Origin: a virus
Taxonomy: Duplodnaviria > Caudoviricetes
Length of the DNA stretch: 56,907 bases
IMG/VR virus record: IMGVR_UViG_3300021373_003004
Span: 1-56,907 of that record
Direction: 5' to 3' (one strand)
Below, piece by piece: positions 1-56,907 of the stretch. The notes beneath the pieces were generated by a model. It did no database searches. It saw only the letters and a program-made list of their open reading frames with translations, and was not told the origin of the DNA. Every line of letters starts with the position of its first letter. The stretch's first letter is position 1. Position numbers and translations under genes: made by a program.

Positions 1-1420
1 CAGGTTGAAGTGCACGACTAGCATAGTATCCTGTTCCAGCAGGTGCTGGAAATAAAGTTGGGTGAGGACCCACATAAAGCTGCCCAAATCTTGTAATAGC
101 AAAGCTACGTTGTCCAGATATTGGGGCTCCTATATAGCTTTGATAAGCACTTGCGGAACCAGTAAAGTCCTCACCGTCAAAGTACTGCGTTACTGCTCTA
201 GTATAGTTAACAAGGACAGAAAAGTTTCGTACATAACCGGCATTGAAATATCCCACAAACCCCGTTAGACCTGGTCCGATATAATCAATATTTCTTGTGT
301 AGTTGCGTTGATAAGTTCTATCAAGGTTATAAGTTGGACCAGTATAGGTTGTTCTGTTATATGTAGACTGATAAGTTCCAGTATATGTTTCAGCTTGCTG
401 TCTTACATAATCATTTTGAAAAGTGATTGTGTAAGGTGTTTCAAATACACTTGTGTAAGCTTTACTATATGCTCCAGTATATGTATTCGTGTATTGAGCT
501 GTGTACGCACGAGTATAGGCTACAGATTCAAAAATGCGTGTGTAGGCACTAGCATAAGAATTTTGATAGTTACCGGTGTATATGTTTGTGTAAGATCTAG
601 TGTAATCAATTGCGTAATAAGCAGTAAACGGACTGGAAAAATTCTGCTGACTAGTAGTTTGTTTTGTATCAGTAGCAGCACCAGCTGAAATCCAAGTTCC
701 AGGATCGGTTGGTGCACCCTGAGAAGCGGTTCTTAATTGATAAGTACCAATCTTTGAAGCCGTGATTCTAGTTTTTGCTCTTTGCCCAAATGAATATTTT
801 ATTTGACGATCATTCATAGCTTGAATACCGTCAAATCCACCATTGTCTCTTACAAATAGTGGTCTTACTGTAGTCGGAGCAGAATAACTATCTCTTCTAT
901 AAATGTTATAAACTACAGACGTTCCATCTGTTCTGGTATCAGTAAACGCATTAGATATGTGAACAGAATAATCAACACCAGGTGAACTGCTTGCAAGTTT
1001 AAACACGCCAGGATAATCATTAGTAAAAATAGTAGAAAGATAACGATCAACCGCTGAGTTTAAATCACTATCTGGCATTTGTTTAAAACCAGTCTCACCA
1101 CCAATGTCTACCCATCTAATAGGAATTTCTACGTCTGAATCAGTTTCAGCAGCTGTACCATTTCCTTGATAAATTGTAGTGGTGGTTGAACCACTAGTGA
1201 TCGATGTTGAGGGATGGGTTCCGACAGGTTCATTAAAAAAGTTATTTACATAATTACCTACGCTGTCACCACCACTTAACTTATTTAGAGCTGCTTCATC
1301 ACTCGAATCACCTGCAGCTAGATGTAACCCAATTTGATAGGCAATATAATTCTCTTCGGCAGTTGTGAATTCTTTAATTTCATCACCACCAACATTATTA
1401 ATTTTTAAAGGAGTTGCCAT
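1..1420 (-). CDS. Virion structural/fibre-like protein, truncated by the window edge; C-terminal half has an aromatic (Y/F) residue about every 4 positions
   Basis: Absent from the ORF track because it runs off the edge. ATG at 1420 (MATPLKINNVGGDEIKEF...), GAGG RBS upstream, frame open to position 1, two TATAAATA late promoters upstream. Confidence 0.8.
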   Translation of the reverse strand, partial: MATPLKINNVGGDEIKEFTTAEENYIAYQIGLHLAAGDSSDEAALNKLSGGDSVGNYVNNFFNEPVGTHPSTSITSGSTTTTIYQGNGTAAETDSDVEIPIRWVDIGGETGFKQMPDSDLNSAVDRYLSTIFTNDYPGVFKLASSSPGVDYSVHISNAFTDTRTDGTSVVYNIYRRDSYSAPTTVRPLFVRDNGGFDGIQAMNDRQIKYSFGQRAKTRITASKIGTYQLRTASQGAPTDPGTWISAGAATDTKQTTSQQNFSSPFTAYYAIDYTRSYTNIYTGNYQNSYASAYTRIFESVAYTRAYTAQYTNTYTGAYSKAYTSVFETPYTITFQNDYVRQQAETYTGTYQSTYNRTTYTGPTYNLDRTYQRNYTRNIDYIGPGLTGFVGYFNAGYVRNFSVLVNYTRAVTQYFDGEDFTGSASAYQSYIGAPISGQRSFAITRFGQLYVGPHPTLFPAPAGTGYYASRALQP

Positions 1421-1447
1421 TCAAATTACCTCAATTAACTTTTTATG

Positions 1448-1466
1448 TATTTATACATTATTTATA
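1448..1466 (-). promoter_or_regulatory. Two tandem T4-type late promoters (TATAAATA)
   Basis: tatttata at 1448-1455 and 1459-1466 on +, just upstream of the ATG at 1420. Confidence 0.7.
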
Positions 1467-2758
1467 AAGCCTGATTGCTTTGCTCCTGTAGCGCTATCAA
1501 ACACCAAAAATTCAAAAAGATCTGTTTCACCAGAGTCTGTTCTTGGTGAAGCTGAATCGTTTAACATAGATATTTTATCAGAATCCCACAATAGATTTGA
1601 TCTAGTAGCAGTAGAAATAGTTGGTGAATATCTAGCTATTAGATCTGCATCTTGATCACCCATGAAAAGGAAACCATCTGGGTTACCACTAGTATCTGGT
1701 GTAAATTCAGCATGCCTTATAATAGCATCTGCAATAGGATTGCCGGTATAATTAGGATTATATGTAGAGTAGCTACCGCTAATCGTAGAAACATCAAACG
1801 GCGTTGATAAAGTGTGTTCAAAAAACGCTCTGTCACCAATTGCCCATAGCCATATCTTATCACCATTATGATTTATTATTGCTCGAGCAAAATTAGAATT
1901 TCCAGTAGTAGGTGTAACAAACTTAGAATCGTAAATTGTGCTTGTATCATAAGCAGTACTTAGATAAAAAGCTAAAATTTGATTGCTAGGTGATGCACTG
2001 GTGTCAACACCAACTAAAACATGTCCATCAGCATAAAATTGTATACCTTCTATATCAGGACTAGTGTCACTACTGTAATCTGATACGGTTATAGTGTTTT
2101 CTAATGTTCTTGTAGAATTTAAATCATACGCAGAACTCAGTGAAAATTCATACACATAGTTACCACTTCCACCGTTATAAGCAAAATATATTTTAGTGCC
2201 ATCATTATTAAACTCCATAGCACCATTATTGCTTGGATAAGTGTATATAGGTATGGATATAAATCCAGTATCAAATCTGACACTTTGGTCATAGTCGTTA
2301 TTATAGTTTGTCCCATCGCTATCTAAATCAAAAGGGTCGTTTAATGATAACCTTCTTACATAATTACGTCCGCTAGCATTATTATAATAGAAAAGCTTTG
2401 TCCCATCATGTGAAAATGTAAAATTTGTATGCCAGTCACTGCCCTGAGGACCCCAAGTTGTAGCACTTCCCAAGCTACCAAATGTAGGGCTAGTTCGTAC
2501 TGCACCTCTGCCATTAAATAGCAGGGTTACTTTCTTACTTTCACCTGGATCAGGCCAACCACTCATTGATAACTTTTCTTTTAACCTAGCTTTATTGGTT
2601 CCTGGATTAGGAATCTCAAAAATACTTCCTGTACTTAGATCTAAGTTAAGATTTCCTTCACGGCCGTCTACTACTCCACCATCACTATCACTAGTGTCAG
2701 TGACGTTAAAAACACTATTATCCGATATAGCAATTTTGTTTCCTATTTTAAACGCCAT
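1451..2758 (-). CDS. Putative receptor-binding/tail appendage protein with an inserted beta-propeller (MAFKI paralogue 1)
   Basis: Repeats F(S/N)xDGTK...(L/S)xxx(Y/F)DxS; N- and C-terminal segments shared with the two neighbours. Confidence 0.65.
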   Translation of the reverse strand: MAFKIGNKIAISDNSVFNVTDTSDSDGGVVDGREGNLNLDLSTGSIFEIPNPGTNKARLKEKLSMSGWPDPGESKKVTLLFNGRGAVRTSPTFGSLGSATTWGPQGSDWHTNFTFSHDGTKLFYYNNASGRNYVRRLSLNDPFDLDSDGTNYNNDYDQSVRFDTGFISIPIYTYPSNNGAMEFNNDGTKIYFAYNGGSGNYVYEFSLSSAYDLNSTRTLENTITVSDYSSDTSPDIEGIQFYADGHVLVGVDTSASPSNQILAFYLSTAYDTSTIYDSKFVTPTTGNSNFARAIINHNGDKIWLWAIGDRAFFEHTLSTPFDVSTISGSYSTYNPNYTGNPIADAIIRHAEFTPDTSGNPDGFLFMGDQDADLIARYSPTISTATRSNLLWDSDKISMLNDSASPRTDSGETDLFEFLVFDSATGAKQSGFINNV

Positions 2759-2760
2759 GG

Positions 2761-4056
2761 CTATCCCTTATAAAGTTCTTTTGCATACCAGTTACTACCA
2801 CTATCTATACTAATAAACTCTAAGTATGATGTTTCACCAGTTCCAGGGAAATCTATATAACCATCTTCAAAGTGCACATTTGCTGGAAAGGCAAACGTTT
2901 GAGGAACTTGGTTTCCAGTACTATCTTCAATTCTAAATAAGTATAAAAAATCAGCACCAGGACCGCCGTTTTGCTCTAGTCCATAATAATAATGACCGCC
3001 TGGTCTTACAGCAAAACGACCTATACCTTGTTGACCAGTTTGAATTACTGGTCTAGCATCACCTGGGCCAGTACCTGGACCAAAAGATGTAGAATAAGTA
3101 GAGTCTAAATGCCATGGGGTTAACCACTCTGTTTTATATAATTCTGAGGTAAATATGCTCTCATCTTCACCTAAAATATAAGTGTTTTCGGATGCTACTC
3201 TTAAATCCTGTCCGGATCTGATTCCATAACCAACCCTTTTATTCAATACCATAGAGCTAGAGTCAATTGACCATGGTGTTTCTAAATCCCACAATCTACT
3301 GATGCTATAATCATCATTACTTTGTATTATTTTAGTGCCGTCTCTTTTAATATCCCATCTATTTATTTCATTTGCATCTGATGCTGCACTTGAGACAGGC
3401 CATCGTATATATTCACCTAAGCTTGCTGTTGATAAATCCCAAGCAGATGACATGTCATATCTGTATAAATGAGTGCGGGTACCTCTAAATAAATAATTTC
3501 CTTCTTCACTAATACGTAAGGTTTCTGTCCAAGCACCATCACCTCCGGAGCTATCAGCTCCGGCTCCTAATGTTAATTCATCATCTACACTACCTAAACT
3601 GTTATATGCCCAAGCCGAACTTGGAGTATAGTGTTTAATTTTATTAGCTAGATGGTCATAGAAATACCAATGTAAACCATCTCTACTGACTTCGAAAGAC
3701 TGCATTTCTGCACCAGTACCAAATGGACTTGTAACAGCTACTTGAGTACTTGTAAATCTTCCAAAACCACTTCGGTTTTCATTTCCTGTTAATTTCAAAA
3801 CAAATCTTCGAGGATTTTCACCATAAGTAGCTTCATCAAAGGAAAAATTTAATATGTTAGAAACACCAGTACTATAGTCTACATCAGGGGCTGTAAGTTC
3901 AACTAAACTTGTACCCCAACCAAAATTTTTAGTATGGCCGCTAGCAGTACTACTAAACCCACCAGAGTCTACACCAAATAAATTAGTGACATCAGTACCT
4001 TCAGCAAATTGTGAAGAATCATTAATGATTATGTCAGACGATATCTTAAATGCCAT
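2761..4056 (-). CDS. Putative receptor-binding/tail appendage protein with an inserted beta-propeller (MAFKI paralogue 2)
   Basis: SSAWDLSTAS, ETPWSIDS and LTPWHLDS propeller-type repeats; C-terminal LEFISIDSGSNWY motif. Confidence 0.65.
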   Translation of the reverse strand: MAFKISSDIIINDSSQFAEGTDVTNLFGVDSGGFSSTASGHTKNFGWGTSLVELTAPDVDYSTGVSNILNFSFDEATYGENPRRFVLKLTGNENRSGFGRFTSTQVAVTSPFGTGAEMQSFEVSRDGLHWYFYDHLANKIKHYTPSSAWAYNSLGSVDDELTLGAGADSSGGDGAWTETLRISEEGNYLFRGTRTHLYRYDMSSAWDLSTASLGEYIRWPVSSAASDANEINRWDIKRDGTKIIQSNDDYSISRLWDLETPWSIDSSSMVLNKRVGYGIRSGQDLRVASENTYILGEDESIFTSELYKTEWLTPWHLDSTYSTSFGPGTGPGDARPVIQTGQQGIGRFAVRPGGHYYYGLEQNGGPGADFLYLFRIEDSTGNQVPQTFAFPANVHFEDGYIDFPGTGETSYLEFISIDSGSNWYAKELYKG

Positions 4057-4520
4057 TATCTACAATTCCTCATATAAACATTACCATAATATGAAGTACC
4101 AGTATCGTTTGTTACAAATTTAAAGATTTGAGTAAATGTATCACTTAAACCCGTGTTAGAGTTATTTAATGAGCCAACTGCATCCTTAAAATTTACAGTC
4201 TGATAATTATTAAATGTATTTGTAGTGTCATTATATACATCTTTGTAATTATGCCAAAACACATAAAATTCAAAATGTTTTATTGATGGATTTCCAAAAT
4301 CAAATCTTACATCTCCTGATACACCTGTGTAATCTGGCGTAAAATCAAAGTAATTACCTGTAGACTGATCTAGAGTTACAATTAAATTACCACTACTCAG
4401 AGCAGTTGAAACAACACCTTTTTTTCCTGATTGATTTCCCCTTGCTTCACCAGTATCTGTTATAACAGTACTAGATCCACCCTGATTTGTGTATAAACTA
4501 CTACCTATTTTGAAAGCCAT
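4056..4520 (-). CDS. Small virion protein (MAFKI paralogue 3, scaffold without propeller)
   Basis: LDQSTGNYF and FKFVTNDTGTSYYG match the termini of the two longer paralogues. Confidence 0.6.
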   Translation of the reverse strand: MAFKIGSSLYTNQGGSSTVITDTGEARGNQSGKKGVVSTALSSGNLIVTLDQSTGNYFDFTPDYTGVSGDVRFDFGNPSIKHFEFYVFWHNYKDVYNDTTNTFNNYQTVNFKDAVGSLNNSNTGLSDTFTQIFKFVTNDTGTSYYGNVYMRNCR

Positions 4521-4521
4521 A

Positions 4522-6186
4522 TTAGAGCCCTCTTTTTAGATCATCAATCTCGTGTTTTAGATCTTTAATAGCTTCTATCAATACACCAATCATCTTACTA
4601 TAGTCTACTGACTTCATACCACTGTCATCTGTCTTTACAACTTCAGGTAAAACAGTCTCAACTTCCTGGGCGATTACACCGACTTTACGATCAGTTTCAC
4701 CGATTTTATTATAATAAACGCCTCTAAGTGTATCTACTATCTCTAGTCCGTCAGTAATTGTTTCAACGTTCTCTTTAACACGCATATCAGATTGTGATGT
4801 GATATCACCTACAACGGTCATATCCTCACCACTCCATGTCGTGTTAGTAGTAGATGTTCCAGTTTTTAATATTACAGTACCAGAACCACCAGTTAAATCT
4901 ATCGTACCTCTATGCTCTGAAGCACCGTTGTCTCGTAGAAAAATTTGACCGCCATCAGCATCTAAGTAAATATCACCGCTAACATCAAATCTCAAATCAC
5001 CTGTTCTAGTATTTGTTTCCGGAAGTGCCGTAAACTGCCCACCAATTAGGTTAATTGTTCCATTAGAGTCAATAGTAGGAATCTCGATATTTCCACCCAA
5101 ACTTCCGGATACACCATTTACCGAGAATGTTGAGTTTGCTAGTTTAGCATTTGCAATCGAACCCGCTAGTTGATCGTTTGAAACACCACCTGTTTTAATG
5201 CTTACTTCACCACTAGATGTGCTAAATGACGCACTATTAAATGATGCAATACCTTTATTCGCTGTAGTTGCATCTTCACCTGCAATTTCACCAGCAGTAA
5301 TATCAATTCCCTCACCAGCTGAGAAGTGAGCTCTTACTTCAGATGCACTTGGTCCCGTGTATGTGAACACGCCTGTACCAGAAGCATAAGTTAGCGACCC
5401 ATCACCACCACCATCAGTAATACTTAAGCTACCTCTTGCTAGTTCGATGACCTCAGCTGAATCAACGATATCAACTGTAATATCATCACCCAAATTACCA
5501 GATACACCATTTACAGAGAATGTAGAATTTGTTATACTTGAATTAGGGATATTAGCTAGACTATATTTTACGGTAGCAGAATCGAACGTTATACCAGAAG
5601 CTGCATCTGCCTTTAATGTAGATTTAATCAAACCTACTGATGTTCCAGAGTCAGTAATATCAATAGTACCTGATGTGCCTAAAGCTATTTCAATACCGTT
5701 TACTGTTAGACTATTATTAGTTAGTTTACTATTTGCAATAGATCTATTAGCAATTGTAGCAATGACATTTGAGTCAGCAAAGTTGCTGTCAAACATAGCC
5801 TGAGCTTCAGCTGAATCTAAAGCAGATGCAATTGAAGCATTAATAGCGACTAAGTTACTATCGATCATAGATTGTGCTTCACCAGAATCCAACATAGAGT
5901 TGATTGCTGAAACAATATCTGAAGTTTCTGGTGTGTTCAGTAGTGCTAGATCACCTAAGCTACTGTCTAAACTGTTAATTGCGCTTACTAAATCGGTTTT
6001 TACATTTGTAGTAAGTGATGTTCTTGTACCTTGGTTACTGTCTACACTGTTAATGGCTGCTACAATATTTGTACTAGAGTCAGTATTCAATAGAGCAAGA
6101 TCACCAACAGAATCTACTAGTTTGTTAAAACTAGTTCTGAAAGTGTTAAAAGTCGAAGATAGATTAATTGGTGGAATCTTAGCCAT
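4522..6186 (-). CDS. Tail fibre protein with C-terminal peptidase S74 intramolecular chaperone
   Basis: SDMRVKENVETI...GVIAQEVETVLPEVV...VDYSKMIGVLIEAIKDL S74 signature; internal repeats GDLALLNT x2 and NSTFSVNGVSG x2. Confidence 0.9.
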   Translation of the reverse strand: MAKIPPINLSSTFNTFRTSFNKLVDSVGDLALLNTDSSTNIVAAINSVDSNQGTRTSLTTNVKTDLVSAINSLDSSLGDLALLNTPETSDIVSAINSMLDSGEAQSMIDSNLVAINASIASALDSAEAQAMFDSNFADSNVIATIANRSIANSKLTNNSLTVNGIEIALGTSGTIDITDSGTSVGLIKSTLKADAASGITFDSATVKYSLANIPNSSITNSTFSVNGVSGNLGDDITVDIVDSAEVIELARGSLSITDGGGDGSLTYASGTGVFTYTGPSASEVRAHFSAGEGIDITAGEIAGEDATTANKGIASFNSASFSTSSGEVSIKTGGVSNDQLAGSIANAKLANSTFSVNGVSGSLGGNIEIPTIDSNGTINLIGGQFTALPETNTRTGDLRFDVSGDIYLDADGGQIFLRDNGASEHRGTIDLTGGSGTVILKTGTSTTNTTWSGEDMTVVGDITSQSDMRVKENVETITDGLEIVDTLRGVYYNKIGETDRKVGVIAQEVETVLPEVVKTDDSGMKSVDYSKMIGVLIEAIKDLKHEIDDLKRGL

Positions 6187-6394
6187 TTGAATTCTTCTCT
6201 AATAGTTGTTGCAGCATGCCTTTAATATCATTAACATCACTTTTTAACTTATCTAGTTCTTCATCTTTTTCTTTTAGTTTTATTAACCGCTCGCGAGCTG
6301 CTTGTACTTTTCTACTATTTATGTTAATTAAAGCGCCAGTTTCACCGTCTCTTACTAAATCTGGATAACTTTCAACTTTCATATATTTCGCCAT
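6179..6394 (-). CDS. Small conserved T4-like protein with coiled-coil C-terminus
   Basis: KVE..PDLVRDGETGALIN motif; coupled within the late operon. Confidence 0.7.
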   Translation of the reverse strand: MAKYMKVESYPDLVRDGETGALININSRKVQAARERLIKLKEKDEELDKLKSDVNDIKGMLQQLLEKNSNG

Positions 6395-6401
6395 GCAACA
6401 C

Positions 6402-8066
6402 CTAAATTGTTGAAATAATTCTTAGGTTCTTAAATATAGGAACCTTAGTTGTAATTTCTGAATTCATGACAATTTTAACTTGGAACTGATCAAATTCAGG
6501 CAAATCAAACTGACTAAAGTAATATTCTTTAAATGTAAAGGTATCATTTGTAGCCATATCATCATAGTTTGATCTATTAGCTGTTGTTTGATTGGTGTTA
6601 AATTTTACCCAATTCTTATCACCAATTTGTGTTTGATCATTAGCTATTGCTGTTCTATACCATACAGTAAATGAAGATCTAGCTGGTCTATAAGCATCAA
6701 CAAAAACTTTCATAGACGAAGCTTTTTCTTTTAGTGTTACAACCTTCGTAATATGTCTAGCTAAAGATGACGCAGCAAATGGTGAGGTTTCTGGTACATA
6801 TGGAATAGTATGAACCATATTGAAACCACTTGCTCCATTACTATCATACCCATCGGCTCCAGCAAAAGCACCAGCAGAATCAGAGTTATCGATAAGGTGG
6901 TGTAAAGCTGTAATAGAGGTAGCGTTTGCGTTTATGTATGGAGCTGTATTTACATTTCCTGTATTTAAAATCACACCAACTTTTAATGATCCTTTTTGTA
7001 AACCTTTATCAGAGTCTTGGAACCTGTTTGCAATTACTGCAGGTCTCTCTGGTTCTTGCCACTTATTTAAATCAATATTACGTGAATGAATATTATAAGC
7101 GGCGTCTGTACCCCCGTAAGGTTTAAATGTTCTATACTGTATGTGTGATTTTATTCCTGTTGCAGTAGGAATAGAAACTGGCATATTTACTTTAAACTGA
7201 TCAAACACCTGTTGTCCTTCAGAAAACACTAAGTTTCCTCCAGATCTGATGTCAGAATCAGCCGCAGAGTCTGCGGTAATTGTATAACCAAACGGATCCC
7301 GGTTTTTTATAGTTCTTTTACCTAAGATACTGCTTCCATTCATACCAGCATAAGTAGTCGCTGAATCTAAGCCAGTGATTCTTACGGTATCACCATTCAT
7401 TAGACCATGATTAGGATGTAGTACCTTCACATCAGAATCAGTACTAGTAAAAAATAACGGATTAGTTTCTAAATTGTTTGTTGTAAGTTTTTCTGGTGCT
7501 GGAATAGCAGCACCAAATCTAGCTACACTATTTGTCTTTCTAAATGTAGCCTTATAAAGTTTAAATGTTAAATCCCGCTTTTGTTCAGCTGTCCACGTTG
7601 TGCCATTTGCTGAACTAAAGAACGAACCAACGTAAGGTTGATTGGTTACACGTTTTTCTGTAGTTCCGTAAACGAACTCACCCAATTCAGCTGTCCAAAC
7701 TTGATAATCACCAGGAGCAGCGTTTGTATGAATTACTAGTGCGACCTCAGTGTTATTAGGTACATATAACGGCGATTCAAATGTAAATTTCGTTTCTCCA
7801 GTGGTTGCATCAAACGCAGTGGATGCTGTTATGTCAGCTCTTGCTTTACTAGTAATTGTTCCAGGATAAACTTTAAGTCCAGAAGGATTACCGCCTTCTG
7901 TAACAGGCCTGATCTCTATATTTACTGGTAAGTTAGGAGAAGTTACAGCAGGTTTACTATAAAAATAAAGACCAACACCAGTCAAAACTACTCCACCAGG
8001 TTCTGTAATCCTAATGGTTTGAGCTACTGGGTTTGTAACTTGTGTTAGATTTAAGTATTGTGTCAT
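6402..8066 (-). CDS. Virion structural protein, C-terminal part of a DUF4815/VrlC-like protein
   Basis: PVAQT..GVVLTGVGLYF, GSFFSSANGTTWTAEQKRDLTF and FDQFQVKIVM...VPIFKNLRIIS motifs; own RBS. Confidence 0.75.
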   Translation of the reverse strand: MTQYLNLTQVTNPVAQTIRITEPGGVVLTGVGLYFYSKPAVTSPNLPVNIEIRPVTEGGNPSGLKVYPGTITSKARADITASTAFDATTGETKFTFESPLYVPNNTEVALVIHTNAAPGDYQVWTAELGEFVYGTTEKRVTNQPYVGSFFSSANGTTWTAEQKRDLTFKLYKATFRKTNSVARFGAAIPAPEKLTTNNLETNPLFFTSTDSDVKVLHPNHGLMNGDTVRITGLDSATTYAGMNGSSILGKRTIKNRDPFGYTITADSAADSDIRSGGNLVFSEGQQVFDQFKVNMPVSIPTATGIKSHIQYRTFKPYGGTDAAYNIHSRNIDLNKWQEPERPAVIANRFQDSDKGLQKGSLKVGVILNTGNVNTAPYINANATSITALHHLIDNSDSAGAFAGADGYDSNGASGFNMVHTIPYVPETSPFAASSLARHITKVVTLKEKASSMKVFVDAYRPARSSFTVWYRTAIANDQTQIGDKNWVKFNTNQTTANRSNYDDMATNDTFTFKEYYFSQFDLPEFDQFQVKIVMNSEITTKVPIFKNLRIISTI

Positions 8067-8078
8067 TATTTTTTCCTA

Positions 8079-9323
8079 TTAAACTACTTCACCATTTTCT
8101 CTGATGAATTGTACTTCTCCGCCAACAGTATCAAAAACCTTCATCCAGAATTTTTCTACGGGTTTAAATATCCAACCATATTTATTTTCACCATAATACC
8201 ACTTGCCATAGCATACTAATGGATCAGCAAATGTTTTTGTTACTACCCACTTTGTAACTTTAGACTTGCGCATCATAGGAACTAAGACTTCAGCTACTTT
8301 ATAATAACCTCGTCTATTTCGTTCAGTCATTTTTTCATCACGGTATCTACGAACTACCTTGTCCATAGTTCCATTACCGTAACGTGCTTCTAACATAATA
8401 AAGCAACATACAGCAGCAAGAATGCCCACAACTGCACCGGCAATACCGCCACCAACAACTGAGGCACCAATCACAGCCGCCGCGGCAGCACCGACAATTG
8501 CACCCTTTGCTGCTTCGTCTGCTACAGAGCCGTTTTTGTTTCCTAATAAGCCATCATCAATCGGATCATCATCTGGAGGAGCACCAATGGTGTTGAAGTC
8601 ATCGTCGTCATCCGGGTCTACATTTGGCAATTTACATACTATTTCTGTCGGTGGGTTTTCAGTCGATTCTTTCGTATCAATAGTTTCTGTATCTTTATCA
8701 GTATCATCTACAACATCCGGTTCATCTTCAATCTCCGGCTCAACCCAAACATCAACCTCTTCTGTCCAAGTAACTGTTCTAGTACCTGTCCTAGCTACAG
8801 AATAATAATCAATTCTATAATTTTCAACACCACCGTCACTTGTAAACTCTTGCGTGGCTTGAGACGTGCTCTCATTTGGGCTGTATTTACTGATGTCTAA
8901 TACAGTAAAGTTCCTTGTGCCAGCAGGGAAAGATAGCGCATCATTACTTTGAAGATAAAACACACCCTCAATAGATCCTGTATCATCAGAATAAATTTCC
9001 GACGTTGGACCACCTAAAGCTGTAGGAAATCCAGTTTCTGCAACATATTTTTCCCCAGGATTTCTCCTTGCATCGTCTTTCGAAAGATTATAAAAGTCTT
9101 CAACAGTAACACTATCAGTACTTACATAGTTTGTCACATTAATATTGTCGAAGAAAAAGAAATGACGTTCATTGGGTCTTAGACCAGATACTCTAAAGTA
9201 AATAAATTTCGGTCTAGCAATAGTCACATCATCAAAACCAGTATAAACTGATCTAGATTTAGTAACATAATAAGTATAACTCTCTGTGCCCGATCTTGTT
9301 ACAGTGTTAGTTACATAAGGCAT
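8079..9323 (-). CDS. Virion structural protein, middle part of a DUF4815/VrlC-like protein, fused to an acidic linker, hydrophobic segment and CFI-box-like C-terminal domain
   Basis: GLRPNERHFFFFDNINVT...FPAGTRNF motif; C-terminal CCFIMLEARY...RRYRD...GYY; AGGAG RBS. Confidence 0.7.
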   Translation of the reverse strand: MPYVTNTVTRSGTESYTYYVTKSRSVYTGFDDVTIARPKFIYFRVSGLRPNERHFFFFDNINVTNYVSTDSVTVEDFYNLSKDDARRNPGEKYVAETGFPTALGGPTSEIYSDDTGSIEGVFYLQSNDALSFPAGTRNFTVLDISKYSPNESTSQATQEFTSDGGVENYRIDYYSVARTGTRTVTWTEEVDVWVEPEIEDEPDVVDDTDKDTETIDTKESTENPPTEIVCKLPNVDPDDDDDFNTIGAPPDDDPIDDGLLGNKNGSVADEAAKGAIVGAAAAAVIGASVVGGGIAGAVVGILAAVCCFIMLEARYGNGTMDKVVRRYRDEKMTERNRRGYYKVAEVLVPMMRKSKVTKWVVTKTFADPLVCYGKWYYGENKYGWIFKPVEKFWMKVFDTVGGEVQFIRENGEVV

Positions 9324-9335
9324 TCTTTTCTCCTA

Positions 9336-12260
9336 TTAGTACTGAGTACTATTATCGTAATCTGATAGGTCGCCGTTAACAGCAACTTCTGATACAGATC
9401 CATTATTAACTGTTCTTCTTATATAGTAATTATCATGATCAGGAATCATTTCTAATGTACCTGTAAATCTAGCTAATTGTTGTCCATTAACAAAACTAGG
9501 AGATGAAGCTATCGCTTGATCAATTAAAACTTCTTCATCAAACTTAGGATAAATTAATGAGCCATATCTCTTTGTTCCGCTTGACATATCAGAATCATAA
9601 TATAAAGCAATATCCCTTTGAAGCGCTCTTGGAAGCATATAACCTTTACTTCTCTTTAGTGCAGCCTTATAATCTAAGTTAGGATTGACTAAAGACATTT
9701 TATGCGTTTCAAAGTTATCAGCAAAAAGTCCTGTTGATATACGCTCTAAACCATTTTCATCAATAACTGTTAAATTTGCAGTATTTAGTTCTGATAATGT
9801 TAGAGTTGAAATAATTTCTAAGTTATCTATTCTCTTTTCAAGAGAACGGATATCAGTCATTTTATATCCTCTGTTTACTATTTCTAATCTAGTAAAATCA
9901 TTTTTAGTTTTTGTATAAGGATTTAAAAATACATAATTTAATCCTAGATAACCATCAGGAATCTTTGGTGCTTTCAAAAATTCAACACCAGCCTGTGTTG
10001 CAATTCTTTCAATTCCTCCATTATCATTCATGACAAGTAGATCGATACGGCCAGTGTAGTAATCTACTTCACTGATTGATACAATATCTCTGTTTCTTGG
10101 AATGCGCAGTCTCTTATCGAAAGTTCCACCAGAATTTATTGTAGATCTAAAGTCAATTACGTTAGCTAAATTTTCGGATCTAGTAGAATTAGTTATAGTT
10201 AAATCAGGTATAGCACCATAATCAATACCATTATAAGAATTAACACTATAAAAATCTCCAGTACCATGTAAATAATAACTATATGAAACAGTTATGGTTG
10301 ATGCTGGAGTAGTATATCCTGTAATTAATTTGAGCGTTTCTGCGCCATAAAAACTAGCATTAGTTTTTGTATTTAAAGTAAATTTGTATGTAATATTTTC
10401 ACTAGTTGTGTCGTCAATTACACTAGTAATTGTACGAACATCAGTTTTAGACAGGGTCGCTATACCATTAACTACTGAAATAGATTCTGTATGAGTATCA
10501 TTCGTTTTAGGAATGCTTGTTCCTGTTGTATTCACATATGCTAAAAGAGATACATCTTTAGAAGCAGTTAGGCCAGAAATTTTAACCTCTGTTGTTCCAG
10601 CACCGCCACTATCAATTGTCAAAGAAGTTGTAACTTCTCCAGCACTGTCATAAGACAAAATCCACTCTGATTCATCAGCAAAATCTTCATCAGCAGCATT
10701 TGTTTGGAATACCGCCTCACCAGCTCCATTAGTAGTGGTTGTCAAAACATCAGCAACTGTCATACTAACAGTTCCTGTTATTTCTTTAGTAAATTTTTCA
10801 GGCAATCTAAATAACATAGAAGTCTGATCAGGATCAATAATTTGTGATCTATTATCAATCAAATCTATGTTTGCTTTGTTAGCTGCATCAGATCCAAAAC
10901 TTTTAGCTGTACCAATATCTCTAAGTACACCAGACCCATTTGAATCTACATTTATATCAAACATATGAACTCTAAAGTTCGTGCTATTTACTTTATCAAT
11001 GGATCTAATTCTAGCTGTGCCTAACGATGTACCTTGTAAATCAGCTGAATCGTAAATATTAACAGTAGTATAATCACCTACTTTTGATACTAGTCCAGTT
11101 AAATTTGCTGATGTTACTGGATAGTAATTACCGTAATTAGCAGCAACATTTTCTGTAGTTACAGTTTTTTTGTCAGATGTAGTTCTTGGTTTTGGAACTC
11201 TTATTGATGTGTTAGTACTTTTTTCTATTCTGTAACCATTAACAAATGCAACCCCTGGTTTTATAATGTATCGAAGATACGCATCGTCGCTGTCACTCAA
11301 TACTTCTAAACTTAATCTATCTTTTTCTTTTGATACAAAATCACCACTGATATCAGCAGTTCTTCTAGCTAGGGTATCACCCAAAGTATTCAGAATATTA
11401 TCGTTATATTGTAATGGTTCGACAGCACCATTTCTTAATCTTAATAATTTTATAAATGTTTCTGTGTCTTCATCGACATTACTCAATAAGTCTAGAGTTA
11501 ATTTAATTCTATAGCGGTCTGCACCTGGAGATGTTAAATTAGGAGTAGAACCGGCATTGTCATACAAAGCTAAATCATCTGACACAGTTACTATTTCTTC
11601 AGTAACTTTATAAACAATAGTATCATTGGGAGATTGTGAATACTTAGATAAAACCAATGATTGTTTTGGTACAAATACAAAATGACCTGATTGAAAAACT
11701 TCTGTGCTCGGAACATTAATTATTGAAGCTCTACCGGTAGCTGGGTTAGCAACCGTGTTGATTGATTGAACTGTTAGTGTTCCTAAATCAGTTGTTAGAT
11801 CTTGACCAGCGGCTAATCCTAAAATTGTTTCTGTATCGGCGGATCTAGATGTATCATTTGCATCAACTACAGAATACAATATAGTTGCTGGATCAGCACC
11901 AGTAGCTGGGATAACCTTTAAAATAGTAATTTTTACACTTAATGGATTTGTGGCATAAGTGTTTTCTAATTCAGTATAATTAGTAGGAAGAGCATTTGTA
12001 GACGTATCTAACTTAGCAAAAAATACAGAGAAATCTTTCAGCTGAGCTGTACCAAGATTTCCTGAAATTACGCTACTTTCTTTAAAGAGATAACGTCCCA
12101 GTCTTTCAATTTCTTTATTAATAATAGTTTGTAACTGAGTAAGCTCACGAGCTTGCAGTGCACGACCACTATTAAATACAATTCTATGATAGTTATCACT
12201 ATCACGAAAGTCATCTTTGTAGTTACTTAGAAACGTATTTTTTAAAACTGTAGTAGCCAT
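9336..12260 (-). CDS. DUF4815/VrlC-like large virion structural protein, N-terminal part
   Basis: YKDDF..NYHRIVFNSGRALQARELTQLQT, SPGADRYRIKL, LARRT and GYKMTDIRSLEKRIDNLE motifs. Confidence 0.85.
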   Translation of the reverse strand: MATTVLKNTFLSNYKDDFRDSDNYHRIVFNSGRALQARELTQLQTIINKEIERLGRYLFKESSVISGNLGTAQLKDFSVFFAKLDTSTNALPTNYTELENTYATNPLSVKITILKVIPATGADPATILYSVVDANDTSRSADTETILGLAAGQDLTTDLGTLTVQSINTVANPATGRASIINVPSTEVFQSGHFVFVPKQSLVLSKYSQSPNDTIVYKVTEEIVTVSDDLALYDNAGSTPNLTSPGADRYRIKLTLDLLSNVDEDTETFIKLLRLRNGAVEPLQYNDNILNTLGDTLARRTADISGDFVSKEKDRLSLEVLSDSDDAYLRYIIKPGVAFVNGYRIEKSTNTSIRVPKPRTTSDKKTVTTENVAANYGNYYPVTSANLTGLVSKVGDYTTVNIYDSADLQGTSLGTARIRSIDKVNSTNFRVHMFDINVDSNGSGVLRDIGTAKSFGSDAANKANIDLIDNRSQIIDPDQTSMLFRLPEKFTKEITGTVSMTVADVLTTTTNGAGEAVFQTNAADEDFADESEWILSYDSAGEVTTSLTIDSGGAGTTEVKISGLTASKDVSLLAYVNTTGTSIPKTNDTHTESISVVNGIATLSKTDVRTITSVIDDTTSENITYKFTLNTKTNASFYGAETLKLITGYTTPASTITVSYSYYLHGTGDFYSVNSYNGIDYGAIPDLTITNSTRSENLANVIDFRSTINSGGTFDKRLRIPRNRDIVSISEVDYYTGRIDLLVMNDNGGIERIATQAGVEFLKAPKIPDGYLGLNYVFLNPYTKTKNDFTRLEIVNRGYKMTDIRSLEKRIDNLEIISTLTLSELNTANLTVIDENGLERISTGLFADNFETHKMSLVNPNLDYKAALKRSKGYMLPRALQRDIALYYDSDMSSGTKRYGSLIYPKFDEEVLIDQAIASSPSFVNGQQLARFTGTLEMIPDHDNYYIRRTVNNGSVSEVAVNGDLSDYDNSTQY

Positions 12261-12269
12261 GATCTACCC

Positions 12270-13613
12270 TTAAAGTTGAATAATAATTTTAACATCTTCA
12301 GTCTGATCAGCAGACCTAGTCACCGAAAGGTTTCTATTATCTATATAGTGCATTTCACCTGAATATACGTCAAAACCAGGTACAATATTTGCTGAATCAG
12401 CTGTTCTATTAGCTGTAGCAGTTGATGTTGTTACAATTTCACCATCGGTAAATGATTTAAATCCAGTTGTTTCAGTTTGGTGATACCAAATAGTTGTAGA
12501 ATCGTCATAAAAATCAATATAAGCTTGTGCAGCAGAAGATGCACCAGTAATTAATTGATCCGCTTGGAAATCATCAGTTGCTGATAATCTCATTTGTTTT
12601 AGTGCCAATGCTGTGTTACCTGTAAATGCAGCGGTAGAATCATATTGCAATGGATTTTTCAACAACGCTAATTGTCTGAAATCGTTACCAGTTACAAACA
12701 CACCTTCTTCAGTACCGTCAGCCAAAACATTAAAGTTGACTGCTCTTCCTCTTAAATCTCTTGTTGGATCAGCACCAATACCAGCAGGTGGAGCAAAAAC
12801 TGGAACTATTGTAGCACCAGTACCACCGCCACCACTTATTGTCACATTGGCGTAATCATAACCAGAACCAAATGGGAAACCACCAGCTGATTCATCAACT
12901 TCTATCGCGCCGATTGTATTAGAAGATGTTACAACAGCTCTAGCGTGAGCACCTTTACCATTACCTACGATAGTGATAGTAGGTGTACCTGTGTAACCAC
13001 TACCAGCAGCTGTTACTCTATAGCCAATAATTTGGCCTGCAGTCGCTGCTTGTTGAACTAAATACTGGTTATAGTAAGCATCGCCCGGAGCAGCTGAGTC
13101 AATTAATTGGACAGGCATAAAGTTAGCTGTTAAAAATCTTGTAGCGTCACCTGCAGAAATTGTATACAAATATTTCCAGATATACCCATCTGAAAGTTCT
13201 GTTAAAGTTGTAGCAGATGTGCTTGTAGGTTGTACAGTGGATGTAACAGCATTACCATTAGAGTCTTTACCCTGACGAATACAAACATAAACGTTATTCT
13301 CATCTGTTATAACATAATAACGTGAAGCTTGACCTACTGAGTTATCGTTATACTGTTGATATGTTGTACCTGATGACCAGTTGTATCTTGTAACAACGAG
13401 TGAAGTATCTAGTACAGCTTTAATAGACTGCATCTTATATCTAAACTGACGAATCTCGCGTTCAGTATTAGCAGGTGTTGGAGGAGTATCAGTACTATCC
13501 CACGCTTCTGATGCACCAAGTGCAATGTAATATCGATTAGAAGAATCCTCAAACTCTGTAAGAAGAGAATTTACTAATTGATTTTTAACTCTATCTGTAA
13601 TTATTGCTACCAT
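12270..13613 (-). CDS. gp8: Baseplate wedge subunit gp8
   Basis: RYNWSSGTTYQQY, YYVITDENNVYVC, DGYIWKYLYTI, NDFRQLALLKNP and QTEDVKIIIQL motifs. Confidence 0.9.
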   Translation of the reverse strand: MVAIITDRVKNQLVNSLLTEFEDSSNRYYIALGASEAWDSTDTPPTPANTEREIRQFRYKMQSIKAVLDTSLVVTRYNWSSGTTYQQYNDNSVGQASRYYVITDENNVYVCIRQGKDSNGNAVTSTVQPTSTSATTLTELSDGYIWKYLYTISAGDATRFLTANFMPVQLIDSAAPGDAYYNQYLVQQAATAGQIIGYRVTAAGSGYTGTPTITIVGNGKGAHARAVVTSSNTIGAIEVDESAGGFPFGSGYDYANVTISGGGGTGATIVPVFAPPAGIGADPTRDLRGRAVNFNVLADGTEEGVFVTGNDFRQLALLKNPLQYDSTAAFTGNTALALKQMRLSATDDFQADQLITGASSAAQAYIDFYDDSTTIWYHQTETTGFKSFTDGEIVTTSTATANRTADSANIVPGFDVYSGEMHYIDNRNLSVTRSADQTEDVKIIIQL

Positions 13614-13625
13614 GTTCTTATCTCA

Positions 13626-14645
13626 TTAAACTATTGCTATGCCGTTACCGGCTGAGTCTGTACCGATCATATGCCATTTATTCTCAACACTTTCATAAAT
13701 AAACTGTGACATGGCATTTGGAGCTAATCTAACGTTACCAGCTGCCATTAGAGCTCCAGCACCTGAATCTGCTTCAAGAGTTGCTGTTGCTGTGCCTCTA
13801 TTTAGAATAATCTTTAATTCACCACTAACACTACCATCTCTAATAATAAAGTTTTGTGCAGATGTTGGATTCAATACAATAAACGTATTTTTTTCCATAT
13901 CTCTATCGCCAGAGGAATCCATTTGCGCGCTGGCATAGGCTATCTTGCCAAGTCTAGTTACACCTGTACCTTTATTCTCTATATTAATACCTACATTTGT
14001 ATCAGTACCAGTTGCTGAAATTGTTGGCCTATTACCAGCAGCAGCATTAGCTAGTGTTAGTTCATTTGCTGCAGAAGCTGTAGCTGTAACCTTTAATAGT
14101 TCGGCACCATTCACGTCTTGAATAGCTGTACCAATTTTTGGTGATGTCAGCGTTTTATTTGTTAACGTCTGTGTCTGTGCATTAAAAGTTAATGTATCAC
14201 TATCAGCAAGTACCGGTAAGTTAATATTAATATTTTTTGATGTTAAATTACCAGGTTTTATGTTATAAGTGTGACTAGCATTTGTATCATTAATAACGAT
14301 ACCATCTAAAATAGGATTATTTAATGTAGCACTATCTAATGTTTTATTTGTCAGCGTTTGTGTTGCGGTGTTTATTGTTACTGTTCCAGCTGAATCAGGT
14401 AAAGTAAAGATAAGTTTTGAAGCCCCTTCAGTATGAGTAAGAATAGAATTATTTGTTACACCTATATACTCTAAACCACTGTCAACTAATCTAACGGCAG
14501 TTGTAAGAGATGTACCAGAGTCACCTCCACCCAATTGTGAATACAATTCAATAAAGTTTTCATTAATTTTAGTACCAGCTGTACGAAGTGTATCACCTGT
14601 TCCATCATTGGCAGTTGAGCCGGTATTAAGATTTTGCCTTGCCAT
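13626..14645 (-). CDS. Baseplate wedge/fibre connector with gp9/gp10-like N-terminus
   Basis: GSTANDGTGDTLRTAGTKINENFIELY N-terminal motif; TQTLTNKTL fibre repeats. Confidence 0.8.
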   Translation of the reverse strand: MARQNLNTGSTANDGTGDTLRTAGTKINENFIELYSQLGGGDSGTSLTTAVRLVDSGLEYIGVTNNSILTHTEGASKLIFTLPDSAGTVTINTATQTLTNKTLDSATLNNPILDGIVINDTNASHTYNIKPGNLTSKNININLPVLADSDTLTFNAQTQTLTNKTLTSPKIGTAIQDVNGAELLKVTATASAANELTLANAAAGNRPTISATGTDTNVGINIENKGTGVTRLGKIAYASAQMDSSGDRDMEKNTFIVLNPTSAQNFIIRDGSVSGELKIILNRGTATATLEADSGAGALMAAGNVRLAPNAMSQFIYESVENKWHMIGTDSAGNGIAIV

Positions 14646-14670
14646 AGGGTTTCCTCAATTTACTTAAGAG

Positions 14671-14678
14671 TATTTATA
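14671..14678 (-). promoter_or_regulatory. T4-type late promoter TATAAATA
   Basis: Intergenic tatttata upstream of the ATG at 14645. Confidence 0.75.
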
Positions 14679-14684
14679 ATAGTT

Positions 14685-15689
14685 TTAGTAGGTTCCAATT
14701 GAATCATACCAATCCTGATCTAAAGTTTGTTGTCTTCTTGTTGTATCCATTGTTACTGCTGTGCCATCAGAATCATTATCATCAAATGTTGGCAGTGACG
14801 GTGATAGAGCAGTAAGAATATTTGGATAGCTACTATCAAGTTCAGATAGTGTCTGATCAGAATCAAGTGGTAGTAGATCAACACGGTAAGTTGTGCTAGC
14901 ACTATCGATAAGACCAGTGAGATCTGCCGAAGGCTGGCTAGTAAGATCAAACAGAGCTTCACCAGTTGTAACAACATCTGTAGAAACAACCTTAGCAATT
15001 TCAGGCATCAGTGTGCTTACACCAGTTGTATTGACTGACGCAATTTGAACCTGCCCTCCCAAATACATTCCAGCAGGATGAACAAATAATTTATAGACCT
15101 CTCTCCAATTGTCAAGAGGAATGTCTGACTTAATCAGAATTGCTAAGGTTTGATATAACTTATCATCAGTTAAAAATCTTTGAGATTCAGCACCAATCTT
15201 CGAAGCACTTGATAATATTTGTTCTCCAGCTGCATTACTACTGTCTAGAGTGTAATCAACTAATGGTCCGACTTTAAACACCTGCTCTTTTGGGTATGAT
15301 ACTTCTGGATCTGTTCCAAAAAAAGCTCTAAAGAACTGTTGAATACTATATCGAGTACCTTTAGATCTGTATAGAATATTAGAAAACTTTGAAGCTTCAC
15401 GTTTGTTAATAAATCCACCAAAGTAAGCCTGTCCTAGTAGAATCTCATCTTCAATATATTGTAAGAGTTCAGTATCAACCTGTGTTAGATCACGTGAACG
15501 ATATAAATCTCTTACTTTTTGGTCTGGATTACCAGTCTCTTCCATCCATTCATAATAAGCTTCAAGTAGTGAAATTAAATTTGGATAGTCATCAATAAAA
15601 TGTTCAGGTAATACATTAGTAACTTCAGAACGCTGAAGGTTTAAATCACGCCTATTATTATCTCTGAGTGTTTTATCTAATTGTGTCAT
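14685..15689 (-). CDS. gp7: Baseplate wedge initiator, gp7-like (short form)
   Basis: LLEAYYEWME, YRSKGT..SIQQFFRAFFG and VHPAGMYLGG motifs; follows gp6. Confidence 0.75.
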   Translation of the reverse strand: MTQLDKTLRDNNRRDLNLQRSEVTNVLPEHFIDDYPNLISLLEAYYEWMEETGNPDQKVRDLYRSRDLTQVDTELLQYIEDEILLGQAYFGGFINKREASKFSNILYRSKGTRYSIQQFFRAFFGTDPEVSYPKEQVFKVGPLVDYTLDSSNAAGEQILSSASKIGAESQRFLTDDKLYQTLAILIKSDIPLDNWREVYKLFVHPAGMYLGGQVQIASVNTTGVSTLMPEIAKVVSTDVVTTGEALFDLTSQPSADLTGLIDSASTTYRVDLLPLDSDQTLSELDSSYPNILTALSPSLPTFDDNDSDGTAVTMDTTRRQQTLDQDWYDSIGTY

Positions 15690-17686
15690 TAATCATTCGC
15701 TGTTGTTATAATAGCATTAGCAGCTGAAACATCAGCATCATAAACAAGTATATTATTTCTCGTCGGAGCTATTGAACTTTGATTAGCTGGAGTAACAGAA
15801 AGTTTTATATAATTAACAGAACCTACAATTGACGTTGGTGTAAAATAAGTAAGTGTTACAACTCCAGATGCTGCAGCATAAGATCCTAAGTTATCGACAA
15901 TCACGTCGTTTGTGCCATTAGCAATAATTCTTAATGTGTTACTACTCAATGCGTTTTCTATTCTACATGAAACACCTTCATAAATGAATGATGAACTTGT
16001 AACACGAAGGTTTACATCATCTGGAGCAGCAATAGCTGTGGGGAATCTTAGAGTAAATGTATTCTCATTAGCTAATGAGCTAATAGATGTTCTGATCGAT
16101 GTATACGAACTAGTAGAATATTTTGCAATCAATGAAGCTGCTGTATTATAATTATTTTCATTTATTAAAGCTATAGCAGCGTTTAAATCAGAATTGGGTA
16201 TTGTAAAATTAGTTAGAGTTTGAATAGTACTAGAAATAGAAGGAGCAGTCGGTACAAACCGTTGTTGCATTTTTACTTCTGCTCTCGATGACAGAATAGC
16301 TGGATTAGACTCATCAATTAATGTTAATAGATTAGATCTTCTAAATGACTGATCAAAACCACCAGTATTATCGGTAAAGTATTGTGATATGATATCTAAA
16401 ACATTTGATTGTACAGCATTGACTGTTAGCGAAGTTAATTTTGGATTGAAGTCAAAGAAGTTTTGTACTTCGACGTATGTAGTCACAGGATCTGCGAATC
16501 TCAGCCTAAATGATATAACAGCTAAGTCGTCTGACAATTGTGTTATGCCCAACTTTGTATTAGCTTGCGTCAACGCCGTAACATCATCTTCGAATAAAAT
16601 AGAAACATAAACCGCACCAAACTCAGGATCTAAGTTATCCTCTCCGCCCCATGCTTTAATATCTTTGATGAGTGTAGAATAGTTACGAAGAATAAGAGAA
16701 GAATAATCAGCAGCTGTCACCATTCTGTTTTGTGTCGCATACTGAAATGGTGCGTTCTTACGAATTGATTCTATAGATTCTTTAGTGTCTCCACCAACAC
16801 TGTTTGTGATAGTTGTAACAGTTAAAGATGCACCACTAATACCGCCACCTGTATAAGTACTTGCTGGTGTAAATGTAGTTGCACCGTTAGCTGGATCACC
16901 TTTAGTAGAAAGATATAAAACCTCAATCTTAGCCCCAGCTTGTGGGGCAACACCAAATGTTTCACCGTCGCCAAATGAAAGTTCAAAGTAACCATTAGGT
17001 GCTTCTTTTAGGATGTAAATTGTCGACTGAGCATTAATAGTTGTGGCGTTGATAATGTTAGTATATACAGCAAACGTTGAACTAGTTGTGCTTTCGTAAA
17101 CACGAACAGTCACAGTATCAGCATCAATATTTGTATCAGGTATAACATAAGTAGGATTGTCTTCGTACTCACCAACTAGGAATGTCTTAGTCTTTTGAGT
17201 ACCCTCGTAAATAGGCAGCTCATTTGAACCATTAGCTGTTACAAACTCGTAGAATCCTGTCCCATCATCTGTAGCATAGTAGGTTTCAATTGTTTGAAAT
17301 GTATAGTTTACATCATCAACCGAAGTTGTAAATGTTGTTCTAGCTGGTAATGAAATAACAGCATCACGGCCAGCATCAGAGGATGATAGACTAATATTTA
17401 CTGTAGCCTGTGCTGCTGTGTCAGTATCAGGAATATAACCAATTCCCTCGGCAAGAGACACAACAGAACTTCTTAATTGTGCAGTACTCAGATAAGATTC
17501 GTTAAGTGCAAAGTTTGCAACCAACGAGTTGAAGTGCGTATTATAAGCTAACACATCAAGGATGTTAGAAAGACCAGAGGCTTCGAAGTTGTAGTCTCTA
17601 AACTCTTCTCTAGCAGCTAGGTAGGTCTTTAGATTATTTTTGATATTTGTAAAATCTAAAGCGGTTGAAGCTATTGTTGTTGCCAT
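15689..17686 (-). CDS. gp6: Baseplate wedge subunit gp6
   Basis: LDFTNIKNNLK, DYNFEASGLSNILDVLAYNTH, ESIESIRKNAP, QNRMVTAADY and AWGGEDN motifs. Confidence 0.95.
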   Translation of the reverse strand: MATTIASTALDFTNIKNNLKTYLAAREEFRDYNFEASGLSNILDVLAYNTHFNSLVANFALNESYLSTAQLRSSVVSLAEGIGYIPDTDTAAQATVNISLSSSDAGRDAVISLPARTTFTTSVDDVNYTFQTIETYYATDDGTGFYEFVTANGSNELPIYEGTQKTKTFLVGEYEDNPTYVIPDTNIDADTVTVRVYESTTSSTFAVYTNIINATTINAQSTIYILKEAPNGYFELSFGDGETFGVAPQAGAKIEVLYLSTKGDPANGATTFTPASTYTGGGISGASLTVTTITNSVGGDTKESIESIRKNAPFQYATQNRMVTAADYSSLILRNYSTLIKDIKAWGGEDNLDPEFGAVYVSILFEDDVTALTQANTKLGITQLSDDLAVISFRLRFADPVTTYVEVQNFFDFNPKLTSLTVNAVQSNVLDIISQYFTDNTGGFDQSFRRSNLLTLIDESNPAILSSRAEVKMQQRFVPTAPSISSTIQTLTNFTIPNSDLNAAIALINENNYNTAASLIAKYSTSSYTSIRTSISSLANENTFTLRFPTAIAAPDDVNLRVTSSSFIYEGVSCRIENALSSNTLRIIANGTNDVIVDNLGSYAAASGVVTLTYFTPTSIVGSVNYIKLSVTPANQSSIAPTRNNILVYDADVSAANAIITTAND

Positions 17687-17687
17687 G

Positions 17688-18134
17688 TTATCTTAACCTT
17701 GATATAACTGTTGTAAACACTACTATTTCTTTAGTGTTTATTACTTGAAATTCTAAGGTAACATCAAGACTGTTTTGATCTGGTCTTGTGTTTACTCCAA
17801 TTTTTAGAATCTTTGCTCTTGGTTCATACGTTTGAATAGCACGAATAATATTGTTCTTAATATCACCTTTGATATCATCATATGCTAATTCAAATAAAAA
17901 TTCTCTAATATTACCACCGAATTTAGGTAAAAACGGTTTTTCAAAATGATTAGTTTGAATAAGATTTTTAATAGCTTGTTTTACTGCTGCCGCATCTCTT
18001 TTCTTATAGATCTCGCCATTAGGCTTTGCAGTAAATGTCAAGTCAATGTCAGTATACAGCTTGCTTCTACTAGTAATAATACTACTAGTATTTAAACTTC
18101 CATCTTCTTTTGATAAGACTCTTGTTGTCGCCAT
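17688..18134 (-). CDS. gp25: Baseplate wedge subunit gp25
   Basis: AVKQAIKNLIQTNHFEKPFLPKFGGNIREFLFE and YEPRA motifs. Confidence 0.95.
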   Translation of the reverse strand: MATTRVLSKEDGSLNTSSIITSRSKLYTDIDLTFTAKPNGEIYKKRDAAAVKQAIKNLIQTNHFEKPFLPKFGGNIREFLFELAYDDIKGDIKNNIIRAIQTYEPRAKILKIGVNTRPDQNSLDVTLEFQVINTKEIVVFTTVISRLR

Positions 18135-18153
18135 TTTACAATCTTTTTCTTTT

Positions 18154-18161
18154 TATTTATA
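18154..18161 (-). promoter_or_regulatory. T4-type late promoter TATAAATA
   Basis: Intergenic tatttata upstream of gp25. Confidence 0.75.
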
Positions 18162-18163
18162 TG

Positions 18164-20743
18164 CTAAGTTTCGATATAATCATTCCAATAAGCATCAAAT
18201 GAAAGGCCTGCAAATTTAGCATTACTATAGTTCCAAGCATCTCTATCACCAGCTCTCCCTGTTCTTCTACTTGCTGGTCTTACATCAAGGTGAATGATAT
18301 TATTACCTAGACCAATTCCAGTAAATCCAACCTTCAATGCAGCGTCTACCAGCTTTCTCCTCTTTTCATTATTAAAAGATGTAATATCAATATCGATAGC
18401 TCTACCATAAAAATGTTGTGATGAAGGAGGATTAGTACTTCTCCCTGTTCCTACTTTTGCTAAACCATCATTAATTGTGAGAGCTGCACCAAACTCTTTT
18501 TGTAACGCAGCATACTCATTGCTCAATAACCTTTGCATATTTTCCAATGCACCTGGCTGTAAATATGGCGATCCGCCGTTTGTTGAGTAAAGTAATGGTT
18601 TAAGAACTTTATTTGTTGTTACACCATATTTTCCACCTTGATCAGGCAATGGATCTACAGAAGTTGTTTCGGGTAATGTAGGTGATGTAATACACTCAAC
18701 TAATTCACCGTCTGCCATTTTCTTACCATTAAATTGAGTTTCAACGTTTCTGTTAAATACTCCTACCCAATCTTCGTCAATCTCAGGCATAATTATAATA
18801 ATCTGTGCATCTAATTCTTTATCTGGATCGTAAGTATCATATGACAAAATAAGTTTGTCAAAGTATAATGTGTCTTTCCAGTATTCAGCTAGGTCAAATA
18901 TTACTGCAGGGTCTGAGCGGCCTGATAAGTCTACTAGATCATATACAACAGCCTGACCAGATAATTTAAGAGCGTTAAGACCCGATGGAGTTTCTGATGG
19001 TCCAGGCCTATAAACACCTTCTTGTACTAGTAATCTATAATCTGCAAAGGTGCTTTTATTAGTAGCTACCGATCTCATTACCTCTGCATGTAAATATAAT
19101 TGTCTTGCAAGATCTTTGCGTTGTTGTGGATCTTTTATAAACTCTAAATTTGTTGCATGACCAGTAGATCCCAAGAACTTTGCCATAGTTACACCAGGTG
19201 CCAGTTTAGTTCCCGATGTGATAGCTAATTGAAAGTCAGGATTATAAACAGGATCTGGTATTAGATTGGCTTTTAATCTTCTTGGAAGGAAAGGATCTGA
19301 AGAAGAAGTTACCTTAACATTACCAAATTTCATTTGTCCAAATTTTGGAGTACTATCTCCGCTTACTACACGACCTATACCAGTAGGTGCTACTTTTACA
19401 TAATTAGGAGATAAAACACCTTCAGCGATTGCTCTAGAAGTAAAGTCTTCTACATTTAAATTGCTTTGATCTCTTAGTCTCGATCTAACAAGACCAGTTG
19501 TTAGATCTAAATTAGATAGTCCGCCGTAAATATTTGTCTTGTCAATATTATTTTTAATAAAGTCACCATCATCAATTGCGACAATTCTTACACCATTCTG
19601 TGATTTTGTTAAATATGTTTCAAGTAATTGTGCTGATGGCATAGCTGTCACTTTAGCATCAATTGCTGCTGGATCTGCAGCCGTGTTTGTAATAGATCCA
19701 GCAGAACCTGTACCACCTCCACCTACAGGGTCAGCATATGCTTGTGATTGTGCAACAGTAGCAGTTACTGCAACTCCGTTTAGGTCTCCGTGGAAAGTAT
19801 CAGCGTACATAGCGGTAGCTGTAACATTTTCCTCTGCCCACAATGATGTAGTTTCAAGTGTAAGAGTTCTAATGTTTTTCTGTGTGTACATGTTATAATT
19901 GTACATAATAATATTTTCACCACCTATTGTACCAACATCTCCAAATATTGATAAATTTGTCGCAGCAGCATTAAGATCTGGTGTTGAAATATTAATTTTA
20001 TCTTCTGATGTCAGTGTAGTTAAACCACTAGCTACATAGTTTGCTTCACCATCAACGTTGTTACTATAAACACCCTTGACGTTATTAGAAAACCCACCAA
20101 GAGAAGTATTTGTAACTTGACCGACTGATGTACGTGACGATCCACCACCAACAGTTTCACCTAAGTTACCACCAACTTTAGTTCTATGTGAGCTAGCTAC
20201 ATCCATGTTATAGCCACCATGGGATTTTACATTAAAGTTAGCGCACTCAACATTAAAGTCACCAGTTACTTTGAGATTTAGATTACCTTTATAGACTAGG
20301 TTACCTTCACCTTCAACAACAACTGTATGATCATCTGCTGTCAATTCTACTTTATTCTTAGTAGATGCAACAAGAACTGTACCATCACTACGCAGTTCTA
20401 CACCCGATCCCGATCTATGCTTAATTAAGATTCTTTCATTACCAGGAGTATCATCAACCTCAATTACATGTCCTGATAATGTTTCAGATACCTGGTTATA
20501 TGGATATTCTGATGCACCTTGTTCATTTAATCCAAGTGATAAACCCAGATCCCCACCACCTGTATATAATTCATTGCGGGCAGCTCCTGTGGCAGCATAG
20601 TTTAAGTTTGAGCTAAAGAAATACTCAGACTTTGGATACTGTCCTGTAGGTTCTTCATTACTATTATTGTTTACACCCTGAGACACTGTTGTGCCTTCAG
20701 ATACTGATACACTCTCTTCTAAGTTTTGGCTATTAGTAGTCAT
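18164..20743 (-). CDS. gp5 C-terminal part (beta-helix needle) fused to a degenerate and an intact peptidase M15 domain
   Basis: YPYNQVSETLSGHVIEVDDTPGNERI and VxG repeats of gp5; C-terminal SSQHFYGRAIDI...GIGLGNNIIHLDVR (M15 H-D-H zinc ligands). Confidence 0.85.
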   Translation of the reverse strand: MTTNSQNLEESVSVSEGTTVSQGVNNNSNEEPTGQYPKSEYFFSSNLNYAATGAARNELYTGGGDLGLSLGLNEQGASEYPYNQVSETLSGHVIEVDDTPGNERILIKHRSGSGVELRSDGTVLVASTKNKVELTADDHTVVVEGEGNLVYKGNLNLKVTGDFNVECANFNVKSHGGYNMDVASSHRTKVGGNLGETVGGGSSRTSVGQVTNTSLGGFSNNVKGVYSNNVDGEANYVASGLTTLTSEDKINISTPDLNAAATNLSIFGDVGTIGGENIIMYNYNMYTQKNIRTLTLETTSLWAEENVTATAMYADTFHGDLNGVAVTATVAQSQAYADPVGGGGTGSAGSITNTAADPAAIDAKVTAMPSAQLLETYLTKSQNGVRIVAIDDGDFIKNNIDKTNIYGGLSNLDLTTGLVRSRLRDQSNLNVEDFTSRAIAEGVLSPNYVKVAPTGIGRVVSGDSTPKFGQMKFGNVKVTSSSDPFLPRRLKANLIPDPVYNPDFQLAITSGTKLAPGVTMAKFLGSTGHATNLEFIKDPQQRKDLARQLYLHAEVMRSVATNKSTFADYRLLVQEGVYRPGPSETPSGLNALKLSGQAVVYDLVDLSGRSDPAVIFDLAEYWKDTLYFDKLILSYDTYDPDKELDAQIIIIMPEIDEDWVGVFNRNVETQFNGKKMADGELVECITSPTLPETTSVDPLPDQGGKYGVTTNKVLKPLLYSTNGGSPYLQPGALENMQRLLSNEYAALQKEFGAALTINDGLAKVGTGRSTNPPSSQHFYGRAIDIDITSFNNEKRRKLVDAALKVGFTGIGLGNNIIHLDVRPASRRTGRAGDRDAWNYSNAKFAGLSFDAYWNDYIET

Positions 20744-20744
20744 A

Positions 20745-22292
20745 TCAAATCTTCACTTTAATTAGTTGTTTACGTGTATATGGTTGTTGCTCAGATGGGT
20801 TTTCATAAACGTTTTTCTTACCAAACAAATGCTCCATTTCGTTTATCACATCAAATCCCGGATCAATTTGACTTCTATCGATATCATTATGGCCCATAAT
20901 TTGAGCACCTGGCCAAGCTGAATAAGCTATAGCACAGAACTGTTGAAATGATGTTACTTGTTTTGGTGTAAATGAGTTAGCTGATAAGAATCTTTTATAA
21001 TCAGAGGTTCCTGTAGGAGCATTAATTCCACCGACAAATGCAATTTGGATTGAATATCTTTCATGATTATTATTTAGAGCCCCACCTTGGTAACTAACTG
21101 GTCTTCCACGCTGTATTGAACCATCTCTACGAATCAGATAGTGATAAGGTATTGAACTACCATTTCTACTTAATAGCGTTTGTATTTCTTCAGAACCCAC
21201 ATCTTGGTTATTGAAGTGCTCTGTCCAGTGTACAATAATTTCCGTTACTTCACGATTTATACTTTTTAGATCTACTTCTAATTCTTCAATAGAAGACACA
21301 TATGAGAAATTATGGCTACTAGGTGTATTTTCATAATCCCAAGTTTTTTCGCCTGTATCAATTTGTGTCGATGTTAATAATTCACCGGATTCAGTTAATA
21401 CATTACTACTAATTCTATTATCAATTCCACTTAATCTCTCGCGTATAACTCCACGTGGCAAATCAGAATATTTTTCCAAAAACGCTACAGCTTGATTAAT
21501 TTGCGTTTGTGTTTTAGCTGATGTCAGATTTAATACAAAAGCCATATCAGATTCTGGTAACTCAATTCTTATTCCATCTTTGATAGTGAGAGATCCTACA
21601 ATAGATCTGCCATTACCCGTTAACTGCTCAGATATATTTTCAACAATTGAACCAAATCCTTTGTTTATAGCATCATTAATTCCAATTACAGTTTTAGATA
21701 GTTGTCCTAACATATTAGCTCTAAAGTTATTAAAGCTAGCTAATACATTTGTGACTGCACCGACAATAGGATTGATCAATTCATTAAATGATGTTTCAAA
21801 TAGCTCGAAGGTTTTATCCTCTAGATTTTGCATTTCACCCAATACATTTCTAATCTGACCACTACTAGCACCTGTAGCCCTTTTAGTTTGATATGCTATG
21901 GCCTCTGGATCTGAAGATGTAATTCGTGTTTGTAAGAATCCATCTTGTACACTAGTTCCGGTCAAAGCCTCTAGATCTGTTCTATTATTACCAACCTCTA
22001 AAACTAATTTATTTTTTAGGCCTGGTACATTTTTTGTAAGTTGAGTAATTGCTAATGCAGCAATAAGTTGTTCGGGTCGCGAGCCTTGTACAGCCTCTAC
22101 TACATCGTCTGCTTGTTGAGTCAGGGCTTGAAATCCAGCTACAACACCTAAAAGTCGTGTGCCTAACTTACTAGTCTTAGAAACAACATTTTGTTCAAAT
22201 GAGCGGACAGCATTACTTACGGCGTTTTCTACACCAGCATTTCTTTCAATACGCTGTAATCTCTTTTCAACTTCAATAGGTTCAAATGGCAT
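20745..22292 (-). CDS. Baseplate-associated N-acetylmuramoyl-L-alanine amidase (Amidase_2) with long helical N-terminus
   Basis: IIVHWTE, YHYLIRRDGSIQRGRP, SIQIAFVGG, GHND and DPGFDV motifs. Confidence 0.85.
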   Translation of the reverse strand: MPFEPIEVEKRLQRIERNAGVENAVSNAVRSFEQNVVSKTSKLGTRLLGVVAGFQALTQQADDVVEAVQGSRPEQLIAALAITQLTKNVPGLKNKLVLEVGNNRTDLEALTGTSVQDGFLQTRITSSDPEAIAYQTKRATGASSGQIRNVLGEMQNLEDKTFELFETSFNELINPIVGAVTNVLASFNNFRANMLGQLSKTVIGINDAINKGFGSIVENISEQLTGNGRSIVGSLTIKDGIRIELPESDMAFVLNLTSAKTQTQINQAVAFLEKYSDLPRGVIRERLSGIDNRISSNVLTESGELLTSTQIDTGEKTWDYENTPSSHNFSYVSSIEELEVDLKSINREVTEIIVHWTEHFNNQDVGSEEIQTLLSRNGSSIPYHYLIRRDGSIQRGRPVSYQGGALNNNHERYSIQIAFVGGINAPTGTSDYKRFLSANSFTPKQVTSFQQFCAIAYSAWPGAQIMGHNDIDRSQIDPGFDVINEMEHLFGKKNVYENPSEQQPYTRKQLIKVKI

Positions 22293-23254
22293 TACCCGGC
22301 CCCCGCACTAATGTTATTATTATATTGGTCATACGCAGTTTTAGCGAAGCCTTCTCTTTTTGTTATTTCTTTCGCAGTAATTTGAGGTCTTTCATAATAT
22401 TTCATAAAGATCCAGGTTGAGTTTTTATCATCCTTACCACCAGTAAACTTTGTACACTTTACTAACCGAGACTTACCAAAATAAGCATAGTTATTCAATT
22501 CATAGATTATGTATTGTAGCTGAACACTGAAGTTTCTCCAATCATAATTATTTCTACTAGCGAATAATTTTAACTCCTGAAGTCTTCCACCTGCTGGATT
22601 CCACTGCGCAAGTCCCTGTGATGACTCACCACTTACTGATGAAACAATAGTAGTATTAAATCCAGACTCAGCCTCTAAATTGCCAACTATTCCTGCTGCT
22701 TGAGCAGGCGTATAACCATTATCTACGAAGAAAATCATGCTAGCTAGTCTCTTTTGACCTGTAGTAGCTTCTGTTTGATTGCGTGGATCAAATACGTCAG
22801 AATAACTTGTTGGGTTATTAACATCTAAATTCTTAACAGAGTTACGTACAACTGAGCCATCAACCCCGCTATTTGCACCTTGATTTATATTCGGTGCTGT
22901 TTGATTTAAAGCTGCTCTTCTCTTTTGCTGTAATGTTGGATTCTCTATTTGATTTAAATGGCCTATAACAAGCGGTAATTGAGAAGTCCTACCATCTAAA
23001 AAAATACCGAATACAAGAGCACCAGGTAGAAGCTGAGGTATTTTACCAATTCCGGAAGTGCCACCTTCAGTGGTTGGTAAAACAGTGGAAGCCCAGGGTA
23101 ATGATGACTGTGGCACCTCCTCTTGTTTTGACGAATGAATACCACGAATATGAACTTGTACTCTACCTAATTTATCGGGATCTTTATTGTCAATAACTCT
23201 AGCAATGAACCATCTGATGTTATCACCATAAAAACTACTTTCTAATAGATTCAT
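22292..23254 (-). CDS. gp5: gp5 N-terminal OB-fold fused to a phage tail lysozyme domain
   Basis: DPDKLGRVQVHIRGIH...LPWA...GIFLDG (gp5 OB fold); AAGIVGNLEAESG...GLAQW...YERP (tail lysozyme). Confidence 0.88.
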   Translation of the reverse strand: MNLLESSFYGDNIRWFIARVIDNKDPDKLGRVQVHIRGIHSSKQEEVPQSSLPWASTVLPTTEGGTSGIGKIPQLLPGALVFGIFLDGRTSQLPLVIGHLNQIENPTLQQKRRAALNQTAPNINQGANSGVDGSVVRNSVKNLDVNNPTSYSDVFDPRNQTEATTGQKRLASMIFFVDNGYTPAQAAGIVGNLEAESGFNTTIVSSVSGESSQGLAQWNPAGGRLQELKLFASRNNYDWRNFSVQLQYIIYELNNYAYFGKSRLVKCTKFTGGKDDKNSTWIFMKYYERPQITAKEITKREGFAKTAYDQYNNNISAGAG

Positions 23255-24642
23255 TATGTAATCCTTCTATTAGATATTCTAGAACACGATAAAGAAACAG
23301 TGTGTTTCTGGTCTGTTATATTAAATATATGACGTTTAGTATTAATTATAAATGAACCTGATCTCTTATAATCAGACCGGTCTACTTGGGTATCAACCAT
23401 CTCATTTTTAAATATTACTATTTCTATTTGGTTACCGACAGATGTTGTTATATCACCTGTTAAGAACTTTAAACCTGGTACATGAATTTCCATATTATTC
23501 TTTAATAATAACTGTTGTATCGCAAACTTGAACATTTTTAATTTATATGCCGATGGGTCATTTTCATAAGTCCAATTTGATACATTCTCATTATAAGGAA
23601 ATGTTCTTCCACCCCCAACTTGATTAAAATTAACTGTATCAAAATCGCCAAGTCTAGAAGTATTAACGCCGTTTGGATCAGCTACAAATGAATTATCTAA
23701 TAACACATTATCTTGGCTTGTCCTTATAACAGACGCACCTAATAATTGCTGATATACAGAATTTACGTTATGGTTATAACTAATCTCTTCCCCTGTTGTC
23801 ATATCAGTTGTTGTAAAATTAGAACCTAAAGCACCAAGCTCTGATAACATCAATGTGTCTTCTTGATTATTTGTTTCTACATTGTATATAGATCTTGCTT
23901 GTAAAAGAACAGATCCTGATTTTAAAGGAGAATTATCCACATCCCCCATACCATTCGCCATTCCTTGATCATACTGAAATGGCTCACTGGCGTTAAAAGA
24001 GTTTCTTGTCATTATAGTGTCTAAATCGGCAAGAACTAAATTATCAGAGTTTATGGTAGAATATAAAAAATATGGACTGCCATTTTCGGTTGTCATCTTA
24101 TCTAAAACCATACCAATAGCCTGAAATGGATTGAGGTAAGGTACTAATAGTCTAAAGCTACTTTGGTATGAAGCTTTATATGTTTTAAACTTGTTAAATA
24201 AGGATTTACCTAGTTTATCATTCAATATTTTAGCAATAATTTCTTCACCCTTACCATCATATGATTTGCTAAAATTTTGTACATTATTATAGAATCCAAT
24301 ATCCTCTATTAGATTAAACAATAACATAGAAGTATTATCATTAGACTTATTAATTTTTTCAAGTCTGTTCATTATAAATGTTTTAGATATAGTTTGAGCA
24401 CCATTGACAGGAAGTGATAGATCTATTTCTAATCTTTCGGTACCTTGAAAATCAGCAGCTGTAAATAAGCCATTATCATCGAGAATCAATATAGATCCCG
24501 TAAGATAAGGCATATTAATATTTTCGAATATATTGACTTCAATTGTGACTTGTTTTATATCAATAAATTCTCTGAATCTTTCAGAGGTGATACGTATCCG
24601 GTCTATAGAAAAGTCTTCTGCTGACTGTACTTCTTTAACCAT
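23254..24642 (-). CDS. Baseplate hub protein (gp27-like)
   Basis: IFENINMPYLTGSILILD N-terminal motif; lies between gp53 and gp5. Confidence 0.6.
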   Translation of the reverse strand: MVKEVQSAEDFSIDRIRITSERFREFIDIKQVTIEVNIFENINMPYLTGSILILDDNGLFTAADFQGTERLEIDLSLPVNGAQTISKTFIMNRLEKINKSNDNTSMLLFNLIEDIGFYNNVQNFSKSYDGKGEEIIAKILNDKLGKSLFNKFKTYKASYQSSFRLLVPYLNPFQAIGMVLDKMTTENGSPYFLYSTINSDNLVLADLDTIMTRNSFNASEPFQYDQGMANGMGDVDNSPLKSGSVLLQARSIYNVETNNQEDTLMLSELGALGSNFTTTDMTTGEEISYNHNVNSVYQQLLGASVIRTSQDNVLLDNSFVADPNGVNTSRLGDFDTVNFNQVGGGRTFPYNENVSNWTYENDPSAYKLKMFKFAIQQLLLKNNMEIHVPGLKFLTGDITTSVGNQIEIVIFKNEMVDTQVDRSDYKRSGSFIINTKRHIFNITDQKHTVSLSCSRISNRRIT

Positions 24643-25942
24643 TCTGTTCTCTTAATAATTTTTGGAACTCATTAAATACTTGAGCTGCAACTCCTGGTTT
24701 TAAAACATTTATGCTTTTTAATTCGTCATTTTGTCTTTCTAATCTATCGTAGTAACTAACAGCGCTTAAAGCTCCAACTGACCTATCAAAGGGATCAATA
24801 TCTACCCATTCACCATCAGAGTTTTCATAATGATGCACAGCATCGTATTGATTAGCTACTCCATCTACAGTTAAATATTTTAAATCACCTGCATCAAAAT
24901 CGCGCCAGTTAGCAATGTTAGGAACAGAAATTAATTGACTTGTGGAAAATGTTGAGCTAGATAAAACAGCAGTAGCTGTAGCTGTAGTACCTGTATTACC
25001 GTATGGCACCCAGTCAGGATAAGTAGTGTAGTTTTCTAAAATATTTTGTCTTAGTGCAGTTCTAATTCTAGCTCTTGTATCAACATCAACGCTATTAACA
25101 TTATTATTAAAATCTCTGATTAGTTGTGAATCAGCTATTGTTAAAGATCCATTTCTATTAACATCGCCTCTTTTATATCCATTAAATGTTTCATTTAAAA
25201 AGTCATAATATACTCCAGTAGTCAGCGTGCCGGCAATTATTGCATCAAGCTTAGTTGCCACGTCTTCATAATCTACTATACTTGGTTCTGTAATGGAAAC
25301 AGTTGGGGCGTGTTCATAACCAGAACCACCACTAATGATTGTGAAGCCATTAACCTCACCACCTGATATTTGTGCCGAAGCAAGAGCCTGAACTATAGCT
25401 TCTTCATGCCTTTCCCCATGTTCATCTGTAATTGTTACAGTGGGTATTTGCGTATAACCTGCACCGCCATCTGTTACAGTTATACTTCTAACTTCGACTA
25501 TTGGTTTAACTATCAAATGTCCTAAGTCTAAATTTTTTTCTAAAATAACACCTATAGAAGAAGGATTAGAGATAGAACCTTGAATAACAATATCACCCCT
25601 GTACATTCTGTCATGCATAGCATCAGATGTGGTAATCACTTTATTAGGATAATATTCTTTAGATTTTGTTTGTAACTCTTGAAATGTTAGTGGCCAACCT
25701 TGTCTACGAATTTTTTCATTTAAAAGGTAAAACATCCAATAATAATCAGTCGTACCATACAGTCTAAATGAAAGAGCATCAGGTCTCTCGCCATCTTTAA
25801 TCTCATATTTTTCATAAAAACTTGCATCATCAGCAATCTGATCTATCAGATCAATATATGCTGTTAAATTTTGAAATTGAGCTGGATCAATCTCATTACC
25901 GAAATAATATGGAATAATGGGGAAGTTTCTAAAATAAGCCAT
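24635..25942 (-). CDS. gp53: Baseplate wedge gp53 with a large internal insertion
   Basis: YFRNFP, IKDGERPDALSFRLYG..YYWMFYLLN, VHHYE and NDELKSINVLKP motifs. Confidence 0.85.
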   Translation of the reverse strand: MAYFRNFPIIPYYFGNEIDPAQFQNLTAYIDLIDQIADDASFYEKYEIKDGERPDALSFRLYGTTDYYWMFYLLNEKIRRQGWPLTFQELQTKSKEYYPNKVITTSDAMHDRMYRGDIVIQGSISNPSSIGVILEKNLDLGHLIVKPIVEVRSITVTDGGAGYTQIPTVTITDEHGERHEEAIVQALASAQISGGEVNGFTIISGGSGYEHAPTVSITEPSIVDYEDVATKLDAIIAGTLTTGVYYDFLNETFNGYKRGDVNRNGSLTIADSQLIRDFNNNVNSVDVDTRARIRTALRQNILENYTTYPDWVPYGNTGTTATATAVLSSSTFSTSQLISVPNIANWRDFDAGDLKYLTVDGVANQYDAVHHYENSDGEWVDIDPFDRSVGALSAVSYYDRLERQNDELKSINVLKPGVAAQVFNEFQKLLREQNG

Positions 25943-26943
25943 TAGTAACCTTTCACAATGTCTTGTCTTCTGAGTGCTCTTTCTTCAGTAAATGTTAGTG
26001 TAATATCAATTTCTGGAAACTCACCATCTTTATGGAAAGACATACTATTTGGGTTATAGTTTGTATCAAAACCTTGTAAGAAACATGGAAGAATTTTAGA
26101 TGCTACAGGTTCGCCGTCATATGCCATTTCAATTAAGAACTTGTTTGGATATCTGTAGCCAATAGAGAAACCTGTATTATTTTCTAGTAGATCTTCGGGG
26201 TACATGTTTTTTCTAAAGAATCTGATAATATTCTTAATCTCTTCAGCTTCTTTTTGATCATTTGGAATTAGTTTAAATGTAAAACCAAATGTTCGTTGAA
26301 CTACACCGCGTAGTAATGATCTACGATTAGGGTTTAATGTTATACCTTGTGTTACTTCTAAAGCACCAGCAATAGGTTCAGAAAATTTTCCAATTGCTCT
26401 TTGAGCATATAGAGCGGTTGTTTCGTCTGTAATTGTACCTTTAAATGCATCAACAACTGATTCAATACTTTCAAACACTTGTTTCCCTGCCGCGGCAGCA
26501 GCGCCTGCTATGTCTTGAGGATTTTTTCTTAATATTTGTTCAGCTGCTGTACCCACCGCACCAAATGCAACGTTTTGATAATCAATACCATCTCTGAATG
26601 ATAGAGATGTAGGTAGATGCATAGTGACTGATCCGACAGGATCATGGTCAACACCGTTATATTCTAAAGTTCTAAAGTTACCACCAAGTAAAGCCTCTAG
26701 ATCATTAAAAAAGTCCAAAAATTCATCAAGTTCATTTAATAGATTACCCAAGGGATTTGTTGATCCTGACACATTAGCATTGCCAATGATACTTGAACCA
26801 ATAGTTTGATAATCAGCTTTAAGGGCTGTAAACTTCACTGTTCCCTTATATTCTGATTGATGGCTTAGTGGATATCTAAACTTTGGATTACCTACGTCTT
26901 CTAACTCATCCAGAAAATCAGATATTGTATCTATTACATCCAT
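25942..26943 (-). CDS. gp48: Baseplate tail-tube cap gp48
   Basis: LNP...RTFGFTFKLIPNDQKEAEEIKNIIRFFRKNMYP and ITLTFTE motifs; start moved to ATG 26943, downstream of a late promoter. Confidence 0.85.
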   Translation of the reverse strand: MDVIDTISDFLDELEDVGNPKFRYPLSHQSEYKGTVKFTALKADYQTIGSSIIGNANVSGSTNPLGNLLNELDEFLDFFNDLEALLGGNFRTLEYNGVDHDPVGSVTMHLPTSLSFRDGIDYQNVAFGAVGTAAEQILRKNPQDIAGAAAAAGKQVFESIESVVDAFKGTITDETTALYAQRAIGKFSEPIAGALEVTQGITLNPNRRSLLRGVVQRTFGFTFKLIPNDQKEAEEIKNIIRFFRKNMYPEDLLENNTGFSIGYRYPNKFLIEMAYDGEPVASKILPCFLQGFDTNYNPNSMSFHKDGEFPEIDITLTFTEERALRRQDIVKGY

Positions 26944-26953
26944 TTTTTGTCCT

Positions 26954-26986
26954 AATAAATATAGAAAAATCTTAAGATTATTTATA
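26954..26986. promoter_or_regulatory. Pair of opposite-strand late promoters in the gp48/gp4 gap
   Basis: AATAAATA on + at 26954-26961 (towards gp4); TATAAATA on - at 26979-26986 (towards gp48). Confidence 0.65.
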
Positions 26987-26994
26987 AGGTATTT

Positions 26995-27483
26995 ATGGCT
27001 TATTCTGGCAAATACAAAGTCAAACATCGTAGTAAGTATAAAGGTGATGTAGACAATGTAGTGTATCGATCAATGTGGGAAAGAAACGCGTTTAAATGGT
27101 GCGATAACAATTCTAACATAAAGTATTGGTCGTCAGAAGAAGTCGTCATACCATATTTATGGGAGATAGATAAAAAGTATCATAGATATTTTATGGATCT
27201 CAAGATTACATACAAAGATGGAAGAACAATTCTTGTAGAGATAAAGCCTGACAAAGAGACTAAACCTCCAAAGAAACCCGATAAGTCGAAGCGTTATATC
27301 AGCGAGGCTATGACTTATGTGAAGAATCAAAACAAATGGAAAGCTGCACAGTCATATGCTAAGGATAGGGGCTGGGACTTCCAGATCTGGACAGAACATA
27401 CTCTTGAAAAAATGGGCATAAATCCAAAGCAAATTAAACCATTGAAACCACTTAAACCTTATAAGAAGAAAACTAGAAAATGA
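26995..27483 (+). CDS. gp4: Head completion nuclease gp4 (TnsA-like)
   Basis: YKGD..NVVYRSMWE, WSSEEVVIPY, HRYFMD, VEIKP and NQNKWKAA motifs. Confidence 0.92.
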   Translation: MAYSGKYKVKHRSKYKGDVDNVVYRSMWERNAFKWCDNNSNIKYWSSEEVVIPYLWEIDKKYHRYFMDLKITYKDGRTILVEIKPDKETKPPKKPDKSKRYISEAMTYVKNQNKWKAAQSYAKDRGWDFQIWTEHTLEKMGINPKQIKPLKPLKPYKKKTRK

Positions 27484-28076
27484 CAGTGATTACTACAAAA
27501 CCTACAGGTACATTTATTCATATTCCTAAAAATGCTGGTGTTGCTATTAGTCAATGGCTAACACATAACGTTCATGGATCATATCTTTTTAAACAACAAC
27601 ATGGCGGTAAGCATGCACATCAAAAAAGAATTAAAAAGTGGATGGATGCAGACCAACGCCAAATGGATATGGGATTTACTTTTTGTGTAGTAAGAAATCC
27701 ATGGGCAAGAGTTGTAAGTGCATATCATTATTATGTACGTAGAAATCAAACAAGCGGTGGTCAATACGGAATTGATCCACTTAAAACATCATGGGAAGAA
27801 TTTGCAAACCGTGAATGGGAACATGGTAAGTGGGGTTGTGTACATAAACAACAAGTAACATATTATGATAAAGTAGATTATATCTTGAGATTTGAGAACT
27901 TAGACAAAGACTTTCTAAAGATTCAGGACATGTACAATTGCTATAAACCATTGTTCCCTGCTAATCAATCAAAACACAAGGACTATCGTAAATACTACAC
28001 AAATCCACGCTGGATTGATGATGTAGCAGAACACTATAAAGACGACATTAAGGAGTTCGGATATTCCTTTGAATAG
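27480..28076 (+). CDS. Sulfotransferase (Sulfotransfer_2-like)
   Basis: FIHIPKNAG (5'-PSB loop), VRNPWARVVSAY (3'-PB), RFENL and DIKEFGY motifs. Confidence 0.88.
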   Translation: MTVITTKPTGTFIHIPKNAGVAISQWLTHNVHGSYLFKQQHGGKHAHQKRIKKWMDADQRQMDMGFTFCVVRNPWARVVSAYHYYVRRNQTSGGQYGIDPLKTSWEEFANREWEHGKWGCVHKQQVTYYDKVDYILRFENLDKDFLKIQDMYNCYKPLFPANQSKHKDYRKYYTNPRWIDDVAEHYKDDIKEFGYSFE

Positions 28077-28077
28077 T

Positions 28078-28085
28078 TATAAATA
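28078..28085 (+). promoter_or_regulatory. T4-type late promoter TATAAATA
   Basis: Ends 5 nt before the gp2 ATG at 28091. Confidence 0.75.
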
Positions 28086-28090
28086 GTGTC

Positions 28091-28675
28091 ATGAGTAACT
28101 TATTTAACAACTTAGAATTAGAAGCATTCAGGGCCGGTATTACGCCTAGAACACGGGAATCACGTGAGTGGTTTCGTCGTCGTGTTTCTAGTATGCGTGG
28201 TATAAATCGTAATGCTCTGATGAGAGAAGAACCGGTCGAACTTGATAATGATAGCGTTGTAGGTAACATGTATATGTTCTTCTACGATCCTAAACTAAAG
28301 AAAGAACTACCATACTATGATAGCTTCCCATTAGTTATTGTAATTGGTCCAGCAGAGGGTGGTTTTCTTGGTTTAAATTTACACTATCTACCACCGTTAC
28401 TTCGCGCTAAGTTTTTAGATGCATTATTAGATTATACAAATAATAAGAGATATGATAAATCGACTAGATTTCGTTTATCATATAACTTGCTCAAAAGAGC
28501 TGCAAAGATGAAGTACTTTAAACCATGTGTCAAACATTATTTAAATGAACATGTAAGAAGTAGATTCGCAAAGGTTCCGGCACCAGAATGGGAAATCGCT
28601 ACATTCCTGCCGACTGCTGACTTCCAGAAATCTAGCAGAAATAAAGTTTATAGCGATTCTAGGAGAATGATCTAA
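28091..28675 (+). CDS. gp2: DNA end protector protein gp2
   Basis: MYMFFYDPKLKKELPYYDSFPL, GLNLHYLPP and FKPCVKHYL motifs. Confidence 0.92.
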   Translation: MSNLFNNLELEAFRAGITPRTRESREWFRRRVSSMRGINRNALMREEPVELDNDSVVGNMYMFFYDPKLKKELPYYDSFPLVIVIGPAEGGFLGLNLHYLPPLLRAKFLDALLDYTNNKRYDKSTRFRLSYNLLKRAAKMKYFKPCVKHYLNEHVRSRFAKVPAPEWEIATFLPTADFQKSSRNKVYSDSRRMI

Positions 28676-29280
28676 TGCTTGGTGTTGATGATTTTAAGAG
28701 TTTAGTATCAAATAAAGGTGGAATAGCCAGAGCAAATTTATTCTCTGTCTCTTTACCTGGACTACCTGGGATCGCTACTAATGAAGAGATGAATCTTTTG
28801 TGCAAAGACGTCTCTTTACCTGGAAGACAGGTAACTACACGTGAGAGAACTATTGGACTTACTACTCGTAAAATGGCTTATGGTTATTTAATTGATGATG
28901 TGTCCATGACATTCCATGTGTTAAATGACTATGGCGTCAAAGAATATTTTGAAACTTGGCAAAATCTAGCTGTTGATCAGAATACATATGAGATTGGCTA
29001 CAAAAAAGACTATTCATTTGATGTAAAAATTAATCAAATAAAGAAAGGCACCGGTCAGGGTGTGACTTCTACAAATCAGCTTTCGTCAGATGAGATAATT
29101 TATTCTTGTGTTCTTGAAGAAGCATTTCCAACGACTATGAATTCTATTCAATTAAATAACGAGCTAGATGGAATTTTAGAGCTAAATGTTCAGTTATCAT
29201 ACACTAACTGGAGATCAGCTGTCACAAGTCAAGAAACAATTAACACAATCAATGGAAGTCTTATATCACTATTTTTATAA
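28675..29280 (+). CDS. Tail tube initiator / gp19-family protein (gp54-like)
   Basis: GGIARANLF, LLCKDVSLPG, YFETWQ and AFPT...LNVQLSY motifs. Confidence 0.75.
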   Translation: MLGVDDFKSLVSNKGGIARANLFSVSLPGLPGIATNEEMNLLCKDVSLPGRQVTTRERTIGLTTRKMAYGYLIDDVSMTFHVLNDYGVKEYFETWQNLAVDQNTYEIGYKKDYSFDVKINQIKKGTGQGVTSTNQLSSDEIIYSCVLEEAFPTTMNSIQLNNELDGILELNVQLSYTNWRSAVTSQETINTINGSLISLFL

Positions 29281-29296
29281 TTAAGGATGAAATGAA

Positions 29297-30007
29297 ATGG
29301 CATTACCTAAGCTAAATGATAAACCAAAGTACGAAGTTGTTATACCTTCTACACAAAAAAATGTTAGATTTAGACCTTATCTCGTAAAAGAAGAGAAAGT
29401 TCTAATGATGGCAATGGAAAGTAAAAACCAAAAGCAAATGTTAGAAGCTGTAGTAGACACTATTACTGCGTGCATTGATGAACCTGTTCAAAAAAATAGT
29501 CTAACTATATTTGACGTTGAATATTTGTTTACTCAAATTAGATCTAAATCAGTAGGTGAAACCGCGACAGTTGGATTAAAGTGTAATAAATGTGAGCACA
29601 CAAATGAGGTGCAAATTAAATTAGATAATATTAAAGTCGATATGAAAAAAACAAATGACGTTATTGATTTAGGCAGTAATGTAAAACTAAAAATGCAATA
29701 TCCAAAATATCATAATGTTATAAACACAGAATCATTACAAGAAGACACATCGACTACAAAACAAACGTTTGATATGATTGTGCAGTGTATTGATAGTGTA
29801 CAAACAGAGGAAGATAATATTAAGATCAGTGATGAACCTTATGAAGATGTCATGGCGTTTATTGAGTCATTGAATACTAAGCAATTTACAAAGATTAGAG
29901 AATTTGTTGAAAATATGCCAAAGTTAAAACATGAAGTCAATTATACATGTGAAAAATGTAACCATAAAAATGATGTTGTGTTGGAAGGTATGAACGATTT
30001 TTTCTAG
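29297..30007 (+). CDS. gp26: Baseplate hub/tail assembly protein gp26
   Basis: MALPKL, FRPYLVKEEK, DVEYLFTQIRSKSVGE and two CxxC pairs; ends DFF-stop. Confidence 0.9.
   Translation: MALPKLNDKPKYEVVIPSTQKNVRFRPYLVKEEKVLMMAMESKNQKQMLEAVVDTITACIDEPVQKNSLTIFDVEYLFTQIRSKSVGETATVGLKCNKCEHTNEVQIKLDNIKVDMKKTNDVIDLGSNVKLKMQYPKYHNVINTESLQEDTSTTKQTFDMIVQCIDSVQTEEDNIKISDEPYEDVMAFIESLNTKQFTKIREFVENMPKLKHEVNYTCEKCNHKNDVVLEGMNDFF
29998..30004 (+). promoter_or_regulatory. Candidate -1 ribosomal frameshift site T TTT TTC
   Basis: X XXY YYZ heptamer correctly phased immediately before the gp26 TAG; the -1 frame is open into the gp51-like ORF. Confidence 0.65.
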
Positions 30008-30195
30008 TAGCTCTATCTCATGATAGCTTAGTGAATTATTATAGAACGAACTTTCAGTTAATGCAACACCATCACTATTCGTTACATGAGATAGAGCAAA
30101 TGATACCTTGGGAAAGGGAAATCTATATTGTTATGTTGATGGAATATATTAAAGAAGAAAACCAAAAAGCAGAACAGCAAAGGCTTGCAAGATGA
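30004..30195 (+). CDS. gp51: gp51-like baseplate hub assembly peptide, probably made as a gp26-gp51 frameshift fusion
   Basis: Not in the ORF track. The -1 frame reads LVALSHDSLVNYYRTNFQLMQHHHYSLHEIEQMIPWEREIYIVML...; its TGA overlaps the next ATG. Confidence 0.8.
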   Translation, partial: LVALSHDSLVNYYRTNFQLMQHHHYSLHEIEQMIPWEREIYIVMLMEYIKEENQKAEQQRLAR

Positions 30196-31826
30196 CTACA
30201 TTAACTGAAGTTACTGAACAGTTAGAAGAGAATAAAGAAGCTACAGAAGATACAACTGATGCTGTCAGTCGACTAAGTAATTCTATAGACAAATTTATTC
30301 TCAATATCGATAGATCCCAATTCGACAAGCTGGAGGGTATCAGCGAAAGTAGTGGTGGACTGCAGTCAACTACACAATCAGGGGCAGGTACTAGTGCTGA
30401 TGAGAAGACTGGTGGAGGCATATTTGGAGGCTTGTTGAAGGCATTAGGGATAACTGGTATCTTTCAGGGGATAACAAGAGCTTTAGCGCCAATACTAGCT
30501 CCTATAGCAGCATTATATACTTTATTAAAGGGACCAAAGTTACTAAAGACACTTGGTATTTTTGGCTTAATGTATGAAATATTTAAAGATATAGGTGAGA
30601 ACGAAGCATTACAAAATACATTACAAAAGATCACTGATCTATGGAATAACAGCATGTTGCCCTCGTTAAGGGCAATAGGTGATAGCGTTTTAAATTTTGT
30701 TAATTCAATTGATGCTACTACAGAATTTAAAAGCCTTTCAGAGTGGTGGCAGAATATTAGAACTACACTACAAGATTTTGTAGCTTTTACTTTAGAGGAT
30801 ATAGCTATAGCTATTGATGGTGTTTTGACGGGTATAAAAACTACACTAGATGGTGATTGGAAAAATGGTATAGCAAAAATAATCAATAGTGTGTTGATTG
30901 GAATTCAAGATATAGCGGATAATGCTATTACAGCCGTTCTCAACTTATTTGGTGTAGATTTTGGAGAGGATGGTACGTTTTTAGGTTATTTAGACAGAAA
31001 GTGGGCTGAACTAAAAACTTCTATTCAAACAAAATGGGATGCAGGGGTAACTGCTATAACAAATGGTTGGAATGCCACTATTGACGCTGTCACTAATACA
31101 TGGACAAGTGTTACAACAGCCATAACAAATGGTTGGCAATCTATTGTAGATTTTTTTACTATCTCAATACCAGCTAAATTTAAAGGCATTAAATTACAAA
31201 TTATAGCTATAGCCGAAGGGATTGTTACATCTGTAGTTGATGCAGCTACTAGTATGATTGAAGTTATTACAGTAGATATACCCAATAAAATAGGTGAAGC
31301 AAAAGATGCCATCATAGAAAAGGCAGCTGGCTTATATGATGCTGTGTTAACAAAAGTTAATTCTCTCATTGCATCTATTGTTGATTTAATACCATCTGGT
31401 GCAGATATAAAAAATGGTATAATTAATGCTATTAAAGCATTACCTGGTGGCGAAGCTTTACTAGATATGATAGGTCTTAGCTATGAGCCCGCACCTAAAA
31501 AAATGAATACGGACGCCGATTTCTTTGAACAAGAAATAAAAACAAATAAGGGTATGTCAATAAACCCCAGGGGTTATACGGGAGCTCAATCATTTGGTAC
31601 GGCTTACACTTCCAATCCTGGACAAAGGTTTAGTGAATTAATGTCATTTAGACAACCAGCTGGAACTAGTTCTGCGCCAGTTATTGTACAAGATAACAGT
31701 GTAAAACAAGGTGGTAGTAGTACTCAAGTTATTAACCAGATGTCGCAACCTGTGAGCTCTATGGATCTTTCTGCTATGATGAGAAATCAGGGTGTTAGAT
31801 TTGGTCATGGACCATATGGTTATTAA
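30192..31826 (+). CDS. Tape measure-like protein
   Basis: Helical composition; Trp every 11 residues (KWDAGVTAITNGWNATIDAVTNTWTSVTTAITNGW); follows gp26/gp51. Confidence 0.7.
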   Translation: MTTLTEVTEQLEENKEATEDTTDAVSRLSNSIDKFILNIDRSQFDKLEGISESSGGLQSTTQSGAGTSADEKTGGGIFGGLLKALGITGIFQGITRALAPILAPIAALYTLLKGPKLLKTLGIFGLMYEIFKDIGENEALQNTLQKITDLWNNSMLPSLRAIGDSVLNFVNSIDATTEFKSLSEWWQNIRTTLQDFVAFTLEDIAIAIDGVLTGIKTTLDGDWKNGIAKIINSVLIGIQDIADNAITAVLNLFGVDFGEDGTFLGYLDRKWAELKTSIQTKWDAGVTAITNGWNATIDAVTNTWTSVTTAITNGWQSIVDFFTISIPAKFKGIKLQIIAIAEGIVTSVVDAATSMIEVITVDIPNKIGEAKDAIIEKAAGLYDAVLTKVNSLIASIVDLIPSGADIKNGIINAIKALPGGEALLDMIGLSYEPAPKKMNTDADFFEQEIKTNKGMSINPRGYTGAQSFGTAYTSNPGQRFSELMSFRQPAGTSSAPVIVQDNSVKQGGSSTQVINQMSQPVSSMDLSAMMRNQGVRFGHGPYGY

Positions 31827-31829
31827 ATC

Positions 31830-31860
31830 AAAAGGGAGGCCTTCCTAGGTGCCTCCCTTT
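31830..31860. terminator. Intrinsic terminator between convergent operons, probably bidirectional
   Basis: Perfect 10-bp stem AAAGGGAGGC/GCCTCCCTTT with T-tracts in both directions. Confidence 0.85.
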
Positions 31861-31948
31861 CTATCTCCCAGTACATCGGAAGACCATGCATCATTGCGAG
31901 CTGATGGTCACTCACCATTCCAAGAGCTGCAGACTCTTAGGTGGATTT

Positions 31949-32875
31949 TCAGTCTTCCGCTGCAAGCTTAGCGAAATAACTCATCGTATCATCCTCATCA
32001 TCCATAGACGATTCGGCTGTTGTCATAGTAGGTGCAGGAGCTGCAGTCGCAGTTGGAGCGGGAGATGATGGAAAGTCTGGAATCTCATCATCTAATTCCT
32101 CTACTACCTTACGAGCTGTTGCTGAACCTGACTCACCTAGAACTACTGCAAGACGAGCTTTCAACTCATCGTATGTCTTATAGCTCTTAGGATCTGTCCA
32201 CTCTGACATATCATGCTGTTGGTTATACACCTTTTCCTTAGCTTCATCATCACCAGCAAATAGTTCTGATTGACCTTTGAATGATGATGCATCATAGTTA
32301 GGATAGCCTTCAACCTTACGAATCTTCAACGTAAAGTCTGCACCTTCCCACATGTCAAATGGATTGACTGGTGCCTCATCAGGAAATTGTGGTTGCATAG
32401 AATCCATGATCTTGTCAAAGATCTTTTTACCAAAGCGATATAGCTTTACCTGACCTTCATTCTCAGGATTCGATGGATCAGAGATAATAAGCACATTGGC
32501 TACATAACGTAGATTACGCTTGCGTTCACGTACTGTACGCTTTGCCTCATCACTACCATCTTCATTCCAAAGACGACTATTTGACTCTGCTAATGGATCC
32601 TGTTGACCGATAGATGTCAATGATTTTTCTACATACCATTGACCTGTTGGTCCTTTAAAGAAGTGATCCCAATACCGAACCCAAGGTGTTGGTGCTTCTG
32701 CGTCTCCTGGTAGGAAACGAATTACAGCGTAACCGTTACCAGCTTTGTCGCGAGTAGGAACCCAAAAGCGAGTATCCTCTGATTGACGTTGGGTATTCTC
32801 ACCAGTACCTGCTTGTGCTTGTTGTACCAATGATTGTAGATCTGTACGATTACGTTTTAGTGCTGCAAAACTCAT
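31949..32875 (-). CDS. gp32: Single-stranded DNA-binding protein gp32
   Basis: DKAGNGYAVIRFLP, PENEGQVKLYRFGKKIFDKI, NPFDMWEGADF and acidic tail ending YFAKLAAED. Confidence 0.97.
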   Translation of the reverse strand: MSFAALKRNRTDLQSLVQQAQAGTGENTQRQSEDTRFWVPTRDKAGNGYAVIRFLPGDAEAPTPWVRYWDHFFKGPTGQWYVEKSLTSIGQQDPLAESNSRLWNEDGSDEAKRTVRERKRNLRYVANVLIISDPSNPENEGQVKLYRFGKKIFDKIMDSMQPQFPDEAPVNPFDMWEGADFTLKIRKVEGYPNYDASSFKGQSELFAGDDEAKEKVYNQQHDMSEWTDPKSYKTYDELKARLAVVLGESGSATARKVVEELDDEIPDFPSSPAPTATAAPAPTMTTAESSMDDEDDTMSYFAKLAAED

Positions 32876-32923
32876 TTTATGTTCTCCGTATGTTTAATGT
32901 GTTCTAATTGTCCACTGTATGCA

Positions 32924-33502
32924 TTATATTAAATTTTTCCGAGAATGTACATCGTGTTTTAGATAAATCCATGCGACTAAAACCTCACGTGTACCTCTCT
33001 TTACAGGATTGACTTGATGCCAACATTGACCAGCATCAAACATTATAGTCTCACCAACCTGTAATTTTGTATTTATAGCTTTCTCACCATCAAAAACTAT
33101 AAGTTCACCACCTTCAAAGTCATCAGATTGACTGATTAAAGTTGAAGTAGATATCAATCTAGGTGGTCCTCCATCTCTTCTTGGAACCTGATCTCGGTGT
33201 TTCTTAAAAAAGTCACCTTCATTGTATATTAAATAATTAAATTCATCTACACTATAACGTTCTTTTATAAATTTAGGCCTGAACATAGGTATTAATTCTA
33301 ATAAAGACTTACATATTTCAGGATATAAAGCTGGTTTTATGTACTTTTTTACTTTAGTAGATCTATAACTTTTGTCTACTTCAGGATTAGGACTATCTTT
33401 ACTAGATACTAAAGCTTCTACCAACTCACCGTCATTATCCTCTTTCATGTCTAAAAGAGAATTATAATTTACGATTTTTTGTTTAATAAATAAGTTTGAC
33501 AT
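32924..33502 (-). CDS. 2OG-Fe(II) oxygenase (prolyl-hydroxylase-like)
   Basis: Y..GDFFKKHRD, FEGGEL and HQVNPVKRGTR motifs (HxD...H...R). Confidence 0.88.
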   Translation of the reverse strand: MSNLFIKQKIVNYNSLLDMKEDNDGELVEALVSSKDSPNPEVDKSYRSTKVKKYIKPALYPEICKSLLELIPMFRPKFIKERYSVDEFNYLIYNEGDFFKKHRDQVPRRDGGPPRLISTSTLISQSDDFEGGELIVFDGEKAINTKLQVGETIMFDAGQCWHQVNPVKRGTREVLVAWIYLKHDVHSRKNLI

Positions 33503-33732
33503 TAATCAAAAGGTAACGTATTTTGACGAGGCAAAAAATTTAGGCTCATAGCTTCTGCCTCTAGTTTATCTTTAATAATAGGAGCCACATATTTTTTCAC
33601 ATCTTCTAGATCTAAATCTACGTCTTGACAAACATGAATGATTGCATCCATGTAGCTTGACTTATGCTCTTTTACGACGCTTTCTACTAGTTTTGTGAAC
33701 CTTGCTTTTGTTAGGAACTGCTCTTCCTGCAT
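33502..33732 (-). CDS. gp33: Late transcription coactivator gp33
   Basis: SYMDAIIHVC and IKDKLEAEAMSLNFL motifs; probable start MQEEQF at 33732. Confidence 0.88.
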   Translation of the reverse strand: MQEEQFLTKARFTKLVESVVKEHKSSYMDAIIHVCQDVDLDLEDVKKYVAPIIKDKLEAEAMSLNFLPRQNTLPFD

Positions 33733-34198
33733 AGTACTCACTGTCCATTTCTTGTGTCCATTCTTGTCCAATGTCTGGGTAGAATACACCGACGGTTCTT
33801 TTAACCATTCCATCTTTGTCATAAGCTAGTGCTACACTCCTATATCTAATTAGCTTTTCACGGTCTGCACCAAAGCGTGAGTCTTGATAGACACCACTTC
33901 TTAAATAGTTCTGAAGATTGTTAAGGTATGTCTCCTCAACAAAATATGCTCCACGCTCTTTACGATCAGCAGAATTCTTCATAGACTTCATTGACCGCAA
34001 CTTGAGCTGTTGCTCTCTAATCCATGCCTTTACCTTCTTAGGTGCTAATGCATGATCATCTGGCAAGTCACGAATAGACTCATGAACTGACAGATTCTTT
34101 GATGGACCACGGGCTGCACGTGCCTTAGCTAGTCTTTCGGCTGCTGCAGCACGTTGCTCTTCAGTCATTTTACGCTTACGCTTGATTGGTTTCACCAT
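33662..34198 (-). CDS. Conserved basic hypothetical protein
   Basis: AAAAERLAKARAAR; AGGAG RBS and early promoter upstream. Confidence 0.75.
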   Translation of the reverse strand: MVKPIKRKRKMTEEQRAAAAERLAKARAARGPSKNLSVHESIRDLPDDHALAPKKVKAWIREQQLKLRSMKSMKNSADRKERGAYFVEETYLNNLQNYLRSGVYQDSRFGADREKLIRYRSVALAYDKDGMVKRTVGVFYPDIGQEWTQEMDSEYYAGRAVPNKSKVHKTSRKRRKRA

Positions 34199-34219
34199 AA
34201 CTTTTCTCCTTCATAATGT

Positions 34220-34249
34220 ATTCTATCACAGTTTAAAAGAAAAGTACAC
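34220..34249 (-). promoter_or_regulatory. Early promoter (TGTACT-N17-TAGAAT)
   Basis: Copy of the repeated intergenic motif. Confidence 0.7.
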
Positions 34250-34251
34250 AG

Positions 34252-34452
34252 TTATTTTTCGTCTAGTTCAAGAATTTCCCATTCACCATCGACTTTTTTG
34301 GCATTAATCATATTATTGTCAATAAGCCATAATAGTGTGTGCTCAATAACTTCTTCTTTTTTGTTATTGCTATAACTTAGCCCTATCATGAAAGCTGCAA
34401 AGGATGCAGCTGCCAAGAGTAACCAACTAATTATAATGGGATCTATGAACAT
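34252..34452 (-). CDS. Small membrane protein
   Basis: N-terminal hydrophobic helix; GGAG RBS; TATAAATA at 34477-34484. Confidence 0.65.
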   Translation of the reverse strand: MFIDPIIISWLLLAAASFAAFMIGLSYSNNKKEEVIEHTLLWLIDNNMINAKKVDGEWEILELDEK

Positions 34453-34484
34453 ACGTATCTCCTCTATTGGTAATTCTATTTATA

Positions 34485-34730
34485 CTAGCTAAAAGAGACT
34501 ACACTGTCTACACGAAACGCTCTCCACTCACCTTTATTAACATCAATAACACGAATGGCTGTGTCTGAATAACCATTCAACTCTTTATTAGTATTGTTAT
34601 CAGTAGTTGATGCAGGAATTGCATCCTCACGAAGAGTACAAATCATATCGCGCTCTTCACCATTTGCCTTCTTAAAAATTACACGACAGTCACGTTTACG
34701 CAACTCAGCAATCATTTCATCACGATTCAT
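34485..34730 (-). CDS. SH3/Sm-like beta-barrel protein (WYL_2/DUF2693-like)
   Basis: VIFKKANGEERDMICTL...VIDVNKGEWRAFRVDSV; GGAGG RBS before ATG 34730. Confidence 0.75.
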   Translation of the reverse strand: MNRDEMIAELRKRDCRVIFKKANGEERDMICTLREDAIPASTTDNNTNKELNGYSDTAIRVIDVNKGEWRAFRVDSVVSFS

Positions 34731-34795
34731 TAGTAGTTCCTCCGTATCATAAAATATTCCAGTCATTACAGCTGGTCTCCTCACATGTGGTATGC

Positions 34796-34990
34796 TCATC
34801 CTTGTACCATCAGACGTTCACATAAGTTGTCAACAATTGCCTTAAGGCGTTCGATTTCATGATTAAGCTTGCCGATTTTTTCGTTTTGCTCATGAATTTT
34901 CATTTCTAATTGACTAGTCCCAGTCATTATCAAACCTCGTTGTTTCACGATACACCTCACCATAATATTTTTCAGCGTACTTAGGTGCAT
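34796..34990 (-). CDS. Small coiled-coil hypothetical protein (true start probably internal)
   Basis: ORF track; heptad pattern; packed in the operon. Confidence 0.4.
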   Translation of the reverse strand: MHLSTLKNIMVRCIVKQRGLIMTGTSQLEMKIHEQNEKIGKLNHEIERLKAIVDNLCERLMVQG

Positions 34991-35123
34991 CTGTATAATA
35001 GAAGTCTTCCTTACGAAGTGGTGATAGCTCTGTACGACGAGCCTTACGCTGTTTAGTTTGCTTCTTCATGAAGTCATTGTGTTGTTTTTTTAATTCAGCT
35101 ACGAACGAATTCATACCAGTCAT
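34914..35123 (-). CDS. Hypothetical protein
   Basis: ORF with AAGGAG upstream; YTDAPKYAEKYYGE...DNDWD. Confidence 0.6.
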   Translation of the reverse strand: MTGMNSFVAELKKQHNDFMKKQTKQRKARRTELSPLRKEDFYYTDAPKYAEKYYGEVYRETTRFDNDWD

Positions 35124-35286
35124 TCTCCTTCAAGAGTTGTTCAAAGTTTTTCTTATCTTGTGGTGTCATATCAATCTCAGTACGCTTGGCACCATTATTG
35201 TATTCACGCAACACAAAACCACCATTAAAGCGGTTGACGATTTGATAGTACTTGTCGTCTCCCCATTTTTCATTTTTGTAAATCAT
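35095..35286 (-). CDS. Hypothetical early protein (probably leaderless)
   Basis: ATG 6 nt after the -10 box. Confidence 0.6.
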   Translation of the reverse strand: MIYKNEKWGDDKYYQIVNRFNGGFVLREYNNGAKRTEIDMTPQDKKNFEQLLKENDWYEFVRS

Positions 35287-35292
35287 AAAAGC

Positions 35293-35322
35293 ATCCTACA
35301 CTATTTGAAAAGGAATGTACAC
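35293..35322 (-). promoter_or_regulatory. Early promoter (TGTACA-N17-TAGGAT)
   Basis: Copy of the repeated intergenic motif. Confidence 0.72.
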
Positions 35323-35324
35323 AG

Positions 35325-35921
35325 TTAATTTTGCATAATTGTACAAATTTCATAAATTTCTTTCCAACCTTTCACGACCGGAATGTCAGGATGTGCAAAG
35401 TCCATATTGTGACCATGCTCTATAACAATAGACTCAAGACCTAAGTTCCAACCAACGACAGCATTCTCAGGCTTATCTTCAATCCACATAAGACCAGAGT
35501 CAGCATAAGGTGCAAGAGCTTCGTCTTTATCAGCACCAGTATCAATGCAAAGAACTCGAGTAAATGCAGTCTCACCAAAAAGTTTTTTTAAATTCTCTTC
35601 ACGCAATTTAGCTGCATGAGGATCTAGTGACAAAGATGTAATAGCATGGAATGTGTATCCAAGCTTACGATGTAATAGATCTACATAATACATTGCATCA
35701 CGCAAAGGTGGTAAGAAACCAATAGCAGCTGATTCGTTAAATGTACGAACAAGACGTTTGCCTTCTTCTTTTGTTACACCATAACGATAACGGATATCAT
35801 AGTCTGTGGTATCAGGATTAAACTCATAACCACGCATTTCCATCCAGACTTTGAAAGCGTATTCCCAATTGAGAAGTACACCATCAACGTCAGTTAAGAT
35901 TACTTTATTTAAATTATTCAT
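35325..35921 (-). CDS. HAD-superfamily phosphatase (5'-nucleotidase-like)
   Basis: ILTDVDGVL (motif I), ITS, K and WIEDKPEN (motif IV). Confidence 0.85.
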   Translation of the reverse strand: MNNLNKVILTDVDGVLLNWEYAFKVWMEMRGYEFNPDTTDYDIRYRYGVTKEEGKRLVRTFNESAAIGFLPPLRDAMYYVDLLHRKLGYTFHAITSLSLDPHAAKLREENLKKLFGETAFTRVLCIDTGADKDEALAPYADSGLMWIEDKPENAVVGWNLGLESIVIEHGHNMDFAHPDIPVVKGWKEIYEICTIMQN

Positions 35922-36154
35922 AATTCCTCCTTCATAACTAAATCATACGTCCCCTCTGGTAGCTTCCACGCCTTCATAATTTTAAGATACATTTCAGGTT
36001 TCATTGTAATTACATCGAATCTGTTTAACTTTTCATTATATTGACGAATATGGACATAGTCGTCGTAAATTAATACGCCAACATCCTCACACTCACCAGT
36101 ATTGTCCATAATAGTGATGAGTGTTTCGTCCATATCAAATTCAATTGTAATCAT
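35918..36154 (-). CDS. Hypothetical protein
   Basis: Coupled ORF (TAATG overlap), MITIEFD... Confidence 0.6.
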   Translation of the reverse strand: MITIEFDMDETLITIMDNTGECEDVGVLIYDDYVHIRQYNEKLNRFDVITMKPEMYLKIMKAWKLPEGTYDLVMKEEL

Positions 36155-36381
36155 TACCACTCTTTCTTGTATCCACTCTCTTCATTCTCTTCATAACCAG
36201 CATAGTAGGCTTCAATCTCATCAGCGGTCATGCCTTCGCGACCTATACGCTGAGAAGTCCCAGTTCCCCCAAGGAAATAATGAGGGTTAATGCCACGGCC
36301 GTAGTAGCTATCAGCGCCTCCCCGATCGAAAGGCCCGCCGTGACGTCTATTATAAACTTTATCATTTGTAACAACCCCCAT
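36154..36381 (-). CDS. Conserved phage hypothetical protein
   Basis: RHGGPFDRGGADSYYGR...EIEAYYAGY motif. Confidence 0.7.
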   Translation of the reverse strand: MGVVTNDKVYNRRHGGPFDRGGADSYYGRGINPHYFLGGTGTSQRIGREGMTADEIEAYYAGYEENEESGYKKEW

Positions 36382-36692
36382 TACACTACCTCCTTGAAGC
36401 CAACCATGCTGACTTCATACATTTTTCCATCTACTTCCATACGGTCAAACATTGATGTAGAGCGAAGACCCAGACCGTCTGCCCGATGATCTAACACTGT
36501 CACATCATCATTAGCATCCTCACCGATCTTGTTTGACCAGCTACCAACAACGTTGTTTGTCCAACGGAAAGCATACTCCAACCAATCAGTTGTGTTATGT
36601 CCATCTGGTACATTGACCTCAGCAACTGGCTTATAAGCACGAATGTCGCCTGAGATTTCGTTGCGGATTGCGTGTAGATCAGTGATTTTCAT
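36381..36692 (-). CDS. Hypothetical protein, YodL-like motif
   Basis: LEYAFRWTN...RSTSMFD...YEVSMVGF; AGGAG RBS. Confidence 0.55.
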   Translation of the reverse strand: MKITDLHAIRNEISGDIRAYKPVAEVNVPDGHNTTDWLEYAFRWTNNVVGSWSNKIGEDANDDVTVLDHRADGLGLRSTSMFDRMEVDGKMYEVSMVGFKEVV

Positions 36693-36717
36693 ATTCATAT
36701 CTCCTTCTGATATAACC

Positions 36718-36747
36718 AATCTACACTATTTGAAAGGCAATGTACAC
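36718..36747 (-). promoter_or_regulatory. Early promoter (TGTACA-N17-TAGATT)
   Basis: Copy of the repeated intergenic motif. Confidence 0.72.
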
Positions 36748-36785
36748 AGTTAATTGCGGTTCAAGCGCATTTTTGTTTCGTTTAA

Positions 36786-36805
36786 AATCAATAACTTAAT
36801 AAATA
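36786..36805 (+). promoter_or_regulatory. IHF-like site abutting a late promoter (AATAAATA)
   Basis: AATCAATAACTTA matches WATCAANNNNTTR; AATAAATA at 36798-36805 precedes ATG 36826. Confidence 0.5.
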
Positions 36806-36825
36806 GTGCTGAAGGGAAGATAAGC

Positions 36826-37308
36826 ATGATAGATCCAATTAGCGCTATTGGTATGGCTACTGCTGCCTATAATGGTATCAAGAACGCCGTAAGTACCGGT
36901 AAAGAACTACATGATATGGCTGGTACACTTCAGAAGTGGGCTACATCTATGTCTGATTTAGATTTCGCTCATAAACAAGCACAAAATCCACCAATGTTTA
37001 AAAGACTATTTGGTGCTAGTGATGTAGAACAAAATGCGTTAGAGGTATGGGGACATAAACAAAAAGCAAAGGAGATGCGCGAGGAAATGCGCAAGCATAT
37101 TAGCTTTTACTACGGTCCATCAGCGTGGGATGAGATAGTGGCTATTGAAGCTAAAATGCGGAAAGAGCGAAGAGAAGCTGTATATGCTGCTGAGGAGAGA
37201 AAACAATTGATACTAGAATGGATTGCCGGCATTGCTTTAGCTGGTGTTGCAGCTATTGTTATTGGATTTCTAATCTGGTATATTGGCGGTACACAAGGAA
37301 AATGGTAA
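36826..37308 (+). CDS. Conserved phage membrane protein (late; possibly lysis-related)
   Basis: MIDPISAIGMATAAY...; C-terminal transmembrane helix; late promoter upstream. Confidence 0.7.
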   Translation: MIDPISAIGMATAAYNGIKNAVSTGKELHDMAGTLQKWATSMSDLDFAHKQAQNPPMFKRLFGASDVEQNALEVWGHKQKAKEMREEMRKHISFYYGPSAWDEIVAIEAKMRKERREAVYAAEERKQLILEWIAGIALAGVAAIVIGFLIWYIGGTQGKW

Positions 37309-37566
37309 ATGAGTGATATATTTGATTTTGGCTTTACGGCTGTCGATGAACAAGAATTAGAAGCCGTACAGAAAGCTAGTGCTACTGCTACAGAAACAGC
37401 TCAAACAGCAGAGCAGTTACAAGAGAAGTTAGATAAGCTATATAACGCTATAACACCACTGCTTAATAATTTAAAAAAGAATCCTGAAAAGGAATATATA
37501 CTATGGCCAAATAGATTAGCTAAAGTTGAAGAGTTCGAAACACATCTACAAAAGATTTATAGTTAA
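37309..37566 (+). CDS. Conserved T4-like hypothetical protein
   Basis: FDFGFTAVDE...PLLNNLKKNPEKEYILWPNR motif. Confidence 0.75.
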   Translation: MSDIFDFGFTAVDEQELEAVQKASATATETAQTAEQLQEKLDKLYNAITPLLNNLKKNPEKEYILWPNRLAKVEEFETHLQKIYS

Positions 37567-37577
37567 AAGAGGATATA

Positions 37578-38225
37578 ATGGAATTTAAAACAAGAATGAT
37601 TAGAATTAAGGGTAATGATGTATCCGAAAAATACGCAAAATATTGTAACCGTTCTTGGGTTGGATTCGACCTTAGATATTATGATGCCGTAACTCCAGAA
37701 ACTTTACATGAACAATCAGGCTTAACATTTGGAACTAGAGGTAATGGAAGAGAATTAACAGACACCGAAAAGGCTTGTTTTTATAGTCAATATAATTTAT
37801 GGAAAAAATGTGCTATAGAAAGAGTTCCAATCTTAGTACTAGAACATGACGCTTATTTAAGGAAACCTTCAGCTATTAAATATAATCCTCATTTGTTAGT
37901 TCAATTTTTTGGACAGCACTCTATGGAAGCAGTGATGTATCATCCTAATATGTGCGCTAGACTACTAAAGTACTGTGCAAATAATGAGGTGACTGGTCCA
38001 ATGAATTTAGTAGATAAATTATTAGGATATTTTAGAATAGGTCAGCAAAGTAGGTATGGATTGCCTCACGCAAGATATCAAGGTAGATTCGCGCCTGTAA
38101 GGTCAGTAATTGATCCAGATTTAGGAACGACAGTAGATCATGATGGTTCTACACTAGATAGATTAGCTAAAGGCGATGGGGATTTATTTGATATAATAAA
38201 GTTTTATGATGATGGGGATTCTTAG
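37578..38225 (+). CDS. Glycosyltransferase family 25-like
   Basis: YDAVTP, EKACFYSQYNLWKKC and ILVLEHDA motifs. Confidence 0.7.
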   Translation: MEFKTRMIRIKGNDVSEKYAKYCNRSWVGFDLRYYDAVTPETLHEQSGLTFGTRGNGRELTDTEKACFYSQYNLWKKCAIERVPILVLEHDAYLRKPSAIKYNPHLLVQFFGQHSMEAVMYHPNMCARLLKYCANNEVTGPMNLVDKLLGYFRIGQQSRYGLPHARYQGRFAPVRSVIDPDLGTTVDHDGSTLDRLAKGDGDLFDIIKFYDDGDS

Positions 38226-38822
38226 TCACCAATGACTGCCAATCACTGTAAATCTTTTATATTTTCCCATATCAGCATAACCTTCAAATAAAATATGAGT
38301 CAGATTATATTGTTTTTTTAACTCTTTCGTAGAGTCAACGCAGTTTATATGCTCTTCAATTGTTCTGTAATTATTAGATTGCAAAGCATATAATGGACCA
38401 TGAATAGTAGGTAATGGTTTCATATGCTCGCAACTAGTATTAATAATTAAATCATATTTTTCAAAATCAGAATATTCTGTTGCATCAGCTACAATCGAAT
38501 CATAATTTTTACGTATATTATTATAGTCAAAATATAAATCTCGATGTTGATGAACAACCGGATCAATATCTAAAAAATGAAACCATCCTACTTTGCATTC
38601 CTTTTGCATTAATTCCCATAATAAAATAGAATTCCAACTGCCAATAACTAACACATTGTCATACGCTGTGTTAGTATTAGCTATTTCTTCAACCAAAAAT
38701 TCTTTTGATTTTATTTGAGATCCTTTAAAGCTTTCTATGTAATTAGATACACCCGCAATATTTTTATCTTGCATATAATAAAGTGTATCAGCCACCCTAC
38801 CTAAAACTTTAAAAGCATTCAT
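38226..38822 (-). CDS. Class I SAM-dependent methyltransferase-like protein
   Basis: VLVIGSW, FLDIDP, VADA and DLIINTSCEHM motifs. Confidence 0.65.
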   Translation of the reverse strand: MNAFKVLGRVADTLYYMQDKNIAGVSNYIESFKGSQIKSKEFLVEEIANTNTAYDNVLVIGSWNSILLWELMQKECKVGWFHFLDIDPVVHQHRDLYFDYNNIRKNYDSIVADATEYSDFEKYDLIINTSCEHMKPLPTIHGPLYALQSNNYRTIEEHINCVDSTKELKKQYNLTHILFEGYADMGKYKRFTVIGSHW

Positions 38823-38837
38823 GGAATTACCAATTCT

Positions 38838-39086
38838 TTATTTGTCATTAAATACTTCTAGCGCATCTAGAACGCCGTCGATTTTTTCCATATTAGAATC
38901 GATCTTTGCATGATGCGTATCATGATCTAATTTATGTTGAGCATACAATGCTGAATGTGCTCCACTCAATTTTAAAAAGTCATTATTTACATCTACAATT
39001 TGAGCTTGTAAGTCATCCATACGAGCATCGTTTTCTTTGATGCCTTCTGCTAATGTATAGATGATAACTGCTGCGATAATTTCCAT
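38838..39086 (-). CDS. Hypothetical protein (hydrophobic N-terminus, coiled coil)
   Basis: ORF with GGAG RBS. Confidence 0.55.
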   Translation of the reverse strand: MEIIAAVIIYTLAEGIKENDARMDDLQAQIVDVNNDFLKLSGAHSALYAQHKLDHDTHHAKIDSNMEKIDGVLDALEVFNDK

Positions 39087-39089
39087 GAT

Positions 39090-39278
39090 TTACTCCTTTA
39101 CTTCAATTTTCATACAAATCGCTTGCATATTAGCAGGAAAATAGCCATTAAATCCCCCTACCTCTGAACTTAGCTGCTCTCTAGCAGCAAAGCATTCCAA
39201 ATGTGTCTCAAAGACACCGTTTCCAACAGTCATGATCTGACCATCCCAATATGTCATAAACACTAATAACCAAGCCAT
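39090..39278 (-). CDS. Small hypothetical protein
   Basis: MAWLLVF...F.T.LECF..RE...AIC pattern; TAATG coupling. Confidence 0.6.
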   Translation of the reverse strand: MAWLLVFMTYWDGQIMTVGNGVFETHLECFAAREQLSSEVGGFNGYFPANMQAICMKIEVKE

Positions 39279-39985
39279 TATAAAATCTTATCCTCAAATA
39301 TCATTAACTCACGTCCTGGATATTCCATACCTTCGACCACAATCGGATAGTGAACAATTTTAGAACCAGCAAATCTTTTCTTCAAATTCAATCTAATTAA
39401 ATCTTTATGCGGGGAAATACAACGATAGCGTATTTTAGGATTATCAGGTTCAGTATAGCTCCATGCTATACCATCAAACTGAAAATTTCCATCCATTGGT
39501 TCTGGCATCATCCATGGAATGTTATCAAATAGCTTGCCATGATTATGCACAGAGATAATCATAGTACCACCTAACTGAACCATTTCAGCCATTTTATAAA
39601 TGAATCGCATCACATCCGCTAAGGTGTCTTGATGAGTATATCCTAACCAAAAGTTTGTCATCATATCATATTTTTCTGTGACCGGCAATTCTAAAAAATC
39701 AGCTTCTAAAAAACGTATAGCTTTATTATTCTTTTCAGCATTTTCTCTTGCATATGTTAACATTTTGCGCGATTTATCAATACCACAGCGTGAATAGTTG
39801 CCCTTAGCAGTTCTAAGGTGATATCCAGTACCGCATGCGACATCACACCAATTTTGATAATTGCGTTCAGCCATAAATTTTTCGACTGTTGATATTTCTG
39901 TTTTTATATCATTAGATACAACATCATGATGAATATAACGTTCTTCATAAATATCGACTAATTCTTGATTGTCATATGGATCCAT
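39278..39985 (-). CDS. Class I SAM-dependent methyltransferase
   Basis: DVACGTGYH, GIDKSRKML, LEADF and GGTMII motifs. Confidence 0.88.
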   Translation of the reverse strand: MDPYDNQELVDIYEERYIHHDVVSNDIKTEISTVEKFMAERNYQNWCDVACGTGYHLRTAKGNYSRCGIDKSRKMLTYARENAEKNNKAIRFLEADFLELPVTEKYDMMTNFWLGYTHQDTLADVMRFIYKMAEMVQLGGTMIISVHNHGKLFDNIPWMMPEPMDGNFQFDGIAWSYTEPDNPKIRYRCISPHKDLIRLNLKKRFAGSKIVHYPIVVEGMEYPGRELMIFEDKIL

Positions 39986-40001
39986 ATCACCTCTCTAATA
40001 T

Positions 40002-40078
40002 TGGCGACCCCTGTAGGATTCGAACCCACGACCTAGTGCTTAGAAGGCACTTGCTCTATCCAGCTGAGCTAAGGAGTC
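40002..40078 (-). tRNA. tRNA-Arg (anticodon UCU) with encoded CCA
   Basis: GACTCCT/GGGGTC acceptor stem, TAGCTCAGCTGGATAGAGC D-arm, AGTGC-CTTCTAA-GCACT anticodon arm, GGTTCGAATCC T-arm. Confidence 0.96.
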
Positions 40079-40086
40079 ATTATTAT

Positions 40087-40548
40087 CTATTTCACAAAAG
40101 TACCACTATATTCTTTACCATCTACTGTCCAAGTAATAATAGAATAATCGTACACTTTCTTATTTACATCTTTATATTCAGTAATATTTTCACATTGACG
40201 TTCAGTCTTATAACCTGTGATTACAGTCTCTGTACGTGGTTTGTTTGCTTTATCAGCAGCAATGATGCCACCAAGGACAGCACCCGCTGCAGCACCATCA
40301 TCTTTACCAGTTACACCTTTACCGAGTAGACCACCAAGGATCATACCACCGAGAACATCACCACCTGATGCACCGCCACCTTGACGTGTAACCGTTCCAT
40401 AGATTGGAACCTCTACGTTTTGACATACTTGACGAGTATATGGAGTGCGTTCAACTACTGTGGCAAATACGTCCTCAATAGTTGCTTTTGTTGTTTCTGC
40501 CACAGCAGGAGTTGCAACAATCGCTGTTGCTAATAGAATACGTATCAT
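40087..40548 (-). CDS. Glycine-zipper 2TM protein with signal peptide (YcfJ-like)
   Basis: GGMILGGLLG...GAAAGAVLGG; paired Cys; N-terminal signal peptide ending PAVA. Confidence 0.8.
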   Translation of the reverse strand: MIRILLATAIVATPAVAETTKATIEDVFATVVERTPYTRQVCQNVEVPIYGTVTRQGGGASGGDVLGGMILGGLLGKGVTGKDDGAAAGAVLGGIIAADKANKPRTETVITGYKTERQCENITEYKDVNKKVYDYSIITWTVDGKEYSGTFVK

Positions 40549-40682
40549 TTTTTATCGTAAGCCTCTTTCCAGATTTCGGTTGCGTCTTTAGCGCCTTTAT
40601 TAGCACCTACCATCCATCCCATTAAGAATGATAAAAAGCACATGCACAAGACTTCAATTACCAAGAATGTTTCATAAGACAT
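40545..40682 (-). CDS. Small membrane protein (45 aa, below the ORF-track cutoff)
   Basis: AGGAG RBS; MSYETFLVIEVLCMCFLSFLMGWMVG...; ATGA overlap. Confidence 0.55.
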   Translation of the reverse strand: MSYETFLVIEVLCMCFLSFLMGWMVGANKGAKDATEIWKEAYDKK

Positions 40683-40693
40683 AATATATTCTC

Positions 40694-40921
40694 CTATTTG
40701 GATTTAGTTTCACTATATTCTTCTACTAGTTCATTAACTAGCATGTATATAATATCCACATCCTCTTCATTGAGAGGAGGGATCTCTTTATTATACAAGC
40801 CTTTTACGATCTCATCTTCGATGTTATCACGGTTTGCTTTGCCCTCTACGAGAGGACAATGGTATCCTTGTTGCAGGATATGAAAAACCATTTGACCTTG
40901 TTGCTCAGCTGTCAGTAGCAT
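40694..40921 (-). CDS. Hypothetical protein
   Basis: GGAGG RBS. Confidence 0.6.
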   Translation of the reverse strand: MLLTAEQQGQMVFHILQQGYHCPLVEGKANRDNIEDEIVKGLYNKEIPPLNEEDVDIIYMLVNELVEEYSETKSK

Positions 40922-41042
40922 TTTTTTCCTCCACTAGAAAACGAACTGTCATTAGATTACCTTCTTCACGCTTGACATAATATTCTAGACCATGATCACG
41001 AACTAATTTAGATAAAACTTTTCTTAGTTCTTCGGCAGTCAT
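40905..41042 (-). CDS. Small hypothetical protein (45 aa)
   Basis: TAATG coupling; MTAEELRKVLSKLVRDHGLEYY... Confidence 0.5.
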   Translation of the reverse strand: MTAEELRKVLSKLVRDHGLEYYVKREEGNLMTVRFLVEEKNATDS

Positions 41043-41329
41043 TAGACTGCCTCCAAAGCACGAGTATCTACATTATTCACGATACGATCGAACATTTTCT
41101 TAGCATCGTCATCGTTAGTAAAGCCATACTCAGAAGCAAAGTCCATATCTGATGAAAAATAAGTACCAGCATCAGAGAAGCCATAACGCTCAATCCAATA
41201 TACACCATCTGCAATATCATCTGCACGACGTTTGATTTCACCCTCAGCAGTTTCGATTGTGAAAACTAGACCAGCTGAACAAGCGTTGACATATTTGATA
41301 CCAAGATTTTTCATAGTGTTCTCCATCAT
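41042..41329 (-). CDS. Hypothetical early protein
   Basis: Downstream of an early promoter; YFSSDMDFASEYGF motif. Confidence 0.65.
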   Translation of the reverse strand: MMENTMKNLGIKYVNACSAGLVFTIETAEGEIKRRADDIADGVYWIERYGFSDAGTYFSSDMDFASEYGFTNDDDAKKMFDRIVNNVDTRALEAV

Positions 41330-41340
41330 GTTATATGTAT

Positions 41341-41400
41341 ATACTATACTATTTAAAAGGTAATGTACACACTTTTGTTTTCAATGAAATCAATCACTTA
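41341..41400 (-). promoter_or_regulatory. Early promoter (TGTACA-N17-TAGTAT) with upstream IHF-like site
   Basis: Promoter motif at 41341-41370; AATCAATCACTTA at 41388-41400. Confidence 0.68.
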
Positions 41401-41408
41401 GAATTTTT

Positions 41409-41840
41409 TTATGGAGTAATAGTAATCTCTTTTACTTTATGAGGTTGATTAACTATCCAATCAATAACAGACACACAATAATTTATAGACATTTTATGTC
41501 CTTTATATTGCTCAACTCTTGGTGAATCAAACCACCCAAACTTAATATTTGTAGTATTTATGCCACTGTAAAATAATTGTTCATTTGCTTTATCTAACGC
41601 AGCTTTTTCTACTGCATAGATATGTGGTCGGGTTTTAAAACCATCACTAGAATTAGACCCGATATTAATTATCCGTTTCCCTTGACCTGCAGCTTTATAC
41701 AAGAGTCTAACTTGATCAAATCCATCATGTTTACAGTTTATGAATATATCACAGTCCTCTAGATTGCCGACATTACCATACTTTTCTTCTAGAGCTTTAC
41801 CGAGTCCTCTACGAGTTCCTGTGATATAAAATTTAGTCAT
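41409..41840 (-). CDS. Minimal short-chain dehydrogenase/reductase-like protein
   Basis: ITGTRRGLG (TGxxxGxG), IINIGS and YAVEK (YxxxK) motifs. Confidence 0.8.
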   Translation of the reverse strand: MTKFYITGTRRGLGKALEEKYGNVGNLEDCDIFINCKHDGFDQVRLLYKAAGQGKRIINIGSNSSDGFKTRPHIYAVEKAALDKANEQLFYSGINTTNIKFGWFDSPRVEQYKGHKMSINYCVSVIDWIVNQPHKVKEITITP

Positions 41841-41993
41841 TCTTTGTAACTGTCTCAACCATTATCAAAGCGTATCCAAGAGTCCGGATATCGATCTCTT
41901 GAATCCCCTCCCAATCCTTCTCCATTATCCTCTTTGCGCATTCTACTACTGTCATAACGAATCCATCCATCTAAGTCTTTTAAGTCAATGTTA

Positions 41994-42299
41994 TCAAACG
42001 GGGTCTGCTGCATAGCTGAGTCTGACACTTTGCAAAGCTCCTTTTATCTGTGGAGGATATTCTCCAATATAAGTTCCTGCTACTAACATGTCTTTTGTCA
42101 GATATTCTTTGTGTCTGTGATTTATTTCATCCCAATATTCTAAGATTCTCTTAGCTATTGTGTCAAAAGTGTGATCCTCTAAAATTGGATCATCCTCAAC
42201 ATAATAGGCATATGCTGCCATTATGTACCATGGAACGTACATATTGATAGAGTCATCACATACATCCATGCATGCCTTCTCAATATCGTTTAGTGCCAT
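41994..42299 (-). CDS. Stand-alone protein resembling subdomain Ia of NAD-dependent DNA ligase
   Basis: AYAYYVEDDPILEDHTFD resembles LigA YYxxDxPxxxDxxYD. Confidence 0.6.
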   Translation of the reverse strand: MALNDIEKACMDVCDDSINMYVPWYIMAAYAYYVEDDPILEDHTFDTIAKRILEYWDEINHRHKEYLTKDMLVAGTYIGEYPPQIKGALQSVRLSYAADPV

Positions 42300-42714
42300 C
42301 CCACAACTCCTTTAGTTGTTTCTCCATACGATGCGCTTCGATTTCCCAAGGTCGATCGTCATACGGCATATCACTACTATATACAGCTTTGTTAAACTTC
42401 ACTTCGTGTACCCAATTCTGCACCATACGTCGTGAAACGTATTGCCATACGTGGACCATCTCGTGTAAGACAGTTTCTATCATTTGTTCTAGGGGAAGTG
42501 ATACATCGATGCGGATCGTAAACTCACGATCACCTTCATCCATACAGTCGCCGTAAACTCCTTGCTTTTCCGCTAACTTGCGTATCGTTCTAATATTTAT
42601 ATAAACTGGTTTACGAATACGAGGCATTAGCGATTGAGAAGCAAAATAAACTGCTTCATCAATAGCTTTACGGCGATACTTAGCGCATTTTGTTTCATAA
42701 TCAATAACAATCAT
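42280..42714 (-). CDS. HEXXH zinc metallopeptidase-like protein
   Basis: TVLHEMVHVWQ...PWEIEAH motif. Confidence 0.8.
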   Translation of the reverse strand: MIVIDYETKCAKYRRKAIDEAVYFASQSLMPRIRKPVYINIRTIRKLAEKQGVYGDCMDEGDREFTIRIDVSLPLEQMIETVLHEMVHVWQYVSRRMVQNWVHEVKFNKAVYSSDMPYDDRPWEIEAHRMEKQLKELWDGTKRY

Positions 42715-42720
42715 AAAAAC

Positions 42721-42750
42721 ATTCTACACTGTAATTTTGTGATTGTACAC
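42721..42750 (-). promoter_or_regulatory. Early promoter (TGTACA-N17-TAGAAT)
   Basis: Copy of the repeated motif; ATG 6 nt after the -10 box. Confidence 0.72.
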
Positions 42751-43352
42751 TACTTTTTTGTGTAAATTTCTACATTCTCTGGAACATCAAACTTGATCTT
42801 GTCATGTTTATGGTGTAGTACAAACTTTGTCTGATGACTAAACTCTTCAAAGATACCTTTCCAGATAGGTCTCCAATTGTCATTGAGTCTTACATTATTT
42901 GTAGCACCTCTGTCAGAGTTGAGGTAAAAGTCAGTACAACTACGTAAGTTCATGTCGAATAGACTATCAAATCCATATAGGTGCATTTCGTCAGGTTTGA
43001 AAGATGTGGCTGCATAGTGGGCTGCAAAGTGCCCACAGTTAAAGTCTGTATAATTGCGTACATATTTAGGTAGAGTGAGATAGAACTGTCTAATCTTTTG
43101 AGCATGTTTCATATAGAACTGAGGTCTCATCTCACACCATTTCTTAGGCCTATAACCTACCACCCAAGGTCCTGGTACCTCTACGCTACCTTCATTGATA
43201 GCAGCCATCATTTTAAAGTCTACAATACATGTAGCATATGCATCTTGTACTGGAAATGGTGGAAGATTACACGTAAGCTTGACTCCTTTTGAGCCTTGTT
43301 TGTACATAGTGGCGTTATCACCATTACCAATCAAATGAAGTACTTTAGTCAT
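42750..43352 (-). CDS. Putative glycosyltransferase, sialyltransferase/Maf-like Rossmann fold
   Basis: LIGNG, CN, NCGHFAA and MHLYGFD motifs. Confidence 0.5.
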   Translation of the reverse strand: MTKVLHLIGNGDNATMYKQGSKGVKLTCNLPPFPVQDAYATCIVDFKMMAAINEGSVEVPGPWVVGYRPKKWCEMRPQFYMKHAQKIRQFYLTLPKYVRNYTDFNCGHFAAHYAATSFKPDEMHLYGFDSLFDMNLRSCTDFYLNSDRGATNNVRLNDNWRPIWKGIFEEFSHQTKFVLHHKHDKIKFDVPENVEIYTKK

Positions 43353-44026
43353 AATTTACCTGCTATTTTATCCTTAATTCTATCCTTACCCTTTTTACCG
43401 GTCCAATGCATAACAAGTTTATCTTTGCTATCCTCGTTATCATTCTCTAACTGCACTCTTAACCAGTTGTACTTATTCGGAATCTCTGTTATGTTTATCA
43501 TTTTATCAAGTGGTGTAGGAAGCATAGCATGTAGTGTTTCTTGATCCCCACGTTTTGGATTATGCTGAACCTCATTCATCCATTTCCGTAATATTTCAGG
43601 TTTTCCTTTTACACCTACGACGCCAGAGTTATGCCACTCTTCTCCACTACGTTTAGACCATGGTCTGTCAATAGCCATAGCAATTTTACCAGGTTCGATA
43701 TAGTCAAAAACACCACTAATATCACCAAGCACTTCACAATCAGTATCGATCCATACGGTTGTTGGTGATGGACTATGATACAACGCATATGGTTTCAAGA
43801 ACCAGCCACCAACTTTAGTGTCTTTAATTTGTAAGAATAAGTCAAAGCACTTGGTGTGCTGCATCCAAGCAATAGTTGCTTGGTCTACACCAAAGTCACA
43901 GAAACAAATTGGTGTGTCATTATGTTTTCTATAGTTTTCAATAAACCATGGTAACATCCAAACTTGGCTTTGGTCACAGCCAGTCATGAACATTTTAGTG
44001 TGCTTCTTCGATCCTGTAGGTTTCAT
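43349..44026 (-). CDS. GT-A glycosyltransferase (GT8-like); start uncertain
   Basis: GWFLKP, VWIDTDC (DxD), HNSGVV, GDQE and VMHWTG motifs. Confidence 0.75.
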   Translation of the reverse strand: MKPTGSKKHTKMFMTGCDQSQVWMLPWFIENYRKHNDTPICFCDFGVDQATIAWMQHTKCFDLFLQIKDTKVGGWFLKPYALYHSPSPTTVWIDTDCEVLGDISGVFDYIEPGKIAMAIDRPWSKRSGEEWHNSGVVGVKGKPEILRKWMNEVQHNPKRGDQETLHAMLPTPLDKMINITEIPNKYNWLRVQLENDNEDSKDKLVMHWTGKKGKDRIKDKIAGKL

Positions 44027-44648
44027 TATAACTGTGCTTAGCGAAGCACCCTTCCTTTTTTTGAATAGTAGTGAAGTTATCACGGGCTTCTACAGGCCAA
44101 GGATAATACTCTTGTAGGCCTGGAAATGTATGAATGTTTAGAAATACATCTGTTGGTTTAGCAGCTTTCTTTGCTTGATAGATGAGCTGCTCTGCTCCTT
44201 TGGGTGATACACGGTATGCGTGCGCACCGGGAAAATAAGGTTTAGATACTAAAGGTCCAACACCTAATCGTGTTGGAGTGTTAAATTTACCATATGATGG
44301 TTTACCAAAACTAATACACTGATTAAACGGTACATCAGGTATTTGGTCAACTATCACAGCGTCATGTTCAAATATGGTTATTGTATCACTGGTGTCAACG
44401 GCGCGCTTCCATAAGCTATAATGAGAGAGAAAAGCAGCAACACAATTAGATAAGCGAGAATATTTTTCTTTGAATCCATCAAAATCAATTCCTTCATTTT
44501 TCATCATTCTATTAAGATCTGTGTTATGTGGTGTAATGGCTTCAAAAAACTTGATATCCATTCCATATTTAGCGCCAGATCTGATTGTACGTTCAGCTAC
44601 ATTTACTGAACGTGGATTATTCACTATTGTTATAACATAATTTTTCAT
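43995..44648 (-). CDS. Glycosyltransferase family 25-like
   Basis: YVITI, FEAITP, AFLSHYSLWK, IFEHDA and GAHAYRVSPKGA motifs. Confidence 0.82.
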   Translation of the reverse strand: MKNYVITIVNNPRSVNVAERTIRSGAKYGMDIKFFEAITPHNTDLNRMMKNEGIDFDGFKEKYSRLSNCVAAFLSHYSLWKRAVDTSDTITIFEHDAVIVDQIPDVPFNQCISFGKPSYGKFNTPTRLGVGPLVSKPYFPGAHAYRVSPKGAEQLIYQAKKAAKPTDVFLNIHTFPGLQEYYPWPVEARDNFTTIQKKEGCFAKHSYNETYRIEEAH

Positions 44649-45415
44649 GATGTAGTTGTTGACGGTGTCCCTTGTAATGTTGTATAATAAGGATAGGCTT
44701 GTTCTAACCATGGAAAAAACTGCTTACACATTAAAGCATCATTTGGCCACAAACCTACGGTTGATAGTTGATATAACAAATGTTGGGCTGCTTCTGGTTT
44801 AATTATGTATGCTGAATTACCAGCGATACCTTGAGGAATAGACTCGTCATCTATCCATGGAGCAGGTGCGATACCATTTAGTGCTGTCTCAACAACGCGT
44901 TCATGATATAAAGCTGATTTTCTAGTTGCACCTCTTGGATCATTCAATCCTAATACTCCACCATCAAACCCTCGTTCACCACGTAAGATATTCATAATAT
45001 CAAATGTTCTAGTGAATAAAGCATCATGTTCTAGTACGACAATCGCTTCTTTAATTTCTACACAAAATCTCCAAGCTCTCATATGTGATACTAAACAGGC
45101 TGCAACTTTAGTGTAATCTGTAGCTCTATAACCTGTCAATTTCATACCGCTTGAATGCAATACAGTTTCAGCTGGAGATTTTGGATATGACCAATCTAAT
45201 AAATTAAAACCGAAAGTGTCTAAATCTCTAACTAAAGTAGATGGTGTAGTCGCATCCATTAAAAGCGGCGTTAAAAAAGATTCAGTATTCTTAATAGATT
45301 GTATACATCTACGCGCGCCAACTGTTGAAGCATGGTCATTAATCATTGTAATAATAAGCGCTTTGGGTTGTCTCCTATAAAGCGCCTTTTGTGTTAATGC
45401 AGGAATATCACTCAT
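44645..45415 (-). CDS. Glycosyltransferase family 25-like
   Basis: ACLVSHMRAW, VLEHDA, GNSAYIIKPEAA and PND motifs. Confidence 0.82.
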   Translation of the reverse strand: MSDIPALTQKALYRRQPKALIITMINDHASTVGARRCIQSIKNTESFLTPLLMDATTPSTLVRDLDTFGFNLLDWSYPKSPAETVLHSSGMKLTGYRATDYTKVAACLVSHMRAWRFCVEIKEAIVVLEHDALFTRTFDIMNILRGERGFDGGVLGLNDPRGATRKSALYHERVVETALNGIAPAPWIDDESIPQGIAGNSAYIIKPEAAQHLLYQLSTVGLWPNDALMCKQFFPWLEQAYPYYTTLQGTPSTTTS

Positions 45416-45690
45416 ATCCTGTTCCTCCGGTCTGATAGCTTCTGTCTGATCACTTCCTCACGCTCTTTCTCCCACCAACCAGCATCATAATTATTTTTAT
45501 ATTGCCTTAGTTTAGCGTCCATCTTTTTAGCCATTTGATATGCTTCATCTAGTTTAGCTGTTAAATCGGCATAATGAGGATTCAATCTCAAGTTGTTATA
45601 CATTATGTCATACATTTCTCTGTGTACTTCACAAATAGTTCGGCCGAACTTGTCTTTGTAGACTTCATTAAAAACAGTTTTATCGTTCAT
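45412..45690 (-). CDS. Conserved hypothetical protein
   Basis: TICEVHREMYD...AKKMDAKLRQYK; ATGA coupling. Confidence 0.65.
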   Translation of the reverse strand: MNDKTVFNEVYKDKFGRTICEVHREMYDIMYNNLRLNPHYADLTAKLDEAYQMAKKMDAKLRQYKNNYDAGWWEKEREEVIRQKLSDRRNRI

Positions 45691-46382
45691 TTGAATCCCT
45701 TGCTTGTACTCATATTTGGACCAGAAAAATTGAAATATTGCGGGTCTGCATATTCTATATTTACATTTTTACTATTTATAAAGAAATCACTCTGATCCCA
45801 TCCGTTTGCCCACATTGAATCTAAAAGTCTGCTAGCCCCCTTTGGTGTAATAGCATATGCTGCAGTACCTGGAATCAAATAACCATTTTTAAAATCATTA
45901 TCTTTCCAGTATTTTAAAGAGGATACTAAAGGTCTAACTGTTGTCTGCTCATCTTTATATATGTATGAATAAGCATGCTTCTTCCAAAGGTTCTTATTGT
46001 GCCTAAATGCAGCGTCTAAATTTAAGACAAGAACCTCATCAAATTCAGGATAATCATATTCTCTTACACATATAGCGTCATGCTCTAGAAACGTCATAGG
46101 TTCATTAGCAGCTGCAACCCTTTCCCAAAATAATACGTGGTTAAAGAAGCATGACTTCTTTGTGTGGTACATAGGTTGCTGTTCAGTTTCATATGCATAA
46201 GCTCTACTATTTGGTACAGGTTTAATAGGATATAGATCCTCAATATAACTTAAGCTTGCAGGTGTAATGCCACCCACAAGTTCTGCATCCATTATACCAA
46301 ACTTTTCACAGCTTTGTAAACAGTTTTTTGCAGCCTCACGCGATTTAGCATGAGATTCTATGTAGATAATGTTTGCTTTCAT
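45687..46382 (-). CDS. Glycosyltransferase family 25-like
   Basis: SCFFNHVLFW, FLEHDA and GTAAYAITPKGA motifs. Confidence 0.8.
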   Translation of the reverse strand: MKANIIYIESHAKSREAAKNCLQSCEKFGIMDAELVGGITPASLSYIEDLYPIKPVPNSRAYAYETEQQPMYHTKKSCFFNHVLFWERVAAANEPMTFLEHDAICVREYDYPEFDEVLVLNLDAAFRHNKNLWKKHAYSYIYKDEQTTVRPLVSSLKYWKDNDFKNGYLIPGTAAYAITPKGASRLLDSMWANGWDQSDFFINSKNVNIEYADPQYFNFSGPNMSTSKGFK

Positions 46383-46972
46383 TTTCTCATAATAACAGTT
46401 GAGATAAGATAGTATAAATCTTTTTTTCTTTTAAATTTTTTAGCTAATGAAATAAACTTAGGACTACGTCTATCATCTGGATTATCTATCATATGTTTAA
46501 TCATTAAATCGTTACCAGCTTTATGAGTCCATACTCTTTCATTATAACCAGCAGATTCAGCCATTGATATTAGTCCATCAATAGTAAATCTAAAATAATC
46601 ACCAGGCCAATCATGAACCTGATAAATAAATGGTGCAGAAAATATAGCAATGCCACCTGGTTTTAAAACACGATAAGTTTCTTCAACACAGAGCCAAGGT
46701 CTTTTAGTATGCTCTAATACTTGAAACATAACTACACAATCATATGTGTTGTCTTCATATGGTAAGTCTTCACAATCAATTTCAGGAAACGTAGTTGAGG
46801 TACAATTACTAAAATGTTTTTGAATAACTTCGGTATTACCACTAATCTCTAATAGTTTATTCCTTTCAAAACTCGTATTAGTTTTAAAGAACCTTTCTAG
46901 TGCAGCAGTATATTCTATTCTTGTTGCTTTAGGCTTGTATTTCCTTTCGCTCATGGAAGCTTGATACTCCAT
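46379..46972 (-). CDS. SAM-dependent methyltransferase (Methyltransf_11-like)
   Basis: LPYEDNTYD..QVLEH...RVLKPGG and HDWPGDYFRFT motifs. Confidence 0.85.
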   Translation of the reverse strand: MEYQASMSERKYKPKATRIEYTAALERFFKTNTSFERNKLLEISGNTEVIQKHFSNCTSTTFPEIDCEDLPYEDNTYDCVVMFQVLEHTKRPWLCVEETYRVLKPGGIAIFSAPFIYQVHDWPGDYFRFTIDGLISMAESAGYNERVWTHKAGNDLMIKHMIDNPDDRRSPKFISLAKKFKRKKDLYYLISTVIMRK

Positions 46973-47574
46973 TGAACATTTCCATGAGCGCTTAAATTTA
47001 AGCTGCGCTGTGATACAAATTCATTCACAGCCTTTTTAACACCACCCTTATCTGCAGTCAAACTATTCCATTTATAATCATCACCAATAATGTAACCACC
47101 AGGATTTACAACTTCAATAGCGTTGTTTAAATCATTCTTTACACCAGTATATGAATGATCTCCATCAATATAAATCCAATCTAGTTTTTCACCGGTTTTC
47201 TTAAACTCTTTAAACCATTCAGTCGCGGTTTGTCTGCAGATGACAGCCTCTTCAAACTTTGAAAACTTTTTAACAACACCGTTATAAATTTTATCATAGT
47301 AATCTGCAAAGTCAGCTGGATGTTTAGAACCAACAATTTTTTGATACTTGTTGTAAATATTTGTTAAGCTAATAGTAGGATCATTTACTTGAAAAGCTTC
47401 ATCGTATCCAGACAAAGACCATGCATCTACCATATAGAATTTGCTGAGTCCTTTTTTTAAAAACTTTTCTGAAGAACTTCCTTTCCACACGCCAATTTCA
47501 GCTCCAACAGTTCCAGATTTAATTAGATGTAAAATTTTATCTGAGTCTTTATTGACTCCTGCATTTGCCATCAT
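46951..47574 (-). CDS. SAM-dependent methyltransferase (Methyltransf_24-like)
   Basis: GAEIGVWKG, VDAW, LDWIYIDGDHSY and GGYIIGDDY motifs. Confidence 0.9.
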   Translation of the reverse strand: MMANAGVNKDSDKILHLIKSGTVGAEIGVWKGSSSEKFLKKGLSKFYMVDAWSLSGYDEAFQVNDPTISLTNIYNKYQKIVGSKHPADFADYYDKIYNGVVKKFSKFEEAVICRQTATEWFKEFKKTGEKLDWIYIDGDHSYTGVKNDLNNAIEVVNPGGYIIGDDYKWNSLTADKGGVKKAVNEFVSQRSLNLSAHGNVQWSIKLP

Positions 47575-48281
47575 ATCGCTGTTCTCCACGCATTTTCTGA
47601 CCAATAGTTTTTAGTAGCACCTGTATCAAAATCAAAACCCCAGGTTTCAATATCTTTCTTATACCAGTCAGCTACAATCTGAATAGTCTTTTCGTTATAT
47701 AGATCCTTGTAAGATCCTTTATTTAATCCTGTTACATTACGTGCACGTGTCATTGATGGAAGTTTAAAGTACATACAAAGATCTTGATTTAGATTTTCGA
47801 ATCTCATAATATCACATTTGATGTTACCGTTCTTATCTGTGACATAATCGTAAGCTGGATACCAACCACGAATAGCACGATGCCACATGTATTCCATATT
47901 ACCCCATTGTTCTCGCTCTTCTAGGAAATGTTCAAATGAGTCTAGCTTATACTTACCAATTGGCGCATCAGCTTTCTTTTCAACAAACGTAGTCTTTCGA
48001 GCAAAGAAGTAGCGTGACACGACACGATCCCATGGATTACGAACAATAGCAAATGCGTCATAGGCATTAGTTAGTTTTGGTGATAAGTCACACCATCTTG
48101 CGTGTTCAAAACCATGATGGTCACCGATTAGATCCATATGCTTCTTAACAGCCATTGTATATTCTTTTGACTTATGAGCCTTAGGTCCTGCAGGAATAAT
48201 CCTTTCACGTAACAAATCACTATTACGAACAGTCATACCCGCATTCTTTGGGATGTGTATAAAAATTTTAGGTAGAAACAT
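47571..48281 (-). CDS. Sulfotransferase (Sulfotransfer_2-like)
   Basis: FIHIPKNAG, VRNPWDRVVSRY, RFENL and DIETWGF motifs. Confidence 0.88.
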   Translation of the reverse strand: MFLPKIFIHIPKNAGMTVRNSDLLRERIIPAGPKAHKSKEYTMAVKKHMDLIGDHHGFEHARWCDLSPKLTNAYDAFAIVRNPWDRVVSRYFFARKTTFVEKKADAPIGKYKLDSFEHFLEEREQWGNMEYMWHRAIRGWYPAYDYVTDKNGNIKCDIMRFENLNQDLCMYFKLPSMTRARNVTGLNKGSYKDLYNEKTIQIVADWYKKDIETWGFDFDTGATKNYWSENAWRTAI

Positions 48282-48786
48282 TTTCTTCTTTCTTCTTCAA
48301 TAAAACCATTGTATGTTCAGATGCAACTACATCATAAAATTCAAGCACTCTATCATACCGCGGTCTTTTATTCTTTCCATAGTCATGGATAAACACAAAG
48401 CTATCATCTCTAATATTATCTAGTATGGACTCAGCAACCCATTGTCTGGCTCTTCCGTCAATCAATACCACATCAAAGATAGTATCCTGTGTCTTTGGCC
48501 AATTGATATAATCAACAAACCATTCATATTTAGCAGGTTTTAATTTTTCCTTTTTTGGAATGACATTAGGTGGAACATGAAAGTACTTAATATTAGGTAG
48601 ATGTTTAATATCATTACTTACTTTATTATACCACTTTGCATCATGCTCAACTGAATAAAGAGTTCGTACATGACCAGATATAATTGATGTACTACGTCCT
48701 GAACCATATTCTAACATAATTTGGTCCTTATGTAAATAGGATTGTAAGAACTCCCATTCATTTGGTTTCATTAATGGTATAATCAT
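48268..48786 (-). CDS. SAM-dependent O-methyltransferase-like protein
   Basis: LEYGSGRST, SVEHD, FDVVLIDGRAR and FIHD motifs. Confidence 0.8.
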   Translation of the reverse strand: MIIPLMKPNEWEFLQSYLHKDQIMLEYGSGRSTSIISGHVRTLYSVEHDAKWYNKVSNDIKHLPNIKYFHVPPNVIPKKEKLKPAKYEWFVDYINWPKTQDTIFDVVLIDGRARQWVAESILDNIRDDSFVFIHDYGKNKRPRYDRVLEFYDVVASEHTMVLLKKKEENVST

Positions 48787-49571
48787 ATTTTTTCCATAAG
48801 CTCCCTGACGTTCTCTCCACCATCGGGTAGATGGTCCTTTAAGAAGAAGTGGACAAAGTGTGCTTCAGGAATTTTATCATCATGGACTGCCGTGTACAAT
48901 GCATTCCATTTCCAATCCAGTCGTTGTACTGGTATCTTCTTTTTCTTAAACCAATAGTTGAGTGTAATTTGATCTGACTGCCATTTAAACGGACCTTTAC
49001 CGTTAATAAGATCCATAAGCATAGGTTGCTGTAAAAACTCTTTTGGAGACATTCCATTGAGAGCTGCTAACATTAATTTACTATTATATAACATGACACC
49101 AGAGTTAAAGAAACCAAAGCCAGTTCTCATATTATAGTCATCCCACTCAATCGGTAGGGCTGATACCATACGAGAATACGCTGATATTTTTTTAGCGTAT
49201 GCGTCATTGATTGGTAGGTCAGCTTCATACACACTAGCAACCGCTCTGTCAAATGCTAAGTCATCAAAAATATCAGGGGCATCAGGTCTAATATAAATGT
49301 CTGCATCAATTACACAACATGCATCATAGTCGTTGAAATAGTTAAAGACATTTTCTTTTTCAAAGATTGGCATATAGCCAAGTCTTTTCCAACCACCAGT
49401 CTTACCCTCACGCTCATTCATAAATGGATCAGGTGCTAAACGAATAATAGGACCAATTTGTAATTTATAGTCAGCACCAATGCGTTTAGCATATGCCTCA
49501 ACAGATGAAGTACAGTGCTCGTATAGTTTACTTTGTTGACCGATAGCTACTTGGTAAATTAACTTTTTCAT
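48783..49571 (-). CDS. GT-A glycosyltransferase (GT8/GT34-like)
   Basis: IDADIYI (DxD), FFNSGVM, DQITLN, WKWNA and HFVHFF motifs. Confidence 0.8.
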   Translation of the reverse strand: MKKLIYQVAIGQQSKLYEHCTSSVEAYAKRIGADYKLQIGPIIRLAPDPFMNEREGKTGGWKRLGYMPIFEKENVFNYFNDYDACCVIDADIYIRPDAPDIFDDLAFDRAVASVYEADLPINDAYAKKISAYSRMVSALPIEWDDYNMRTGFGFFNSGVMLYNSKLMLAALNGMSPKEFLQQPMLMDLINGKGPFKWQSDQITLNYWFKKKKIPVQRLDWKWNALYTAVHDDKIPEAHFVHFFLKDHLPDGGENVRELMEKI

Positions 49572-50359
49572 ATCAGCCCCATTAATTGTTGTACATTCTC
49601 ACCTGAATTTGGCAATTTTTGTTTTAAAAAGAAATGAACAAAGTTACACTCTTTAATTTTGGTATTGGCAGTAAACAAACCATTCCACTTCCAATGAAGA
49701 TCGTGAACTTTCATGTTTTCTTCTTTAATCCAAACATTAAGTAGAGTCTGGTCAGTAGACCATTTCCAATTACCTAATCCATCAATGAACGGTTTAAATC
49801 TTGGTCTAGACAAAAACTGATGAGGTGTTTCACCATTGAGATAATTTTCTAATGATTTGTTAAGCATCATTACACCCATATTACGGAACTCAGCACCACA
49901 ACCACTCGGATGTTTCCAGTCAAATAGCTTGTTGATGGGGGACATGCCATACTGCTCTCGAGAGTAGTTCGAAATCTTTTTCTTATATTGTGGGGTTATT
50001 GGCATGTCACGTTCAATAGATGCAGCAAAGTCTACTTTAGTTCCTACTTCTTCAAATATAGAATCGTTACACTCCGGACGAATATAAACGTCAGCATCAA
50101 TAACAGCTACCTGATCGTATGTACGCAAATACGTAAATGCATTTTCCTTCTCAAAGATTGGAAGGAATCCACCATACTGCTCCCATGCTCTGGGGTTTCT
50201 ATTTGTTTGAAAAACATCAGGTTTAATCATGAGAATAGGCTGTCGCTGTTGGATATATTCCGCGCCTATTCTTTCTGCATATTCTGCTACACTATAAGTA
50301 CAATGATCGTATAGTTTAGATCTCTTGCCCGTGTATACCTGGTATATCAATCTTTTCAT
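49568..50359 (-). CDS. GT-A glycosyltransferase (GT8/GT34-like), paralogue of the adjacent gene
   Basis: PIFEKENAF, IDADVYI, NMGVM, DQTLLN, WKWNG and FVHFFLK motifs. Confidence 0.8.
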   Translation of the reverse strand: MKRLIYQVYTGKRSKLYDHCTYSVAEYAERIGAEYIQQRQPILMIKPDVFQTNRNPRAWEQYGGFLPIFEKENAFTYLRTYDQVAVIDADVYIRPECNDSIFEEVGTKVDFAASIERDMPITPQYKKKISNYSREQYGMSPINKLFDWKHPSGCGAEFRNMGVMMLNKSLENYLNGETPHQFLSRPRFKPFIDGLGNWKWSTDQTLLNVWIKEENMKVHDLHWKWNGLFTANTKIKECNFVHFFLKQKLPNSGENVQQLMGLI

Positions 50360-50981
50360 AATCTAGTCCTACATAATTTCTATATGGAGATTTATGGTCT
50401 ATCGTATTTAATCCATCAATATTTATTTGCTCTATATAATGATAATCATTATTTTGTAGTTGTTTAGCAATATTTAAAAGAGCTCCCAAGTGTCCATCGC
50501 TATTTTGTTTTATTTCTTTACTTACTGCATGGGCTATTAATCTTTGAGCTACTAAAGGAGTAATATAATAACCAGAACCAGGAGCTAAATGCACACCTTG
50601 AGATTTTTTATCTCCGTAGTCTCTGTTAATAAATGATAAAAATTTATGTCCTTCTTTCGATAAATCAGGTAATGGTTTAATTAGTTTTGAATCATGTTCT
50701 AAAATCAAAATAGGACGTCTGGTTGTAAGACAACGGCACCATAATTCAAAGTGACTATACCATACAGATTTTTCTGTTGCTGTAAAATCCCGATCACCTT
50801 TTTTTCCAAATTCTAATTTATGTTTTTTGTATAAATCTTTTGGAGTTATAGCTTTAAATTTTTTAATGTTATGATTATGTTTTCTCCAACTATTATACAC
50901 CATCCTAGAATACATTAAAGAAACAGGATGATCTTCCATTAATATTTGGTATATGTCATAATTTTGTTGTATATTTTTCAT
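50316..50981 (-). CDS. Glycosyltransferase family 25-like
   Basis: KAITP, EKSVWYSHFELW, ILEHDS and GYYITPLVA motifs. Confidence 0.75.
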   Translation of the reverse strand: MKNIQQNYDIYQILMEDHPVSLMYSRMVYNSWRKHNHNIKKFKAITPKDLYKKHKLEFGKKGDRDFTATEKSVWYSHFELWCRCLTTRRPILILEHDSKLIKPLPDLSKEGHKFLSFINRDYGDKKSQGVHLAPGSGYYITPLVAQRLIAHAVSKEIKQNSDGHLGALLNIAKQLQNNDYHYIEQINIDGLNTIDHKSPYRNYVGLDYEKIDIPGIHGQEI

Positions 50982-51597
50982 CAGTACTAAACATTATGTC
51001 AAAATTAGTTGTCAAATTCGGTATTACTCCGTTATTATAAAACTCTTTATAAACGTTTTCTGCTTTGCCCCAATGATGAATTACTTTGTTTAAATCTAAG
51101 TTATGGCCAGCCAGAATATATCTAGCACGTTCTATACTTGTATTCCAAAAACTTGGACTGGCTAACATGCCATTTCTCATATCTGGATAACTTTCATGAA
51201 TCTTAAAAACATTTACATCATAATTCAAAAAATCTGCTGGGATATCTTTTTGTATAACTGTGTCAAATGGAATAAATATCGAATGGCTTCTCAATCTTCT
51301 AAGCTTTCTAGCTAAAGTCCAAAAGTCTATAAAAAACCTCATGGCTTGAGTTTTATATTTAGCAGAGTTTCCCTCTATTTCTTTAAAATTATCATCAACT
51401 ATCAGTCCAATTCTCAATTCTTCTTTAAGAAGCGTTCTTATGCGGGTGGATCTGTTATATGATTCTTGAAATTTAAAATTAGTAAAACCATATCTTTCCC
51501 ATTCAGCTTTATTTTTAATCGCTATTTCTTTTTCATAGTCATCAGCGTGATTAACGGTACAGTATATAGGAATATCTCTTGGTATAAATTCTGTCAT
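50956..51597 (-). CDS. Hypothetical protein in the glycan cluster (possibly a divergent GT)
   Basis: Coupled ORF; no clear catalytic motif. Confidence 0.55.
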   Translation of the reverse strand: MTEFIPRDIPIYCTVNHADDYEKEIAIKNKAEWERYGFTNFKFQESYNRSTRIRTLLKEELRIGLIVDDNFKEIEGNSAKYKTQAMRFFIDFWTLARKLRRLRSHSIFIPFDTVIQKDIPADFLNYDVNVFKIHESYPDMRNGMLASPSFWNTSIERARYILAGHNLDLNKVIHHWGKAENVYKEFYNNGVIPNLTTNFDIMFSTDEKYTTKL

Positions 51598-52553
51598 CTG
51601 TAGTCATCCAAGTTAAAGTTTGTGCCATGCATTTTATAAAGATCTCTTTCATGGTTTGTATAAACTAATACTTCAGGATCATCAATTAAGAAGTCACAAT
51701 CATTACAATAAGCCGGCCAGTTGCCCATCTCATGATCTTTACGTAGCTGATTGTATTTATCACCGTACCAAATTTCTTCTAGTGTATTCTTAGACAAATG
51801 TCCGAGGACTGCTTCGTCATCACGTCCGAGCACTTGACAGCATGGGTGAACAGCACCCAAGTTACCGTCAATACCGCCAGCGCGTATAACGACATCAGGG
51901 GAAAAAGGACGACCACAGGTTTTTCTAGCACCTTGTCTTTCATAGTTAGCATCATATACTCCACTCCAATTGTGCATCTTCCAAATCTCAGTCTTAACCC
52001 CTGCACCATCAACAATCTTACGATATTGTTCTACCTCATAATCAATATTGTCATTGTCAAGAATCAAATGATATGTGGCCACCACACAATCTGATAGTGT
52101 AGCATAAGCATACGCCGCAGTTTCTTCAAGATTAGACTTAACTGTGTTGAATGAACTATTATTCATCCATTTACGATAAGTCTCTTCGTTATAACCAATC
52201 ATTGAGAACCGGATAAAATCAGCACCAGCATCAATAACATCATGCATGAACTGACCTGACATGCGATTACCATTTGTAAACATAAATGCCTTAGCACCAT
52301 ACTTCTTTACAATTGCTACATATTCAGGTAAGTTACTATTTAAGGTTGGTTCGCCAGATCCCTCTAGATTTACAACATTTAATCCAGCCTCTGCACATTG
52401 AGCTACATAGTCTTCAAACACGTCTAGGGGCATCTTCTTCAACCAATTTTTACCACGTGCACCCGTAGTACCGTCAGGATTTGTCTGAGGACACATCTGA
52501 CACGTATAGTTACAGCCGCCATTAATTTCTATTACTGCGCGATCAATATGCAT
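51594..52553 (-). CDS. Radical SAM protein with SPASM/twitch domain
   Basis: CNYTCQMC (CxxxCxxC), GSGEP, TNG; C-terminal C..PCC...LG...CxxC. Confidence 0.93.
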   Translation of the reverse strand: MHIDRAVIEINGGCNYTCQMCPQTNPDGTTGARGKNWLKKMPLDVFEDYVAQCAEAGLNVVNLEGSGEPTLNSNLPEYVAIVKKYGAKAFMFTNGNRMSGQFMHDVIDAGADFIRFSMIGYNEETYRKWMNNSSFNTVKSNLEETAAYAYATLSDCVVATYHLILDNDNIDYEVEQYRKIVDGAGVKTEIWKMHNWSGVYDANYERQGARKTCGRPFSPDVVIRAGGIDGNLGAVHPCCQVLGRDDEAVLGHLSKNTLEEIWYGDKYNQLRKDHEMGNWPAYCNDCDFLIDDPEVLVYTNHERDLYKMHGTNFNLDDYR

Positions 52554-53387
52554 TTACCATCCATTCACAAATTTATTAAAGATTTTTTTATACGCGTAAG
52601 CTTTTTCTTGAGCTGCTTCAATTGTATAGTATATTTTACTTAAATCCCTATCTATGAAAAAATCTCCATCTTTTATCCACACTGCTGCCGGGGTGTGCCA
52701 TTTAGTTATACTACTATCACTAAAGACGACGTGTGGTTTAAAAAAATTCTTAGCTATATAATGCCACATTCCTTCATAAGATATACAGCACTCACATGTT
52801 CTTATGTGATACATAGCATCACTTACCGGAGTTCTATAACATAATTCCGTAACTTCATAGCCAAAATCTTTTAATCTATCTATTATCCTTTGCCATTCAT
52901 GATCTAGCATAGGTAGTTTGTAACCAGATAATTGTTGTTTAGCATTGAAGGTTGGTCTCCATATTACTATTTTATTTGGTATGGTTTTTACCTGAATAGT
53001 AGGATCAAATGACCAATATCTATATAATTCAGACTTTGGTTTTCTTGTAATTCCTTCATAAAACTTTTTATACAAAGCTGTGTCAGTACTATTAAATATC
53101 GGTTCAACATGAACCATGTCTGGCCACATATATCTTTTTCTTACATATTCAAATCTATCATAGACAGATTCAGGATCTTCATAATGATAATTTAAATCTT
53201 TGTCATGGAAAAAATGTATTTGAAACTTTGTAGGTTTTTGATTAACAAACGCCCGCATGAAAGCGATGTTTAAACCATACATTGAATCACCGATACCTGG
53301 TGTGGTTTTCCATCTTATAGTGTCTAAACCATAATTATCTTTCCAGTTTGCTACCCAGTGGTTCCATAAGTCCATAATGATATACAA
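52554..53387 (-). CDS. Putative GT-B glycosyltransferase (GT9-like motifs)
   Basis: GIGD near the N-terminus; CISYEGMWHYIA resembles the GT9 DSGxxHxA motif. Confidence 0.45.
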   Translation of the reverse strand: MYIIMDLWNHWVANWKDNYGLDTIRWKTTPGIGDSMYGLNIAFMRAFVNQKPTKFQIHFFHDKDLNYHYEDPESVYDRFEYVRKRYMWPDMVHVEPIFNSTDTALYKKFYEGITRKPKSELYRYWSFDPTIQVKTIPNKIVIWRPTFNAKQQLSGYKLPMLDHEWQRIIDRLKDFGYEVTELCYRTPVSDAMYHIRTCECCISYEGMWHYIAKNFFKPHVVFSDSSITKWHTPAAVWIKDGDFFIDRDLSKIYYTIEAAQEKAYAYKKIFNKFVNGW

Positions 53388-53562
53388 TCGTTTCTGCTAA
53401 ACTATGAGCTTCTTTAAAGTTGTTTCTAAAACGATTACCTTTAGCACCGTCTCTTATAAAAGATTCTAAATTATCTATAGTACCATTAAAGTCATTCAAT
53501 TTGTAATCACGAACAATTTCTTCCCATTGATATCTTAGCGACAAAATTCTAAAAATCGTCAT
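53335..53562 (-). CDS. Hypothetical protein
   Basis: Overlap-coupled ORF; GTIDNL...NRFR. Confidence 0.55.
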   Translation of the reverse strand: MTIFRILSLRYQWEEIVRDYKLNDFNGTIDNLESFIRDGAKGNRFRNNFKEAHSLAETIVYHYGLMEPLGSKLER

Positions 53563-54166
53563 ATAGACCTTCCATTTTAAATAAGCCCATAATGCCTGGG
53601 GTATTTGCCGTGTATTTCTGCTCTGAACTATATTTTATATTGCTATAAAACCAATATTTTTGATTATATTTAACATCATAAAGAGCAAAATCACGTTTAA
53701 CAGCTCCTCTTACATCCGGCATCTCTAAATTATCAATAACTAAATAACGTGGTTTAATTTTAAAACATGACTCTAAATCCCTTTTAGGAGCATCACCTAA
53801 ATGATAACCATCTACAAATATTAAATCAATGTTTGTGTGTCTATGTTCGTCACCCCATATAGGTCTTTTATGATGAGTATGTTGTGGCCAAAACTTTTTA
53901 ATTTGCCTTGCGTTTTGTTCTGATACTACATGAGGATCATAACTGACTAATGATTCTAAATTTTTAAATACAGTCATCATAACTAAAGTTGCATGGCCCG
54001 CCCACATACCAATTTCTATAACTTTAGTAGGATTTACTATTTCCTGAATTTCAATCCAGGGATTCACCATATCAGGATTATTTAAATCAGTGCCACCCCA
54101 CTGATCTTTTGGATAACGTAGATAATGGTCATCAATTCCTAAAATATTCTTTACCATATTTTTCAA
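53549..54166 (-). CDS. SAM-dependent methyltransferase (Methyltransf_24-like)
   Basis: VIEIGMWAG, SYD, DLIFVDGYH and VIDN motifs. Confidence 0.8.
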   Translation of the reverse strand: MKNMVKNILGIDDHYLRYPKDQWGGTDLNNPDMVNPWIEIQEIVNPTKVIEIGMWAGHATLVMMTVFKNLESLVSYDPHVVSEQNARQIKKFWPQHTHHKRPIWGDEHRHTNIDLIFVDGYHLGDAPKRDLESCFKIKPRYLVIDNLEMPDVRGAVKRDFALYDVKYNQKYWFYSNIKYSSEQKYTANTPGIMGLFKMEGLYDDF

Positions 54167-54734
54167 TCATTTCTCTATCAACACTAAATTGAATATTTCC
54201 TGCTACAATTGTTTTTCTCAAATTACTTTTAATTTCTGGTGATCGATGAATTAAAAAGGTAGGAAAAAATATTACATCTCCTTCCTTTAAATTGAAATCA
54301 CCATTTAAAAAATTTAGAAATTCCGTAGCCTCGTTCATTTCTGGAAGTTCTACATAATAAATAAAGGCCCAATGGCCAGCATGTTCGTGCCATCCAAAAT
54401 CAGATCCTTGTATATATTGTTGGAACCACCATTTTTGACTTCTAAGTTCAGAACGTTTAAAACCATGTTTGTGTCGTATATCTTCTACAAAATCTAAAAT
54501 AATGTTGTTTATAATTTCAACATAGGGTCTAGGAGCGTTTGGAATATTAAAGTCATAATAATAACCCTTCTCATTAAGTTTTATATTATTAATTTCCTTT
54601 GCTCTTTCAATAGAATTTAATACTATTGGTTTCCAATAGTCATGATCTTCTACCGTAAATTTATAAACAAAATCGGGAAGATTATCCGTGTAATTGCTGA
54701 TTGTCGAGCTCATCATAGTCATAGGCATCATCAT
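54132..54734 (-). CDS. 2OG-Fe(II) oxygenase-like protein; start uncertain
   Basis: WFQQY..WHEH..FIYYV and EGDVIFFPTFLIHRS..RKTIVAGN motifs. Confidence 0.8.
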   Translation of the reverse strand: MMMPMTMMSSTISNYTDNLPDFVYKFTVEDHDYWKPIVLNSIERAKEINNIKLNEKGYYYDFNIPNAPRPYVEIINNIILDFVEDIRHKHGFKRSELRSQKWWFQQYIQGSDFGWHEHAGHWAFIYYVELPEMNEATEFLNFLNGDFNLKEGDVIFFPTFLIHRSPEIKSNLRKTIVAGNIQFSVDREMIEKYGKEYFRN

Positions 54735-54867
54735 ACATTACTTCATTTAGCATACGTTTAGATTCATAATCTTGTACTTCACGAATACGTAAATCTTTTT
54801 CAAGTGATTCACTTTTGTGCTTACCACGTTTTTTATTGCGGGGGTCAAACCTAGAATATTTTGCCAT
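54682..54867 (-). CDS. Small basic/acidic conserved protein
   Basis: MAKYSRFDPRNKK; GAGGAG RBS. Confidence 0.65.
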   Translation of the reverse strand: MAKYSRFDPRNKKRGKHKSESLEKDLRIREVQDYESKRMLNEVMYDDAYDYDELDNQQLHG

Positions 54868-54876
54868 TTTCTCCTC

Positions 54877-55575
54877 TTAATATCCTAACATTTCTTTTGT
54901 CATAATATAATCTCTTACAAAGTCTGATCGGACAATATCCTCCCAACCAAAATTTATAACTGTAAAATTCTTTAGTTGTTCTACAATCTGTAAAAACTGA
55001 ATAATTCCTTGTTTCTCATCATCGTATTTAAAGTCACTCTGTTTATAGTCACCACTAAAAATAATCTTTGTGTGTCTACCTACACGTGTGATAACAGAAT
55101 CAAGTTCATGAAAGTTTAAGTTCTGCATTTCATCAACAACAATAATTGCATTATCAAATGTAGTACCACGAATAAATGACGTTGACTCAAACTGAATCTG
55201 TCCTGCTGTTATCATTTTATTGTAGGATGTTTTATCACCAAACAACTCGTGACATATATTTTTGTATGGTGTAGTGAATGCCTCTTCTTTCTCGGCCTTT
55301 GTTCCTGGTAAGAATCCCATATCCCTTGTCGGTACCATAGATCTTAAAATCACTAGTCTATCATATTCCGTCTCTTTATCGAGTACATCCTCTAATGCGA
55401 GATAGAGAGCGTTGAATGTTTTGCCTGTACCTGCAGTTCCTGTTAATACGAGATTATATCCCTCATCCCAAGCCTCATAGCACTTTTCTTGATTGAGAGT
55501 AATTGGCTCAAACTGCAGCAAATCGTCTAAACGTACAGACATCGAATTATTCACTGTTTTAATTCTTTTTTTCAT
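54877..55575 (-). CDS. phoH: PhoH-like ATPase
   Basis: GTAGTGKT (Walker A), GFLPG, FIRGTTF, VDEMQN, GDYKQSD and DIVRS motifs. Confidence 0.95.
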   Translation of the reverse strand: MKKRIKTVNNSMSVRLDDLLQFEPITLNQEKCYEAWDEGYNLVLTGTAGTGKTFNALYLALEDVLDKETEYDRLVILRSMVPTRDMGFLPGTKAEKEEAFTTPYKNICHELFGDKTSYNKMITAGQIQFESTSFIRGTTFDNAIIVVDEMQNLNFHELDSVITRVGRHTKIIFSGDYKQSDFKYDDEKQGIIQFLQIVEQLKNFTVINFGWEDIVRSDFVRDYIMTKEMLGY

Positions 55576-55808
55576 TATGTCTCTATTGTGTTACCACGAC
55601 CAGATTTTTTCTTAATACCTTTTAATAGATCATTCCATTCGGAACCTGCAGCTTTACGTGCTGTGTCACCGACTCCTGATATGAATTTTGCTGTGGAAAG
55701 TTTTTGTTTGTACTTGCCTTCTGCAAGCAATGCTTCTCGTTCTGATAAAGAAAGAATCATCTCTGACTCTTCACCAGTCTCGACGTTTATCATTGTGTAA
55801 CTTGGCAT
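55575..55808 (-). CDS. FmdB-like small protein lacking the Zn cysteines
   Basis: MPSYTMINVETGE...WNDLLKGIKK; typical T4-like position upstream of phoH. Confidence 0.6.
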   Translation of the reverse strand: MPSYTMINVETGEESEMILSLSEREALLAEGKYKQKLSTAKFISGVGDTARKAAGSEWNDLLKGIKKKSGRGNTIET

Positions 55809-55819
55809 TTTTAATCCTA

Positions 55820-55862
55820 TGTCAGCTGATTATATTATATCATGAAAAATAACCAGCTGACA
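55820..55862 (-). promoter_or_regulatory. sigma70-type promoter (TGTCAG-N17-TATAAT) bracketed by a 14-bp inverted repeat
   Basis: TGTCAGCTGATTAT (55820-55833) and ATAACCAGCTGACA (55849-55862); -10 box at 55834-55839. Confidence 0.6.
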
Positions 55863-55876
55863 CAGTTATTTTCCTA

Positions 55877-56029
55877 CTATGAGGCTTCAGCTATACGCGT
55901 TGATAAAAACTCGTATTTACGTTTGAGTTTCGACACTAGGTCTTTATTACCCTTCTTTTTAACCTTGTTTATATATTGTTCTAATTCTGTTAAATCGTTA
56001 CGTAATCTATCAAGCTGAATTTTACTCAT
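55877..56029 (-). CDS. Small basic helical protein (50 aa)
   Basis: GGGAG RBS; MSKIQLDRLRNDLTELEQY... Confidence 0.55.
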   Translation of the reverse strand: MSKIQLDRLRNDLTELEQYINKVKKKGNKDLVSKLKRKYEFLSTRIAEAS

Positions 56030-56047
56030 TGTTTCTCCCTGAGTTAG

Positions 56048-56482
56048 TTACTTTAGAATTAAATTTGGAAATGCCTCCTGTACTAGTTTCTTGGTAATAC
56101 CTTTTGCTGGCTGTCTTTTGTCAATCATATTGCACAGCAGCTCAGCATCCTTTGGATGAATAGTCTCTAACACATCGATAAAGAGCTTCTCACGACGAAA
56201 CGCAGGCATCTTCTCACCTGGTCCGCCCTTCACCCAATTCGCGAATTTCTTATTGTGTTTGAGTAGGTTTGATGGGACACTAGATTCATCAGCAGGTTCA
56301 TATGGTGGTTTACCCTCTGGTAAAAGCCACTGGACTGTATCGTCAAATGTTCCACGTAAAACATCTTTTAATGCCCAGTTATTATCATGTTCCTGGAGAA
56401 TCTTAATCTTCTCTGCTTTTGTTTTTGCAGCAGAGGCCTTCTCTATAATTTCATGTACACGCCATGTAACTTTATTTACCAT
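56048..56482 (-). CDS. Conserved T4-like protein (DUF6433-like)
   Basis: WLLPEGKPPY, RREKLFIDVLETIHPKDAELL and LVQEAFP motifs. Confidence 0.75.
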   Translation of the reverse strand: MVNKVTWRVHEIIEKASAAKTKAEKIKILQEHDNNWALKDVLRGTFDDTVQWLLPEGKPPYEPADESSVPSNLLKHNKKFANWVKGGPGEKMPAFRREKLFIDVLETIHPKDAELLCNMIDKRQPAKGITKKLVQEAFPNLILK

Positions 56483-56786
56483 AATCTTCTCTTATTCTAT
56501 CCCGAATAGGATTTCTTTCATTATTACTACACATTTTTTTACAAGTATCTAATCTATTGTCATTTATATCTATAAGATAAAAAAACTCTAACCACTCTTC
56601 TGAATACTCAATGTTATCTATATTATCATTACAGTCTATATGAAGTTTTTCTTTAAATAGTTTTTTGTATACTACATGATCTCTATTAAAATTAGTGTCT
56701 AACCAACAGCAAGGTAAAATAAAACCATCTGCAGCAAACGCTCGAGTTCTTCTGTTACTACGACATTTTGGATTTAACAAAGTCAC
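56472..56786 (-). CDS. Stand-alone SPASM/twitch-like Fe-S domain protein
   Basis: PKC...ADGFILPCCWLD...CKKMC motif. Confidence 0.65.
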   Translation of the reverse strand: MTLLNPKCRSNRRTRAFAADGFILPCCWLDTNFNRDHVVYKKLFKEKLHIDCNDNIDNIEYSEEWLEFFYLIDINDNRLDTCKKMCSNNERNPIRDRIREDYGK

Positions 56787-56907
56787 CTCTTGTAGGTTTA
56801 AAGGGGTCGTAAGGTTTTTCCCATCTGCTAGAAAGATTTAGTTCAAAAATTATATTATTATCTAATGCCATCTGTTTAGCTTTATCTATGTTCTCTTCAT
56901 TATATTT
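56758..56907 (-). CDS. C-terminus of a gene entering from the window edge, probably a radical SAM enzyme
   Basis: Open frame KYNEENIDKAKQMALDNNIIFELNLSSRW...; overlaps the SPASM-like ORF. Confidence 0.45.
   Translation of the reverse strand, partial: KYNEENIDKAKQMALDNNIIFELNLSSRWEKPYDPFKPTRGDFVKSKMS

What the first reader, a model, noticed from the sequence alone, without database searches (positions are those of the whole stretch)
1451..15689. Asp-Ser dipeptides are enriched in outer virion proteins and nearly absent from inner ones: candidate O-glycosylation sequon
Seen (hand counts of DS): S74 fibre 14 (against 2 reversed SD); gp9/10-like 8, i.e. 8 of its 18 Asp are followed by Ser; gp8 7; gp7-like 6; each long MAFKI protein 7; VrlC-like parts 7, 1 and 7. 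That is about 64 in ~4,700 aa, plus 5 in the truncated first ORF. The adjacent inner baseplate/hub proteins at 15689-24642 (gp6, gp25, three gp5-locus proteins, hub; ~2,970 aa, also Asp- and Ser-rich) have only 1. The residue after DS is mostly A/D/G/N/S/T. Established: Bacteroidota O-glycosylate proteins at D-(S/T)-x sequons, and some actinobacteriophages glycosylate their virions with their own glycosyltransferases. Inference: DS is a selected modification site on exposed fibre and wedge proteins, avoided in buried or injected proteins, and written by the glycosyltransferase cluster at 42.7-54.7 kb, giving a glycan shield on a T4-like tail.
Basis: partly seen in the sequence, partly recalled or inferred. 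Interest (0 to 1): 0.92.

Follow-up and report, generated by a model that had tools for sequence, protein, structure and literature searches.

The report
Asp-Ser motif in phage tail proteins
A group of uncultured marine T4-like phages carries far too many Asp-Ser-small-residue motifs in its outer baseplate and fibre proteins and almost none in the inner baseplate; the pattern is real and under selection, but nothing ties it to the phage's sugar-transferase genes.

Summary
Every hand count was reproduced. The ten outer ORFs (4,636 aa) hold 64 DS against 33.3 expected. The six inner ORFs (2,969 aa) hold 1 against 14.7. No shuffle out of 5,000, global or local, reached either value. DS is the most enriched dipeptide in the outer set and the most depleted in the inner set.

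The real unit is D-S-[A/G/S/T/D/N]: 60 observed against 16.8 expected. The effect acts on the protein, not the DNA. It recurs in all 62 related IMG/VR loci that could be scored and in two more distant relatives. It is absent from T4, C48C1, HTVC008M, Melnitz and S-PM2.

In fibres, DS opens helical repeat modules. In the wedge proteins, 15 conserved DS columns carry most of the excess.

The glycosylation reading is not supported. The motif fails the Bacteroidota sequon test. Exposed sheath and LamG-type fibre proteins are not enriched. Inner depletion also occurs in lineages without enrichment. The same GT25 and GT8-like genes occur in a complete relative (G007) and in another phage (G006) that show no DS signal.

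My best reading is a lineage-specific capping or turn motif (about 0.45). A Ser-specific modification site remains possible (about 0.15).

The parts
2..1420 (-). 3'-open ORF (473 aa shown), fibre-like, DS 5 against 2.25 expected
   Evidence: no Pfam family
1451..2758 (-). MAFKI protein a (435 aa), DS 7 against 4.78, SD 8
   Evidence: no Pfam family above cut-off
2761..4056 (-). MAFKI protein b (431 aa), DS 7 against 3.6, SD 2
4056..4520 (-). short MAFKI protein (154 aa), DS 0
4522..6186 (-). fibre with a C-terminal Peptidase_S74 chaperone domain (554 aa). DS 14 against 5.9, SD 2. Nine DS lie in the N-terminal repeats (residues 25-138), each opening a helix-like segment.
   Evidence: (PF13884, E 4.7e-14)
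6402..8066 (-). 554-aa outer protein, DS 7 against 2.09
8079..9323 (-). 414-aa outer protein, not enriched (DS 1 against 2.06); orthologues depleted (12 against 27.1)
9336..12260 (-). DUF4815 (VrlC-like) protein, 974 aa, neutral (DS 7 against 7.05; orthologues 195 against 190.7)
12270..13613 (-). gp8-like wedge protein (447 aa), DS 7 against 2.43; six DS columns conserved in at least 50% of 30 homologues
   Evidence: (PF09215)
13626..14645 (-). gp9/gp10-like protein (339 aa), DS 8 of 18 Asp against 1.33 expected; four conserved DS columns
   Evidence: (PF07880)
14685..15689 (-). wedge subunit (gp7-like, 334 aa), DS 6 against 2.96; five conserved DS columns
   Evidence: (PF23786)
15689..17686 (-). 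gp6 (665 aa), DS 0 against 4.09; orthologues 68 against 319.7
17688..18134 (-). gp25 (148 aa), DS 0; orthologues 9 against 48.7
18164..24642 (-). Four inner hub / gp5-locus proteins of 859, 515, 320 and 462 aa. The first three carry weak DUF2345 and Peptidase_M15_3 matches (both below the Pfam cut-off), Amidase_2, and Gp5_OB plus Phage_lysozyme2 respectively. Together DS 1 against 10.1.
42750..54734 (-). Sugar-modification cluster: four ORFs with GT25 matches, GT8-like paralogues, methyltransferases, a sulfotransferase, a radical SAM/SPASM enzyme and a weak 2OG-oxygenase match. Considered as the 'writer' of the motif; no link to it was found.

Best explanation
The feature is a short motif, hydrophobic-D-S-[A/D/G/S/N/T]-[G/T/N], fixed and multiplied in the peripheral baseplate (gp7-like, gp8, gp9/10-like) and in rod-like fibre proteins. 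It occurs in one group of uncultured marine T4-like myophages related to Kyanoviridae.

I think it most likely acts in cis as a local folding element. The Asp carboxylate and the Ser hydroxyl cap free backbone amides. The small residue and the Gly that follow allow a tight turn.

In fibres, each DS opens a short amphipathic helix of a repeat module, so the DS count follows the number of modules. In the wedge proteins, DS sits in strand-turn-strand loops at 4-6 conserved positions per protein.

The near absence of DS from the inner baseplate is a separate and older property of those protein families. It is shared with relatives that lack the outer enrichment.

Shown here: the statistics, the protein-level origin, the clade distribution, the conserved columns and the sequence periodicity. 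Inferred: the capping role itself, because no 3D model could be made.
For: Motif definition: DS followed by a small residue is 60 against 16.8 expected; DS followed by any other residue is 4 against 16.5. DS[AGSTDN][GTN] is 29 against 4.3.

Fibres (163 DS sites in 8 proteins): hydrophobic fraction is 0.58 at -1, 0.37/0.45 at +3/+4, 0.50/0.39 at +7/+8 and 0.45 at +12, against a background of 0.29, with few Gly/Pro from +3 to +9. This is helical periodicity with a hydrophobic residue just before the cap. The repeats are visible by eye.

The same DS-initiated repeats occur in the giant gp9/10 protein of C48C1, which has no Pfam GT25 match.

Wedge orthologues (553 sites): hydrophobic at -6 to -2, Gly/Pro raised at -1 and +3, hydrophobic again at +5 to +7.

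Most of the wedge excess comes from conserved columns. DS has 15 columns conserved in at least 50% of sequences across the three alignments; the next dipeptide (TL) has 7. In variable columns DS is only 0.54-1.08 of expectation.

DT-small is neutral or depleted. This fits the recalled, untested point that beta-branched Thr is disfavoured at such turn positions.

A trans-acting writer among the GT genes is not supported. No gene family separates the DS-rich genomes from the DS-poor ones.
Against: The specificity is sharper than generic capping rules predict. N-S-small is not enriched (13/15.1 in the window, 22/25.3 in G2, 12/9.7 in G008, 8/7.9 in G009). E-S-small is depleted. D-A, D-G and D-N followed by a small residue are neutral in the window, G008 and G009; D-G-small is raised in G1 and G2, as it also is in C48C1 and HTVC008M.

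Asp and Ser are about equally conserved and tend to be lost together.

At DS columns conserved in the clade, outgroup gp8 proteins have NS, ES, EP or ST. The same fold therefore works without DS.

Several non-homologous proteins shifted to DS in the same lineages, and T4 orthologues show nothing. That pattern is what a shared trans-acting factor would produce: a modifying enzyme, a binding partner or an ion.

No structure could be predicted, so the cap or turn location is inferred from sequence alone.
Confidence: 0.45

Rival explanations
1. One reading: D-S-small is a Ser-specific acceptor site for O-glycosylation of virion proteins in the host cytoplasm by phage-encoded glycosyltransferases. 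It is kept on exposed proteins and avoided on buried or injected ones.
For: The requirement is strict for Asp, for Ser and for a small next residue, across non-homologous proteins. Sites in several proteins shifted to DS in the same lineages. A glycan-building cluster is present in every DS-rich genome with enough coverage: the window, G1, G2, G008 and G009. G003 and G005 also carry GT25, and their loci L032 and L033 are DS-enriched in the wedge. GT25 is absent from 5 of 5 named relatives (C48C1, HTVC008M, Melnitz, S-PM2, P-SSM7), and the four of these that were scored lack the DS signal. There is precedent for phage-encoded virion glycosylation in mycobacteriophages (Freeman 2023, seen only as a citation and a one-sentence summary in PMC12619734). 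Pelagimyophage fibre regions are known to hold GT genes of unproven target (PMC7029224, passages).
Against: G007 is a complete genome with 5 GT25 matches and GT8-like homologues at 27-53% identity to the window's genes. It has no DS over-dispersion (rank 172 of 244) and wedge DS of 10 against 8.3. G006 has GT25 and GT8-like genes, and three PHROG 'virion structural' proteins with DS 28 against 26.3. No gene family is present in the DS-rich genomes and absent from the DS-poor ones. Exposed proteins are not enriched: sheath 1/2.9, portal 2/2.7, LamG-type fibres 1/6.5, 4/10.8 and 2/5.6 in G1. Inner depletion occurs without outer enrichment. The excess is mostly at conserved sites rather than turning over. 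Non-virion proteins do not consistently avoid the motif. There is no direct chemical evidence.
Confidence: 0.15
2. D-S-small is recognised or used by some factor other than the GT cluster. Candidates are another modification of Ser, a divalent-cation or hydration site suited to seawater, or a docking site for a fibre-assembly factor or for neighbouring fibres in the baseplate network.
For: The same specificity and lineage-shift arguments apply as for the glycosylation rival. The trait is patchy among relatives: present in the window clade, G008 and G009, weak in G007, absent in C48C1. It is restricted to baseplate periphery and rod-like fibres rather than to all exposed proteins.
Against: No candidate gene tracks the trait, although G008 and G009 are only 60% and 54% complete. 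No known binding or modification motif of this form was found in two literature searches. Nothing here tests chemistry.
Confidence: 0.2
3. The pattern is historical accident plus repeat amplification. A few ancestral DS sites and DS-bearing repeat units were inherited by all clade members, with no selection on DS as such.
For: Relatives are not independent samples. Fibre counts are inflated by internal repeats. Most wedge excess lies in conserved columns.
Against: DS is the top outlier among about 185-250 dipeptides in three genomes. It has twice as many conserved columns as any other dipeptide. The trait spans lineages with only 41-49% gp6 identity (G008, G009) and yet is weak in G007, which is 60% identical over the first 480 of gp6's 665 residues. 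The constraint on the next residue, 60 of 64, is not expected from drift.
Confidence: 0.1

Closest known systems
Bacteroidota general O-glycosylation sequon D-(S/T)-(A/I/L/V/M/T) (motif as given in the abstract of PMC8550257, seen in the search listing)
   Same: Asp immediately before the hydroxy residue is required. DSA, the commonest triplet here (16 of 64), fits the sequon.
   Different: Thr is not used: DT is 34/37.3 and DT[AILVMT] is 10 against 14.8. The largest excess, DS[DGSN] at 39 against 10.7, lies outside the sequon. The whole sequon is not enriched (34 against 27.6). From recall, that system acts on exported proteins in the periplasm, whereas virions assemble in the cytoplasm. The nearest named phages infect SAR11, Methylophilales and cyanobacteria.
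Virion O-glycosylation in mycobacteriophages by phage-encoded glycosyltransferases (Freeman et al. 2023; paper not held; known from a citation and summary sentence in PMC12619734)
   Same: A phage carrying its own GT genes could decorate its own virion.
   Different: There the glycans sit at the C-termini of capsid and tail-tube subunits. Here the motif is internal and limited to baseplate periphery and fibres. The sheath and portal of relative G1 are not enriched. No glycan has been shown.
Helix N-cap / hydrophobic-staple and type I turn preferences (textbook structural motifs, recalled, not from a call)
   Same: A hydrophobic residue before the cap, Asp at the cap, helical periodicity after it in fibres, and small residues plus Gly after it in wedge loops.
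   Different: Generic rules accept Asn, Ser or Thr at the cap and many residues next to it. Here only Asp-Ser is enriched, and only in certain lineages.
Host-recognition cluster of pelagimyophages, with GT genes among the fibre genes (PMC7029224, passages read)
   Same: A marine T4-like myophage with a large set of GT genes on the same stretch of genome as the fibre and baseplate genes, and PhoH nearby.
   Different: Those authors propose modification of the host O-chain. HTVC008M shows no DS signal (rank 177 of 245) and has no GT25 match.
Ser-Asp repeat glycosylation by SdgA/SdgB in staphylococci (recalled, not from a call)
   Same: Ser next to Asp is glycosylated by soluble transferases.
   Different: Those substrates are long tandem (SD)n arrays. 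Here DS sites are isolated and SD is not enriched (32/33.3).

Membership tests
Bacteroidota-type O-glycosylation sequon | Ser and Thr both serve as acceptor after Asp | tested here: not met
   Outer set DT 34 against 37.3. DT[AILVMT] 10 against 14.8; DT[DGSN] 15 against 12.0.
Bacteroidota-type O-glycosylation sequon | The third residue is A/I/L/V/M/T | tested here: not met
   24 of 64 DS sites fit. DS[DGSN] is 39 against 10.7, with 0 of 1,000 shuffles reaching it. The whole sequon is 34 against 27.6, with 122 of 1,000 shuffles reaching it.
Bacteroidota-type O-glycosylation sequon | Substrates are exported and modified in the periplasm of a Bacteroidota host | not tested
   The host is unknown. 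The closest named phages infect SAR11, Methylophilales and cyanobacteria. No signal-peptide analysis was run.
Phage-encoded virion glycosylation (mycobacteriophage type) | Glycan chemically detected on virion proteins | not testable with these tools
   Needs mass spectrometry or glycan staining of virions.
Phage-encoded virion glycosylation (mycobacteriophage type) | The modification depends on the phage's GT genes; the proxy used here is co-occurrence of the GT genes with the candidate site | tested here: not met
   G007 and G006 carry homologues of all core GT25 and GT8-like genes (5 and 2 Pfam GT25 matches) but show no DS over-dispersion (ranks 172 of 244 and 192 of 207).
Helix N-cap with hydrophobic staple / tight turn | A hydrophobic residue before the cap and helical periodicity after it (fibres); strand-turn-strand pattern (wedge) | tested here: met
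   Fibres: 0.58 at -1, with peaks at +3/4, +7/8 and +12. Wedge: hydrophobic at -6 to -2 and +5 to +7, Gly/Pro raised at -1 and +3.
Helix N-cap with hydrophobic staple / tight turn | The cap residue is interchangeable (Asp, Asn, Ser, Thr) | tested here: not met
   N-S-small, S-S-small and T-S-small are not enriched in the DS-rich genomes, apart from a weak N-S-small excess in G1 (69 against 52.4).
Helix N-cap with hydrophobic staple / tight turn | Location at helix starts or turns in 3D | not testable with these tools
PDB relatives align only over the N-terminal 40 residues of gp9/10.
T4-like baseplate (assignment of the proteins) | Pfam matches above the curated cut-off for gp6, gp25, gp8, the gp9/10 N-terminus, wedge subunit, gp53 and gp5 OB/lysozyme | tested here: met
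   gp6 is 39.5% identical over 98% of its length to phage C48C1.

The most novel reading that the evidence does not exclude
D-S-[small] is a Ser-specific acceptor site for a cytoplasmic, phage-directed modification of peripheral baseplate and fibre proteins. O-glycosylation is the leading candidate. The writer would be a particular paralogue or a factor not resolved by presence or absence of the GT25/GT8-like core. That would make this the first sequon-guided modification of the virion in T4-like phages.
Probability: 0.15. Interest if true: 0.85.

Novelty: new variant of a known kind. Interest (0 to 1): 0.5.

Why it matters
A single dipeptide that is both the most enriched and the most depleted in neighbouring sets of virion proteins is an unusual kind of signal. 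It recurs across dozens of uncultured marine phage genomes.

If it is a folding element, it gives a simple sequence marker for a family of fibre repeat modules and for a distinct type of wedge protein in abundant ocean phages.

If it is a modification or binding site, it would reveal an unrecognised layer of virion chemistry. It would also give the many orphan sugar-transferase genes of marine myophages a testable target.

Either way, the work yields a precise motif, named proteins and contrasting genomes (DS-rich G009 against DS-poor G007) for a direct experiment.

Tried and rejected
DNA-level cause: rejected. Ser in DS uses AGY in 24 of 64 cases, against 154 of 429 overall. GANTC density is unremarkable (56 against 46.6 in the outer region, 24 against 28.9 in the inner region).

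Local composition: rejected. 0 of 5,000 block shuffles reached the observed values.

A general property of T4-like baseplates: rejected. T4 has DS 57 against 56.0 over 30 structural proteins. C48C1, HTVC008M, Melnitz and S-PM2 have DS over-dispersion ranks of 197/250, 177/245, 70/243 and 116/260. They do show a weak trend in the same direction: inner 0.34-0.64, outer 1.06-1.25.

Bacteroidota sequon: rejected.

GT presence as a predictor: it looked promising after (GT25 in 4 of 5 clade contigs, 0 of 5 named relatives). It was overturned by G007 and G006. G004's lack of GT25 is uninformative, because by my reading of its coordinates the contig ends before the expected position of the cluster.

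Gene-content search for a 'writer': no family is present in all four DS-rich genomes and absent from the DS-poor ones. Relaxing to 3 of 4 gave only further GT8-like paralogues and a six-gene block that G2 lacks. G008 and G009 are incomplete, so this is weak negative evidence.

Searches with the window's GT25 and GT8-like proteins in named phages found 4 weak records and none, respectively.

NCBIfam gave no specific name for the radical SAM enzyme or the other cluster proteins.

PDB sequence searches gave no template that covers the DS sites.

Literature: three searches on phage virion glycosylation and searches on Asp-Ser with tail fibres and on cyanophage virion glycoproteins found no report of this motif or of glycosylated marine T4-like virions in the held library. 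Supplementary files were not consulted.

Full report
WHAT THE WINDOW IS. The 56.9-kb contig is the whole record held for this genome. It has 33-39% G+C. It encodes a T4-type baseplate on the minus strand. Pfam places gp6, gp25, gp53, a gp5 OB/lysozyme protein and an amidase at 15.7-27 kb; an M15 peptidase domain there matches just below the cut-off. gp8, a gp9/10 N-terminal domain, a wedge subunit, DUF4815 and an S74-chaperone fibre lie at 1.4-15.7 kb. The best named relative of gp6 is phage C48C1 (39.5% identity over 98%). Next come Methylophilales phage Melnitz, Pelagibacter phage HTVC008M and cyanomyoviruses. This is therefore an uncultured marine T4-like myophage. Nothing points to a Bacteroidota host.

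Every hand count was reproduced.
- Outer set: 64 DS against 33.3 expected.
- Inner set: 1 against 14.7.
- Among all dipeptides with expectation above 3, DS is the most enriched in the outer set (z 5.3) and the most depleted in the inner set (z -3.6). SD and DT are neutral in both sets.
- No shuffle out of 5,000, global or in 15-residue blocks, reaches either value.
- The other 46 ORFs are near neutral (27 against 33.5).
- The effect acts on the protein. Both Ser codon families are used in background proportion (AGY 24 of 64 against 154 of 429), and GANTC sites are not skewed.

THE REAL MOTIF. DS followed by A/G/S/T/D/N occurs 60 times against 16.8 expected. DS followed by anything else occurs 4 times against 16.5. 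The next position favours Gly, 17 of 63 sites and 3.3-fold over background. DS[AGSTDN][GTN] is 29 against 4.3. A hydrophobic residue precedes Asp in 56% of sites, against 31% background.

The specificity is narrow. N-S-small, E-S-small, S-S-small, T-S-small, D-T-small, D-A-small and D-N-small are neutral or depleted in the DS-rich genomes, apart from a weak N-S-small excess in G1 (69 against 52.4). D-G-small is neutral in the window, G008 and G009 but raised in G1 and G2, as it also is in C48C1 and HTVC008M.

DISTRIBUTION.
- Eighty IMG/VR loci share gp6 at 54-92% identity. Their orthologues repeat the pattern. gp7-like 432/181, gp9/10-like 279/115.7 and gp8 236/113.9 are enriched. gp6 68/319.7, gp25 9/48.7 and gp53 8/30.7 are depleted. 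DUF4815 is neutral and the 414-aa protein is depleted.
- All 62 clade loci with at least two wedge orthologues show D-S-small at 2.3-8.4 times expectation. C48C1 shows 0 against 1.9.
- In two near-complete relatives (G1 152 kb, G2 147 kb) the genome-wide DS count equals expectation. Even so, DS is the first and second most over-dispersed dipeptide across proteins. In the window it ranks first of 185.
- T4 (57 against 56.0 over 30 proteins) and C48C1, HTVC008M, Melnitz and S-PM2 (ranks 197, 177, 70 and 116 of about 250) lack the signal.
- Two more distant relatives have it strongly. G009 ranks 1 of 145, with 124 against 62.4 and fibres at 35/8.7 and 25/7.7. G008 ranks 4 of 109.

'OUTER VERSUS INNER' IS TOO SIMPLE. 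In G1 the sheath (1/2.9), portal (2/2.7), terminase and three of four large LamG- or MAFKI-like fibre proteins (1/6.5, 4/10.8, 4/7.3; the fourth 8/10.4) are neutral or depleted. The enriched proteins are the three wedge proteins, several rod-like fibres and a 336-aa protein beside the neck genes (17 against 3.3).

Inner-baseplate depletion also occurs where there is no outer enrichment: C48C1 4/11.9, HTVC008M 6/10.7, Melnitz 10/16.1, S-PM2 23/36.1 and G007 9/18.6. T4 shows none.

SEQUENCE CONTEXT. In fibres, DS opens repeat modules of the form hydrophobic-DS-A-Y/E-hydrophobic-x-x-R/L. After DS, hydrophobic positions recur at +3/4, +7/8 and +12, with few Gly or Pro. That is the pattern of a short amphipathic helix with a capping residue and a hydrophobic staple.

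Similar DS-initiated repeats occur in the giant gp9/10 protein of C48C1. Other DS-bearing repeats occur in HTVC008M fibres. Neither phage has a Pfam GT25 match.

In the wedge proteins the flanks look like strand-turn-strand. Most of the excess lies in conserved columns. DS has 15 columns conserved in at least half of the sequences across the three alignments, and the next dipeptide has 7. In variable columns DS is 0.54-1.08 of expectation, against roughly 0.5-0.9 for most control dipeptides. Asp and Ser are about equally conserved and tend to be lost together. At these columns outgroup gp8 proteins carry NS, ES, EP or ST.

THE GLYCOSYLTRANSFERASE CLUSTER. The region 42.7-54.7 kb holds four ORFs with GT25 matches, two GT8-like paralogues (Atlas clusters in which 12-13% of members carry PF01501), several methyltransferases, a sulfotransferase, a radical SAM/SPASM enzyme and a weak 2OG-oxygenase match. 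Only the GT25 and GT8-like genes are conserved in both G1 and G2. The methyltransferases and the sulfotransferase are mostly private to the window.

At first the link looked good: GT25 in 4 of 5 clade contigs and in 0 of 5 named relatives. It then broke. G007 is a complete 144-kb genome with terminal repeats and gp6 60% identical over residues 1-480. It has five GT25 matches and homologues of every core GT gene (27-53% identity). Its DS rank is nevertheless 172 of 244, and its wedge DS is 10 against 8.3. G006, a fragment of a different and larger phage, also has the GT genes and shows no DS signal in its virion proteins. No gene family separates DS-rich from DS-poor genomes.

COMPARISON WITH KNOWN SYSTEMS. 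The Bacteroidota sequon D-(S/T)-(A/I/L/V/M/T) (abstract of PMC8550257) is not what is enriched. Mycobacteriophage virion glycans sit at capsid and tail-tube C-termini (summary sentence in PMC12619734; the original paper is not held). Pelagimyophage fibre regions contain GT genes that their authors assign to host O-chain modification (PMC7029224, passages). None of the three searches on phage virion glycosylation, nor the searches on Asp-Ser with tail fibres or on cyanophage virion glycoproteins, found a report of this motif or of glycosylated marine T4-like virions.

VERDICT. The signal is real, strong, narrow in sequence and restricted to certain lineages.
- Most likely (about 0.45) it is a cis-acting capping or turn element that was multiplied with fibre repeat modules and fixed at a handful of sites per wedge protein.
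- The sharp Asp-and-Ser specificity, and the parallel shift in several unrelated proteins, are not fully explained by that reading. They keep open a trans-acting cause: glycosylation about 0.15, another factor about 0.2.
- Pure inheritance without selection is about 0.1.

LIMITS. G008, G009 and G006 are incomplete. Relatives are not independent samples, so counts over loci show consistency rather than significance.

Noticed in passing
window 15689-24642: Asp-Pro is the most enriched dipeptide in the inner baseplate proteins (17 against 5.8, z 4.6). It is also raised in G2 (16/8.7) and S-PM2 (35/20.4) inner proteins but not in G1 (10/8.3). The inner proteins may use D-P where the outer ones use D-S.
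   Followed up: partly
window 1451-15689: Asp in DS is encoded by GAC more often than Asp overall (22 of 64 against 74 of 354). This is a mild codon bias at these sites.
   Followed up: no
window 18164-23254: The gp5 locus is split into three proteins that carry three different cell-wall hydrolase domains: a Peptidase_M15_3 match just below the cut-off at the C-terminus of the 859-aa protein, Amidase_2 in the 515-aa protein, and Phage_lysozyme2 with Gp5_OB in the 320-aa protein.
   Followed up: no
window 42750-54734: Only the GT25 and GT8-like genes of the sugar cluster are conserved across relatives. The methyltransferases at 46379-47604 and 48268-48786, the sulfotransferase at 47571-48281 and several ORFs without a family are mostly private to the window. 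The radical SAM/SPASM gene 51594-52553 is 62-71% identical in G2, G009, G007 and C48C1 but absent from G1.
   Followed up: partly
L092:10587-11597 (G1 50587-51597): A 336-aa protein between the neck protein and the terminase genes has 17 DS against 3.3 expected, nearly all opening 9-15-residue helical repeats. It has no Pfam family and may be a neck fibre or whisker.
   Followed up: partly
G009 87926-93354 (L224:11926-17354): Two fibre proteins (983 and 817 aa) have 35 and 25 DS against 8.7 and 7.7 expected. They are built from recurring modules such as T-H-DS-A-A-V-Q-G-Q-I and V-DS-A-Y/T-V-Q-P-L-A-R. These are the highest DS counts seen, with excesses of about 3-4 fold.
   Followed up: partly
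L091:12071-14815 and L093:4458-7850 (G1): Large distal fibre proteins with Laminin_G_3 / concanavalin-like lectin domains are DS-depleted (2/5.6 and 1/6.5). They also give a secondary Pfam match to the lectin-fold N-terminal receptor-binding domain family of clostridial neurotoxins. This shows that not all exposed fibre proteins carry the motif.
   Followed up: no
window 13626-14645: The gp9/10-like protein contains a twice-repeated T-Q-T-L-T-N-K-T-L element in the consensus of 33 homologues. Its first 40 residues align to T4 gp10 and gp9 in solved baseplates.
   Followed up: no
window 30192-31826: A 544-aa plus-strand ORF has no convincing family (a weak Baculo_PEP_C match below the cut-off) and has a homologue only in HTVC008M (25% identity) among the ten genomes compared.
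   Followed up: no
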